In this document: one piece after another, positions 1 to 64,000 of the stretch
Layout: each line of letters opens with the position of its first letter
Position numbering within the stretch: position 1 is the first letter of the stretch
NCBI GenBank assembly: GCA_051313645.2
Contig: JBNRSN020000029.1
Location: 49,972,001 to 50,036,000 of the forward strand
Direction: 5' to 3'
Length of the DNA stretch: 64,000 nucleotides
Source: Centroscyllium fabricii
Lineage: Eukaryota
Position numbers and translations under genes: made by a program
Notes under the pieces: model-generated
The model's database searches: none
Told to the model about the DNA's origin: nothing
Seen by the model: only the letters and a program-made list of their open reading frames with translations

Positions 1-69
1 GACTGCTCCAGCTCCCTTTTTAACTGCTGAGCTAAAGGGGAAGATTAAATTCAGGTGTGGTGGATTTAC

Positions 70-167
70 CTAATTGGGTCGAGAGAAATGGGGACTTTGT
101 CTCCATCTAGTGGCCACATATCGCCCATCCACCACAGACCACCCCTTAAGCTCACAAGATCTATATA
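70..167 (-). CDS. Candidate coding exon of an unidentified minus-strand gene (YIDLVSLRGGLWWMGDMWPLDGDKVPISLDPI)
   Basis: Non-repetitive sequence with CAG acceptor (weak pyrimidine tract) and AG|GTAAAT donor; open in phase 0, compatible with the exon at 1716-1884. Confidence 0.35.
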
Positions 168-442
168 CTGTTTTAACTCAGGTTATGAATTAATTCACTA
201 CCTCCACCCTGTACATTGGTGCTACATTATACATTATGCATATTCTAACATAAACTAAAGTATAATATTACTTTACTTTGGTTACTTCAACAGCCATCAA
301 TGGTTGGGGCTAAAGGAGCGGGGGGGCGGATGCACAAACAGTCAGAGTCGACGGAATGGAGCGGGTGGGGGGGCGGGGGGCTAGGGCTGGAAGTGGTTAC
401 AGAGATGGGGGCGGATGAGGCCATGAAAAGATTTAAACACAA

Positions 443-1705
443 GGCTAAGAGACAGCAGAGAGGAGTGGTGAACGGTTGTTTTTCAGACTGGAGAGAAGTG
501 TACAGTGGTGTTCCCGAGGGGTCAGTATTAGGACCACGCCTCTTTTTGATGTATGTTAATGGCCTGGACTTGGGTATAGGAGGCACATTTTCCAGGTTTG
601 CAGATGACACTAAACTTGGAAATGTAGTAAACAGTGAGGAGGATAGTAACAGACTTCAAGAGGACAAAGGTGAAATGGGCAGACACGTGGGAGATTAAAT
701 TTAATGCAGAGTGGTGTGAAGTGTTGCATATTGGAAGAAGTAATGAGCAGAGGCAATACAGGTAATCCGGCACCCAATGGTCCGACACGAATTGAAACTG
801 GTGGTCTTGAGTTTACGGAGCAGCCGCTTGGCGGCATCACCGTTTCCCGCGAAGGGTGGGCGAGCGCTGAAGGTGTCAGGCATTTGGGTTTCTGCTTTTT
901 TAGTGTTTTATCCCCGGGCTCTCTCCCAGGGAGTGTTCTACCCGCGCGCTCTGGGCCCCGGTGAGTGTTCTATTCCCGGGCCCCGGGGAGTGTTCTATCC
1001 ACACGCTCCAGGCCCCGGGGAGTGATCTACCCACACGCTCCGGGCCCTGGGGAGTGTTCTACCTGCGCTCTCTGGGCCCCGGGGGAGTGTTCCACCCGCA
1101 CGCTCCGGGCCACGGGGAGTGTTCCACCTGCGCCCTCCGGGCCCCGGGGAGTGTTCTACCCGCGCTCTCTGGGCCCCGGGGAGTGTTCTACCCGCACACT
1201 CCGGGCCCCGGGAACTGTTCTACCCGCGCGGTCCAGGCCCCAGGGAGCGTTCTACCCGCGCACTCCGGGCCCCGGGAACTGTTCTACCCCTGAACCTTCA
1301 GTGGTTCACAATTTTCAGTGGTCCGGCATCAGCCTGGTCCCGATGGGTGCCGGATTAACGGTGCTCATCCTGTATAAATCAATGTACTATTTTAAAGGGG
1401 GTGCAGGAACAGAGAGACCGAGGGGTTCACATGCACGAAGCTTGAAAGCTGCCAGGGCAAGGTAGTAAAGCTGTGATAAAAGCACATGGGATTCTTGGCT
1501 TTATAAATAAAGGAGTAAAAACAGAAAAGCAAGGAAGTTGTGCTCAAAGTTTATATATCACAGGATAGGCCTCAACTGAAGTATTGCGTCCAATTCTGGG
1601 CACCACACTTTAGGAAGGATGTCAAGGCCTTGGAGAGGGTGCAGAAGAGATTTACTAGAATAGTATCAGGGATGAGGGGCTTTAGTTATGCGGCAAGAAT
1701 AGAAA
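443..1705 (+). mobile_element. CR1 LINE RT fragment interrupted by a MITE
   Basis: SGVPEGSVLGP..FADDTKLG motifs; the CR1 sequence resumes after the TA-flanked insertion at 759-1372. Confidence 0.9.
759..1372. mobile_element. pogo/Tigger-like MITE with internal ~32-bp GC-rich tandem repeat (about 910-1290)
   Basis: TA at 757-758 and 1373-1374; termini CAGG..TAATCCGGCACCC and GGGTGCCGGATTAA..CCTG. Confidence 0.85.
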
Positions 1706-1715
1706 ATCAATAGAC

Positions 1716-1884
1716 CTGTATATCAGACGCTGCGTATAATGGCCGCTCAGTCCGATACCACCCGTCTTGTGCCACTGCCCGAGATGAACTTCCAGGCCAC
1801 ATTATTTCAGTAACGCTAGATTCAGCATTTTTATCAACAATACTGCAGCAGACTGGGATCATAGTGCTTTGAAGTGTGAATGAG
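1716..1884 (-). CDS. Candidate coding exon of an unidentified minus-strand gene (SFTLQSTMIPVCCSIVDK...DGWYRTERPLYAASDIQ)
   Basis: Unique island between repeats; strong acceptor ttctttttgtttttgtatag; only one frame open; CAG|GTCTAT donor. Confidence 0.5.
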
Positions 1885-2307
1885 CTATACAAAAACAAAA
1901 AGAATTTGTGCCTTTCACAACTTCAGGATGTCCAAAAGCGTTTTACAGCCAATGAAGTGTTTTTGAAGTGGAGTCACTGTTGTAATGTAGGCAATGTGGC
2001 AGCCATTTTGTGCACAGCAAGATCCCACAAACTGCAATGTGATAATGGTCAGATAATCTGTTTGTCATAGTAATACAGCCCAGAAAGAGGCCCTTTGGCC
2101 CATCGTGTCTGCACCGGCCATCAAGCCCAGTCTCTGCTAATCCCATTTTCCAGCACTTGGTCCGTAGCCTTGTATGCTATGGCGTTTCAAGTGCTCATCT
2201 AAATGCTTCTTGAATGATGTGATGTGGAGATGCCGGTGTTGGACTGGGGTGGACAAATGTAAGAAGTCACTCAACACCAGGTTATAGTCCATCAGCTTTA
2301 TTTGAAA

Positions 2308-2344
2308 TCACAAGCTTTCAGAGCGCTGCTCCTTCATCAGGTGA
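2308..2344 (-). ncRNA. Minimal hammerhead ribozyme motif (Penelope type)
   Basis: TCAC-CTGATGA-A-GGAG CAGCG CTCT-GAAA-GCTT-GTGA on the minus strand. Confidence 0.7.
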
Positions 2345-2372
2345 AGTGAAGAAATGCACATAAGCACAGCAG

Positions 2373-2650
2373 TGTAGTGCATGCAGGCCTGAAGAACCAC
2401 GCTAGAGACAGTGAGATCGGATAACACTCATTTAATAGTTAACACTGCAAGGGCCAGGTAGCGAAGAGACTGAGCCACCTGGAACAGGCATATTTAAAGG
2501 GCCCGCGGTTGGTGACGTCACTGCCGGAAGTCCCGGTGACGTCATCACGCCGGAAGTCACGATGATGTCATCACGCTGCCCGGCGGGCGGGGCCGTGTCC
2601 CGCAGTACTCCCGAGGCGGATTCGTTGGTCTTGGTGGGCATGTCGCCACA
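2373..2650 (-). mobile_element. Solo LTR of the Gypsy family at 20860/26519
   Basis: TG..CA termini; 4-bp TSD GCAG (2369-2372, 2651-2654); clear similarity to the LTR at 26519-26798. Confidence 0.93.
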
Positions 2651-2717
2651 GCAGATATATAGTCACAGAACACTTCTCTGACTATATATATGCTGTGCCT
2701 ATATGAATCTCTTCACT

Positions 2718-2754
2718 TCACCTGACGAAAGAGCAGCGCTCTGAAAGCTTGTGA
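2718..2754 (+). ncRNA. Minimal hammerhead ribozyme motif (Penelope type)
   Basis: TCAC-CTGACGA-A-AGAG CAGCG CTCT-GAAA-GCTT-GTGA: stem I, core, stem II and palindromic stem III. Confidence 0.75.
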
Positions 2755-3084
2755 TTTCTAATAAAGCTGTTGGACTATAACTTGGTGTTGTGTGACTTCT
2801 TACATTCTTGAATGTTGTGAGGGTTCCTGCTTCTACCACTCTTCAGGCAGTGAGTTCCAGATTCCAACCACCCTCTGGGTGAAAAAATTCTTCCTCAAAT
2901 TCCCTCTAAACCTCCAGCCCCTTACCTTGAAACTATGCCCCCTGGTTATTGACCCCTCTACTAGGGGGAAAAGTTCCTTTCTATCTATGCCCCTCATAAT
3001 TTTGTACACCTCAATCAGGTCCCCCCTCAGCCTTCTCTGCTCTAAGGAAAACCACCCCAGCCTGTCCAGTTTGTCTGGGATTTT

Positions 3085-3360
3085 GATTAAGTGACAAATA
3101 TTGGCCAGGACACTGGGGAGAACTCCACTACTTTTCTTCAAAATAGTGCCCTGGGATCTTTTACGTCCACCTGAGAGAGCAGACAAGGCCTCGGTTTAAC
3201 GTCTCATCCGAAAGACGGCACCTCCGACAGTGCAGCGCTCCCTCAGTACGGCACTGGAGTGTCATCCTGGATTTTGTGCTCAAGTTCTTGGAGTGGGACT
3301 TGAACCCACAACCTTCTGACTCCAAGGCGAGAGAGTGTTACCTACTGAACCGCGGCTGGA
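3085..3360 (-). mobile_element. tRNA-derived SINE (DeuSINE/SacSINE-like)
   Basis: Minus-strand GAGTCAGAAGGTTGTGGGTTCAAGTCCCACTCCA tRNA-like head; related copies near 26060, 38890 and 42770. Confidence 0.7.
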
Positions 3361-3466
3361 AAAGGGAGGACTGTTTTGTACAATCCAGCAACATTTCAGG
3401 CTATTGTGAGAAGTTCACTCCTTGGAATTCTAAAACTGGGGAACTACCCTGCTCCCTCATCAAAGC

Positions 3467-3700
3467 AAGAAGTCACACAACACCAGATTATAGTCCAACG
3501 GTTTTATTTTAAATCACAAGCTTTCGGAGCGTCTGCCCCTTCATCAGGTGGACAGAGAGAGACTCATCAAAGGATAGAGTCTAACTAGGTAGCGGACAGA
3601 AAAGGTGCGCTCCACATAGTACGGGACATGAGGTGTGCTTACAGGAGTGACAGGTGAGGCTGAACTTGCATTCCCACCTTCAGTGACTTCATCAGTCACT
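3467..3700 (-). mobile_element. Penelope-like fragment with hammerhead motif at 3514-3551
   Basis: Same terminal repeat as 2260-2345; CCAC-CTGATGA-A-GGGGC AGAC GCTCC-GAAA-GCTT-GTGA. Confidence 0.65.
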
Positions 3701-3918
3701 GAAAGTGGGAATGCAAGTGCAGCAGGCGGTCAAGTGCAGCAGGCGGTCAAGAAAGCAAATGGCATGATGGCCTTCATAGCAAGGGGATTTGAGTACAGGA
3801 GTAGGGAGGTGATGCTACAGTTGTACCGGGCCTTGTTGAGGCCACACCTGGAGTATTGTGTGCAGTTTTGGTCTCCTAACTTGAGGAAGGACATTCTTGC
3901 TATTGAGGGAGTGCTGCG

Positions 3919-6611
3919 CAATCTATATCCCCCCTATAGAATCCCCATACTGCAAAGAGGACACCTTCCCCACTATTGAGAGAGAGATTAACCATTTCCA
4001 GGCCCTGGGAAACGTGTTGATCTGCGGGGACCTAAACGCAAGAACTGGTTAAGAACCAGACTTTATCAGTTCTAGGGGGAATAGTTACATTTTTGGGAAT
4101 AATCATTTTGATCTCCCTTCCCACTCACACAGGAACAATTATGACAAACAAACAAACGCATATGGAAAACAGCTCCTGCAGCTCTGTCGAAGCCTGGGGC
4201 TGTACATTGTCAATGGTAGGCTCAAAGGGGACTCCCTAGGAAGACCAACCTACTCTTCACTTCTTGGCACCAGCACCGTAGACTATATGATTACGACCAA
4301 GAAAGCAGGTGGCGCAGATGGCATACTAAACGAGATGCTGAAACACACAGATGATAAAATGAAATTGGCTATCCTAAAACTCTTCAACTTGGTTCTGAGT
4401 GTCGGTTACTTCCCTGAAGTCTGGAACAAAGGACTCATAACACCCATATTTAAAAGTGGAGACAAACTTGACCCAAACAATTACAGAGGCATCTGTGTGA
4501 GCAGTAATCTGGGGAAGGTATTCTGTAGTATCATAAACAAAAGACTCACAAGCTTTCTTACGGAGCACAATGTCCTGAGTAACAGCCAAATTGGATTCCT
4601 ACCAAATTATAGAACCTCTGACCATATTTTCACCCTACACACCAAAACAAAAACAAAATTTTTGCCTGCTTTATAGATTTCCAAAAGGCATTCGCTTCTA
4701 TTTGGCACGATGGTCTATTCCTAAAACTCATCGAAAGTGGGATAGGGGGAAAAACATATGATGTGATTAAATCAATGTACACAGGTAACAAATGTGCAGT
4801 TAAAATCGGAGATAAACAAACAAAATATTTCCCACAGGGGCGTGGCGTGGCACAGGGCTCGTCTATCTCACCTACTCTTTTTAACATTTATATAAATGAA
4901 CTGGCAAAAACACTGGAACAATTTACAGCACCTGGCCTCGCCCTACATGACTCCGAGGTTAAATTCCTCCTGTATGCAGATGATCTGGTTCTGCTGTCAC
5001 CGACAGAAGAGGGTCTACGGCAGAACCTTGATCGGTTAGAGTCATTCTGCCAGAATTGGGCCTTGAAAATAAACCCCAAAAAAAACAAAGTTCTTGTGTT
5101 CCAGCAAAGATCCAGACATCAGGGAACCAAAACAAACTTCACACTAGGAGCAACAAAAATTGAACAAACTACAAACTACACATACTTAGGCTTAAAAATC
5201 AGTTCCACGGGAAATTTTCACTTGGCTGTGAATGAACTGAAAGAGAAAGCGAGAAGGGCATTCTATGCCATTAAGAAGTCAATCCAAATAGAAATTCCAC
5301 CTGGCATTTGGATCAAAATTTTTAATTCAGTAATTGAACCAATTGCACTTTATGGCAGCGAGGTGTGGGGTCTGCTAACACACCACGAATTTGCAAAATG
5401 GGACAAACACCCAATTGAGACCCTACATGCTGAGTTCTGTAAGAGTATCCTTCGGACTCAGAGGAAAACCACAAACAATGCATGCAGGGCAGAGTTAGGC
5501 CAATACCCACTACTAATTAATATCCAAAAAAGAGCAATCAAATTCTGGAAACATCTAAAATTGAGCAACCCCCACAGTTATCACTACAAAGCCCTGAAAT
5601 GCCAAGAAGCGAACATAAAGAGAAGTCCCCTCAGCCAACTAGTCCTGGGACTTAGCGAAGTAACTACTAACACTACTGTTAACAACCAACTTAGCGGAGA
5701 AACTACTAACACTACTGGTAACAACCAGCCCCTGGACAGTGACGTCCTAGCACTCAGAATCCGACCCAACACAATTATTACTAAACAAAACGAAAAATAC
5801 CTGAATTACTGGACAGAAATGACAAAAACCCAAAACAAACTAGATTGTTATTTGGCCCTAAACAGACAGTACACCATGGCTGATTCCCTGTCCGTGGTGA
5901 AAGATAGCAAACTGAGAAAAACCCTGACAATGTACAGACTTTGCGAGCACAGCCTAGCCATCGAAAAAGGCAGACACAGAAAGACTTGGCTGCCCAGAGA
6001 GGAAAGGCTGTGCTCCCACTGCAGTCAGGGAGTGGTGGAGACAGAGCTGCACTTCCTCACAACTTGCGAAAATTATCAGGGAATAAGGGGAAATTTCTTC
6101 CCAAAATTTGCAACAACATGCCCTGAATTCAAAAATTTGAACGACCACCAAAAACTCCCATACCTATTGGGGGAACAGAGGGACTGTGTAAAATTAGCGG
6201 CAAACTACGTCACAGCTTGCCATAAGCAGAGGGACAACCAGTGACCACTGAAGCTAGGAAGAGCATACAAGCTCTATATGTGGGTATATATGTATGTGTG
6301 TGCGTAGCTATTCATTCAATACGTCAGGTTATGCATTTGTATGTCCAATTGTATATGTTCTTTCTAGATCTATATGCGGGTTTTTATGTGTATGTGTATG
6401 CATAGTTATTCATTCAATAAGTCTGGTTATGCATTTGTATGTCCAACTGTATTCTATATGCGGGTTTTTATGTGTATGTGTATGCATAGTTATTCATTCA
6501 ATACGTCTAGTTATGCATTTGTATGTCCAACTGTATATGTTCTTTTTTGTGCTTTGGCAACATAGGATGTATCTTGTCATGCCAATAAAGCAATTTGAAT
6601 TGAATTGAATT
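3919..6611 (+). mobile_element. RTE-X-like non-LTR retrotransposon, 5'-truncated and internally deleted
   Basis: APE endonuclease motifs (YIPP, GDLNART, VDY), RT, AATAAA plus (TTGAA)n tail; TSD GAGTGC(T/A)GCG at 3909-3918 and 6612-6621. Confidence 0.85.
4763..6244 (+). CDS. LINE reverse transcriptase C-terminal part with Cys/His motif
   Basis: GVAQGSSISPTLFNIYINEL, LLYADD, LAIEKGRH..RLCSHC..ETELHFLTTC. Confidence 0.9.
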   Translation: MIKSMYTGNKCAVKIGDKQTKYFPQGRGVAQGSSISPTLFNIYINELAKTLEQFTAPGLALHDSEVKFLLYADDLVLLSPTEEGLRQNLDRLESFCQNWALKINPKKNKVLVFQQRSRHQGTKTNFTLGATKIEQTTNYTYLGLKISSTGNFHLAVNELKEKARRAFYAIKKSIQIEIPPGIWIKIFNSVIEPIALYGSEVWGLLTHHEFAKWDKHPIETLHAEFCKSILRTQRKTTNNACRAELGQYPLLINIQKRAIKFWKHLKLSNPHSYHYKALKCQEANIKRSPLSQLVLGLSEVTTNTTVNNQLSGETTNTTGNNQPLDSDVLALRIRPNTIITKQNEKYLNYWTEMTKTQNKLDCYLALNRQYTMADSLSVVKDSKLRKTLTMYRLCEHSLAIEKGRHRKTWLPREERLCSHCSQGVVETELHFLTTCENYQGIRGNFFPKFATTCPEFKNLNDHQKLPYLLGEQRDCVKLAANYVTACHKQRDNQ

Positions 6612-8924
6612 GAGTGCAGCGAAGGTTCACTAGATTGATTCCCGGGATGGCCGGACTGACATATCAAGAAAGCCTGGATCAACTGAACTTGTATCGTCTG
6701 GAGTTCAGAAGAATGAGGGGGGATCTTATAGAGACATTTAAAATCCTGACTGGTTTAGACAAGTTAGATGCGGGCAGAATGTTTCCAATGTTAGGGAAGA
6801 CTAGAACCAGGGGTCACAGTCTAAGGCTAAGGATAAAGGGGAGGCCATTTAAAACTGAGATGAGGAGAACACCTTCACCCAGAGAGTGGTGAATCTGTGG
6901 AATTCTCTGCCACAGAAGTTTGTTGAGGCCTGTTCGCTAAATATATTCAAAAGGGAGTTAGATATAATACTCACAACTAGGGGGATCAAGGGGTATGGCG
7001 AGAAAGCAGGAATGGGGTACTGAGGTAGCATGTTCAGCCATGAACGTATTAAATGGCGGTGCAGGCTCGAAGGGCCGAATGGTCTACTCCTGCACCTATT
7101 TTCTATGTTTCTATGGACATATTTCTTAGGGCTAAAGGGATATGGGGAGAAAGCAGGGACCGGGTACTGAATTTGGATGATCAGCCGTGAATGGAGGGGC
7201 AGGCTCGAGGGCCGAATGGCCTACTCCTGCTCCTATCATCCATGTTTCTATGTGTTTGGTGGTGGGATCATTTCGTGCTAAAACCAGACAGTTGTGACAA
7301 TTAGCAGTAATCTTCTTCCAAATTAAAATTTCCTACCATTTCTCCATTTAGAGAATAGCCGTAATGCAGAGATTTTCTCCTCCTATTACCCCTGACTGTT
7401 GTCAGTGTGATTGTGATCAGGGAAGTGTTCACTGCTATTCATATGCATCAACCTGCAAACCCGTGAATCATGGCAAATGGTCGATATTTGAAACTCAGCC
7501 AAAACTCTTCTGCCTGTGTCCTGAATCGCACCAAGTCCCGTTCACTCCCGGTCTGGCAACGCCTCCATTTTAAAATTCTCATCCTTGTTTTCAAATCCCT
7601 CAATGGCCTCGCCCCTCCCTATCTCTGTACCCTTCTCCAGCCCTCTGAGATCTATGCGCTCACTTGGGTGTCAGTGTAACAGTCAGTTAGGTGTCCAAAG
7701 CAGTGGTCAGACAGCAGACCACTGCAGGTGCCACCTGATGCAGTTGTTATGTCTGACATCTTGCGAATGGCCCTTCCACATTGAAACCTTATGCAGGCTG
7801 GACAGCAATCGGGCAGGCCTCACAGATATGCAAGGATGCAGACGCAACATGGCACAAGGACTTACAGCAAGACGCATGAGGTTCAATAACAGACTGCAGC
7901 TCAATGGTTAACAGTGAAGGTCCTTGAAATCAGCCTACCTTCATGGTGACGCACACCAGCGAACAGAGGGACTGTATGACCGATGTGTGGTCCAAAGGAT
8001 GACCAGGTTAACTGAACAAACCACTGATGTTTTTGCTACACCAGCAAACACACCTCAGGGCTGAACTTTAACACGAACAAAACTTTAAAAGGATGGAGGT
8101 GGGCAAAGAAAAGATGGACCAACTGGCCAAAGTACCCACGCATCCAACATCATCTGGCTGCAACTGGCCCCTCACAGCACCTGACCCTGATGGAATGGCC
8201 AAGGAGCCATGGTGCCAGCATGCCTCAGCTCTCACACATCAAACAAGATCAGGTGGGTGAAGACCCACCAGACATTGACCCTCACCACACTCCACAGCTC
8301 CTGCCTCATGTCCGGGTGCGTTGCCCTGGTTTGTCAGAATGTGTCACTCTTGAAAAGAGAGGGGCAGCACGTGAGAGGGGGGAACATGATTGACAATGGT
8401 TATGAAGTTGCAAGCTCAAAACTGGACTGGCTGAGGTGCAGCATTGCTGATAATGACATTTTGACCGTTTCAACCTGCATGTCTGCAGCTGAGATGCCTG
8501 GGACATCATTAATGCAGTGATTCATAAGTGCTGGTCATCAGTTGAACAACCATGCATGTGGCCATGTTTGCTTAATGTCTTTACTAAACAGCATGTTGCA
8601 GTTGCAACCTGTGGTAACCCTTTTATGTAACCGTTTTACCACTGTATTATTGTGACAATAATGGGCTGTGCAGATGTAAGGCACAGCCCTGTATACTGTG
8701 TAATACTGTTGGGAGCCAGGTCAGCCACACCTCCAACTCCTCCCCCAGGTGAGGCCCTTTATAGGTGGAAACTGACCGAGGCTCCTCATTCCTGTACAGA
8801 AGTTCGTTCCGGAGGGTAGCTCCGTTCTTAGCGATTAAAAGCCTTTAGTTTCGGTAACTACTCGTCGACTATTTTAATCTGAGGTATTGACGATACGTCA
8901 ATTTTAATCGCTAAATATTTTAAG

Positions 8925-9728
8925 ATGGAGAGCAGCGCAGTTAAACCTGAGAAGCTGGACATCAGTCCCCAGGACCCTGCCGCTGCAACCACGTTCGAAC
9001 ACTGGTTCGGCCTCCTGGAGGCCTACATGGACGCCGCCAAGGCTACAACTGACGGGAACAAATTACAGGTCCTCCGGTCGAGGATCTCCAGCAGGGTATT
9101 CACCCTCATCAGGAATGCCTCAACCTACACAGCGGCCGTACGACAACTACGAAAATGCTACGAGCGCCCGGTCCACTCGGTCTACGCCCGACATGTGCTT
9201 GCGACCAGATCTCAGCTACCGGGTGAGTCCAATGAGCAGTTCGAGCAAGCGCTCCTGGCCCTGGTACGGGTCTGTGGCTGCCAAGTCAGAACAGCTGAAG
9301 AGGAGGCAGAACTCCTCGTTCGGGACGCTTACGTTACGGGACTAAGGTGTGTGGAAGCCCGCCAGCGGCTACTGGAGAAAGACAATCTATCCCTCGAGGA
9401 GGCGACTAAGATAGCCAAATCAGTAGAGGGGGCCCGAAACAAGTTACAGGCATACAGCGGCACTAACCCGCAAGCCTACAACATATGGGCCGCGCCACAA
9501 CAGGCCCAGGCCTGGGCAGCACCACAACGGGCCGAGACCCCCACGATGGCTGTGACAGCCACGAAAGATAAGCGCTGCTACTTCTGCAGCCAGGGACTGC
9601 ACCCAAGAGCGAAATGCCCAGCCAGGACAGCGACCTGCGAGAGATGCGCTAAGAAAGGACATTACGCTAAAGCCTGCAGATCAGCTCCAGCAGCGCCTAA
9701 CCCAAGGTACAACAGTGGAGCCTGTTAG
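8925..9728 (+). CDS. gag: Gypsy Gag with two zinc knuckles
   Basis: CYFCSQGLHPRAKC and CERCAKKGHYAKAC; TAG stop is in frame with the downstream protease ORF. Confidence 0.9.
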   Translation: MESSAVKPEKLDISPQDPAAATTFEHWFGLLEAYMDAAKATTDGNKLQVLRSRISSRVFTLIRNASTYTAAVRQLRKCYERPVHSVYARHVLATRSQLPGESNEQFEQALLALVRVCGCQVRTAEEEAELLVRDAYVTGLRCVEARQRLLEKDNLSLEEATKIAKSVEGARNKLQAYSGTNPQAYNIWAAPQQAQAWAAPQRAETPTMAVTATKDKRCYFCSQGLHPRAKCPARTATCERCAKKGHYAKACRSAPAAPNPRYNSGAC

Positions 9729-9818
9729 AGCACCGACAGACACCAGGTAAGCTGCAATAGCAGCGCGATCCAGCGACGTTCCGGGGGTAGACAACAAGCG
9801 CCCCCATCTCCCACCCCG

Positions 9819-10577
9819 ATGCGGCAAAGGCCAGCCGAGCGCGACCCCCCAACGCGGCCGGCTGCGTGCGAATCACGGGCACCACCAACCCGACCACCGT
9901 GGCCCGCTGCGTGCGAATCACGGGCACCGCCAACCCGATCACCACGGTCTGCTGCGTGCGAATCACGGGCACCGCCAGCGCGTTCACAGGGCCCCACCAT
10001 GTGCGACCCCTCGGTGACGCCATTTTGTATCCAGGGCCCCTCCATGTGCGAGCCAGGGGCGATGCCATTTTGCATCCAGAGCCCCGCCATGTGCGGGCCA
10101 GGGGCGCCGCCATCTTGTATCCAGGGCTCCACCATGTGTGAGCCAGGGGCGCCGCCATCTTGTGCACAGCCCCGACCAGCAGGGGCTGCGGCAGCCAGAA
10201 TCAGAGTGAACCAGGACAGGCCACATACCCTGTCTAACTCTATAATGCCGATTAAGATTAATGACTACACCGTTGACTGCCTTTTTGACACAGGGAGCAC
10301 TGAGAGTTTCGTACATCCCGATACAGTGCAGCGCTGCGGACTGCAGGTCCTGCCCACTAACTACCAAGTCTCCCTAGCTTCACAGTCCCACACCGCGGAC
10401 GTCACCGGCTACTGCTCCGTCACGCTCACCGTCAAGGGGCGCGTGTACCGTAATTTTAAATTGTATACCCTCCAGCAGTTGTGTGCCCCAGCCTTACTAG
10501 GTTTGGATTTCCAGTGCCACCTCAAGAGCGTGACAATGGAGTTCGGCGGGACCTTGCCCCCCCCTCACCGTCAGTAG
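9819..10577 (+). CDS. Repeat-rich linker and aspartic protease; frameshifted into pol at the poly-C near 10560
   Basis: LFDTGSTESF and ALLGLDF motifs. Confidence 0.85.
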   Translation: MRQRPAERDPPTRPAACESRAPPTRPPWPAACESRAPPTRSPRSAACESRAPPARSQGPTMCDPSVTPFCIQGPSMCEPGAMPFCIQSPAMCGPGAPPSCIQGSTMCEPGAPPSCAQPRPAGAAAARIRVNQDRPHTLSNSIMPIKINDYTVDCLFDTGSTESFVHPDTVQRCGLQVLPTNYQVSLASQSHTADVTGYCSVTLTVKGRVYRNFKLYTLQQLCAPALLGLDFQCHLKSVTMEFGGTLPPPHRQ

Positions 10578-10746
10578 CCGGGACAATCCCTTCCCAAAGC
10601 GGAGCCCAGCCTGCGGCCTCTCCACCCTGAAAATCGACCCCCCCTCGCTGTTCGCCAACCTCGATCCGAAGTGCAAACCCATTGCTACTAAGAGTCGGCG
10701 GTACAGTGAGGGGGATCGCACGTTTATCAGGTCGGAGGTCGGGCGG

Positions 10747-13122
10747 ATGCTGAAGGAGGGGATAATTGAAGCCAGCACCAGCCCCTGGCGCGCCCAAGTT
10801 GTAGTGGTGAAGTCTGGCGAGAAACAGCGGCTGGTTATCGATTACAGCCAGACTATCAACCGCTACACCGGGCTCGACACCTACCCCCTTCCCCGCATCT
10901 CAGACATGGTCAATCAGATCGCCCAGTACAAGGTGTTCTCTACGATCGACCTTAAATCGGCGTATCATCAGCTCCCGATTCGGAAAGCCGACTGCCCCTA
11001 CACCGCCTTCGAGGCGAACGGTCGGCTCTACCACTTCCTCTGGGTCCCCTTTGGCGTGACCAACGGAGTGTCAGTGTTCCAACGGGAGATGGACTGTATG
11101 GTTGACCAAAATGACTTGCAGGCCACTTTCCCTTACCTGGACAACGTGACCATCTGCGGCCACGACCAGCAGGACCACGATGCCAATCTGGCCAAATTTC
11201 TCGACACGGCGGCTAAGCTGGACCTTACGTATAACAAAGACAAATGCGTCTTTAATACAGACCGGCTCGCCATCCTCGGATACGTGGTGGAGAACAGGGT
11301 CCTCGGCCCCGACCCACAGCGTATGCGACCCCTGCAAGAACTGCCCCTACCTCACAACCCCAAAGCCTTGAGGAGATGTCTAGGATTTTTCTCCTATTAT
11401 GCACAATGGGTCCCACAGTTCGCAGATAAGGCTAGACCACTCCTCAAGGCTGCCGTCTTCCCCCTTTCTGTAGAAGCCCAAACGGCATTCGCAAGGATAA
11501 AGGAAGATATTATCAAAGCGACCATGCTCGCTGTTGATGAATCCATCCCTTTCCAGGTGGAGAGTGATGCTTCGGACTTTGCCCTTGCTGCCACCCTGAA
11601 TCAGGCAGGCAGGCCCGTAGCGTTTTTCTCCCGCACCTTACAGGGACCCGAAACTTGCCACTCAGCAGTGGAAAAGGAGGCCCAGGCCATCGTGGAGGCC
11701 GTGCGCTACTGGCGTCATTACCTGGCCGGTAAGCGTTTTACCCTGCTCACCGACCAACGGTCGGTGGCGTTTATGTTTAATAATAAACAACGGGGTAAAA
11801 TCAAGAATGATAAGATCCTGCGGTGGCGGATCGAACTCTCAACTTACGAGTATGACATTCTTTACCGACCAGGTAAACTCAATGAACCCCCGGACGCACT
11901 GTCCAGGGGAACGTGCGCCAGTGCCCAGCTAGACCGGCTGAAGGACCTCCACGACCGCCTTTGCCACCCGGGTGTCACCAGACTCGCCCACTTCGTCAAG
12001 TCCCGTAGCCTCCCCTACTCCATCACGGAGATCAAGGCTATGACCCGAGAGTGCCCGGTCTGCGTCGAGTGCAAACCCCACTTTTTCCGGCCAGACACGG
12101 CGCACCTCATCAAAAGCACCCGACCCTTTGAACGTCTCAGCGTGGACTTCAAAGGCCCCCTCCCTTCCACCGACCGCAACTCATACTTCCTCACGGTAGT
12201 GGATGAGTTCTCCCGCTTCCCCTTCGCCTTCCCCTGCGCAGATATGACGAGCGCAACGGTGATCAAACACTTCACCACGCTGTTCGCCATTTTCGGTCTC
12301 CCCAGCTACATCCATAGCGACCGGGGGTCATCGTTCATGAGCGATGAACTGCGCCAGTTTCTGCTCCAGAAAGGGGTTGCCACGAGCAGAACGACCAGTT
12401 ATAACCCCCGGGGGAACGGCCAGGTAGAAAGGGAGAATGGGATCATTTGGAAGGCGGTCACCCTGGCTCTCAAGTCCAGAGGCCTTCCAGTGTCCCATTG
12501 GCAGGCAGTCCTCCCAGACGCGCTGCACTCTATATGCTCTCTATTATGTACTGCTACTAACGCCACCCCGCACGATCTGATTTTCTCCTTCCACAGGAAA
12601 TCGACTTCGGGGACAGCTCTTCCTCCATGGCTGACGACTCCGGGGCCAGTTTTGCTTAGAAGACATGTCCGGAGCCACAAGACAGACCCCCTGGTGGACA
12701 AGGTACAGCTCCTACACGCAAACCCACACTATGCGTTCGTGCAGTTCCCGGACGGCCGTGAGGACACCATGTCCATCAGGGACCTGGCTCCCGCAGGAAG
12801 CACCACCGCAGAGCCACTGTATCCAGTGAACCCACCAGACACACGATGGCCCCCGAGTTTCCCCGAGCACCTGCAGTGGCCAGTACAGCACTACGACCCG
12901 GACGGCGGGGACCAGCCGGACCCATCGCCACCGGAAGCCACGGCACCCGATCAGCGGTCACCACCGGCAGATGCGAGTGGTACGAACCAGGAGGCACCAC
13001 CACCAACACCGGAATGCCGGCGGTCCTCCAGGCAGACACGACCGCCGGACAGACTGATCATGAACTGTTCGGCCCATTCACCCCCCCCCCCCCCCGGACT
13101 TAAAATTTTCAAGAAGGGGTGA
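10747..13122 (+). CDS. pol: Gypsy Pol (RT, RNase H, integrase)
   Basis: YLDN (YLDD variant), ESDASD, HHCC zinc motif, VDFKGP, HSDRG, NGQVERENG. Confidence 0.95.
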   Translation: MLKEGIIEASTSPWRAQVVVVKSGEKQRLVIDYSQTINRYTGLDTYPLPRISDMVNQIAQYKVFSTIDLKSAYHQLPIRKADCPYTAFEANGRLYHFLWVPFGVTNGVSVFQREMDCMVDQNDLQATFPYLDNVTICGHDQQDHDANLAKFLDTAAKLDLTYNKDKCVFNTDRLAILGYVVENRVLGPDPQRMRPLQELPLPHNPKALRRCLGFFSYYAQWVPQFADKARPLLKAAVFPLSVEAQTAFARIKEDIIKATMLAVDESIPFQVESDASDFALAATLNQAGRPVAFFSRTLQGPETCHSAVEKEAQAIVEAVRYWRHYLAGKRFTLLTDQRSVAFMFNNKQRGKIKNDKILRWRIELSTYEYDILYRPGKLNEPPDALSRGTCASAQLDRLKDLHDRLCHPGVTRLAHFVKSRSLPYSITEIKAMTRECPVCVECKPHFFRPDTAHLIKSTRPFERLSVDFKGPLPSTDRNSYFLTVVDEFSRFPFAFPCADMTSATVIKHFTTLFAIFGLPSYIHSDRGSSFMSDELRQFLLQKGVATSRTTSYNPRGNGQVERENGIIWKAVTLALKSRGLPVSHWQAVLPDALHSICSLLCTATNATPHDLIFSFHRKSTSGTALPPWLTTPGPVLLRRHVRSHKTDPLVDKVQLLHANPHYAFVQFPDGREDTMSIRDLAPAGSTTAEPLYPVNPPDTRWPPSFPEHLQWPVQHYDPDGGDQPDPSPPEATAPDQRSPPADASGTNQEAPPPTPECRRSSRQTRPPDRLIMNCSAHSPPPPPGLKIFKKG

Positions 13123-13419
13123 ATGTGGTAACCCTTTTATGTAACCGTTTTACCACTGTATTATTGTGACAATAATGGGCTGTGCAGATGTAAGGCACAG
13201 CCCTGTATACTGTGTAATACTATTGGGAGCCAGGTCAGCCACACCTCCAACTCCTCCCCCAGGTGAGGCCCTTTATAGGTGGAAACTGACCGAGGCTCCT
13301 CATTCCTGTACAGAAGTTCGTTCCGGAGGGTAGCTCCGTTCTTAGCGATTAAAAGCCTTTAGTTTCGGTAACGACTCGTCGACTCTTTTAATCTGAGGTA
13401 TTGACGATACGTCACAACC

Positions 13420-13840
13420 TTTATTGTTTCTGTATTCATTATTGCATGTGATGGATGGATGGATGTTTGGGTGGGACCATGTTCATCAAAGAAATGTGTG
13501 GTGCGTCAGGGGCATGGGTGCATGCGTGAGCGCAGAAAGCAGTCACAGGCACTTGGCAGCCCCAGAAGCACGCTCCCCCAACCACCCCCCCCCCCACCCC
13601 ACACAGATGTCGTTACAATAGTGGGACTCATGCAGGTATGAGCTGTGGAACTGATTGGAGTGTGTCAGTGAGGATGCGCTGTTAGGATGAGGAGAGTAGC
13701 ACAAGCTGGCTTGAGTAGGCTAAGAAAATCTTGCAAGGATGAGCTCCATCCTTGCTTGCCGGCCAGCAACTGTCTCGCGTAATGGTGGTGCTGGCTGGGG
13801 TCGAGCGGCACCAACCCCGTCCTCATCCTCCTCTACCTCC

Positions 13841-13875
<35 letters not shown>

Positions 13876-15505
13876 CTCCTCCTCATCTGAGGACAGTATG
13901 CGAGGAGGCAGGTCTTGGTCAGGAGGTTGCAAGCCACGGCGCTGTGCCATGTTGTGAAGTTGACAGCAAACCACTGCCATTCTGGAGACCCTGGGTGGGG
14001 TGTATTGCAGGGCTACACCTGATCTGTCCAAGCATCTGAAACGCATCTTGAGCAAGCCGATGGTGTGCTCTATAATGCTTCTGGTGGAGATGTGTGTGGA
14101 GTTGTAGTTCTCCTCAGCCTCATTGGCTGGCCTCCTGACCGGCGTCATGAGCCAAATCCTGAGGGGATAGCCCTTGTCTCCAAGTAGCCACCCCGGAAGC
14201 TGGTCCGGCGGTGTGAAGAGCATAGGCAAGGTTGATTGGCGCAGGACAAAGGAGTCATGGCAGCTGCCAGGGTACCTGGCACACATATGCAAAATCTCCT
14301 TGTTGTGGTCACACACCAGTTGAACATTGAGTGAATGGAAGCCCTTGCGGTTGAGAAAAGCTACTGGGTTGTCGTTGGGTGCCCTAAGGGCCACATGGGT
14401 GCAGTCAATGATGCCCTGTACCCTTGGGAAGCCTGCCAGACAAGCCATTCCAATCGCTCGGGCCCTCACACTTGCGCGATCCGTGGTAAAATGGATGAAA
14501 TTGTGGGCACGGGCAAAGAGGGCATCGGTTACCTGGGTGATGCAGGAGTGTGCGGCCGACTGGGAGATTCCGCTGATGTCGGCTGCTGATCCCTGGAATG
14601 AGCCCGAGGCAAAGAAGTTGAGTGCGGTGGTGACTTTGAGGGCCACTGGTAAGGCATGTCTACATGGTGTCCTGGGCTCCAGCTCTTGCTGCAACATGGC
14701 GCAGATGTCTGCGACTGCCTCTCGGGAAAGTCGGAGTCGCCTTTGGCACCGCCGCTCACTCATGTTGAGGTAGGTGGCTCGGACTCTGTCGACCCTGTTT
14801 GGGGGGAATCTTCTGTGGCGACGGCCTTCGATGCGCCGATGCCTTCTGGCCCATGCTGCCCCGGAGGGTCCGCAGGAGCGTCAGGCTCCTGGTGTGGCTG
14901 CTGCTGTTGCTGCTGTAGCCGCATCTGCTCCTGGTAGAGATCATGCAATCGCAAGAAGGGAAGGAAGAAAATGGCTCCCATGGCTGTGCTGGCAGCCTCG
15001 GCTGAGGAAGCACTGACTGAGGGGGGAAGTGAGAGGGCTTTCCCAGGTCACACTGCAGAAGTGTTTAAGGATTCAACCTTCCACGGGTGTGCTGAAGCCT
15101 GTTGCAAATATCCCCTGAGAGAACAATGTGTTTGCGGAAGCGAATGATGGCTGATTAAATGTGAGCCTTCATTGAGTGACCGGACACAGATACTCAGCAG
15201 TCCCACTGAGTTCACAAAAGGGTTTCACCTGACGGGGTTTATCTTGGCGGGTTTTGTGCGTGAAACACCTGAAAATTGCTAAAGGCCCTTAAAATGGGAT
15301 TACAGATGCCAATTAAGGGCCCTTAACGACCTTAACAAGCATCCCCGCCGGGCGCCGGCGGGAAAGATTCGGGGCGGGAAAAAAGGCCGCCCAAAAATTC
15401 AAATCCGGCGGGGAATGGGCGGGCTTGGGCGGGAACCAAAATTTTCTAATTTTCATCTCCTGCCCGCCCAAAACCCCGCCTCACGGGGACATGAAAATTC
15501 CCCCC
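13420..15505 (-). mobile_element. Harbinger transposon; other end unresolved, probably continuing left of the Gypsy insertion
   Basis: Transposase plus terminal ..CATGAAAATTCCCCCC; Gypsy A sits beside its minus-strand polyA signal (tttatt at 13420). Confidence 0.75.
13720..14981 (-). CDS. PIF/Harbinger DDE transposase (HARBI1-like); main ORF 13720-14763, N-terminus frameshifted
   Basis: [43 protein letters not shown] motifs and an acidic poly-E tail. Confidence 0.92.
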
Positions 15506-15508
15506 CAT

Positions 15509-16344
15509 GGGGGGAATTTTCATGATCCCATGAGGCGGGGTTTTCGGCAGCCCGGCCGGCAAAATAGCGGAACCGGCGGGTCCCGCCCCTCCCCGCCAGA
15601 TCCCCGCCGGTTTCTCATCTTCCACACCCAGATTCCCCGCCCCGAAACCTTCCCGCCGCCAACCGGCGGGGATGGGTTGTCATCTCGTTAAGGGCCCTTA
15701 ATTGGCAACTTTAATGCCATTTTAAGGGCCCTCAGCCATTTTGCCGTGTTTTCCGCCCTAACCCTGCCACCTTAAACCCCGTTGGGTGAAACCCAGCGGG
15801 AGCAGAGTGCTGGTTATAACTTCTGGACTATAACCTGGTGTTGTCTGACTTCCTGAATTTCTTACTTTCTCCTTTAAAGTGTGAAGGACATGCTGCCAAA
15901 TGCTTGGCATGCCTCCAGCACCTTAGAGGAGATAGTAACTCTGTTCTCCCTTCAGTATCAGCTCTGACCAGAAACTGAGCAATCTCAGTTCTCACAATTG
16001 CCTCACAGCTCGGACCAGCTGTGAGCGATTCGGAGCCCGCCCACCCACCTGTCAGTCACCAGCACTTGCCCTTTCCCATTGGCTCCACTCCACTGTGATG
16101 TCACAGTGGAGTGTTGCCATGGGAACTGACAACAACCAGTGCTGGAACTGTGAATCAAAGTGCTCGCAGCTCCGCTGCAGCCCAACTCGATTCACCTAAT
16201 TACTTCCCGCTCCCGCCGACGGGGATTTAACAACCTCATTAACCTAAAATTGCGTGGCCTTCCCAGCTGGATGGACGGGCGGGACCGGAAGCCGCCCAGA
16301 CCAATCCCCGCCAGGTTCCCGCCCTTCCGGAAAAATTCCCCTCC
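15509..16344. mobile_element. Non-autonomous Harbinger element
   Basis: Begins GGGGGGAATTTTC and ends GAAAAATTCCCCTCC; subterminal sequence is inverted-similar to 15240-15505. Confidence 0.6.
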
Positions 16345-17334
16345 TTGTGTGGGAATTACCAAATTCCTATGAAAAAACTGAGATCCACACAGGAGCACAC
16401 TCAAACAGGTCTTTACTTAAAGAAATCGCTGCAGGGACTGCCTGGGCAGCCCCGTGGTTGACGACGTGACGTCATCACGTTTGCCCGCATTTTCCCGTGC
16501 CCTTAAAGGGGCCACGCCCCGTATATACAAACACTATATACAAAACACAGTAATGCCTAACACAATGGTACATAGGCTGGTGTTAGGACATCGTTAAAGG
16601 GAATTATATACAGTTAGCCAGAGTCATTCAGTGGTACAGTAGCATAATTAATCTGCATGAGGTACCATATGAATGGCTAATAGAATCACTAGTGGGCTGC
16701 TAATTTTTACATAGAAGTTACAGCCCAGAAACAGCCCATCCAGTCCAACTGGTCCACGCCGGTGATTATGCTCCACGCGAGCCTCCTCCCACTCGACTTC
16801 ATTTCACCCTGCCAGCATATCCTTCGATTCCTTTCTCCCTCATGTACTTAGCTAGCTTCCTTTGAAATGCCTGTATTCAGATGAGATGTTAAACCCATGG
16901 CCCGTCTGCCCTCTCAGGTGGATGGGAAAGATCCCACGGCTACTGTTTCGAAGCAGAGCAGGGTGAGTTCTCCCCGGTGCCGTGGGCCGACATTTATCCC
17001 TCAACCAACAGCTAAAACAGATTATCTGGTCTTTGCTGGTTTTTGGGATCTTGCTGTGTGCAGATCGGCTGTCGCGTTTCCGACATGACAACAGCGACTA
17101 CACTTCAAATAACAAAGTACTTAATTGGTGGTGAAGCATTTTGGGGCATCCAGAGGTGTATAATTGCAAGTTCTTTATTTTCTGGATCAGGACATGAGGG
17201 GAGAAAGCCAGAATATTATTTTATTTTTAACTATATCACGGGCTGTTACTCACCCCCCACCCCTCCCGCAATGACCGACTGACCGTTGTCGCCCTCAGAT
17301 CTGGCAGTGCGGTGGGCAGCTTGAGCTCGTGCCC

Positions 17335-17768
17335 TGCTCTGTCCTTTCCCCCTCTGGGACTGGGCGATGCAGTGGGTCAGATACTGTCCTTTCCCCCTCT
17401 GGGACTGGGTGGTGAGGTGGGTCAGACACTGTCCTTTCCTGCTCTGAGACTGGACGGTGCAGTGGGTCAGACACTGTCCTTTCCCCCTCTGGGACTGGGT
17501 GGTGAGGTGGGTCAGACACTGTCCTTTCCTGCTCTGGGACTGGGTGGTGCAGTGGGTCAGACACTGTCCTTTCCCCCTCTGGGACTGGGTGGTGAGGTGG
17601 GTCAGACACTGTCCTTTCCTGCTCTGGGACTGGGTGGTGCAGTGGGTCAGACACTGTCCTTTCACCCTCTGGGACTGGGTGGTGCAATGAGTCAGACACT
17701 GTCCTTTCACCCTCTGAGACTGGGCGGTGCAGTGGGTCAGACACTGTCCTTTCACCCTCTGGGACTGT
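17335..17768. repeat. 39-bp minisatellite, about 11 copies
   Basis: Unit GGGACTGGGTGGTG(CA/AG)GTGGGTCAGACACTGTCCTTTCC(CC/TG)CTCT; the length is a multiple of 3 and two minus frames are open. Confidence 0.95.
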
Positions 17769-18309
17769 CTTTTCTGCTCTGAGATTGGTACATGTTGCAA
17801 AGAGACCAAATAAATAAGAGAAGCACACATCAGTGTTTCAACTTAGACCCAACAGGGGAATTTTCAAAGGCCAGCTTATCGGAAATTCCCCGGGCCCGAT
17901 CCTTAGACCAGGGTCTGATGGTAATTGGAGCCTGTCTTATTGCTACCCACCACCAACGCCCCCTCCCCCATCCCCAGCTGTTGCATTTGACCCAAAATGC
18001 CATCAAGAGCAGGAGTGCAGTGTGTCTGTTGACACCACTGTGTCAGCCAGTGAGTTCGGGGCGGGGCGGAACTCACGGCAGGACTCACAGCAAACCGTCT
18101 ATTTATAGCAAACAAGGTCTGTGTATGTAAATAGCCAACGACAGCAAACAGTCTACAGAGTCTATTTAAAAAGAGTCTATCTGCCAACTACAGCAAACAG
18201 AACTCATGGCCTAAACTCAAGCAACATCTCCTGATAAAAGCAATGAGTGGACGATAGTTACATACAAATATTGTGCGTAAAATCAGTCCCAGTCACTTAC
18301 AGTCACTGA

Positions 18310-19157
18310 TACCTAGGATGGCAGGAACGCCGTATGAGGAGAGATTGATTCGATTTGGCTTATATTCGCTAGAGTTTAGAAGAACGAGAGGGGATCTCAT
18401 TGAAACATAAAATTCTAACAGGACTAGACAGACTAGATGCAGGAAGGATGTTCCCGATGGCCGGGGAGTCCAGAACCAGGGGTCACAGTCTAAGGATAAG
18501 GGGTAAGCCATTTAGGACAGAGATGAGGAGGAATTTCTTCACCCAGAGAGTGGTGAACCTGTGGAATTCTCTACCACAGAAGGTAGTTGGGGCCAATTCA
18601 TTAAATATATTCAAGAAGGAGTTAGATATATTTTTTACGACACGGTGGCGCAGTGGTTAGCACTGCTGCCTCGCAATAAGGAGCTCCTGGGTTCGAATCC
18701 TGCTTGGCCCGGGACCTCTCTGCGTGGAGTTTGCATGTTCTCCCCGTGTTCGTGTGGGTTTCCTCTGGGTACTCCGGTTTCCTCCCACCACCCAAAGACA
18801 TGCAGGTTAGGTGAATGGGAAAAACTTAAAAAAATTGCCCATGAGTATGTGTGTGAGATATAGTTCTTAGAGTTGGGGGGTATATGGGGAGAGGGTAGGA
18901 GGGGGGGTGCTGGGTTTGGATGATCAGCCATGATCTCATCAAAATGGCGGAGCAGGCTCGAAGGGCCGAATGGCCTACTCCTGCGCCTATCTTCTGTGTT
19001 TCGGTGTTTCTGTGTTAAGGCTAAAGGGATCAAGGGATATGGGGAGAAAGCAGGGACAGGGTACTGAATTTGGATGATCAGCCATGATCTCATTGAATGG
19101 TGGAGCAGGCTCGAGGGGCCAAATGGCCTACTCCTGCTCCTATCTTCTATGTTTCTA
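18310..19157 (+). mobile_element. CR1 3' fragment with nested HE1-like tRNA SINE (about 18638-19012)
   Basis: CR1 peptide; SINE head CACGGTGGCGCAGTGGTTAGCACTGCTGCC..GGTTCGAATCC with a CR1-derived tail. Confidence 0.85.
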
Positions 19158-19184
19158 CAGCAGGCGTGATTGACAGGGGAGCAG

Positions 19185-19765
19185 AGCTCTGGTTAGACCC
19201 CATCTGGAGTAACTGCATCCAGTTCTGGGCACCGCACCGCAGGAAGGATATATTGGCCTCGGAGGGGGTGCAGCGCGGATTCACCAGAATGATTCCGGGA
19301 GCTAAAAGGGTTAAATTATGAGGACAGGTTGCACAGACTAGCCTTGTATTCGCCTGAATGTGAAAGATTAAGGGGTGTTCTAACAGATGTTTTTAAGGTG
19401 ATTAAAGGATTTGATAGGTGGAGAGAATCTATTTCCTATAGTGAGGGAGAGTGCAGACCAAGGGCGGCTTATCCTTGAAATTAGAGCCAGGCCGTTCAGG
19501 GGTGATGTCAGGAAGCACTTCCTCACACAAAGGGGAATGGAAAACTCGAACTCTCTCCCCCCAAAAGCTGCTGAGGCCTGGTCAGGAGGGCGGGGTCAAT
19601 TGAAAATTACAAAACCGAAGATTGATTGATTTTTGTTATGCAAGGGTATTAAGGGATACGGCACCAAAGCGGGTAGACGGAGTTAAGATACTGATCAGCC
19701 ACCGATTGATCTAATTGAATGGCGGAACAGGGGCGAGGGGCTGAATGGCCTGTTCCTATCTTCCC
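19185..19765 (+). mobile_element. Degenerate CR1 3' fragment
   Basis: NCIQFWAPHRRKDILASEGVQRGFTRMIPG. Confidence 0.8.
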
Positions 19766-20119
19766 AATTACCCAGTGATCTCCATTCCGGCCAGGAATCG
19801 CGGTGTCACTACATGCAGCACCCCCGTGTGAGTGTTCGGGGGAGCTGGCTGATGCGGTACTCGTCCCCCCCTCCCCCCCCACGCACTACAGGTTATGATA
19901 CAGAACCCTGCGCCGGGCCTGTGTGTGTGTGTGAGGGGCGACCATGTGAGGATGACTCTGTGTGACCCGTCCGACAAGCGACAACGCTGGATCTTCATCA
20001 GGGAAAGGGCCGAGTGAGACACTTTCCTGTCGCTGTCTGCGCAACACGCCCTGCTGTGTCGTGTGTGCATGTTAGTGTGTGTGAAGAGGGAGATGATTCT
20101 TTCGGCGCCGGTGAAGCTG

Positions 20120-20413
20120 AGGGCTGCCATCTTTGGTTGGATGCATTCCTGCAGGTTTCATCACATGACCTTTCTGCCTCCAACCGCCCCGCCCTCCGCA
20201 CTCCCGCCATTGGTCACCCGGAACGTCCAATCGCGCGGCGCCCCACCTTCCCACAGCCAATCGAAAAGTGAACACTCTTCATTACCCGAATGGACGAGTC
20301 TTGACTGTCAGAATTTCCCATGACCAATAAACAGGAAACTCTCGATTTACCGGCACCTAAATAACCGGAAATTTCTGTTAACTGGCAAAACTCACGAGTA
20401 GGTTCAGGTAAGT
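20120..20413. promoter_or_regulatory. CpG-rich, possibly bidirectional promoter with a + strand first-exon donor
   Basis: CCAAT boxes at 20209 (minus), 20227, 20257 and 20324; GC box at 20187; CCGGAA at 20218 and 20365; YY1-like GCCATCTT at 20126; CAG|GTAAGT donor at 20407/20408. Confidence 0.65.
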
Positions 20414-20859
20414 TTTACTTCATATTAGTGGCTGTTCCTGGATCTGTGGCCGTGTAACCGGGGTTCCTGCACCTGTTGCTATTCAACAGGGACACTTGGT
20501 CTGTGTCTGGGTTTTTTTTAATTCGTTGATGGGATGTGGGCGTGGCTGGCTGGCTAGGCCTGCATTTAGTGCCCATCCCTAACTGCCCTTGAGAAGATGG
20601 TGGTGAGCCGCCTTCTTGAACCGCTGCAGTCCATATGGTGTAGGTACACCCACAATGTTGCGTAGCGGTTGTTTACAACTGAGTGGCTTACTAGGCCATT
20701 TCAGAGGGCATTCAGAGTAAACCACATAGCTGTGGGTCTGGAGTCACATGTAGGCCAGATCAGGTAAGGCCGGCAGATTTCCTTCCCTAAAGGACATTAG
20801 TGAACCAGGTGGGTTTTTGCAACAATCGACAATGGTATCATAGTCGCCATTACTAAGAC

Positions 20860-23800
20860 TGTGGCGACACGCCCACCAAAGGCATCGAATCCGCCTCGGG
20901 AGTACTGCGGGGCACAGCCCCGCCCATCGGGTGACGTGATGATGTCACCGCGACTTCCGGCGTGATGATGTCACCAACCGCGGGCACTTTAAATAAGCTT
21001 GCTCCAGGTGGATCAGTCTCTTTCTGCCTGACCATGCAATGTAATAAACAAGTGTTTTCTGTCCTTCTGGCTCCCGCGTGGTTCTTCAGGCCTGCATGCA
21101 CTACAGTGGTGACCCCGAACTTGGAACGACTTCCAAAAGAACAGAAATGAAGCAGTTGCTGCAGGACTGAGAGCCAAGCTGCCTCAGAGCACTTCCAACC
21201 AACATGCCTTCAGGAAGCCAAGCTGCATGACCTCAAAGACTGGGCCAGAACTCCGGCCACCGATTAACTCTACCGGAGTTCTGGGAGCTATGCCCAGCGG
21301 CCTGGTTCCTGTGTATCGAAACCAGCTGCCGCATCCATGGCGTCCAGGGGGATGATCGCTACGACCTGCTCTTCTCGGCCCTACCGCAGACCACGGTCGA
21401 TCGGATGTGGCCGACGTTACAGCGTGCACCAGCAGCAGGCAGGTACGAATTCCTTAAGGCCGCGCTGCTTAAAAAATTCACCCCCTCCCAATTTGAGCGC
21501 GACTGCCAGCTCATCAACCTCCCCGAACTCGGGGACGCAGACCCATCGGACCTTTGGGCCCAAATGGAAGCGCTGAACTCAGACCCAGCCTCCATCAAGC
21601 GCACCTTGTTCCTCCTCAAACTGCCCCCCTCCATCAGACCGGCTCTGACGGCCCTCTGCCACTGCAGCGGAGAACAGCTGGCTGAGGAGGCCGACAAGCT
21701 CATGACGGCCGAGCGCTCCCACTCCGCCACGTGCGAGCCCGCTGCTACGGCAGCCGAGCCCCGCTACGCGCACCCCAGGTCCGACCCCAGGCCTGAACCC
21801 AGGCCAACGCGACCCCGCAAAAGGCCGCGCACATCGGGCACCGGCTGGTGCTACTACCACACCCGGTTTGAATCCAAAGCGCAACGCTGCGTCCAGCCCT
21901 GCACTTTCAAACCCCAGCCCGGCTCAAGCCCCACCATGTCTGTAGGCCACTCTGGAGCACTGCTCTACATCACAGACAGCGGCACAGGCCTCCGGTTCCT
22001 CTGCGACACAGGCGCGCAGCACAGCATTGTGCCAGCCTCCACTGCAGAAGCCAAACAAGGCACCCGGGGCCCGCCACTCGAAGCCGCAAACGGCTCCGAA
22101 ATAAAGACGTACGGCACCCGCAAGCTCACCATCAAGCTAGCAAGCCACACGTACCACTGGGACTTCATCACCGCCCAAGTCAAACTACCCCTCCTCGGGG
22201 CAGATTTCCTCTGCGCCCACGGCCTCCTGTTCGACATGACCCGGCGCCGACTGGTCGACATACACAACATGTCGACCATCCCATGCTCCACAGGGCCGGC
22301 ACGCCAGGCCCACGCAGCGGCACACTGCCGAGCCCGGAACTCCGACACGTATGGCACGCTCCTCGCGGAGTTCCCAGCCCTCACCAACCCCACCTTCACA
22401 GCCCGCATGGCCAAACACGGGGTGGAGCATTTCATCACCACCACCGGCCCTCCCGTCCATGCCCACGCCCGCAGGCTGGACCCGGCCAAACTGGAGATCG
22501 CGCGTACCGAGTTCCGCACCATGAAACAACTCGGCATAATCCGCCGCTCCAACAGCCCCTGGGCCTCCCCCCTCCACATCGGCCCCAAGCCGGGCGGTGG
22601 TTGGCGCCCCTGCGGAGACTACCGCCGCCTCAACAACGCCACCACCCCAGACCGGTACCCCGTACCCCACATCTAAGATTTCTCCGCCAGGCTAGCGGGC
22701 TGCATGATCTTCTCTAAGATCGACCTGGTACGGGGCTACCACCAGGTACCAGTGCACCCAGCGGATGTCCCTAAGACAGCCGTCATCACCCCTTTCGGAC
22801 TGTTCGAATTCCTCCGAATGCCCTTCGGACTTAAAAACGCGGCCCAGGCCTTCCAACGCCTCATGGACTCAGTCCTACGGGACTTGCAGTTCATGTTCGT
22901 CTACCTAGACGACATCCTCGTGGCCAGCACCTCCCCCCAGGAACACCTCCTCCATCTCAGGACCCTGTTCCAACGCCTGACCGAACATGGTCTCATATTA
23001 AGCCCCTCTAAATGCCAATTTGGCCTCGAGACGATCGACTTCCTCGGCCACCGCATTTCCCAAACCGGGGCCATACCCCTGCCCTCCAAGGTGCAGGCGG
23101 TCCAGGAATTCCCCCGCCCGCACTCCATCAAGGGGCTGCAGGAATTCCTAGGGATGGTTAATTTTTATAACCGCTTCATCCCAGGAGCAGCCGCTCTCAT
23201 GGCACCCCTTTACCAGGCCACACGCGGGCAGTCCAACAAAACTGCGGTCGAGTGGACGGCCGAAGCCACCACCGCCTTCACCGCAACCAAAACCGCCCTG
23301 GCCAACGCCACGCTCCTAGCCCACCCTAGGCCCAATGCCAGAGTGGCCCTCACCACCGACGCCTCCGACCACGCTGCCGGAGCGGTCTTTGAGCAGTGGA
23401 CTGGCAACTCCTGGCAACCCCTGGCCTTTTTCAGCCGGCAACTTCGGCCCCCAGAGGTCAAGTACAGCGCCTTCGATAGGGAGCTACTCGCTCTCTACCT
23501 CGCAGTGCGCCACTTCCGCTTCCTCTTGGAGGGCCGCCATTTCACAGCATTCGTTGATCACAAGCCACTCGTGTCTGCAATGGCTAAGATCGCCGAACCC
23601 TGGTCGGCCAGGCAGCAGCGCCAGCTCGCGGCCGTGTCGGAATTTACCACCGACATACAGCACATCACCGGCCGCGAGAACGTGGTTGCTGACTGCCTGT
23701 CACGTCCCACCATCAACGCCGTACAAACGGCGGTCGACTACGCCAAACTGGCAACCGACCAACTAACAGACCCAGACCTGCTCGACCCAGCTACCAACCT

Positions 23801-25394
23801 CCCCGGCCTGCACTTGGCCAGCGTAGCACACGGGCCCACAGCCACTGCCGTCTGCTGCGACGTCTCCCTCCCGCAGTCCAGACCCATCGTCCCCCACGCA
23901 TGGAGGCGACACATTTTCCAGACCCTCCATGGCCTGTCCCACCCTGGCACCCGCGCGTCCACCAAGCTGATTTCGGCACGTTTCGTCTGGCGCGGCCTGC
24001 GCAAGGATGTCCGCGCCTGGACCAATGCCTGCACTGCCTGCCAGTGCGCCAAGGTGCACAAGCACATCAAGGCACCGCTGGAAACGTTCACCACACCAGC
24101 TAGACGCTTCGACCACGTCCACATCGACCTGGTCGGACCACTACCGCCATCACGGGGACACACACACGTCATGACCATGGTCGACCGCACCACTCGCTGG
24201 CCAGAAGCGGTCCCACTCATTGCTACCAGCACCACGGACCTGGCCAGGGCTTTCATCGCCACTTGGGTCGCGCGTTTCGGCGTACCCACCGACATCACGT
24301 CAGACAGAGGCCCCCAATTCACGTCGACACTATGGGCGACCATCGCCCGCGACCTTGGTGTAACCCTACACCGAACCACTGCTTACCACCCACAGTCCAA
24401 TGGACTCTGCGAACGGTTCCACCGCTCCATCAAAGCATCCCTGCGGGCCAGTCTTAAGGACTCAACTTGGACAGACCGCCTGCCCTGGGTAATGCTCGGC
24501 CTACGCACAGCGGCCAAAGAAGACCTGCACGCCTCAGCAGCGGAACTCGTCTACGGCCAAACTCTAACCGTGCCAGGCGAGTTCTTCGCAGAGCCAAACG
24601 CTCCCTGGTCAGCAGACCAATACCTGAAGGACTTTAACAACCAGGCACGAGCGTTCAAACCGCTACCGGTGGCCCGGCACGGAGATCCGGCAGCACGTGT
24701 ACCGGACGGCATTAAAAACGCCAAATATGTGTTTGTCCGCCACGACGCACATCGATCGCCACTACAGCCACCGTATGATGGACCGTACAGAGTGCTTCGG
24801 GCGGGAGCTAAAGCTTTCGAACTGAAAATGGGCAACAGGACTGAAACCGTCTCAATAGACTGGCTGAAGCCGGCACACGTAATAGCGGGTGAGACAACAG
24901 TCCCCGCGCAGCCACCAAAACGCAGACGCCCTCCCGCACCACAAACCGCCCACACTCCACCGCAGAACAAGGAGCAGCGCACGACACGTGCCGGCCGCAT
25001 CATCCGGCCACCTCAACGCCTCTCATGAGACTCATTTTTTATTTTTACTTTATTCTCCCTTACAGCATAAGAATCTTTTTTATTTTATTTTATTCTCCCG
25101 TACAGATTCTGGGGGGGAGCTGTGTGGCGACACGCCCACCAAAAGCATTGAATCTGCCTCGTGAGTACTGCGGGGCACAGCCCCACCCATCGGGTGACGT
25201 GATGACATCACCGGGACTTCCGGCGTGATGACGTCACCGGGACTTCCGGCGTGATGACGTCACCAACCGCGGGCACTTTAAATAAGCCTGCTCCAGGTGG
25301 ATCAGTCTCTTTCTGCCTGACCATGCAATGTAATAAACAAGTGTTTTCTGTCCTTCTGGCTCCCGCGTGGTTCTTCAGGCCTGCATGCACTACA
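20860..25394 (+). mobile_element. Full-length Gypsy LTR retrotransposon (family B)
   Basis: LTRs 20860-21105 and 25123-25394 (the 3' LTR has one extra 26-bp unit); TSD AGAC; tRNA-Trp-type PBS TGGTGACCCCGA; PPT GGGGGGGAG. Confidence 0.97.
21405..25028 (+). pseudogene. Gypsy gag-pol with in-frame TAA at 22674-22676 and a damaged 5' gag
   Basis: ORFs 21405-22676 and 22704-25028 share a frame; LCDTGA, YLDD, TDASD, IDLVGP, SDRG motifs. Confidence 0.93.
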
Positions 25395-25527
25395 AGACTA
25401 ACATTTAATTTCAGAATTAAATTGAATTGAAGTGGTGGGATTTGAACCCATATCCTCAGAGCATTTGACTGAGCCCCTGGCTTACTAGTCCAGTGACATA
25501 ACCACTACGCCACCGCCTCCCCCAGCT

Positions 25528-25670
25528 GCACCTGTTGCTATGCAACAGGGACGCCTGGATCTGTGGCCGGGGTTCCTGTACCTGTTGCTATGCAACAGGG
25601 ACGCTTGGTTTGTGGTCGGGGTTCCTGCACCTGTTGCTATGCAACAGGGACGCCTGGATCTGTGGCCGTG
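25528..25670. repeat. About 50-bp tandem repeat x3 containing the palindrome CCTGTTGCTATGCAACAGG
   Basis: Direct reading; a related fourth unit lies at about 20436-20495. Confidence 0.9.
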
Positions 25671-26518
25671 TACGAGGCTCTTGTACCTTTTACTGGACTT
25701 TTTGAAAAACCGGCACCACGCTGGTCCCGGATAAAAAAGAGTTTCCTGTATTTAAAAACAAAAATGTTCAAAGATTTTTTTTTTAAAACACAATTTTGTT
25801 TTGAATGCCCCTATGACTTTTCTCCCGGGATGTCGCCCGCAGCTGCGTCCTGGGGATTATCCTTTCATTCCTGGAGACTCCTGGGCAATCCAGGAGGGGA
25901 ATGGCAACCCGAAGCTGGAGCTTCAAGCTTGGTTAAGCTGAACTAAACCAGGAGTGCGCTGTCAGGCAGCAATCCTTCACAGCAATGTTCCCTCTCAGCT
26001 GCCCCGCCGCCCAGCAATCTATAAGGGCCCGCGCAGGCCACTCACCGGCAAGTGTCAGCCAGTCAGTAGCGCCCTTGCCTCTGAGTCAGAAGGTTGTGGG
26101 TTCAAGTCCCACTCCAGTGACCTGAATACATAAATCCAGGCTGACACTCCCAGTGCAGTGCTGAGGGAGCGCTGCACTGTAAGAGGTGCCGACTTTTGGA
26201 TGAGCCGTTAAACCGAGGCCCCCGTCTGCACTCTCAGCTGGACGTAAATGATCCCTATTTCGAAGAAGAGCAGGAGAGTTCTCCCCGGTGTCCTGGTCAA
26301 TATTTATCCCTCAATCAACATAACAACAACAACACCTTGTATTTATATAGCGCCTTTAATGTAGTAAAACGTCCCAAGGCACTGGGCAACATAACAACAA
26401 CAATTCCTTGTATTTCCCAACACTCTTTGAAATATCTCCGTGGAGCTGGGATTCATTCACCGACCGCCTGCCTCTCTTCCGCGGCCTTGTCTGCCCCCAG
26501 GTGGCCCTTGAGAAGGAG

Positions 26519-29500
26519 TGTAGAGGCATGCAGGCCTGAAGAACCACGCTGGACACAGAAGATTCGGAAAACAATCATTTAATATTAACTCAGCTATGGC
26601 CAGGTAGCGAAAGAGAGTGAGCCACCTGGAACCAAGGTATTTAAAGGACCCGCGGTTGGTGACGTCACTGCCGGGTGTCCACCTGGCGACGTCATCACGC
26701 CGGAAGTCGCGGTGATGTCATCACGCCGCCCGGCGGGCGGGGCCGTCTCGCAGTACTCCCGAGGCGGATTCGATGGTCCTGGTGGGCGTGTCGCCACACA
26801 GCTCCCCCCCAGAATCTGTGAGGGAGAGCGAAGTTTAAGCTAAAGTAGAAAGGAGCATAAAGTAAAATTAAAAAATGGAGCATAAAAGTTGAGTCTCAGG
26901 CGAGGCGTTGAGGTGGCCTGATGATGCGGCCAGCACGTGTCGTGCGCTGCTCCTTGTTCTGCGTGGGAGTGTGGGCGGGCTTTGGTGCGGTAGGGCGTCC
27001 GCGCTTTGGTGGCTGCGCGGGGACTGTTGTCTCACCCGCCATTACATGTGCCGGTTTGAGCCGGTCGATTGAGACAGTCTCAGCTCTGTTTCCCATTTTA
27101 ATCTGGAACGTTTTAGGTCCCGCCCGAAGCACTCTGTACGGTCCGTCGTACGGTGGCTGTAGTGGTGTTCGATGTGCGTCGTGGCGGACAAACACATACT
27201 TGGCATTTTCGATGCCGTCTGGAACACATGCTGCCGGCTCTCCGTGCCGGGCCACCGGAAGTGGTTTGAACGCCGCTGCCTGGTTATTGAAGTCTTTGAG
27301 GCAGCGGTCGGCTGACCAGGGGGCGTTGGATTCTGCGACGAACTCGCCTGGTACGGTTAGGGGTTGGCCATAGACAAGTTCTGCCGCTGAGGCGTGCAGG
27401 TCTTCCTTGGCCGCTGAACGCAGGCCGACCATTACCCAGGGCAGGCGGCCGGTCCAGGTCGCGACCTTAAGGCTGGCCCGCAGGGAAGCTTTGATGGAGC
27501 GGTGGAACCGTTCGCAGAGGCCATTGGCCTGTGGGTGGTAGGCGGTGGTTCGGTGCAGTGTTGCCCCGAGGTCGTGGGCGATGGTTGCCCATAGGGTTGA
27601 GGTAAATTGGGGGCCCCTGTCTGATGTGATGTCGGTGGGGACGCCGAAACGTGCGACCCAGGTGGCAATGAAGGCCCTGGCCAGGTCCGCGGTGGTGGTA
27701 GCGGTTAGGGGGACCGCTTCTGGCCAGCGGGTGCTGCGGTCAACCATGGTCATGACATGTGTATGTCCCCGTGATGGTGGTAGTGGTCCGACCAGGTCGA
27801 TGTGGACGTGGCTGAAGCGTCTAGCTGGGATGACGATCATTTCCACTGGTGCCTTGATGTGCTTGTGCACCTTGGCGCGCTGGCAGGCATTGCAGGTGTT
27901 GGTCCAGGCGCGGACATCCTTGCGCAGGCCGCGCCAAACGAATCACGCAGAGATCAGCTTTGTGGACGCGCGGACACCGGGGTGGGACAGGTCATGGAGG
28001 GTCTGGAAGATGTGTCGCCTCCATGCGTGGGGGACGACGGGTCTGGGCTGCGGGAGGGAGATGTCGCAGCGGACCTCCGTGGCTGTGGGCCCGTGTGCTA
28101 CGGTGGCCAAGAGCAGGCCGGGGAGGTTGGTAGCTGGGTCGAGCAGATCGGGGTCGGTCAGTTGGTCGGCCGCCAGTTTGGCGTAGTCGACGGCCGTTTG
28201 AATGGAGTTGATGGTGGGGCGTGAGAGGCAGTCAGCGACCACGTTGTCGCGGCCGGCGATGTGCTGTATGTCGGTGGTAAACTCCGACACAGCCGCGAGC
28301 TGGCGCTGCTGCCTGGCCGACCAGGGTTCAGAGATCTTAGCCATTGCAGACACAAGTGGCTTGTGATCCACGAAGGCTGTAAAGTGGCGGCCCTCTAGGA
28401 GGAAGCGGAAGTAGCGCACTGCGAGGTAGAGAGCGAGTAGCTCCCTATCGAAGGCGCTGTACTTGACCTCCGGGGGCCGGAGTTGTCGGCTGAAAAAGGC
28501 CAGGGGTTGCCAGGAGTCGCCTGTCCACTGCTCAAAGACTGCTCTGACTGCGCGGTCGGAGGCGTCGGTGGTGAGGGCTACTCTGGCGTTGGGCCTAGGG
28601 TGGCTGAGGAGCGTGGCATTGGCCAGGGCGGTTTTGGTTTCGGTAAAGACGGTGGAGGCTTCGGCCGTCCACTCGACTGCAGCCTTGTTGGACTGCCCGC
28701 GGGTGGCCTGATAGAGGGGGGCCATGAGAGCGGCTGCTCCTGGGATGAAGCGGTTATAGAAGTTAACCATCCCGAGGAATTCCTGCAGCCCCTTGATGGA
28801 GTGCGGGCGGGGGAATTCCTGGACCGCCTGCACCTTGGAGGGCAGGGGTATGGCCCCGGTCTGCGAGATGTGGTGGCCGAGGAAGTCAATCGTCTCGAGG
28901 CCAAATCGACATTTGGAGGGGCTTAATATAAGGCCGTGTTCGGCCAGGCGGTTGAAAAGGGCCCTGAGATGGAGGAGGTGTTCCTGGGGGGAGGTGCTGG
29001 CCACGAGGATGTCGTCTAGGTAGACAAACGTGAACTGCAAGTCCCGTAGGACTGAGTCCATGAGGCGCTGGAAGGCCTGGGCCGCGTTTTTGAGTCCGAA
29101 GGGCATTCGGAGGAATTCAAATAATCCAAATGGGGTAATAACGGCTGTCTTAGGGACGTCCGCCGGGTGCACTGGTACCTGGTGGTAGCCCCGTACCAGG
29201 TCGATCTTGGAAAAGACCGTGCAGCCGGCTAGCCTTGCTGAGAAATCTTGGATGTGGGGTACGGGGTACCTGTCTGGGGTGGTGGCGTTGTTGAGGCGGC
29301 GGTAGTCTCCGCAGGGGCGCCAGCCACCGCCGGGTTTGGGGGCAATGTGGAGGGGGGAGGCCCAGGGGCTGCTGGAGCGGCGGATTATGCCGAGTTGTTC
29401 CATGATGTGGAACTCGGTGCGCGCGATCTCCAGCTTGGCCGGGTCCAGCCTGCATGCGTGGGCATGGACTGGAGGGCCTGTGGTGGTGATGTGATGCTCC

Positions 29501-31096
29501 ACCCCATGCTTGGCCGTGCGGGCTGTGAAGGTGGGGTTGGTTAGGGCTGGGAACTCCGCGAGCAGCGTGGCGTACGTGTCGGAGTTCCGGGCTCGGCAGT
29601 GGGACGCTGCGTGGGTCTGGTGTGCCGGCCCTGTGGAGCATGGGATGGTCGACATGTTGTGGATGTCGACCAGGCGGCGTCGGGTAACGTCGACCAGGAG
29701 GCCGTGGGCGCAGAGAAAGTCGGCCCCGAGTAGGGGTATTTTGACTTGGGCTGTGATGAAATCCCACTTGTACGTGTGGCCTGCTAGCTTGATGGTAAGC
29801 TGGCGGGTGCCGAACGTAACTATCTCAGAGCCATTTGCGGCTTCAAGTGGTGGGCCTTGGGTGCCTTGCTTGGTTTCTGCGGGGGAGGCTGGCACGATGC
29901 TGTGCTGCGCGCCTGTGTCACAGAGGAAGCGGAGGCCTGAGCCACTGTCCGTGACGAAGAGTAGTGCTCCAGAGCGGCCTACGGACATGGTGGGGCTTGG
30001 GCTGGTTTGGGGTTTGAAGGTGCAGGGCTGGACGCAGCGCTGCGCTTTAGCTTCAAACCTGGTGTGGTAGTAGCACCAGCCGGGGCCTGTGGTGCGTGGC
30101 TTTTTATGGGTCCGCACCGGTCTGGGTTGGGACCTGGGGCCGGGCCTGGGGTGCGCGTAGTACTGCTCCGGTGGAGCAGCAGTGGGTTGGCACGTGGCGG
30201 CTCGGGTGCGCTCGGCCCTCATCAGCTTGTCGGCCTCCTGAGCCAGTTGCTCCTTCGTATAGTGCTCAAGGACCGTCAGAGCCGGTCTGACGGAGGGGGG
30301 CAGTTTAAGGAGGAACAAGGCGCGCTTAATGGTGGCCGGGTCGCAATTGAGCGCTTCCATTTGGGCCCAGAGGTCCGATGGGTCTGCGTCCCTGAGTTCG
30401 GGGAGGTTAATGAGCTGGCAGTCGCGCTCAAATTGGGTGGGGGTGAATTTTTGTAGCAGCGCGGCCTTAAGCGTTTCATACCTGCCAGCAGTTGGTTCGT
30501 GCTGTATCGATGACCACATTCGGTCGATCGTGGGCTGTGAAAGGGCCGCGAAGAGCAGGCTGTATCGATCGTCCCCCTGTACGCCATGGATGCGGTAGGT
30601 GTTCTCTGTGTTGAGGGACCAGGCCGCTGGACGGAGTTCCCAGAACTCTGGTAAGTTTGGGATTTGGCCGTAGTTCTGGCCCCGTCTGTGGAGTCGTGCT
30701 GTTCCGCTCCCTGCTGGCATGGTGGTTGTGATTCAACTGAGGCAGCTTGGCCCTTAGTCCTGCAGCAACTGCTTCATTGTTCCCTTGGAATTCGTTCCAA
30801 GTATCGAGGTCACCACTGTAGAGGCATGCAGGCCTGAAGAACCACGCTGGACACAGAAGATTTGGAAAACAATCATTTAATATTAACTCAGCTATAGCCA
30901 GGTAGCGAAAGAGAGTGAGCCACCTGGAACCAAGGTATTTAAAGGACCCGCGGTTGGTGACGTCACTGCCGGGTGTCCACCTGGCGACGTCATCACGCCG
31001 GAAGTCGCGGTGACGTCATCACGCCGCCCGGCGGGCGGGGCCGTCTCGCAGTACTCCCGAGGCGGATTCGATGGTCCTCTTGGGCGTGTCGCCACA
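26519..31096 (-). mobile_element. Full-length Gypsy LTR retrotransposon (family B relative)
   Basis: 280-bp LTRs 26519-26798 and 30817-31096; TSD GGAG; PBS TGGTGACCTCGA; PPT. Confidence 0.97.
26896..30720 (-). pseudogene. Gypsy gag-pol single frame with one premature TGA at 27943-27945
   Basis: The 925-aa ORF and the 324-aa integrase ORF are in the same frame. Confidence 0.93.
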
Positions 31097-31236
31097 GGAG
31101 CCCATATGAATGAATGCACTTGAGGTCTTACGCGACCAGTGGGCACCACAGGAACTGGCGTATGTAGTGGATTCGGGTAATTACATAGAATCTACAGCAC
31201 AGAAACAGGCCATTCATCCCAGCTGGTGTTTATGAC

Positions 31237-31812
31237 TTGGTGAGACCACACCTTGAGTATTGTGTGCAGTTTTGGTCCCTTTATCTGAGGAAGGATGTTC
31301 TTGCCATGGAGGGAGTGCAGCGAAGATTAACCAGGCTGATACCTGGGATGGCAGGAATGACGTATGAGGAGGGATTGGGTCGATTGGGCTTATACTCGCT
31401 GGAGTTTAGAAGAATGAGAGGGGATCTCATTGAAACTTATAAAATTCTGTCGGGCCTGGACAGACTAGATGCAGGAAGGATGTTCCTGATGGTCGGGGAG
31501 TCCAGAACCAGGGGTCACAGTCTAAGGATAAGGGGTAAGCCATTTAGGACAGAGATGAGGAGGAATTTCTTCACCCAGAGAGTGGTGAACCTGTGGAATT
31601 CTCTACCACAGAAGGCAGTTGAGGTCAATTCATTAAATATATTCAAGAAGGAGTTGGATATATTTCTTAAGGCTAAAGGGATCAAGGGATATGGGGAAAA
31701 GGCAGGGACAGGGTACTGAATTTGGATGATCAGCCATGATCTCATTTAATGGCGGAGCAGGCGCGAGGGGTCGAATGGCCATTTCCTGCTCCTATCTTCT
31801 ATGTTTCTATGT
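31237..31812 (+). mobile_element. CR1 3' fragment with tail
   Basis: [24 protein letters not shown] and a TTCTATG tail. Confidence 0.9.
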
Positions 31813-32055
31813 AACAAGCCATTCGGCCCAACCAGTCCATTCCGGCGTTTATGCTCCACTCGAGCCTCCTCCCATCTTTCATCTAAATCTATCAGCGTAA
31901 CCCTCGATTCCCTTCTCCCTCATAGGCTTGTCTAGCCTCCCCTTAAATGCATCTATACTATTCTCCTCAACCACTCCCTGTGGTAGCGAGTTCCACATTC
32001 TCACCACTCTTTGGGAAAGGAAGTTTCTTCTGAATTCCCTATCCGATTTCTTGGT

Positions 32056-33116
32056 TACCGGCACCCAGCCACCGTCAATTGAATGCACCTACCTCAAACG
32101 CTGCCTACGGAGGTCTCTGAACATTATTAAAGACCCCACACACCCCAGCCACAGTCTGTTCGCCCCCCCTGCCCTCTGGGAGACGCTACAGATCAATTCG
32201 CACCCGTACGACTAGATTCAAGAACAGCTTCTTCCCCAGGGCTGTCAGCCTCCTGAACTCTAACAAAAAACTCCAGTATCTGCACACATGAAATGTACTT
32301 TACTGTATGCAATTGTATGTAACTTATTTGCACTACTCTCGGGAGCGGCGAGTCTTTGTTTTGTTGTATTATACTAGTACTAGGGCGGCATGGTGGCATA
32401 GTGGTTAGCACTTGTGATAAACCACTGTTACCCACTGTTTCTTATTGTATATACTCACCCCGTTTGTATCTATGTAATCGTACCTAATGCCATGTTGTAC
32501 ATAACCTGTTATACGATTTCCTGGACATGCCCAGGCTGGCTCCGCCCACGACTCCTCCCTCCCAGGAGGAGGTATATAAGTGGCCGTCTCCCATCCCCCG
32601 GCCATACCTGGGGACAGTCGACTAGCTGGTGCATGTCCCACCATTTAGTTAATAAAAGCCGTATTGTTTCACCCTTCTAACTACTCGTCCACGAGGTCGT
32701 TATTTCGGTCACAGCACTGTTGCCTTACAGCACTAGAGACCCGGGTTCAAATCCGGCCTCGGGTACTATCTGTGTGGAGTTTGCACATTCTCCCCGTGTC
32801 TGTGTGGGTTTCCTCCGGGTGCTCCGGTTTCCTCCCACAGTCCAAAGATGTGCGGGTTAGGTTGATTGGCCATGATAAATTGACCCTTAGTGTTAGGGGG
32901 ATTGAATATGTGGGGTTACGGGGATTGGATGGGATATGTGTCGGTGCAGGCTCGAGTGGGATATGGGGAGAAGACAGGGACAGGGTGCTGGGTTTGGATG
33001 ATCAGCCATGATCTCATTCAATGGCGGAGCAGGCTCGAAGGGCCAAATGGCCTACTCCTGCTCCTATCTTCTATGTTTCTATGTTACTCTGCAATGACAA
33101 TAAAACTTGAATTAAA
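32056..33116 (+). mobile_element. Rex1/Babar-like LINE 3' end inserted in a CR1, carrying a nested HE1-like SINE (about 32383-33082)
   Basis: IIKDPTHPSHSLF..RFKNSFFPRAVSLLN; tail GACAATAAAACTTGAATT. Confidence 0.75.
32413..32713 (+). mobile_element. Solo LTR inserted in a SINE head
   Basis: TGTGA..TCACA termini, 5-bp TSD GCACT, TATATAA and AATAAA. Confidence 0.9.
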
Positions 33117-33176
33117 TTGGTGACTATCTTATATTGATGGCCTCTAGTTAAGCTCTTCCCCACAAGTGGAAACATT

Positions 33177-33944
33177 GGGCCAGAAATTCCAGTCTGCCCA
33201 TATCGGGTTTAAGCTCTGGTGCAAGCGCACCAGAGCTTAAACCCGCAGGAAGCAGCCGTTTGCGCTGCTTCAGGTTTTCCTATGCCGGCCAGCGGGGGGG
33301 GGTTGGAGTTCTTGCGAGGTCCAGCGCAGGAAGCAGCGAACTAGGGGTTGCGTCCAGTAATTCGGGTTTTTTTAAAAAACTTTTTCTACAGACCAAGACC
33401 AGGATTTTCTACGCTGGGAAAAAGCAGTCGTAAGTAGCCGTTTTTATCTGGTAAGTGTGTATTTTATTGATTTTAATTGTTGTTTTTTCAGGTTTTTAAT
33501 TGTTGATAACTTTAAAGACAGGTAAGTATTTTTTTAGACCTGTTGGAAGTTGAAAAAAATTTCTGTAAATTTTTATTTTTTCTTTAAAATAGGTTATTTG
33601 TGTTAGTTGGGGTAATGTTAAAAAAATGTGGTGTTTTTAAAATTTTATTTTTGTGTTTAGATGTCTTTTGGGTAATCTCTCCTTTCAGAACTTGCACAGA
33701 TTTCTCAGTGGAAGTTTTGAACGGAGAATTGGTTCCACTGATTGGCTCCCTGCCAATCAGGTGGTCTCAAAAGCCATCTCGCACTAATTACTCCCTTCAG
33801 ATGCCCATGAAGCTCGCACGGAGCTCTGACAAGCTGGGCTAACTGGAATTTCTGAGTGCAAAAAAGCAAACCGGATTATGGGCAGTTCAAGTGCGTTAAG
33901 CAGGTACTGCACCTGCACGAAGGCTCCACTGCAATTTCTAGGCC
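33177..33944. mobile_element. Harbinger-type MITE
   Basis: TIR GGGCCAGAAATTCCAGT / ACTGCAATTTCTAGGCC; 3-bp TSD ATT. Confidence 0.8.
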
Positions 33945-33988
33945 ATTCTCTCTCTATCCACTCTATCAAAACCTTTCATAATTTTAAA

Positions 33989-34143
33989 AAGTCACACAAC
34001 ACCAGGTTTAAAGTCCAACGTTTTATTTAATTTTATTTTATTTTATTTAAATAAATTTTAAATAAAATAAAACGTTGGACTTTAAACCTGGTGTTGTGTG
34101 ACTTTTTGCATTTGTCCACCCCAGTCCAACACCGGCACCTCCG
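33989..34143. mobile_element. Palindromic Penelope-like terminal fragment
   Basis: About 44-bp inverted arms around an AT-rich spacer; TSD CATAATTTTAAA at 33977-33988 and 34144-34155. Confidence 0.75.
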
Positions 34144-34155
34144 CATAATTTTAAA

Positions 34156-34520
34156 GACCTCTATTGGGTCACCCCTCAGCCTTCTCTATTCAAGAGAAAA
34201 GAGACCCAGCCTGTTCATCATTTCGTGATGGGTATCCCCTCGCATTTCTGGTATTATCCTTGTAAATCTTCTCTGCACCCTCTCCAGTGCCTCCATATCC
34301 TTTTTCTAATGTGGCGAGCAGAACTGCGACAGAGTGTGGTCGAACCAAGGTCCGATACAGGTTTAGCATTACTTCCCTACTTTTCAATTCTGTCCCTCGA
34401 GAAATAAACCCTCCTGCTTGGTTTGCATTTTTTTATAAATGGCCTTGCTAATCTGTGTGGCAACGTTTTAGTGATTTGTGTGTTTGTCCTCCTGAGACCT
34501 CTTTGTTCATTCAATTCAAT
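34156..34520 (-). mobile_element. CR1 fragment
   Basis: KSREVMLNLYRTLVRPH. Confidence 0.75.
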
Positions 34521-34699
34521 TCATTCATTCATTGCAAACAGGACCCCACCACCCTTTGTCCTCAAAAGTGCCTGTGCAAAAATCTACGATTTATTTTTAA
34601 AAAAAAGCCGAACCGCAGATATAAGCAACGGGTTAATTAACAAACAAAAAAGGTCGCGTGGAAACAGATCATTTCATTTGTTGTTTTTTTTAAAAAAGC

Positions 34700-34847
34700 A
34701 AGCGGTTGAGGCGAGTGGAGTGGCCAGCTGCTGAGCTAGAGGGGTCCTGATGACCCGTGGGCGCCACGTGGTTTGCTGCCTTTTAGCAGTGCGCACCCCT
34801 AAATCCACCCACAGGCAGCTTTGCAGAGGGAGGTTGCAGAGGTAAGG
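34700..34847 (+). promoter_or_regulatory. Candidate first or early exon with E-box and splice donor
   Basis: CCACGTGG at 34764-34771; CCTTTT(AG) at 34779; GAG|GTAAGG donor at 34841/34842; unique sequence. Confidence 0.4.
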
Positions 34848-36016
34848 GGTTGAAGAAGAAAGGGGTCGGGGAAAGCAAGGAGCACGATTCACAAGTGCAA
34901 TCATTTTAATTTGCTGGAGATGCAACAATAAGAAGCTTTTTTTTGTGTTTTGGGGTTAGAGATTTCCTCTCGATGCTGGGAGGCTGAAGATTGCTGCCAC
35001 AGTCCACGAGGCTTCTAACCTTAGCTGCATTTCCAAGTGTTGCTTAGATTTTTTTTTAATCAGTTGGAGCTTCTGTTTAACTTTCTAGCATTTAAATTAA
35101 AAAAAAATGCTCCCTAGTTATTTTTTTAAGCTCTCCAAACAAAAGGGCAATTGCAAAGTGTTTCACTAGCAGAGATCTTGAGAAGCACACTCTACTGCTT
35201 CAGGCTTAAAGTTTGTGACTTAAAAACAGAACGTGATTTTTTTTAAATGTTGAAGGAGAAGATTGTTGGCTTTTACTGCATTGTTGAGCTTGCAGAGAAG
35301 ATTTTATATATATATATATTTTTTTAAATCCGAATGTAATGAATGGTCTGATAAATTGGGACCATGTCCCTGGGATGCTTTCTGTTTAATTGAAAAATTA
35401 ATCCTTTAATTTTTTTCAATGTGGTTTTAATCTTTTTAAATGTTTTAGAGAACTTGCTGTGAATTTTATACTGTTGAGGTTTATGTGTGTGGGTGGGTGT
35501 GGGGGGGGGGGAGGGGATTTAGTGAGAATGTGGGTCCAGTTCCTGCTGCAGTAAAACGACACTTTTTAATTCTCAACTCAAGTTAGTTGATATTTTTTCA
35601 ACTTGCGTTTGCAGATCTACTGTGAGTTAGAAAGGGTGGGGGGGGGAGAGGGGAGGGTGTAGTGAAGGTTTTGGTGGTCGAGTTTTTGTCTTCTGTTTGA
35701 TCTGCAGAGAAGTGGGGACGATACTGTGTCCTTTGTAACAGGTCGCTGAACCATCTGCTTGGAAGGCCAGAGTCGGCTGTAAAATATATGTTTTTTGTAC
35801 ATGGGAGGTGGGTGTCGCTGGCAAGGCCAGCATTTATTGCCCATCCCTGTTTGCCCTTGAGAAGGTGGTGGTGAGCTGCCATTTCAGAGGGCAGTTAAGA
35901 GTTGCTTTAATCAATTGAATTTAAGATTCCCCAGCTGCGGTGGTGGGATTTGAATTCTCGTCTCACACCTGGAATACTATGTACAGTTTTGGTTTCCATA
36001 TTTAAAAAAAGATATA

Positions 36017-36397
36017 CAGGTACAGCACCGTTATCCGGCACCGGCGGGACCAGGCTGGACTACTGAAAAATCCAAATGATTGAAGCTTCGGCGAGCGCAT
36101 GCACAGCCCATTCAAAATGGCTGCTGTGCACCGGTGGCCATTTTGAATGGTCTGCGCATGCGCTCGCCGAAGCATCAATTGTTCGGGGAGAGGCCTGGGC
36201 ATGCGCAACCAACCGCGGTGGCCATTTTGCGCATGCGCAGTGGCCATTTTGTGCATGCGCAGGCCAGTCGGGAGAGGCCCAGGCATGCGCAGCCAAGCGC
36301 GGCGGTCACTTTGCGCATGCGCAGACCAGTCAGCTGGATTTGTTCCGGACTACTGAAGTTTACGGACTAACGGTGTCCGGATTAACTGCCGGACCTG
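36017..36397. mobile_element. pogo/Tigger-like MITE inside a CR1 (35965-36895)
   Basis: TA TSD; CAGGT..ACCTG termini; repeated GCGCATGCGC and AAAATGGC motifs. Confidence 0.85.
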
Positions 36398-37329
36398 TAC
36401 TTGCTCTCGCGGCAGTTCAGAGAAGGTTACTCGGTTGATTCCGGAGATGAGAGGGTTGATTTATGAGGAAAGGTTGAGTAGGTTGGGCCTCTACTCATTG
36501 GAGTTCAGAAGAGTGAGAGGCGAACTTATCGAAACATATAAGATTGTGCGGGGGCTTAATCGGGTGGATGCGGTGAGGATGTTTCCACTGATGGGTGAGA
36601 CTGGAACTAGGGGGCATAATCTAAGAATAAAGGGCTGCTCTTTCAAAACTGAGATGGGGGTGAAACTTCTAGAGGGTAGTAAATCTATGGAATTTGCTGC
36701 CTCAGAGCTGTGGAAGCTGCGACATTAAATAAATTTAAAACGGAAATACAGTTTCCTAGCTGATAAAGGAATAAGGGGTTACGGGGAACAGGCAGGGAAG
36801 TGGACGTGAGTCTAAGTTCGGATCAGTCATGATCCTATTGAATGGCGGAGCAGGCCCGGGGGGCCGTGTGGCCTGCTCCTGCTTCTTATGTTCTCTGGAT
36901 CATTTGCCCAGGCCTCTGGATTACTGGTCCACTATGCTACCGTACCTGCTCATTGTGAAACTCTTCTGGTAATCAAAGCAGAAATTGTTCGAAAAGCCCA
37001 ATGTATTAATCAACAAATAGGCTAGTGTTTTAGGTACAGACCTCTCATCAGAACCAGGGAGGTTCTTAAAGATTCCCCCCTTTTTTTTAATATTGGGTTT
37101 TTCTTGTTAACCTGATCTTTCTGCGATCAGCGATTTTAAAGCATTTGGGCCATCAGCGCTGCAGTAAACTTTAAAAACAAGACTTGCATTTACATAGTGC
37201 CTTTCACACCCACCGGACGTCCCAAAGCGCTTTGCACCCAATGAAGTACCTTTTGAAGTGTAAGTCACTTGTAACGTAGAAAATGTGGGAGCCAATTTGT
37301 GTACGGTAGGATCCCACTAACGGCAATAA

Positions 37330-38240
37330 GGTCAGAGGTGGGGATGTTCGCTGATGATTGCACACTGTTCAGCACCATTCGAGACTCGGCAGATACTGAC
37401 GCAGTCAGTGTCCATATGCAGCAAGACCTGGACAACATTCAGACTTGGGGTGGCAAGTAACATTCACACCACACAAGTGCCAGGCAATGACCATCTCCAA
37501 CAAGCAAGACTCTAACCATCTCCCCTTGACATTCAATGGCATTATCATCGCTGAATCCCCCACTATCAACATCCTGGGGGGTTACCATTGATCGGAAACT
37601 GAACTGGACCAGCCATATAAATACTGTGGCAACAAGAGCAGGCCAGAGGCTGGGAATTCTGTGGTGAATGTCTCACCTCCTGACTCCCCAAAGCCTTTCC
37701 ACCATCTACAAGGCACAAGTCAGGAGTGTGATGGAATAGTCTCCACTTGCCTGGATGAGTGCAGCTCCAACAACACAAGAAGCTCGACACCATTCAGGAT
37801 AAAGCAGGCCGCTTGATTGGCACTCCATCCACCACCTTCAACATTCCCTCCCTCCACCACCGGCGCACTGTGGCTGCAGTGTGTACCATCTACAAGATGC
37901 ACTGCAGCAACTCGCCAAAGCTCCTTCAACAGCACCTTCCAAACCCGCGACCTCTACCACTTAGAAGGACAAGGGCAGCAGACGCATGGGAACAGCACCA
38001 CCTACAAGTTCCCCTCCAAGCCACACACCATCCTGACTTGGACCTGTATCGCCGCTCCTTCACTGTCGCTGGGCCAAAATCCTGGAACTCCCTTCCTAAC
38101 AACATTGTGGGTGTACCTACACCATATGGACTGCAGCGGTTCAAGAAGGTGGCTCACCACCATCTTCTCAAGGGCAATTAGGGATGGGCACTAAATGCAG
38201 GCCTAGCCAGCCAGCGACGCCCACATCCCATCAATGAATT
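37330..38240 (+). mobile_element. CR1/L2-superfamily LINE 3' fragment
   Basis: MFADDCTLF; TVAAVCTIYKMHCSNSP..HHHLLKGN*. Confidence 0.85.
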
Positions 38241-38295
38241 TAAAAAAATGTGATAATGGCCGGATTTTCTGTTTTTGTTGTTTGAGAGAGAAATA

Positions 38296-38889
38296 CAGGT
38301 TGAAGTTCATTAATCCGGCACCCGAAAAATCGGCAGCTTCAGTCGTTCGGCACAGATTTTCCCGACTGCCCGGCGCATGCGCAGACAATTTTAAATGGCC
38401 GCCGTCGGGGCTGGGCTTCCCTTTCACCTGACATATACTCACTGGATCCCGGCTTAGTGACCACCCCGATGCCGATGGTGAATCCCAGGCCCAGAAGGTG
38501 AGCTGTTGTGCCAGCCGCCTTTTGCAGGACGCGATACAGGCAATGCTCGGTGCCCATCTCTGCCGGGGGGCTCCTGCCTGGCTGCGTGCTGACGTCACCG
38601 CGTTCCGTAGCTGACGTGCGGCGGCGTCACGTGAGCCCGGCTTGAGTCGTGCATTGGGCCTCCGGCCCGCTGGAGCCGTGCAGCCCGCTCCCTGACCAGC
38701 AGAATCGAGTGTAAGTTCCACCCGACCCTTGGGCCGAAAATCACGAGCGCATGCGCAGAGCATTGAAAATTTCACGTCTGCCGTTTTGAATGTTCTGCGC
38801 CTGCGCCGCCGTGACTTCAATAATTTGGCGTTTTCAACAATCCGGCAGGGTGCTGGTCCCGACCCGGCTGGATTAATGAACTTCAACCT
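38296..38889. mobile_element. pogo/Tigger-like MITE
   Basis: TIR CAGGTTGAAGTTCATTAATCC / GGATTAATGAACTTCAACCT; near-copy at 43994. Confidence 0.85.
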
Positions 38890-39001
38890 TGGCCAGGACA
38901 CCGGGGAGAACTCCCCTGCTCCTCTTCAAAATCGTGCCTTGGGGTCTTTTATGTCCACCTGAGAGCGCAGACGGGGCCTCGGTTTAATGTCTCAGCCGAA
39001 A

Positions 39002-42000
39002 GAACATAAGCAGGAGTCGGCCAATCGGCCCCTCGAGCCTGCTCCGCCATTCAATAAGATTGTGGCGGATCCAATCTTGGCCTCAACACCACTCTCCCCA
39101 TACCCCTTGACTACCTTGTGGTTCAAATGTCTGTCAATCTCCGCCTTGAATATATTCACTGACTCTCTGGGGTAGAGAATTCCAAAGATTCACAGCCCTC
39201 TGAGAAGAACGTCCTCCTCATCTCTGTCTTAAATGGGCGACCCCCCCCCCCCCTGCCTTATTCTGCAACTATGCCTCCTAGATATAGATTCCCCACTAGG
39301 GGAAACATCGTCCCTGCGTCCACCTTGTCAATCCCCCTCAGAATCTTATGTTTCAATAAGATCACCTCTCATTCTTCTAAACTCCAATGAGTATCGGCCC
39401 AACCTGCTCAACCTCTCTTCAAAGTCAACCCCTTCATCCCAGGAATCAACCTCGTGAACCTTCTCTGTACTGCCTCCAATGCAAATATATCCTTCCTTAA
39501 TTATGGAGACCACAACTGCACACAGCATTCCAGGTGTGGTCGCACCAGCGCCCTGTAAAGTTGCATCAGAACTTCCCTACTTATATACTCCATACCCCTC
39601 GCAAGAAAGGCCAACATAGGAGCAGGATTCGGCCCCTCGAGCCTGCTCCGCCATTTAATGAGATCATGGATGATCATCCAAATTCAGTACCCTGTCCCTG
39701 CCTTCTCCCCATATCCCTTGAAATCTTTAGCCTTAAGAAATATATCCAACTCCTTCTTGAATATGTTTAATGAATTGGCCTCTACTGCCTTCTGTGGTAG
39801 AGAATTCCACAGGTTCACCACTCTCTGGGTGAAGAAGTTCCTCCTCATAGAGTCATAGAGTAACACAGCACAGCAAGAGGCCCGTCGCGTCCGTGCTGCC
39901 CATCAATCCCAGTCTACTAATCCCATTTTCCCGCATTTGGTCCGTAGCCTTGTATGCTGTGGCATTTCAAGTACTCATCCAAATGCTTTTTGAATGTTGA
40001 GGGTTCCTGCCTCTACCACCCTCTCAGGCAGTGAGTTCCAGACTCCAACCACCCTCTGGGTGAAAAAGTTCTTCCTCACATCCCCACGATACCTCCTGCC
40101 ACTTACCCTAAAATTATGCCCCCTAGTTATTGACCCCTTAACCAAGCGCTAAAGTTCCACTCCATCGACCTTATCTATTCCCCTCATAATTTTGTACACC
40201 TCAATCAGGTCCCCCCTCAGCCTCCTCTGCTCCAAGGAGAACAACCCCAGCCTATCCAGTCTCTCTTCATAGCTGAAGCTCTCCAGCCCAGGCAGCATCC
40301 TGGTGAATCTCCTCTGCACCCTCTCCAAAGCTATTACATCCTTCCTATAGTGTGGCGACCAGAACTGCACACCGTACTCCAGCTGTGGCCTTACCAGCGT
40401 TTTGTACAGCTCCATCATAACCTCCCTGCTCTTGTATTCTATGCCTCAGCTAATGAAGGCAAGTATCCCATATGCCTTTTTAACCACCTTATCCACCTGT
40501 CCTACTGCCTTCAGGGACCTATGTACCTGCACACCAAGGTCCCTCTGATCCTTTGCCTTCCCTAGCGTCCTACCATTCATGGTATATTCCCTTGCCATGT
40601 TAGACCTACCGAAATGCATCACCTCACACTTTTCAGGATTAAATTCCATTTGCCACTGTTCCGCCCATCTGACCAACTCGTCTATGTCGTCCTGCATGTT
40701 GTGGTTTGACCATCACCCTCTGCCTCCTGTCACTAAGCCAGTTTTGGATCCACTGTGCCAAGGTGCCCTGGATCCCATGGGCTCTTACCTTCTTGACCAG
40801 TCTCCTATGCGGGACCTTATCCAAAGCCTTACTAAAATCCATGTATACCACGTCCACTGCACTACCCTCATCCACACACCTGGTCACCCCTTCAAAAATT
40901 TCAATCAAATTAGTCAGACACGATCTTCCCTTGACGAAGCTATGCTGACTATCCTTAATTAATCCTTGCCTCTCCAAGTGGAGACTAATTTTGTCCCTCA
41001 GAATTCTTTCTAGTAATTTCCCCACCACTGATGTCCGGCTCACTGGCCTGTAATTCCCTGGTTTATCCCTACTACCTTTCTTGAATAATGGCACTACATT
41101 GGCCATTCTCCAGTCCTCCAGTACATCCCCTGTGGCCAGAGAGGTTCTGAAAATTTGTATCCGAGCCCCTGCAATCTCTTCCTTAGCCTCACCCAGCAGC
41201 CTGGGATACATCTCGTCAGGGCCTGGAGACTTATCCACTTTTAAGCCTGCTAAAACCGCTAGTACCTCCTCCCTGTCAATACTAATATGATCAAGTGTAT
41301 TGCATTCCTCCTGTCTTATTTCAATGTCCACATCGCCCTTCTCCTCAGTGAACACAGATGCAAAAAATTCATTCAAAACCCCACCCACATCCTCTGGCTC
41401 TACACACAGATTCCCACTTTGGTCCCTAATGGGCCCCACCCTTTCCCTCATTATCCTCTTGCCCTTAATATACTTATAAAACATCTTAGGATTTTCCTTT
41501 ATTTTGCCCGCCAGGGTTATCTCATGGCCCCTCCTCGCTCTCCTAATTTCTTTTTTAAGTAACCCCCTGCACCTTCTATACTCCTCTAGAGCCTCCACTG
41601 TCTTTAGTTCTTTATGTCTGCCGAAAGCCCCCCTTTTTTTCCGAATCAATTCACGTATATCCCTTGACATCCAAGGTTCCCTGGGCTTATTGGTTCCACC
41701 CTTGACCTTAAGGGGAACATGCTTCCCTTGTACTTTCTCAATTTCCTTTCTGAACGCCTCCCACTGTTATGATGCGGACTTTCCTTCGAGTAGTTGGTCC
41801 CAGTCCACTTGGGCCAGCTCCAGCCTTATATTAAAATCGGCCTTGCCCCAATTTAGAACCTTTATTTCTGGTCCATCATTGTCCTTCTCCATTACTACCT
41901 TAAATATTACCGAATTATGGTCACTGTCCCCAAAGTGCTCTGCTACTGACACTTCTTCCACTTGCCCGTCCTCATTTCCCAAAATTAAGTCTAATACCGC

Positions 42001-42735
42001 CCCCTCCCTTGTAGGACTTCCTACATACTGGCTCAAAAAGCTCTCCTGGATGCACTTTAAGAATTCTGCACCCTCTAAGCCCTTCACACGTTGGCTATCC
42101 CAGTCAAAATCGGGAAAGTTGAAATCCCCCACTATTACTACCCTATTATTTCCACACTTCTCTGTCCTAAATGGCTTGCCCCTTCTCCTTAGACTGTGAC
42201 CCCTGGTTCTGGACTCCCTGGCCATCAGGAACATCCTTCCTGCATCTAGTCTGTCTAGTCCTGTTAGAATTTTATAAGTTTCAATGAGATCCCCTCTCAT
42301 TCTGCTAAACTCCAGAGAGTATAAGCCCAATCTCTCCTCGTACGTCATTCCTGCCATCCCAGGTATCAGTCTGGTGAATCTTTGCTCTATTCCCTCCATG
42401 GCAAGAACATCCTTCCTCGATAAGGCGACCAAAACTGCACAAAGTGTGGTCTCACCAAGGCCCTGTACAACTGCAGCAAGTCATCCTTGCTCCTGTACTC
42501 AAACCCTCTTGTTATGAAGGCCAACATACCATTTGCCTTCTTAACCGCCTGCTGCACCTGCATGCTCGCCCTCAGTGACTGGTGCACAAGGACACCCAGG
42601 TCTCGTTGCACTTCCCCTTCTCGCAATCTATTGCCGTTCAGATAAAAATCTGCCTTCCTGATTTTGCCACCAAAGGGGATAACCTCACATTTATCCACAT
42701 TATACTGCATCTGCCCAATCACCCAACCTGTCAAT
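39002..42735 (-). mobile_element. Nested CR1 LINE fragments including a long EN-RT segment (about 39848-42160)
   Basis: VIVGDFNFPD, KSPGPD, NYRPVS, YMDFSKALDKVPH, VRPQLEYGVQFWSP. Confidence 0.9.
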
Positions 42736-42907
42736 CATTCCATTAACCTTCCTAATTACTTGCTGAGACGACACCTCCGACTGTGCTGCACTCCCTCAGT
42801 ACTGCACTGGGTTTTTGTGCTCAAGTCTCTGTAGTGGGACTTGAACCCACAACCTTCTGACTCAGGTGAGCGTGCTACCCACTGAGCCACTGGCTGATGC
42901 AACTGGG

Positions 42908-42912
<5 letters not shown>

Positions 42913-42960
<48 letters not shown>
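42913..42960 (+). repeat. Poly-A run
   Basis: 48 consecutive A. Confidence 0.95.
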
Positions 42961-42963
<3 letters not shown>

Positions 42964-43993
42964 AGAGTACGATTTGTAAAGTTGCTGGTTGGAAGAGAAA
43001 ATCGTCAAGAGGGTGGGGAAAACTTAAGGGATCTGGTTTCCTAAGACCGTTTAGAAAGGCTTGGCCCATTTCAAGTGGTGGTCCACTTTTTGAAGGGGAC
43101 ATATCGCTGTCTGGAGGGAGGGTGAATACATATAAATGACCATTTGAGATGCAATTTGTTATCCAGTCCTCTTGTGATTCCAGGTATCCGTACTGGAAGA
43201 ATGTTTGACAAGTGGTGAGGGAATCGCAGTCAGACCCCTTTTTATTATATTCTTGTTGCTCGGCTTTGCGCTGGCTGACTGGACAGCGGAGCCCCCCCCC
43301 CCCCAGGTGTTGGTTTGTGCTGACTGACGGCACTTCCGATGGGAGTTGCCAATTCCCATAACCCTTCCCTTGCGACTGCCCACGTCTGTGCAAGCCTCGG
43401 CAGTTGCGTGCTCGCAGGGCGTTGTGGGAGGCCCATCGTTGTCGGAACTGGACCCTGCCCTCGCGCACCTGGCCATTTTGGCAGAGTCAGGAGCAACACC
43501 TTGCATTTATACGACCTCTGGGTGTGTGAGTGGGGAATGGAGGTTAAGGGTGGGGTGTGAGTGGGGAGGTGGGGGTAAGAGTAGGAAGATGGGGGTTAAG
43601 CGTGGGGTTTGAGTGGGGAAGAGAAGTGTTGTTTTGAGGGTCGGCGGGGCGCAACAACAGTCAGTCCCTGTTCCCTTGGCCGGGAGGGGGAGAGGAGGAG
43701 ATCAGCTGGGCCCCTCCCTTTCAGTTGCGATGGGGGGGCGTGTTCTGTGCGGCCTGTAAGTAGAGGAATTGGCTCGGCAGTGATTCTGGTAAACCCTCGC
43801 GAAGAATAGCCACTTGGGCAATGTATCGCAGGGCATCCGAACTGGAGCCCAATACCCTTGGGTACCGTAGCATAGTGGTTATGTTACTGGCCTAGTAATC
43901 CTGGAGGCCTGGACTAATGAGTTCAAATCCCACCACGGCAGCTGGGGAATTTAAATTCGGTTAATTAATTAAATTTGGAATGAAAAGCTAGTA

Positions 43994-44550
43994 CGGGTTG
44001 AAGTTCATTAATCCGGCACCTGAAAAACCAGCAGCTTCAGTCGTTCGGCACAGATTTTCCCGACTGCCCAGCGCATACGCAGACAATTCAAAATGGTCGG
44101 GGCTGGGCTTCCCTTTCACCTAACATATACTCACTGGATCCCGGCTTAGTGACCACCCCGATGCCGATGGTGAATCCCAGGCCCAGAAAATGAGCTGTTG
44201 CCGCCTTTCGCAGGACGCGGTACAGCCAAAACTCAGCGCCCGGCTCCCCACGGCTGCCGGAGGCTGCTGCGTGCTGACGTCACTGCGTACCGAAGCTGGC
44301 GTGCGGCGGCGTCACGTGAGCCATGCGTTGGGCCTCGGGCCCGCTGGAGCCGTGCAGCCCGCTCCCTGATCCACCATGGGCAGTAGCATCGAGTGCGGCC
44401 TGTGCGTTCCACCCGACCCGAGGGCTGAAAATGACCATCCAGGTACATTTTGAATGCTCTGCACATGTTCCGCCGAAGCTTCAATCCTTCGGCGTAATCA
44501 TTCGGCAGGGTGCTGGTCCCGACCCTGCCGGATTAACGAACATCGACCTG
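43994..44550. mobile_element. pogo/Tigger-like MITE
   Basis: TA TSD; same family as 38296-38889. Confidence 0.85.
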
Positions 44551-45089
44551 TATCGCTAATGGAGACCGTGAATCCACCGGAGTGTCATAAAAAAATCATC
44601 TGCTTCATCTAATCGTTTTTTAGCGAAGGAAATCTGCCGCCCTTGCCCGGTCTGGCCTATATGTGACTCCAGACCCACAGCAATGTGGTCGACTCTTAAC
44701 TGCCCTCTGAAACGGCCTAACCAGCCACTCGGTTGTACCAAACCGCTACAAAGTAGCATCACCACAGGGACTGCAGCGGGTACCCGGCCCCTCCCTTCTA
44801 GAGGGCAAATAAGGATGGGCAATAGATGCTGGCTTTGCCAGCAACGCCCAGATCCCGTGAACAAATAATAAAAAGAAGTAAGAAATCTGATCTCTGGCAT
44901 CTCTTTTGTCGCACTGTAATACTGTGTGTACGTACAATTATTGAGCGTTTTGCGATTTTTGGGTCTCGCTGGGATTCCTTGAGTTTGATGTGACTACATT
45001 GCAGCGTTGCCAGGAAAATACCCTCTAACCCGAACCCAACATCTGGAATTGGCCCATCAGAGCAGAGGCTGAATGCCGAGTATTCAACA

Positions 45090-45440
45090 AAACTTCTAAA
45101 TGTTACTTTACCAGCGCAGGTGGCAAAGATGTGTGCCTAACTTGCGAAGAAAATGCGGCAGTGCTCGCAGTAGTGTGAATCGGCATTTTGAGAGTAAACG
45201 TGCGTCCAAACATAACAACCGAAGGGGCGGAAAAAGCAAAGGAAGCTGATGACGTGGTTTGCAAACGGCACAGGATGGAATTAGCACCAGCTACATGACT
45301 GCATACAAAATCGCCAAGAACAACAAACCGTTCTCTGACTGAGAATTTATAAAGGGATGTATTGGTCAATCTGCTGCCATTTTGTGCCAGAGAAGAAACC
45401 GCTGTTTGAGGTGAGCTTATTGTGAGGCACGTCAAGGATA
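45090..45440 (+). pseudogene. hAT-Charlie/SPIN-like transposase remnant
   Basis: YFTSAGGKDVCLTCEENAAVL..NRHFESK and IAKNNKPFSD*EFIK motifs with frameshifts. Confidence 0.7.
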
Positions 45441-45449
45441 GCTCTCAGA

Positions 45450-46195
45450 GCCACACAAGCGCCAGGCAATGACCATCTCCAACAAGAGACTCTAGCCACT
45501 GCCCCATGACATTCAGTGGCATTACCATCGCCGAATCCCCCACTGTCAACATCCTGGGGGTCACAATTGACCAGAAACTTAACTTCTCCAGCCACATAAA
45601 CACTGTGGCAATGAGCGGGTCAGAGGCTGGGTATCCTGTGGCGAGTGTCTCCCCTCCTGACTCCCAAAAGCCTTTCCACCATCTACAGGGCACAAGTAAG
45701 GAGTGTGATGATGGAATACTCTCCACTTGCCTGGATGAGTGCAGCTCCAACAACACTCGAGAAGCTCGACAACATCCAAAACAAAGCAGCCTGCTTGATT
45801 GGCACCCCATTCACCACCTTCAACAGTCACTCACTCTCCCCTGCCCCACCACCACCGGCGCACAGTGGCTGTAGTGTGTACCATCCACAAGATGCACTGC
45901 AGCAACTCGCCATGGCTTCTTCGACACCACCTTCCAAACCCGCGATCTCTACCACCTAGCAGACGCCTGGGAACACCATCACCTCCAAGTCACACTCCAT
46001 CCTGACTAGGAATTATATCGCCGTTCCTTCATCGTCGCTGGATCAAAATCCTGGAGCTCCCTCCCTAACAGCACTGGGAGTACCTTCACCACACGGACTG
46101 CAGCGGTTCAAGAAGGCGGCTCGCCACCACCTTCTCAGGGCATTAGGGATGGGCAATAAATGGTGGCAATGCTGGTGACGCCCACATCCCAGGAA
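45450..46195 (+). mobile_element. CR1/L2-superfamily LINE 3' fragment
   Basis: Same family as 37330-38240. Confidence 0.85.
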
Positions 46196-46829
46196 CTGAC
46201 TTTTTAAAACTGAACCTGCAGTTGAAAAGTGAGGTAAACAATTTCTATTATTGTGCATTGGCACTTGCTGAGAGTTGTGGGGCCAGAATTTCAGGTCCCC
46301 ACGGGTGAGTACGCGCTGGGTACTCACCCGTAAGCCCAACGGAAGTGCTGGTTTCGTGCATTCGCGGGAAACCGGGACTTCCGTTCCCTTAAAGGAAGGG
46401 GTTCACGGGTGGAACGCGTGCGCCGGAGAGGCAGCGCACACGCCTGGAACTTTTTTTTCCACAAGTTTCTCTGGGAGGGTAAGTCTGCAGGAGCTACGCT
46501 TGTAAAAAGCAGGCGCAATGCCTGCTTTTAACAAATGTAAAGAGTCACACAACACCAGATTTATAGTCCAACGGTTACCCTGAGCTGAACTGAATTGAAG
46601 GCTGCAGGGGGAGGGGCTTTTTGCTCATGATTTGCATCTCGGTCGGTGTCAAGTCACTTATGGTGAAGTTACTCCCTTTTTTCTCCTGTCAGAAAACGAG
46701 CAGTTCAGCCATTTCCCCCACTTTGCGACAGATTACTGTTTGCGATCAAAAGTTGAGTGTACAGGTCGTCGCTGCTTGACTGGCAGGCTGAACATTCTGG
46801 CTGATTCCAGGCGTTTAGAACGTTAGAAA

Positions 46830-46836
46830 TCCTCTC

Positions 46837-46879
<43 letters not shown>

Positions 46880-46883
46880 TCTC

Positions 46884-46915
<32 letters not shown>

Positions 46916-47496
46916 CTCTCCTCTGTGTGTGTCTCTCCTCTGTGTGTGTCTCTCCTCTGTGTGTGTCTCTCCTCTGTGTGTGTCTCTCCTCTGTGTGTGT
47001 CTCTCCTCTGTGTGTGTCTCTCTCTCCTCTGTGTGTGTCTCTCTCTCCTCTGTGTGTGTCTCTCTCTCCTCTGTGTGTGTCTCTCTCTCCTCTGTGTGTG
47101 TCTCTCTCTCCTCTGTGTGTGTCTCTCTCTCCTCTGTGTGTGTCTCTCTCTCCTCTGTGTGTGTCTCTCTCTCCTCTGTGTGTGTCTCTCTCTCCTCTGT
47201 GTGTGTCTCTCTCTCCTCTGTGTGTGTCTCTCTCTCCTCTGTGTGTGTCTCTCTCTCCTCTGTGTGTGTCTCTCTCTCCTCTGTGTGTGTGTCTCTCTCT
47301 CCTCTGTGTGTGTCTCTCTCTCCTCTGTGTGTGTCTCTCTCTCCTCTGTGTGTGTCTCTCTCTCCTCTGTGTGTGTCTCTCTCTCCTCTGTGTGTGTCTC
47401 TCTCTCCTCTGTGTGTGTCTCTCTCTCCTCTGTGTGTGTCTCTCTCTCCTCTGTGTGTGTCTCTCTCTCCTCTGTGTGTGTCTCTCTCTCCTCTGT
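46830..47496. repeat. Compound (TG)n/(TC)n microsatellite with 16-20-bp higher-order unit
   Basis: Direct reading; it runs into the assembly gap. Confidence 0.98.
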
Positions 47497-47853
47497 NNNN
47501 NNNNNNNNNNNNNNNNNNNNNNNNNNNNNNNNNNNNNNNNNNNNNNNNNNNNNNNNNNNNNNNNNNNNNNNNNNNNNNNNNNNNNNNNNNNNNNNNNNNN
47601 NNNNNNNNNNNNNNNNNNNNNNNNNNNNNNNNNNNNNNNNNNNNNNNNNNNNNNNNNNNNNNNNNNNNNNNNNNNNNNNNNNNNNNNNNNNNNNNNNNNN
47701 NNNNNNNNNNNNNNNNNNNNNNNNNNNNNNNNNNNNNNNNNNNNNNNNNNNNNNNNNNNNNNNNNNNNNNNNNNNNNNNNNNNNNNNNNNNNNNNNNNNN
47801 NNNNNNNNNNNNNNNNNNNNNNNNNNNNNNNNNNNNNNNNNNNNNNNNNNNNN
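47497..47853. other. Assembly gap (N run)
   Basis: 357 N. Confidence 1.
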
Positions 47854-48429
47854 TTTTCCAAAGATCAAGGATCCTGCTGATCTTTGATGAGCAATGACCC
47901 ACCATGCAGCAGTGCTCTGCATTGCAGTGGAGATGATGCCTTGACTTCGATTCTCTGGTTAATGCACATCAGAGGCTTCATTTTTCCGTGAGTTTTTGTT
48001 TTTCTTTAACCCAATTTTCATTATACAGGGGTAAGACTAAATTTTAAGCTATTTGCAATCTCTTCTATTAACTCAATTATTTTGAAAAAATTTATTTTAT
48101 ATAGTGTATGATTTCTCATTGTTGAAATGATATCAAGTTTATAATTGCTGAAGTTTTTTTTAACAAAATTTTACAGTTGTCAAATAACACGTTTTGGGTA
48201 AACCTGTCTCATGTTCGTTAGCACATTAAGTGGTTTTATTAAGTGTGGAAATGACATGATGGGTTCATGATGCATAAATGCCAGAACAAATTTTAATGGT
48301 GGCTGTTGTTAACACTTTATTTTGTGTGTGGCTTGCCGAAGTGGCCCCCAGCCCAAATAATTGCGCCCCCCCCCCCCCCCAGCTGTATAAGATGCTCCTT
48401 AAAACCTACCTCTTTGGTCATCTATCCTA

Positions 48430-48889
48430 CAGTAAACTCTTGCTTAAACGGCACTTAATCATCTGGAATTCTTTAATAACCGGCAAAATTCAGGAGTAGG
48501 TTTCGAGGCCTCCGCCCCAGAAGGACCTGGGCAGTAGTGTCCTGAAAATGGTGGGGACTGACTTACCACTTGTTCCCGTGGGTGCTGCAATCTTCCTCCC
48601 ACAGTGTCCGCTGGCCGTCCAGCCAACGAGGAACCCAAAGGGAAGTTTTACTGTCTGTTTGTGGGGCCAGAATAAGCAGGTGTGCTCAGTCGGCTCTTAC
48701 AAAGCCAGCTTGTGCCATTGCCACACCCTCCCCTCCCGAGTTCGGAACACCCCCCACACAGAATTACCACTTTCTGGTCCGAGGTCGGCCGATTGTATAA
48801 ATTGCCTCGGTAGGTATACCTCTCCGTTATCTGGAATTTTTAATCAACCGTCCCGGTCCCGTAGGTGCTGGATACGAAAGAGTTTACTG
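48430..48889. mobile_element. Tigger-like MITE
   Basis: TIR CAGTAAACTCTT / AAGAGTTTACTG; TA TSD. Confidence 0.88.
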
Positions 48890-49123
48890 TATCTCCTTAT
48901 GTGTCAAATTTTGTTTGATAACGCTCCTGTGAAGCGCCGTGGGGACTTTTTATTCCATTAAAAGACGCTGCCTGAATTCAAGTTGCTGTTGATGTCCAAG
49001 CTAATTCAGTGGGACAGGAATAGATTCTGCGAGCTTGCCCTGCCATTCAATAAGATCATGGCTGATCAGCTACCTCATCTCCACTTTCCTGCCCTATCCC
49101 CACATCCCTCGATTTGCTTAATA

Positions 49124-49435
49124 CAGGTCTGACACCGTTAATCTGGCACTGTCGGGACCAGGCCGGATGCCGGACTAGTGAAAAATCTGAACGACTGAAG
49201 CTTCGAGCGCATGCGCAGACCATTCAAAATGGCTGCCACGCATATGCAGACCACTCAAAATGGCTGCCGCGCATATGCAGACCACTCAAAATGGCTTCCG
49301 TGCATGCGCAGACCATTCAAAATGGCTGCCGCGCATGCGCAGACCATTCAAAATGGCCACCGCGCAGACCAGTCTGGGAGAGGCCCGGATTTGTGCCGGG
49401 CGACTGAAGTTTCCGGATTAACGGTGCCGGACCTG
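49124..49435. mobile_element. pogo/Tigger-like MITE with about 30-bp internal tandem repeat
   Basis: TA TSD; CAGGTC..GACCTG termini; unit GCGCATGCGCAGACCATTCAAAATGGCTGCC. Confidence 0.87.
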
Positions 49436-49551
49436 TATCGAAAAGTCCATCAATCTCTGTCTTGTGCATACTCAACAACTGAGCCTCCACAACCCTCGGG
49501 TCGAGAATTCCAAAGATTCACCACCCTCGGTGAAGAAATTCCTCCTCCTCT

Positions 49552-50137
49552 TGACAATCAGTTCTTTTCCCTCAGTCTGGTTCAGCAATCACTGAGTCTT
49601 ATACATTCAGAAGGTTCAACACATTTATTACTACCCGCGGGGGCCAATGCTCTGAAACCTCTGCCCGACTCACAGTCTGTGCAGACTCACAGAGAAAAGG
49701 CAATTCTACATAGTGTAATGTATTTAAACATTTTCTTCTGAGTTCTTATCATGCAACTGCACAGTTTCGGTTACAGCAGTGACCCCAGGGGTCAGGACTT
49801 GTTACTTCAAAATACAAAGAGGCCCCAATTACCAGACAGCAGTTCTATGTTTTATTGCCACCTTTAGCCATCAGTAATATCGTTTTTCTGCTCATTAACT
49901 GTTCAGGGACATGCAGGGAGTTTTGTCAGATAACCGAGCATTCTTGGAATTAGTCATGTGTTTCACAGTCAGTATTTTACAAGTGCATTAATTACAGAGT
50001 TCAAAAGTTCATACTATTTTTTACTCCTATCTTAATGACTAACTTACACTAATAGCATCTATTAGTTTCTACTTGGTGCATTTTAAAATTTTCGTTTTCC
50101 CAATGAGTTTCTTACTTTGCTGGCCTTTGTATTCTCA
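49552..50137 (-). mobile_element. Probable solo LTR (ERV-like) inserted in a CR1
   Basis: TGACAAT..ATTCTCA termini; near-TSD CTCT/TTCT; the CR1 resumes afterwards; minus-strand AATAAA near 49625. Confidence 0.65.
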
Positions 50138-50504
50138 TTCTCAGTCCTAAATGGCCGACCCTTTATTCTGAGACTGTGACACCTGGTTCTGGACTCCCCA
50201 GCCAGGGGAAACATGCTCCCTGCATCGACCCTATCAAGCCCTGTAAGAATTTTGTATGTTTCAATTAAGATTACCTCTCAATCATCTAAACTCTTGTGGA
50301 TTATATGCCTAGTCTACTCAACCAAGTTCTTGGGTCTGTAGCGTCACATTGTGCCACCAGGAGAGCTGAGCGAAACCGTCTTTAATGTTTTTTTTTACAT
50401 CTGTCCCACAGGTGGACAAGGAACCAGGCAGCGGTTCACATGTTGCTCCTTGTGTTGAGGTACGTGAGGCATTGGTTATTACCGACTGTCCGCAAGGCTT
50501 CTTT

Positions 50505-50579
50505 GAGTGTTGTGATGAAACTCAGGTTTTGTTTTACTGAGTAAGACTGTGATGATAACCCGCAGCGCACTGAATGCTT
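50505..50579 (+). ncRNA. SNORD48: Box C/D snoRNA, SNORD48-like
   Basis: C GTGATGA 50512, D' CTGA 50537, C' GTGATGA 50549, D CTGA 50570, terminal stem; guide CCCGCAGCGC resembles recalled U48 (CCGCAGCGCTCTGA); D box 81 nt from the 3' splice site. Confidence 0.82.
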
Positions 50580-51449
50580 CCAGCTGCAGGCTGCTGCCTG
50601 ACCTACCCCGCTCGTGGCTGTCACCTGTAACCTGGCTACTTGTTTGTTCCGCAGGTTCGGAGGATGGGATCCGGCACAGCGCAAGAGGTGCGACAATTCA
50701 CTTATTTACCCACCCCCCGCTGCAGTGCAGAGTTAGCCCCTTGACATTTGCTGGGCTCCTGGCTCGGCAACACCTCAGGTTTTTAAAAAGTCCCTACCCT
50801 GCCTCTTTCCTCCCCCCCCCCCCCCCCCCCCCCCCCCCGCCTTCCGATCTCTGTAACCTTCTCCAGCCCGACAACCCTCACATCTTCAGCTCCTCCAATC
50901 CTGGGTTTTTGCACGTCCCAGATTTTAATCGCTCCTCCGTTGGTGGCCGGACCCTGTAGCTAGATTCCCTGCCGGAACTGCTTGCTTTCTCTCTCCTCCT
51001 CACTTTTCCCCACCCCCCCCTTCCCCTCTCGATCATCTGTCCCAAATATCTCTCTGTGGTTCCATGTCTCATTTTGCTAATAACTCCTGTGAAGCTCCTT
51101 GGGGATGCTATATAATTCCAACTTGTTACTGGATCCTCCTTATCTGAATGGCCTGGGTTGAATTCCTTTGCGGAGCGGCTCTTGGCCTAGGCAGGGTTGT
51201 GCGACAGTTGACCCTCCCCTATCCTTGGACTGGGGGGGGAGAACCAGCCACGGCTGACGCCAACCTGCCAAGTCGGTCTGCACACAGCCGACGGCATCGT
51301 GTTACCCGCTCCTGTGCTTGCAAACTGGCTTTGTTTTAACATCTTTCCTGTTTTGCAGCCTGGAGACAGGACATCTCGCGACCCCGGACTCCGCGTTGTG
51401 GCCAGGTACACGAACGATGATTTAGATCCGCAAGTTAAACCTATACCCC

Positions 51450-51526
51450 GAGTGTTAATGATGACACTTTACAGGCTAGAGTTACTGAGTTAAACGGTGA
51501 TGATACACACAGTGCTCTGAACACTC
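51450..51526 (+). ncRNA. SNORD52: Box C/D snoRNA, SNORD52-like copy 1
   Basis: GAGTGT/ACACTC stem, ATGATGA, guide CAGGCTAGAGTTA-CTGA (wobble-compatible variant), C' GTGATGA, D CTGA. Confidence 0.88.
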
Positions 51527-51751
51527 CTGAATCTGGTCCTGCGGTTGTTTCCGTGGCTCTTCGGGAGGGGGCTCTGTTTAACGTTTCTCTGTGTGTTGCA
51601 GGTTAGTTGATCGGGATGGACAAATGGTGTCGTGCAATTACATGCCTGCACAATTTACAGCGCAGAAACCGGCCAAACTGCTCCATCCCAGCTCCACACG
51701 CTGAGACCGGGTGCGTGATCATTCATTACAACCTGTAGTTAACGGTATACC

Positions 51752-51829
51752 CGAGTGTTAATGATGAGACTTTACAGACTAGAGTTACTGAGTTAAACCT
51801 GACGACAGACACAGTGCTCTGAATGCTCG
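51752..51829 (+). ncRNA. SNORD52: SNORD52-like copy 2
   Basis: Boxes and stem intact; guide ACAGACTAGAGTTA complements 28S UGACUCUAGUCUG. Confidence 0.9.
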
Positions 51830-52037
51830 CCTCTGCTGCACTTCACCCGGCGCACCTCTGGAGGGCAGCGTTTAATCCAGTTGTTGCTATTTTACAGGGA
51901 GAACTGAACAAGCAGCTGAATCGTTCTTTGCACTGCTCAGCAAGGTGAGTGGACTCTGTCGAGTTAGTTTTTTGTCGGCATTTAATACTGTTAACGGATA
52001 TTCAGTAAGGCTAGGTGCCTTCAGAGAGAGGGACAAC

Positions 52038-52121
52038 TCGGGAATGTTAATGATGACACTTTACAGACTAGAGTTACTGAATCAACCCTGGTGATACCCA
52101 CAGTGCTCTGAACACTCCCGA
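52038..52121 (+). ncRNA. SNORD52: SNORD52-like copy 3
   Basis: TCGGGAATGT/ACACTCCCGA stem; C, D' and D boxes and guide intact. Confidence 0.88.
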
Positions 52122-52174
52122 TCGCGATCTGGTCCTTCCTCTCTTGGTTTTAGGGGCCGTGTTTCACATTCTTT

Positions 52175-53221
52175 GGAACTGGCTGGCTCAGAGAAAGCAG
52201 AGGGTCGTGGTAGAGGGCCAATACTCGGGTTGGAGACCTGTCACCAGTGGGGTGCCACAGGGGTAGGTGTTGGGGCCACTACTATTTGTGATCTTTATCA
52301 ATGACTTGGAGGAGGGGACTGAGTGGTGGGTCAGCAAATTTGCAGATGACACAAAGATTGGGGGAGTAGTGGACGAGGAGGAAGGAAGTAGAAGGCTTCA
52401 GCGGGGTATAGATAGGATGCAGAGCTGGGCTGAAGAATGGCAAATGGAGTTTAACACGGGGAAATGCACTTCGGTAGGGCAAATAGGAATAGAGAATATA
52501 GGGTCAACGGCAGGGTCCTGAGCGAAGCCGAGGAGCAAAGGGATCTGGGAGTATATGTACACAGATCATTGAAGGCTGCCACCCAGGTGGATATGGCAGT
52601 AAAAAAGGCCTATGGTGTATTGGCCTTCATCAACAGGGGAATAGAGTTTAAGAACCGGGAGGTCATGCTATAGCTGTACAGGTCACTGGTCAGACCACAT
52701 TTGGAGTACTGTGTGCAGTTCTGGGCACCGTACTACAGGAGAGATGTGGAGGCGTTGGAGAGGGTACAGAGGAGATTCACCAGGATGCTGCCGGGAATGG
52801 GGGGAAAGTCGTACGAGGAGAGGTTGAGGGAGCTGGGACTCTTCTCCCTGGAACGGAGAAGGAAGAGGGGGGACTTGATAGAGGTGTTTAAGATGATGAA
52901 GGGGATTGATAGAGTAAACGTGCACAGACTCTTTCCCCGCGTGGGAAGAACGACCGCAAGAACGAACACAAGATTCAAGGAGGAAGATTCAGAAGGGATG
53001 GCAGGGGCAAGTTCTTTGCACAGAGAGTGGTCGGGGAGTGGAATAGGCTACCATCTGAAATAGTGGATGCGGACAGTCTGGGAGCTTTTAAAAGGATGAT
53101 AGATAGGTACATGGAGGGGAAGGAAGAGTAGGGGGGACAGGAAAAATCAGAGACGGACTAAGCGCGGCACTACATTGAGGGCCCAAGGGCCTGTACAGTG
53201 CTGTATAATCTATGTTCTATG
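52175..53221 (+). mobile_element. CR1 LINE inserted in the polypyrimidine tract of a snoRNA intron
   Basis: TSD TTCTTT (52169-52174, 53222-53227); empty-site paralog near 58605-58626; FADDTKIG motif. Confidence 0.9.
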
Positions 53222-53330
53222 TTCTTTCTGTTTGCAGGTTTACAGATGGATGGATGGAAGAGTCCTATTGTGTGTTGTAGTGAGGTATGTGAATCATTAA
53301 TTATAACGAGGTCTTTAACTGGTAGCGGCG

Positions 53331-53402
53331 GTGTTAATGATGAGACTTTACAGACTAGAGTTACTGAATTAACCTTGACGATAGACACAGTGCTCTGAAC
53401 AC
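53331..53402 (+). ncRNA. SNORD52: SNORD52-like copy 4
   Basis: Boxes and guide intact; extended outer stem TAGCGGC/GCTGCTA. Confidence 0.9.
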
Positions 53403-53559
53403 TCCTGGCTGCTAGATGTTACCTGGGCAATACTGGCAGCAGACTATTATATTCTCTCCGTTTTCACAGGACAAGGGAACGCACAGGACAAAGGAATAAC
53501 GTACAACCCTACTGCTTACGAGAGGAACAAGAGGTGAGTGCAGAAATGTAACTTATTTA

Positions 53560-54635
53560 TTGGCCTTTATTGCAAGGGGGTTGGAGTATAGCAGGAAGGA
53601 CATCTTGCTGCAATTACATAGGGCTTTGGTGAGACCACACCTGGAGTACTGTGCACCGTTTTGATGATCTTACCCAAGGAAGGATACACTTGCTATTTTA
53701 GAGGGGGTGTAATAAAGGTTCAGCAGACTGATTGCTGGGATGAGAGGGTCTTCCTATGGTGAGAGGTTGAGTAGACTAGGCCTGTATTATCTGGAGTTTA
53801 GGCCTATATTTGGAGTTTAGAAGAATGAGAGGTGATCGCATTGAAATAAATAAGATTCTGAGGCGGGGTAGATGCTGAGAGGCTGTTTTTTCCCCCCCCT
53901 GGCTGGAGAGTCTAGAACTAGGGGCCATAGTCTCCGGATAAGTCATTTATGACGAGATGAGAAATTTCTTCACCCGGAGGTGTTTGAATCTTTGGAATTC
54001 TCTGCCGCAGAGGGCTGTAAATGCTGAAGCGATTGAGTATATTCAAGGTAGATCAATAGGTTTTTGGATACTTGGGGAATCGAGAGATATGGGGAATAGG
54101 GCGGGAAGGGTTCGATGGGGTAGACGTAGAGGAGATGTTTCACTTGCGGAGGAGACCTTTACTCGGGTACATAAATACAAGATAATCACTAATAAATCCA
54201 ATAGGGAATTTAGAAGAAACTTCTTTACCCAGAGAGTGGCGAGAATGTGGAACTCGCTTCAACAGGGAGCGGTTAATGCGACCACGGAGGAATTACTGCG
54301 ACCACGGAGTGGTTAATGTGACCACGGGGGCAGTTAATGGGACCGGGGGGGGGGGGGTGCGGTTAATGCTATCAGCATGGAGTCATTTAAGGGGAAGCTA
54401 AGAAACGCGTGCGGGAGAAAGGAATAGAAGGCTATGTTGATGGAGTGAGCTGAAGAAGGATGGGAGGAGGCTCGTGTGGAACATCAACAGTGGCCTGGAC
54501 CAGTTGGGCCGAATGGCCTGTTGTGCTGTAAGTACCATGTCAGAAGTAGACTTGAGGTAGAAGATTAGCCATGATCTTATTGAACAGCAGAGCAGGTTCA
54601 AAGGGTCACACGGCCGACTCCTGCTCCTAATTCTT
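53560..54635 (+). mobile_element. CR1 fragments, partly duplicated at about 55650-56160
   Basis: Near-identical start GGCCTTTATTGCAAGGGGGTTGGAGTATA after the homologous exons. Confidence 0.8.
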
Positions 54636-55075
54636 GTGTTTGTCGTAGTTAATATTCTGCAGGGGTGATTGGCACTCGATCAGTGCCCAAGTTGGACCTG
54701 CTAACCAGACACTGGGTGTTGAACACTCCTGACTGCAGTAGCACTGTGTTGTACATTTTTATGGGTTGTTTTAACGTCTTCTGTTTTGTGGACCGGAGGA
54801 AGGGGAGATGTTGGGTGCTGAAGTGTGCAGATTGCCAACTCGGTGACATGTTTCTCCCCCGCCCCCAACTTTCTCATTGAGCGCAGGAGGTATCACTGGC
54901 TCCGTGGGTAAATGACACAGCCTGGGGTCACACCCATAGCCAGGGTCCCTGGTTCGACAGCCCTGGTCTGTGCTGAGTTGGTTCATCACGGGGGCTGGTC
55001 AGGGGCGAGAAGTGGCCGCGGAGAACTCTAGCAGGGACCGGTGCTTTCCCAAGAGGGGGATTTAAAAACTTCAAC

Positions 55076-55151
55076 GGGAGTGTTGATGAGACTTTGCAGA
55101 TTAGAGTTCCTGAGTTAACCTTGATGACACACACCGTGCTCTGCATTCTCC
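55076..55151 (+). pseudogene. Degenerate SNORD52-like copy 5
   Basis: C box TTGATGA, mutated guide GCAGATTAGAGTTC, D box CTGC. Confidence 0.75.
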
Positions 55152-55424
55152 AGCGCTATACGTTACCTGATGCCCGTCTTGAGGGCCGTGTTTAATCTTT
55201 TTGTTTCTATTTTACAGCTTGGAGTAGAGAACGAGGAGCGGAATCGTTCTCTCATAGCGTAGCACGGTGAGTGGATTGTCCCCGTTCTCCAGCAAGCAGC
55301 ACTTCGGTTCGATTTTTCCCGGTCACGTTTTTGTTACAGCAACTTTTAATATTGAAACTTAACGAATATTCAGAATTGGCCCCAGTGAACTCCAAGCTTG
55401 GTGCCTTCAGAGAGGGGGACAACT

Positions 55425-55506
55425 CGGGAATGTTAATGATGACACTTTACAGACTAGAGTTACTGAATTAACCTTGACGATAGACACAGTGCTCTGAACA
55501 CTCCCG
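55425..55506 (+). ncRNA. SNORD52: SNORD52-like copy 6 (recombinant)
   Basis: Boxes and guide intact; 5' flank is copy 3/7 type, 3' half and flank are copy 4/8 type. Confidence 0.9.
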
Positions 55507-56169
55507 GCTGCTAGATGTTACCCGGGCAATACTGGCAGCAGACAGCGGTTCATTATATTCTCTCTCTGTTTTCACAGGACAAGGGAATAACGTACAACCC
55601 TGCTGCTCACCAGAGGAACAAGAGGTGAGTGCAGAAATGTAACTTATTTATTGGCCTTTATTGCAAGGGGGTTGGAGTATAAGGGGAAGGACATCTTGCT
55701 GCAATTACGTAGGGCTTTGGTGAGACCACACCTGGAGTACTGTGCACAGTTTTGATCTCCGTAGCGAAGGAAGGATACACTTGCTATTTTTAGAGGGGGT
55801 GCAACATCGTTCAGCAGACTGATTGCTGGGATGAGAGGGTCTTCCTATGAGTAGAGATTGAGTAGACTAGGCCTGTATTGTCTGGAGTTTAGAAGAATGA
55901 GAGGTGACCTCATTGAAACATAAGATTCTTTGGGGGGGATTGACAGGGTAGATGCTGAGAAGCTGTTTTTCCCCTGGCTGGAGAGTCTGGAACTTGGGGG
56001 CTGAGTCTCCGGATAAGGGGTCGACCATTTATGATGAGATGAGAGATTTTTTCACTTTGAGGGTTGTGAATCTTTGGAATTCTCTTCACCCACTGAATTG
56101 ATGATATATTCAACCGCTCAGTAGCTATTTGGATACTAAGGGAATCGAGGGATATGGGTGGTAAGGGTT

Positions 56170-57930
56170 TTTTGTTATTCGTTTGAGATGTGGGCGTCAT
56201 TGGCAAGGCCAGCATTTATTGCCCATTTCTAATTGCCCTTGAGAAGGAGGTGGTGAACCGCCTTCCTGAACCAGCGACGATGAAGGATCGGCGATATATT
56301 TCCAAGTCAGGATGGTGTGTGACTTGGAGGGGAACTTGGAGGTGGTGGTATTCCCATGCGCTTGATGCCCTTGTCCTTCTAGGTGGAAGAGGTCGCAGGT
56401 TTGGGAGGCACTGCCGAAGAATCCTTGGCGCGTTGCTGCAGTGCATCTTGTAGATGGTACACACGGCAGCCACGGTGCGCCGGTGGTGGAGGGAGTGAAT
56501 GTTGGAGGTGGTGGATGAGTTGCCAATCCAAGCAGGCTGCTTTGTCCTGGATGGTGGCGAGCTTCTTGAATGTTGGGGCTGCACTCATCCAGGCCAGTGG
56601 AATGTATTCCATCACACTCCTGACTTGTGCCTGGTGGAGAGGCTTTGGTTAGTCAGGGGGCTGAGACACCCACCACAGAATACCTAGTCTCTGATCTGCT
56701 CTTGTTGCTGCAGTATTTATGTGGCTGGTCCAGTTCAGTATCTGGTTACTGGCATCTCCCAGGATGTTGGGTGATTCGGTGATGGTAATGCCGTTTAATG
56801 TCATGGGGCGGTGGTTAGACTCTCGCTTGTTGGAGGTAGTCATTGTGTGGCGTGAATGTTACCTGCCACTTCAGCCCAAGCCTGAACATTGTCCAGGCCT
56901 TGTTGCATGTGGGCATGGACTGCTTCATTATCTGAGGGCTTGCGAATGGCACTGAACACTGCAGTCATCAGCGAACATCCCACTTCTGACCTTGCGTTGG
57001 AGGGAAGGTCATTGATAAGCAGCTGAAGATGGTTGGTCTTCGGACACTGCCCTGAGGAACTCCTGCAGTGATGTCCTGGGGTTGTGATGATTGACCTTCA
57101 AGCACTACAACCATCTTCCTTTGTTAGGTATGACTCCAGCCAGTGGAGAGTTTTTCCCCCCCAATTCCTATTGACTTCAGTTTTACTAGGGCTCCTTGAT
57201 ACCACACTTGGTCAAATGCTGCCTTGATGCCAAGGGCAGTCACCCTAACCTCTGGAATTCAGCGCCTTTTGTGCATGTTTGGCCAGGAGCCAAGTGGGCT
57301 GGGCTTGGAACCCAAACTGGGCATCGGTGAGCAGGTTATTGCTGAGTAGGTGCCGCTTGATGGAATGTGTCATTGACAGCCCTGTCACTTTGCTGATTGA
57401 GAGTAGACTGATGGCCCGGATTGGATTGTCCTGCTTTTTGTGGACCGGACATACCTGGGCAGTTTTCCACATTGTCGGATAGATGCCAGCGTGTGGCTGT
57501 ACTAGAACAGCTTGGTTAGAGGTGCGGTTAGTTCTGGAGCACAGGTTTTCAGCACGACAGCAGAGATATCGTCAGGGCCCATAGCCTTTGCTGTATCCCG
57601 TGCACTCGGCCGTTTCTTTATCACGTGGAGTGAATCGAATTGGCTGAAGACTGGCTTCTGTGATGGTGGGGACCTCGGGAGGAGGCCGATATGGATCATC
57701 CACTCGGCACTTTTGGCTGAAGATGGTTGCAAACGCTTCAACCTTGTCTTTTGCACTCATGTACTGGGCTCTACCATCATGGAGGATGGGGATATTGATG
57801 GAGCCTCCTCCCGTTAATTGTTTAATGGTCCACCACCATTCACGACTGGATGTGGCAGGACTGCAGAGCTTTGATCTGATCCGTTGATTGTGGGATCGCT
57901 TAGCCCTGTCTAGCATGCTGCTTCTGCTTT
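56170..57930 (-). mobile_element. CR1/L2-superfamily LINE, decayed
   Basis: KAMGPDDISAVVLKTCAPEL; TVAAVCTIYKMHCSN. Confidence 0.85.
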
Positions 57931-58479
57931 TTAGCATAGAGTACAAAAAAAAACTATCTCCGCTTTGAATATACGCAGCGAGTTGGCATCCACGGCCCTC
58001 GGGCAGAGAATTCCAAAGATTCACAACCGTCTTGAGTGAAGAAATTCCTCCTCATCTCGGTCTTAAATGGCCTATTTTATATCTGTCTTCACAGTGGAAG
58101 ACACAAAGCAGACCAAAAATGGCAGGGAACCAAGGGTCTAATGAGGGGAGGAACTTAACGTAATTAATATAAGTAGAGGGGTGGGGAAGTACTAGAGAAA
58201 CTAATGGGACTGAAACCTGATGCATGTCTTGAGGGCACTGTTTAATCTCTCGTTTTATTTTACAGCTTGGAGTAAAGAACGAGGAGCTGAATCGTTCTCT
58301 CTCCATGTAGCACAGTGAGTGGATTGTCACCGTTCTCCAGCACGAAGCAACTTCCGGTTAGGTTTTCCCGGTCACGCTTTTGTTATGGCAATGTTTTTAA
58401 TATTGATACTTAATGGATATTCAGAATTGGCCGTACGCCAGTAGGGCTTGGTGCCGTCAGAGAGAGAGAGAGGGACAAC

Positions 58480-58563
58480 TCGGGAATGTTAATGATGACA
58501 CTTTACAGACTAGAGTTACTGAATCAACCCTGGTGATACCCACAGTGCTCTGAACACTCCCGA
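58480..58563 (+). ncRNA. SNORD52: SNORD52-like copy 7
   Basis: Essentially identical to copy 3; D box 73 nt from the 3' splice site. Confidence 0.9.
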
Positions 58564-58723
58564 TCGCGATCTGTTGCTTCCGCTCCTGGTTTTAGGGGTC
58601 GTGTTTCACATTCTTTCTGTTTGCAGGTTTACAGATGCAAGGATGGCAGAGTCTATAAAGTTGTGTGCTGTAGTGAGGTATGTGAATAATTAATTATAAC
58701 GAGGTCTTTAACTGGTAGCGGCG

Positions 58724-58795
58724 GTGTTAATGATGACACTTTACAGACTAGAGTTACTGAATTAACCTTGACGATAGACACAGTGCTCTGAACAC
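58724..58795 (+). ncRNA. SNORD52: SNORD52-like copy 8
   Basis: Near-identical to copy 4; D box 80 nt from the 3' splice site. Confidence 0.9.
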
Positions 58796-59479
58796 TCCCG
58801 GCTGCTAGATGTTACCCGGGCAATACTGGCAGCAGACAGCGGTTCATTATATTCTCTCTCCGTTTTCACAGGACAAGGGAACGCACAGGACAGCCGGGCG
58901 ATCACCACCACAGACAGCAGTTAGAAGGGTCTTACTTTTTTCACTCTCTGCAGGTTACGGGGAATCCACGAGCCCAGAGATTGGTGTCCTCCCGCGTCCA
59001 CCGAACGAATGGGTGGAGAGGAATCTCTCTGCAAGCTGCTGCCTGGCTGCAGGTGACCTGTTGAGCAGCGAAGCCCTGTCCCCTCCCACCGGAGTCTGCG
59101 ACCGTGCTGATTTTGGTGTGTTTGAAGGGTGAAGATGTGGACAGGCCCTACCCTTGGTGCTGGTAGATTTACACTACCTCTTGTAGACTTGTATCTGTAA
59201 TAAAATCAGCATAACTCTTGTGATGGTGTTGTCTTTATTTAAATTTGCTTTCTTCTTCGTCCCACATACCCACTTGAATGCTAGGCAACGAGGTTCTCTT
59301 TGTTCCTTCACCAATTGTCCAGATTGCCCCTTCTCCGGTACGGAAGTGTGGAAACAGCCTAGTGGGTAACGGCATTGACTAGTGTGGTACTGATCCTTAC
59401 AGCATGACAGCCTAGTGTTCCCAGAACTGAGCTCTCTCTATTTTCAGGTATTTATCCAATTCCCTTTTGAAAGTTATTA

Positions 59480-59753
59480 CAGGTTTGGCAGCGTTAATCC
59501 GGAAACTTCAATCGTCCGGAACGAATCCGGACGACTGGTCTGCGCATGTGCAAAATGGCTGCTGTGCTTGGCTGCTCAGGCCCGGGCCTCCCTGAACGAT
59601 AAGTGTGCGCATGCGCGTGCCAAAGCATCAATCAAAATGGCTGCCGGCCTTCGCGGTGGCCATTTTGAATGTCTGCGCACGCACTTGCCAAAGCTTCAAT
59701 CGTTTGGATTTTTGACTAATCCGGCACTGGCCTGGTCCAGAGTGCTCAACCTG
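59480..59753. mobile_element. pogo/Tigger-like MITE (inverse orientation of the 36017 family)
   Basis: TA TSD; CAGGTT..AACCTG termini. Confidence 0.8.
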
Positions 59754-60749
59754 TATTGAATCTGCTTTCACCGCCCTTTCAGGCAGCGTGTTCCAGATCA
59801 TAACAACTCGCTGTATCTAAATATTTCTCCTCTGTGGTTGTTTTACTAATGACATTACATCTGTGGCCTCTGGGTCCTGATCTCTTCCCTGCCTCCTGCT
59901 GGCAACAGTTTCTCCTTATTCTTATCAAAACTCTTCATAATTTTAAGCAGAACAACCCCAGCTGCTGCAGTCTGTTCCCCATAACTGAAGTCTCTCCGCC
60001 CTGGTCCTGTTCTGGTAAAATCTCCTCTGCACTCTCTTGCCATCCTTTGTGAAGTGTGGTCTCCAGAAGTGAACACAGTGCTCCAGCAGAGACCAAGCCA
60101 GTGATTTCTGAAGATTTAGCATAACCTGTTCTGTGGGTTTCTATTTATATATAAATTCCAGGAACCAGTGTGTTTTTTAACAGCCTTCTTGACTTGTCTT
60201 TACACTTTCATGTACCTGTCCAATCTATTCTTGAATGTTGGTGTTGTTGTGACATCACCCACAGTGAATTTCACAGCCTCCTCACAAACAAACGCTCTAA
60301 AGAGGTTTCTCTTGTTCACTGTTCCACAGGGGACAAGGACTTAAGAGCAACAGTCTGTAAGGGAGGAAATAGTCACAAGTACATGACTATACAGTTCCAC
60401 AAGTGTAGGGGCCTACATACAACCTTTAGTGAAACAACTTCATACATTACGAAAGCCCCTTCCATCGCAGGTGACCTGGGGCCAATGTTACCCTCAACCA
60501 ACATCACTTTAAATTTTAAAAAAAAGTGGTCATTATCACATTTCTGTTTGTGGGAGCTTGCTGTGTGTAAAATGGCTGCTGTGTTTCCTACATTACAATA
60601 GTGACCACTTTATAACCAACAAAAGGATATAATTTTTTAAGTGCATTAGGTGGGGGTCCGCCGCGAATAACCTCCAGGAGTTTTTTTTAACGGAAAATGC
60701 ACCCATCGCCTAAAGGTGGGAGTGAGCTGGGAGGAGGGGACCGAGTAAC

Positions 60750-61395
60750 ATCAAACTTTGCAGATGATACTAAGATGGGAGGTTAAGTAGTGAGTGAGGA
60801 GGACATATAAAAACCTGCAAGGGGACATAGATAGGCTAAGTAAGTGGGCAGAGATTTGGCAGATGGAATACAATACTGGAAAGTGTGAGGTCATGCACTT
60901 TGGCAGGAAAAACCATAGAGCTAGTTATTATCTTAATGGCAAGAAACTGGAAAGTACTGTAGTGCAAAGGGATCTGGGGGTCCTGGTGCAACAAACTCAA
61001 AAGGTTAGTATGCAGGTGCAGCAAGTGATCAAGAAGGCCAATGGAATGTTGGCTTTCATTGCTAGGGGGATAGAATAATAATTCAACTTGTCATACAAAG
61101 TACAAGTACATGAGCAACGAAATGTGATCTTGAGCTCCCAAGAGTCCAGCAAAGCCGCTGCGTCTGTGCGCGCCGTCTTTCCATCATTCACCCAGAGAGA
61201 GTTGAACCTGTGGAATTATCTACCACAGAAGGCAGTAGAGGCCAATTCATTAAACATATTCAAGAAGGAGTTAGATATATTTCGTAAGACTAAAGGGATA
61301 CGGGGTAGAAATCAGGGACAGTACTGAAATTGAATGATCAGCCATGATCAGAGCAGGCTCGAAGGGCTGAATGGCCTACTCCTGTTCCTCATATT
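60750..61395 (+). mobile_element. CR1 fragments
   Basis: LQGDIDRLSKWAEIWQMEYNTGKC. Confidence 0.8.
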
Positions 61396-61629
61396 CTCCA
61401 TTGAGTGAATAATGCAGCCATTTTTAAGGACTGGGAGGAGGGGGAAACACTGAAAAGGTTTTTCCATTCTGGGTAGTGTTGCCAACCTCTTCAGGATTGC
61501 CTTGGAGCCTCTGGGAATGCAATGACTGATCTCCATGGCAACTGCTGCGAGCAACACCCCGGGAGAGAAAGATCAGTGCGCCATTGAAAAAACTGAGTTT
61601 TTAAAACATTTTGTTTGAACTCTTTGGTT

Positions 61630-62350
61630 TGCTCGGCTTGACTGTTCCAACGCACTCCTGGCTGGCCTCCCACATTCTACCCTACGCAAACTTGAGGTCA
61701 TCTAAAACTCAGCTGCCTGTGTCCTAACCCGCACCAGCCACCGGGGCTGGAGCGTGCTACACTGCAGGATAACACACAGGGTGTGTCACACACAGGATAA
61801 GATACAAGAACAATAACTTGCATTTATCTCACAGCTTTAAGATACTAAAACATGCCAAGGCGCTTTACAGGAGCGATTATCAAACAAAATTCGACACCAA
61901 GCCACATAAGGATAAATTAGAACAGATGACCAAAAGCTTAATCAAAGAGGAAGGTTTTAAGGAGTGTATTAAAGGAGGAGGTGTAGGGAGGGAATTCCAG
62001 AGCTCGGGGCCCAGGCAGCTGAAGGCACGGCCACCAATGGCGGAGCGATGAAATTCGGGGATGCTCAAGAGGCCAGAACTGGAGGAGCGCAGAGATCTCG
62101 GAGGGTTGTGGGGCTGAAGGAGATTAGAGATAGGGAGGCGAGGCCATGGAGGGATTTGAAAACAAGGATGCGAATATGAAAATGGAGGTGTTGCTGGACC
62201 GCGAGACAATGTAGGTCAGCGAGCACGGGGTGATGGGCGAACAGGACTGCGAGTTAGGATACGGGCAGAAGACGATTGGATGAGTTTAAGGTGGAAGATG
62301 GGAGTCCGGCCAGGAGTGCATTGAAGTAGTCACGTCTAGAGGTAACAAGT
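61630..62350. mobile_element. L2-like LINE 3' fragments
   Basis: Minus-strand RSLRSSSSGLL..IGGRAFSCLGPELWNSLP. Confidence 0.7.
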
Positions 62351-62384
62351 GCAAAGAAGTGTGTTACACACAGGATAAGACACA

Positions 62385-62580
62385 GGCTGGAATGTGTCAC
62401 ATAGGCCGGAGTTTGTCACACAGGCCAGAGTGCGTCACACAAGCCGGAGTTTGTCTCACAGGCCGGAGTGCGTCACTCAGGCCGGAGTTTGTCACATAGC
62501 CCGGAGTTTGTGTCTCAGGCCTGAGTGCGTCGCACAGGCCGGAGTTTGTCTCAGGCCGGAGTGCGTCACACAGCCCTGAG
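62385..62580. repeat. About 20-22-bp minisatellite
   Basis: Repeated AGGCCGGAGT(TTG/GCG)TCACAC. Confidence 0.85.
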
Positions 62581-62583
62581 TGC

Positions 62584-62760
62584 TGACGTATCGTCAATAA
62601 TACTCAAAGACGAATAGTTAACTCAACTAAAGGCTTTTATTAACTATAAATGGAGCTGGTCTTCGGACGGGATCAGGATGGTGAGTGAATGAGAAATGGT
62701 GAACGCCCACCTATGTACTCCGACCTGAGGGGAGGAGCTGGAGGTGGGGCCGGAAAGGAC
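62584..62760 (-). mobile_element. Partial LTR related to Gypsy family A
   Basis: TGACGTATCGTCAATA and AACTAAAGGCTTTTA are reverse complements of the 3' part of the 8610-8900 LTR. Confidence 0.75.
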
Positions 62761-64000
62761 AGCCAACCATGGCTAAGTAAAGTAATAAAGGATAGTATTC
62801 TGCTAAAGGCAAGGGCATATACAGTGGGATGACAGAACATTGGGAAGCATTTAAAAGTCAGCAAAAAATAACAGATTAATTAAGAAGGGGAAAATAGATT
62901 ATGAAAGTAAATTAGCGAAAAATATAAAAACTGATAGCAAGAGTTTTTATAGTTATATAAAAAGAAAAAGGGTGGCTAAGGTGAATGTTGGTCCATTGGA
63001 GGTTGAGACTGGGAATTTGTTGGTGGGGAACATGGAGATGGCAAAAGCATTAAACGATTATTTTGTATCAGTCTTTACTGTAGAAGACATTAAAAATATT
63101 CCAACGCTGGATAAACAGGGGGCTATAGGAATGGAGGAGCTAAGCACTATTAAGATCACTAAGGAGATGGTATTAGGTAAATTAATGGGACTTAAGGCGG
63201 ATAAATCCCCTGGGCCTGATGGATTACATCCTAGGGTCTTGAGAGAAATAGCGGTAGGGATTGTGGATGCATTGGTGATAATTTTCCAAAACTCCCTGGA
63301 GTCAGGAAGGGTCCCGGCAGATTGGAAAATGGCTAATGTAACACCTATATTTAAAAAGGGAAATAGACAGAAGGCTGGTAACTATAGTCTAACATCTGTG
63401 GTGGGTAAAATGTTGGAGACCATTATTAAAGAAACACTGACGGGGCATTTGGATAAACAGAACTTAATCGGACAGAGTCAGCATGGTTTTACGAAGGGGA
63501 AGTCATGTTTGACTAATTTGCTCGAATTCTTTGAGGAAGTAACATCTCTGGTGGATAAAGGGGAACTGGTGGATGTGGTATACTTGGACTTCCAAAAGGC
63601 ATTTGACAAGGTGCCACATAAGAGACTATTGCTTAAGATAAAAAATCACGGGATTGGGGGTAATATATTAGCATGGGTAGAAGATTGGCTTTCAAACAGG
63701 AAGCAGAGAGTTGGGATAAATGGTTCATACTCGGGATGGCAATCGGTGACTAGTGGTGTTCCGCAGGGGTCGGTGCTGGGACCCCAGCTGTTTACAATCT
63801 ATATAAATGATTTGGAGGAGGGGACCAAGTGTAATATATCAAAGTTTGCAGATGACACAAAAATGGGAGGAAAAGCAGGGAGTGAGGAGGACAGAAAAAG
63901 CCTGCAAAAGGATATAGATAAGCTAGGTGAGTGGGCAGCGATTTGGCAGATGAAATTTAATACTGGTAAATGTGAAGTTATACATTTTGGAAAAAGAAAT
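62761..64000 (+). mobile_element. CR1 LINE RT region running off the window
   Basis: KSPGPDGLHPRVL, YLDFQKAFDKVPH, GVPQGSVLGP, FADDTK. Confidence 0.92.

Follow-up and report, generated by a model that had tools for sequence, protein, structure and literature searches.

In zebrafish, the noncoding host gene FP101887 carries SNORD52A-I (SNORD202), nine copies at one per intron, together with SNORDX (PMC7668251, Ramachandran et al. 2020). Seven of these nine copies are double guides that address LSU-U3904 through the D' element and LSU-C3916 through the D element, with pairing needed at positions 2 to 10 (nine pairs), and methylation of LSU-C3916 was reported as novel to zebrafish (PMC7668251). 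On chromosome 8 of Xenopus tropicalis, snoRD48a-b and snoRD52a-d lie within 4 kb (PMC6984369 supplement, Deryusheva et al.; PMC8797249 Table S3). The SNORD52 homologues in the alignments of Kehr et al. are reported to be without the C3916 element. Methylation of U3904 is reported to affect human stem cell fate (bioRxiv 2022.09.24.509301), which gives guide dosage some interest. Among the open-access records listed, we found no account of a shark array or of C3916 outside zebrafish.

The window analyzed here is a stretch of 64 kb from Centroscyllium fabricii. As the first-pass annotation had described, it holds nine C/D units, eight of them SNORD52-like and one of another type; one of the eight proves to be degenerate. 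The features are listed below, with copies A to H each starting at box C.

50412..58677, plus strand: eleven small exons, predicted from sequence only, all CAG...GT
50412-50459, 50655-50687, 51359-51405, 51602-51710, 51898-51944, 53238-53284, plus strand: predicted exons 1 to 6
53470-53533, 55218-55266, 55578-55624, 58266-58314, 58627-58677, plus strand: predicted exons 7 to 11
58872..59220, plus strand: predicted terminal exon, with an alternative acceptor at 58953 and AATAAA at 59199
50512..50573, plus strand: U0, SNORD48-type box C/D RNA, single copy in the genome (boxes, 28S pairing)
51458..51520, plus strand: SNORD52-family copy A; D' guide of 13 pairs with 2 G-U, D element of 1 G-U and 8 Watson-Crick pairs (Rfam, 28S pairing)
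51761..51822, plus strand: SNORD52-family copy B (Rfam, 28S pairing)
52050..52111, plus strand: SNORD52-family copy C, identical to G, with a repeat of ~1 kb before the predicted 3' splice site
52175..53221, no strand assigned: high-copy repeat inserted into the copy C intron, resembling a LINE when inspected (contig depth)
53337..53398, plus strand: SNORD52-family copy D (Rfam, 28S pairing)
54690..54735, plus strand: decayed remnant of the 3' half and flank of a copy, without intact boxes and missed by the RNA model search
55083..55144, plus strand: copy E, degenerate, with box C TTGATGA, box D CTGC and a D element broken at position 6; a likely pseudogene
55436..55497, plus strand: SNORD52-family copy F, identical to H
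58492..58553, plus strand: SNORD52-family copy G (Rfam, 28S pairing)
58730..58791, plus strand: SNORD52-family copy H (Rfam, 28S pairing)

The 12-nt guide, allowing at most one mismatch, occurs 7 times in the 64 kb against 0.23 expected, a count that none of 100 shuffles matched. The units span 62 to 63 nt from box C to box D, carry consensus boxes C and D in eight of nine cases, and are closed by terminal stems of 5 to 7 bp when G-U pairs and one mismatch are permitted. The terminal stem resembles 18S near U799, a similarity that we set aside as coincidental. By folding z-scores, whole units fold no better than their shuffles, which is expected of C/D RNAs and lends no support. The window and 50 kb of flanks yielded no further copies in an RNA model search, and genome-wide the SNORD52 unit is matched only at this locus (7/7 matches, 6/6 exact pattern matches). 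The layout had been described as one unit per intron, mostly 70 to 81 nt before the 3' splice site. One unit per intron applies to nine of the eleven predicted introns, those at 50688-51358 and 55625-58265 having none. The predicted 3' splice site lies 71 to 81 nt past box D in eight of nine units; in unit C, 1126 nt intervene because of the repeat insertion.

Two predicted donors, GTGCGA and GTGCGT, are weak. Across two predicted spliced models the longest ATG open reading frame is 57 to 75 aa, and the host gene, which had been proposed to end in AATAAA and does carry that signal at 59199, is predicted to be noncoding. A Pfam scan of 30 open reading frames in the window returned transposon domains only, plus one weak match on a sub-20-aa scale. 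No flanking host gene was recognized within 30 kb downstream, where the open reading frames look retroelement-like by eye. Besides the repeat in the intron of copy C, other high-copy repeats occupy ~53560-54650 and ~55650-58200; summed contig depth over the repeats is 1e5 to 1e6, against <20 in unique bins.

A scan of the 64 kb at Rfam gathering thresholds gave no matches. Below those thresholds, SNORD52 (RF00276) is the top family for all eight units (25.4 to 34 bits, E 2.7e-4 to 0.064), every one under the cut-off of 45 bits; two teleost-type SNORD52 copies used for comparison (L021) score 60.7 and 48.3 bits. Annotation by Rfam threshold therefore misses the array entirely, and the Rfam check proposed earlier holds for the ranking of SNORD52, with the SNORD52 and SNORD48 scores all remaining under gathering. 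The SNORD52 (U52) identity proposed in the first-pass annotation is supported by that ranking and by the guide and its target in the species' own 28S rRNA. At U2765, the D' guide is paired over 13 consecutive positions in seven of eight copies and over 12, starting at position 2, in copy E; its +5 position falls on the U3904 equivalent, and 0 of 150 shuffles equaled the match.

The D guide of U0 makes 10 Watson-Crick pairs (positions 2 to 11) at C1413 of the same 28S rRNA, the C1868 equivalent, which lies 10 nt past the A of the SNORD38 site; 6 of 150 shuffles equaled this score somewhere in rRNA. In human SNORD48, pairing at C1868 begins at position 2 and extends over nine pairs (PMC5027482). 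Against the SNORD48 model (RF00282), U0 scores 11.2 bits (E 2.8; gathering, 36 bits), which is not significant, and a genome-wide RF00282 search found no matches, its controls likewise going unmatched. The SNORD48 assignment thus stands as a type, backed by target and linkage, and not as a significant Rfam match. The D' element of U0 pairs with A2499 (11 pairs, 1 G-U), as well as which 0 of 150 shuffles did. We assign it no target, since the frog table shows no methylation at the A2499 equivalent and the L021 homologue of U0 has a different D' element.

A second antisense element, next to box D and complementary to the C3916 equivalent, was overlooked in the first-pass annotation. It is present in seven of eight copies in exact register (+5). 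Its target, C2777, lies 12 nt downstream of U2765, the spacing that separates C3916 from U3904, and 80 of 83 genomic 28S matches contain the complementary sequence. Positions 2 to 9 form eight Watson-Crick pairs, position 1 adds a G-U pair and position 10 is mismatched; 21 of 150 shuffles equaled this match anywhere in rRNA. The element is homologous to the zebrafish SNORD202 guide. Because its eight Watson-Crick pairs fall one short of the zebrafish nine-pair minimum, it could either methylate or merely anchor. We lean slightly toward its directing at least partial methylation at the C3916 equivalent. The leading alternative, to which we give somewhat less than an even chance, keeps the same host gene and U3904 guiding and regards the box D element either as an anchor of the "extra base-pairing" kind or as a relic in decay, with the C3916 equivalent unmethylated; a nonmethylating element would anchor the U3904 duplex. 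Besides the short pairing, which reaches 12 to 13 pairs in the L021 teleost-type copies, this is favored by the overlap of the D' and D duplexes by one base, given that the extra pairings in PMC3116282 run 4 to 11 bp beside methylation sites and some overlap by 1 to 2 nt. However, those extra pairings are not adjacent to a D or D' box, with one yeast exception, whereas the C. fabricii element abuts a perfect box D, sits at +5 on the cytosine methylated in zebrafish, and is the same in seven of eight copies, unlike the variable spacer on its 5' side.

Across the array, units are 79 to 100% alike, and exons are 64 to 84% alike within a class and 25 to 57% between classes, in agreement with the suggestion that exon-intron duplication kept the guides while the exons diverged. 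Copy F joins a C/G-type 5' flank to a D/H-type body and 3' flank and is likely a recombinant. Unequal crossing-over, acting on a block of several exon-intron units, is the likely route by which the array grew; retroelements would then have interrupted it, and three units would have been lost or damaged (copy E, the remnant at 54700, and an E-type copy deleted near 58200). With C = G and F = H, the block duplications appear to be of recent date, which makes the present copies either young or homogenized. A SNORD115/116-like amplification confined to this lineage would accord with these duplications and with a tree of ten short units that separates the eight array copies from the two of L021, the order within the array being unresolved. 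We consider it improbable: concerted evolution of an old array also predicts grouping within a species, and PMC6984369 gives lower copy numbers in placental mammals. The novelty claimed for the expansion does not survive the copy numbers elsewhere, which are nine in zebrafish, four in X. tropicalis and at least two in L021.

We consider it very improbable that the locus is an assembly artifact or a duplicate cluster that has fallen silent or is decaying, since the three damaged or lost units, the several retroelement insertions, and the failure to identify a promoter or first exon are outweighed by boxes and guides that are conserved where flanks have diverged and by short-read contigs that reproduce most of the distinct spacers. 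Those contigs, from two samples that may be the assembly's own, reproduce most unique intercopy spacers (e.g., 50851-51784, 51762-52052, 54611-55445, 58150-58494 and 58495-58736), no listed piece covering the whole array; contigs from the four runs behave as DNA, without splice joints, and are silent on expression. Given that the genome matches the unit nowhere else and holds U0 once, the locus should be the functional source.

The contig carrying the array also holds 29 of 30 genomic MHC class I matches and an intronless HSP70 cluster. The cluster is 3.7 Mb away and not adjacent, so the linkage is at the level of the chromosome only. The array thus sits on the MHC chromosome, consistent with the proposed link to SNHG32/C6orf48, and the host gene is likely the cartilaginous-fish orthologue of that gene. 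Searches with PF13088 (BNR_2, neuraminidase; NEU1) and PF04515 (Choline_transpo, SLC44; SLC44A4), domains whose multi-exon genes match weakly, gave 3 and 22 genomic matches, respectively, with none on this contig. We hold with considerable confidence that the locus is an SNHG32/C6orf48 orthologue whose nine units, eight of the SNORD52 family and one of the SNORD48 type, would guide 28S 2'-O-methylation. We infer that the host is transcribed and that, after the predicted splicing, the units would be trimmed to box C/D RNAs of ~65 to 70 nt, which likely guide methylation at the U3904 and C1868 equivalents.

This is an ordinary kind of gene with a layout described in zebrafish and frog, and its modest evolutionary addition is the retained second guide element. 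We put at about even the joint proposition that jawed vertebrates inherited the U3904 and C3916 double guide from their common ancestor, with C3916 methylation in cartilaginous fish, an 18S swap in frogs and loss in mammals, and that FP101887 is the SNHG32 orthologue and SNORDX a drifted SNORD48. If so, a multicopy, self-homogenizing SNORD52 array would be ancestral and the human single copy derived. Should the second guide work, the 28S methylation called novel in zebrafish (late-type rRNA) would be as old as the split between sharks and bony fish, and the box D slot would differ in target, being 28S C3916 in fish, 18S U762 in frog and none in human. A guide of eight pairs would also test the minimum-pairing rule.

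SNORD115 and SNORD116 are imprinted, eutherian, largely orphan RNAs present in dozens of copies, arranged as tandem exon-intron-snoRNA units in a noncoding transcript. The resemblance drawn to them earlier holds for this tandem layout but not for function, as the C. fabricii units have canonical rRNA targets and are not of the orphan type. Human SNHG32 (C6orf48; RF00282, RF00276) shares the C1868 and U3904 targets, the order of SNORD48 then SNORD52, and linkage to MHC and HSP70 near HSPA1B, but it has single copies, and the C. fabricii units score below the Rfam cut-offs. The X. tropicalis locus likewise has SNORD48 followed by several SNORD52 copies on one strand within a few kilobases, shares MHC-type linkage, and targets 28S C1516 (= C1868) and U3063 (= U3904); unlike the C. 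fabricii array, three of its four SNORD52 copies have 18S-U762 as a second target. Um3076 and Gm3095 are neighboring entries in the X. laevis methylation table, with none listed between them and hence none at the C3916 equivalent. Zebrafish FP101887 is also a noncoding host of multicopy SNORD52, with the same 8-nt core before box D, and by eye the D element of SNORDX resembles that of U0. It differs in having nine copies rather than eight, a D element of ~12 pairs rather than 8 to 9, and its non-SNORD52 unit last rather than first, and in that expression and methylation were measured there, while the C. fabricii array is known from sequence.

A repeat search of the window recovered a 62- to 63-nt unit in eight copies (units A to H, 51458 to 58791), and the 12-nt guide occurs there seven times at no more than one mismatch, against 0.23 expected by chance. 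No Rfam family reached its gathering score in the window, although SNORD52 was the top family for all eight units (25.4 to 34 bits, below the cut-off of 45). The SNORD52-like array of eight copies proposed in the first-pass annotation is thus borne out in number and family rank, but not at the Rfam gathering level. No match to the unit was found outside the array in the 7.2-Gb genome, and short-read contigs of two samples (four runs) recover most unique spacers between copies. The array is real and well supported. The window also holds the following features:

50512-50573: U0, a ninth C/D unit unrelated to the other eight
4622-13122 (+), 21231-25028 (+), 26899-30732 (-): a reverse-transcriptase open reading frame and three LTR-retrotransposon-type pol regions, long open frames with protease, reverse transcriptase, RNase H and integrase domains
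13723-14880 (-): 386-aa open frame with a DDE_Tnp_4 domain match (Harbinger-type transposase/nuclease)
17249-17842 (-): weak Toxin_13 Pfam match (20 residues, E = 1.6e-4, no stretch passing alone)
40642-42480 (-): LINE endonuclease and reverse transcriptase domain matches in two neighbouring frames
49209-49366: 31-nt tandem repeat preceding the host gene; related copies follow closely behind the gene (59551-59654)

The pol regions at 21231-25028 and 26899-30732 are oriented toward each other. The Toxin_13 match is probably spurious, and the 31-nt repeat is probably a common one, since similar words turn up again in the translations of L016 and L018, two stretches read for open reading frames.

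Around the units, CAG/GT borders allow eleven small exons to be drawn, plus a terminal exon that has AATAAA, the exon/intron structure being throughout a prediction from sequence. Nine of the eleven predicted introns would carry one C/D unit each, and the predicted acceptor lies 71 to 81 nt beyond the unit end in eight units and 1,126 nt beyond it in unit C. Apart from unit C, this predicted gene matches the earlier description of nine singly housed units, mostly some 70 to 81 nt before a 3' splice site, among small exons ending in AATAAA. Neither of two predicted spliced models contains an ATG open reading frame longer than 75 aa. A candidate promoter for the host gene lies at 44001-45000 and 46620-46700, where the sequence is CpG-rich (observed/expected, 0.83 to 0.93), has words resembling CRE and E-box sites, and includes a run of pyrimidines that could be a TOP-type start.

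Targets in 28S, 18S, and 5.8S rRNA were taken from the source genome's own rDNA; rDNA-like copies are spread across many of its contigs. In seven of the eight copies, the antisense element before box D' forms 13 consecutive pairs with 28S, placing guide position 5 on U2765 (human U3904), a pairing equalled by none of 150 shuffles. The first-pass annotation had assigned this U52 target correctly but overlooked the element before box D, which pairs with the next rRNA stretch and places position 5 on C2777 (human C3916), twelve bases past U2765. This second duplex comprises one G-U and eight Watson-Crick pairs in seven of eight copies, and its target sequence is intact in 80 of 83 genomic 28S matches. 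The three deviating copies, all in one cluster (G000:C1:82.68-82.70 Mb), are likely degenerate rDNA. Because 21 of 150 shuffles find a match of this grade somewhere in rRNA, the D-element match by itself is weak; its weight lies in landing on a known site. Alternatively, the D element could be a short extra pairing beside the target and not a guide for C2777 methylation. Such pairings are on record (PMC3116282), but those described there mostly do not lie beside the D box. The D' and D duplexes share one base on the rRNA and therefore may form in turn. In U0, the D element forms ten pairs from position 2, placing position 5 on C1413, the equivalent of LSU-C1868, which has been reassigned to SNORD48 (PMC5027482). 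Considering that U0 scored just 11.2 bits against Rfam SNORD48, we named it SNORD48-type on target and linkage. The U0 D' element (50521-50536) pairs over 11 nt with 28S around A2499; Table S3 of PMC8797249 lists no frog methylation at the equivalent position, and we assign this element no target.

Anatomy, complementarity, and linkage are observed directly. By analogy with established C/D snoRNP biology, RNA polymerase II would transcribe the non-coding host, the transcript would be spliced and its introns debranched and trimmed to C/D RNAs, and fibrillarin would methylate the rRNA base opposite guide position 5. The D element, with eight pairs against the nine (positions 2 to 10) of the zebrafish pairing rule stated in PMC7668251, would be a putative C2777 guide.

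Self-comparison joined 52003-52174 with 58439-58616 (92%), 53222-53490 with 58611-58892 (92%), 55165-55506 with 58215-58562 (83%), 51753-52120 with 55078-55506 (70%), and 55431-55587 with 58725-58881 (99%). The 5' flank of unit F is C-type, 87% alike to C, and its body and 3' flank are H-type, with 100% identity over 60 nt; such a mosaic would result from unequal crossing-over within the core or from conversion. A unit remnant near 54700 and an orphan 3' flank near 58215 of the type found at E, a degenerate copy, mark lost units. The claim that guides are conserved while exons diverge holds, since units are 79 to 100% alike and exons far less so (64 to 84% within classes, 25 to 57% between them).

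An MHC class I exon on the array contig (C811) best matches PDB 6LUP (112 bits; runner-up, 92), named as nurse shark UAA in PMC8236899, which makes a cartilaginous-fish source likely. Of 30 MHC class I matches in the genome, 29 fall on this contig. The contig also carries a cluster of intronless HSP70 genes (46.12-46.30 Mb), seven or more of them full length along with broken pieces, at a distance of 3.7 Mb to the array. Human SNORD48 and SNORD52, which guide C1868 and U3904, respectively, both reside in the lncRNA SNHG32, drawn with HSPA1B in bioRxiv 2022.09.24.509301. Since snoRNA content, order, and MHC/HSP70 chromosome agree, the host gene is likely orthologous to SNHG32, on these grounds and not on adjacent genes.

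The first-pass annotation had regarded the expansion as lineage specific. Among the entries listed, a literature search found no cartilaginous-fish instance, nor the age that one implies for the C3916 element, nor a reading of zebrafish SNORDX as SNORD48; copy numbers for fish may be given in Kehr 2014 and Makarova 2009. In frogs, the supplement of PMC6984369 places snoRD48a-b, followed by snoRD52a-d, inside 4 kb of X. tropicalis chr8. It gives 18S-U762 as second target for three of the four snoRD52 copies, and the paper describes copies as more numerous in frog than in human. Table S3 of PMC8797249 and the rows taken from its Table S1 include X. laevis Um3076 and Cm1525 but nothing at the C3916 equivalent, the putative target of the shark D element.

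According to PMC7668251, the non-coding zebrafish host FP101887 carries nine SNORD52-family copies among its ten SNORDs; seven of the nine guide both U3904 (through D') and C3916 (through D). That paper measured methylation of C3916, which is specific to late-type rRNA and given as novel to zebrafish. C1868 is absent from the searched supplemental file of that paper. By eye, the zebrafish and shark array D elements have an 8-nt core in common, and that of the zebrafish orphan SNORDX is close to that of U0. The single match of our search, L021, is animal host DNA from a metagenome, a contig of 1.8 kb read here as teleost-like. Two double-guide SNORD52 copies exceeding the Rfam cut-off (12 to 13 pairs at C2777) are followed by two copies of a C1413-directed unit, the zebrafish order. 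The latter two units, all on the minus strand of L021 like the SNORD52 copies, are identical, of SNORD48 type and missed by Rfam; they sit in a tandem duplication of about 400 nt, and their D' element pairs over 9 nt just 3' of the C1868 equivalent. L021 bridges zebrafish SNORDX and shark U0. The eight array copies cluster apart from those of L021 in a tree, a pattern that fits independent expansion and concerted evolution alike. The proposed novelty does not stand: with nine copies in zebrafish FP101887, the shark array is of a published kind, its copy number and double guide included.
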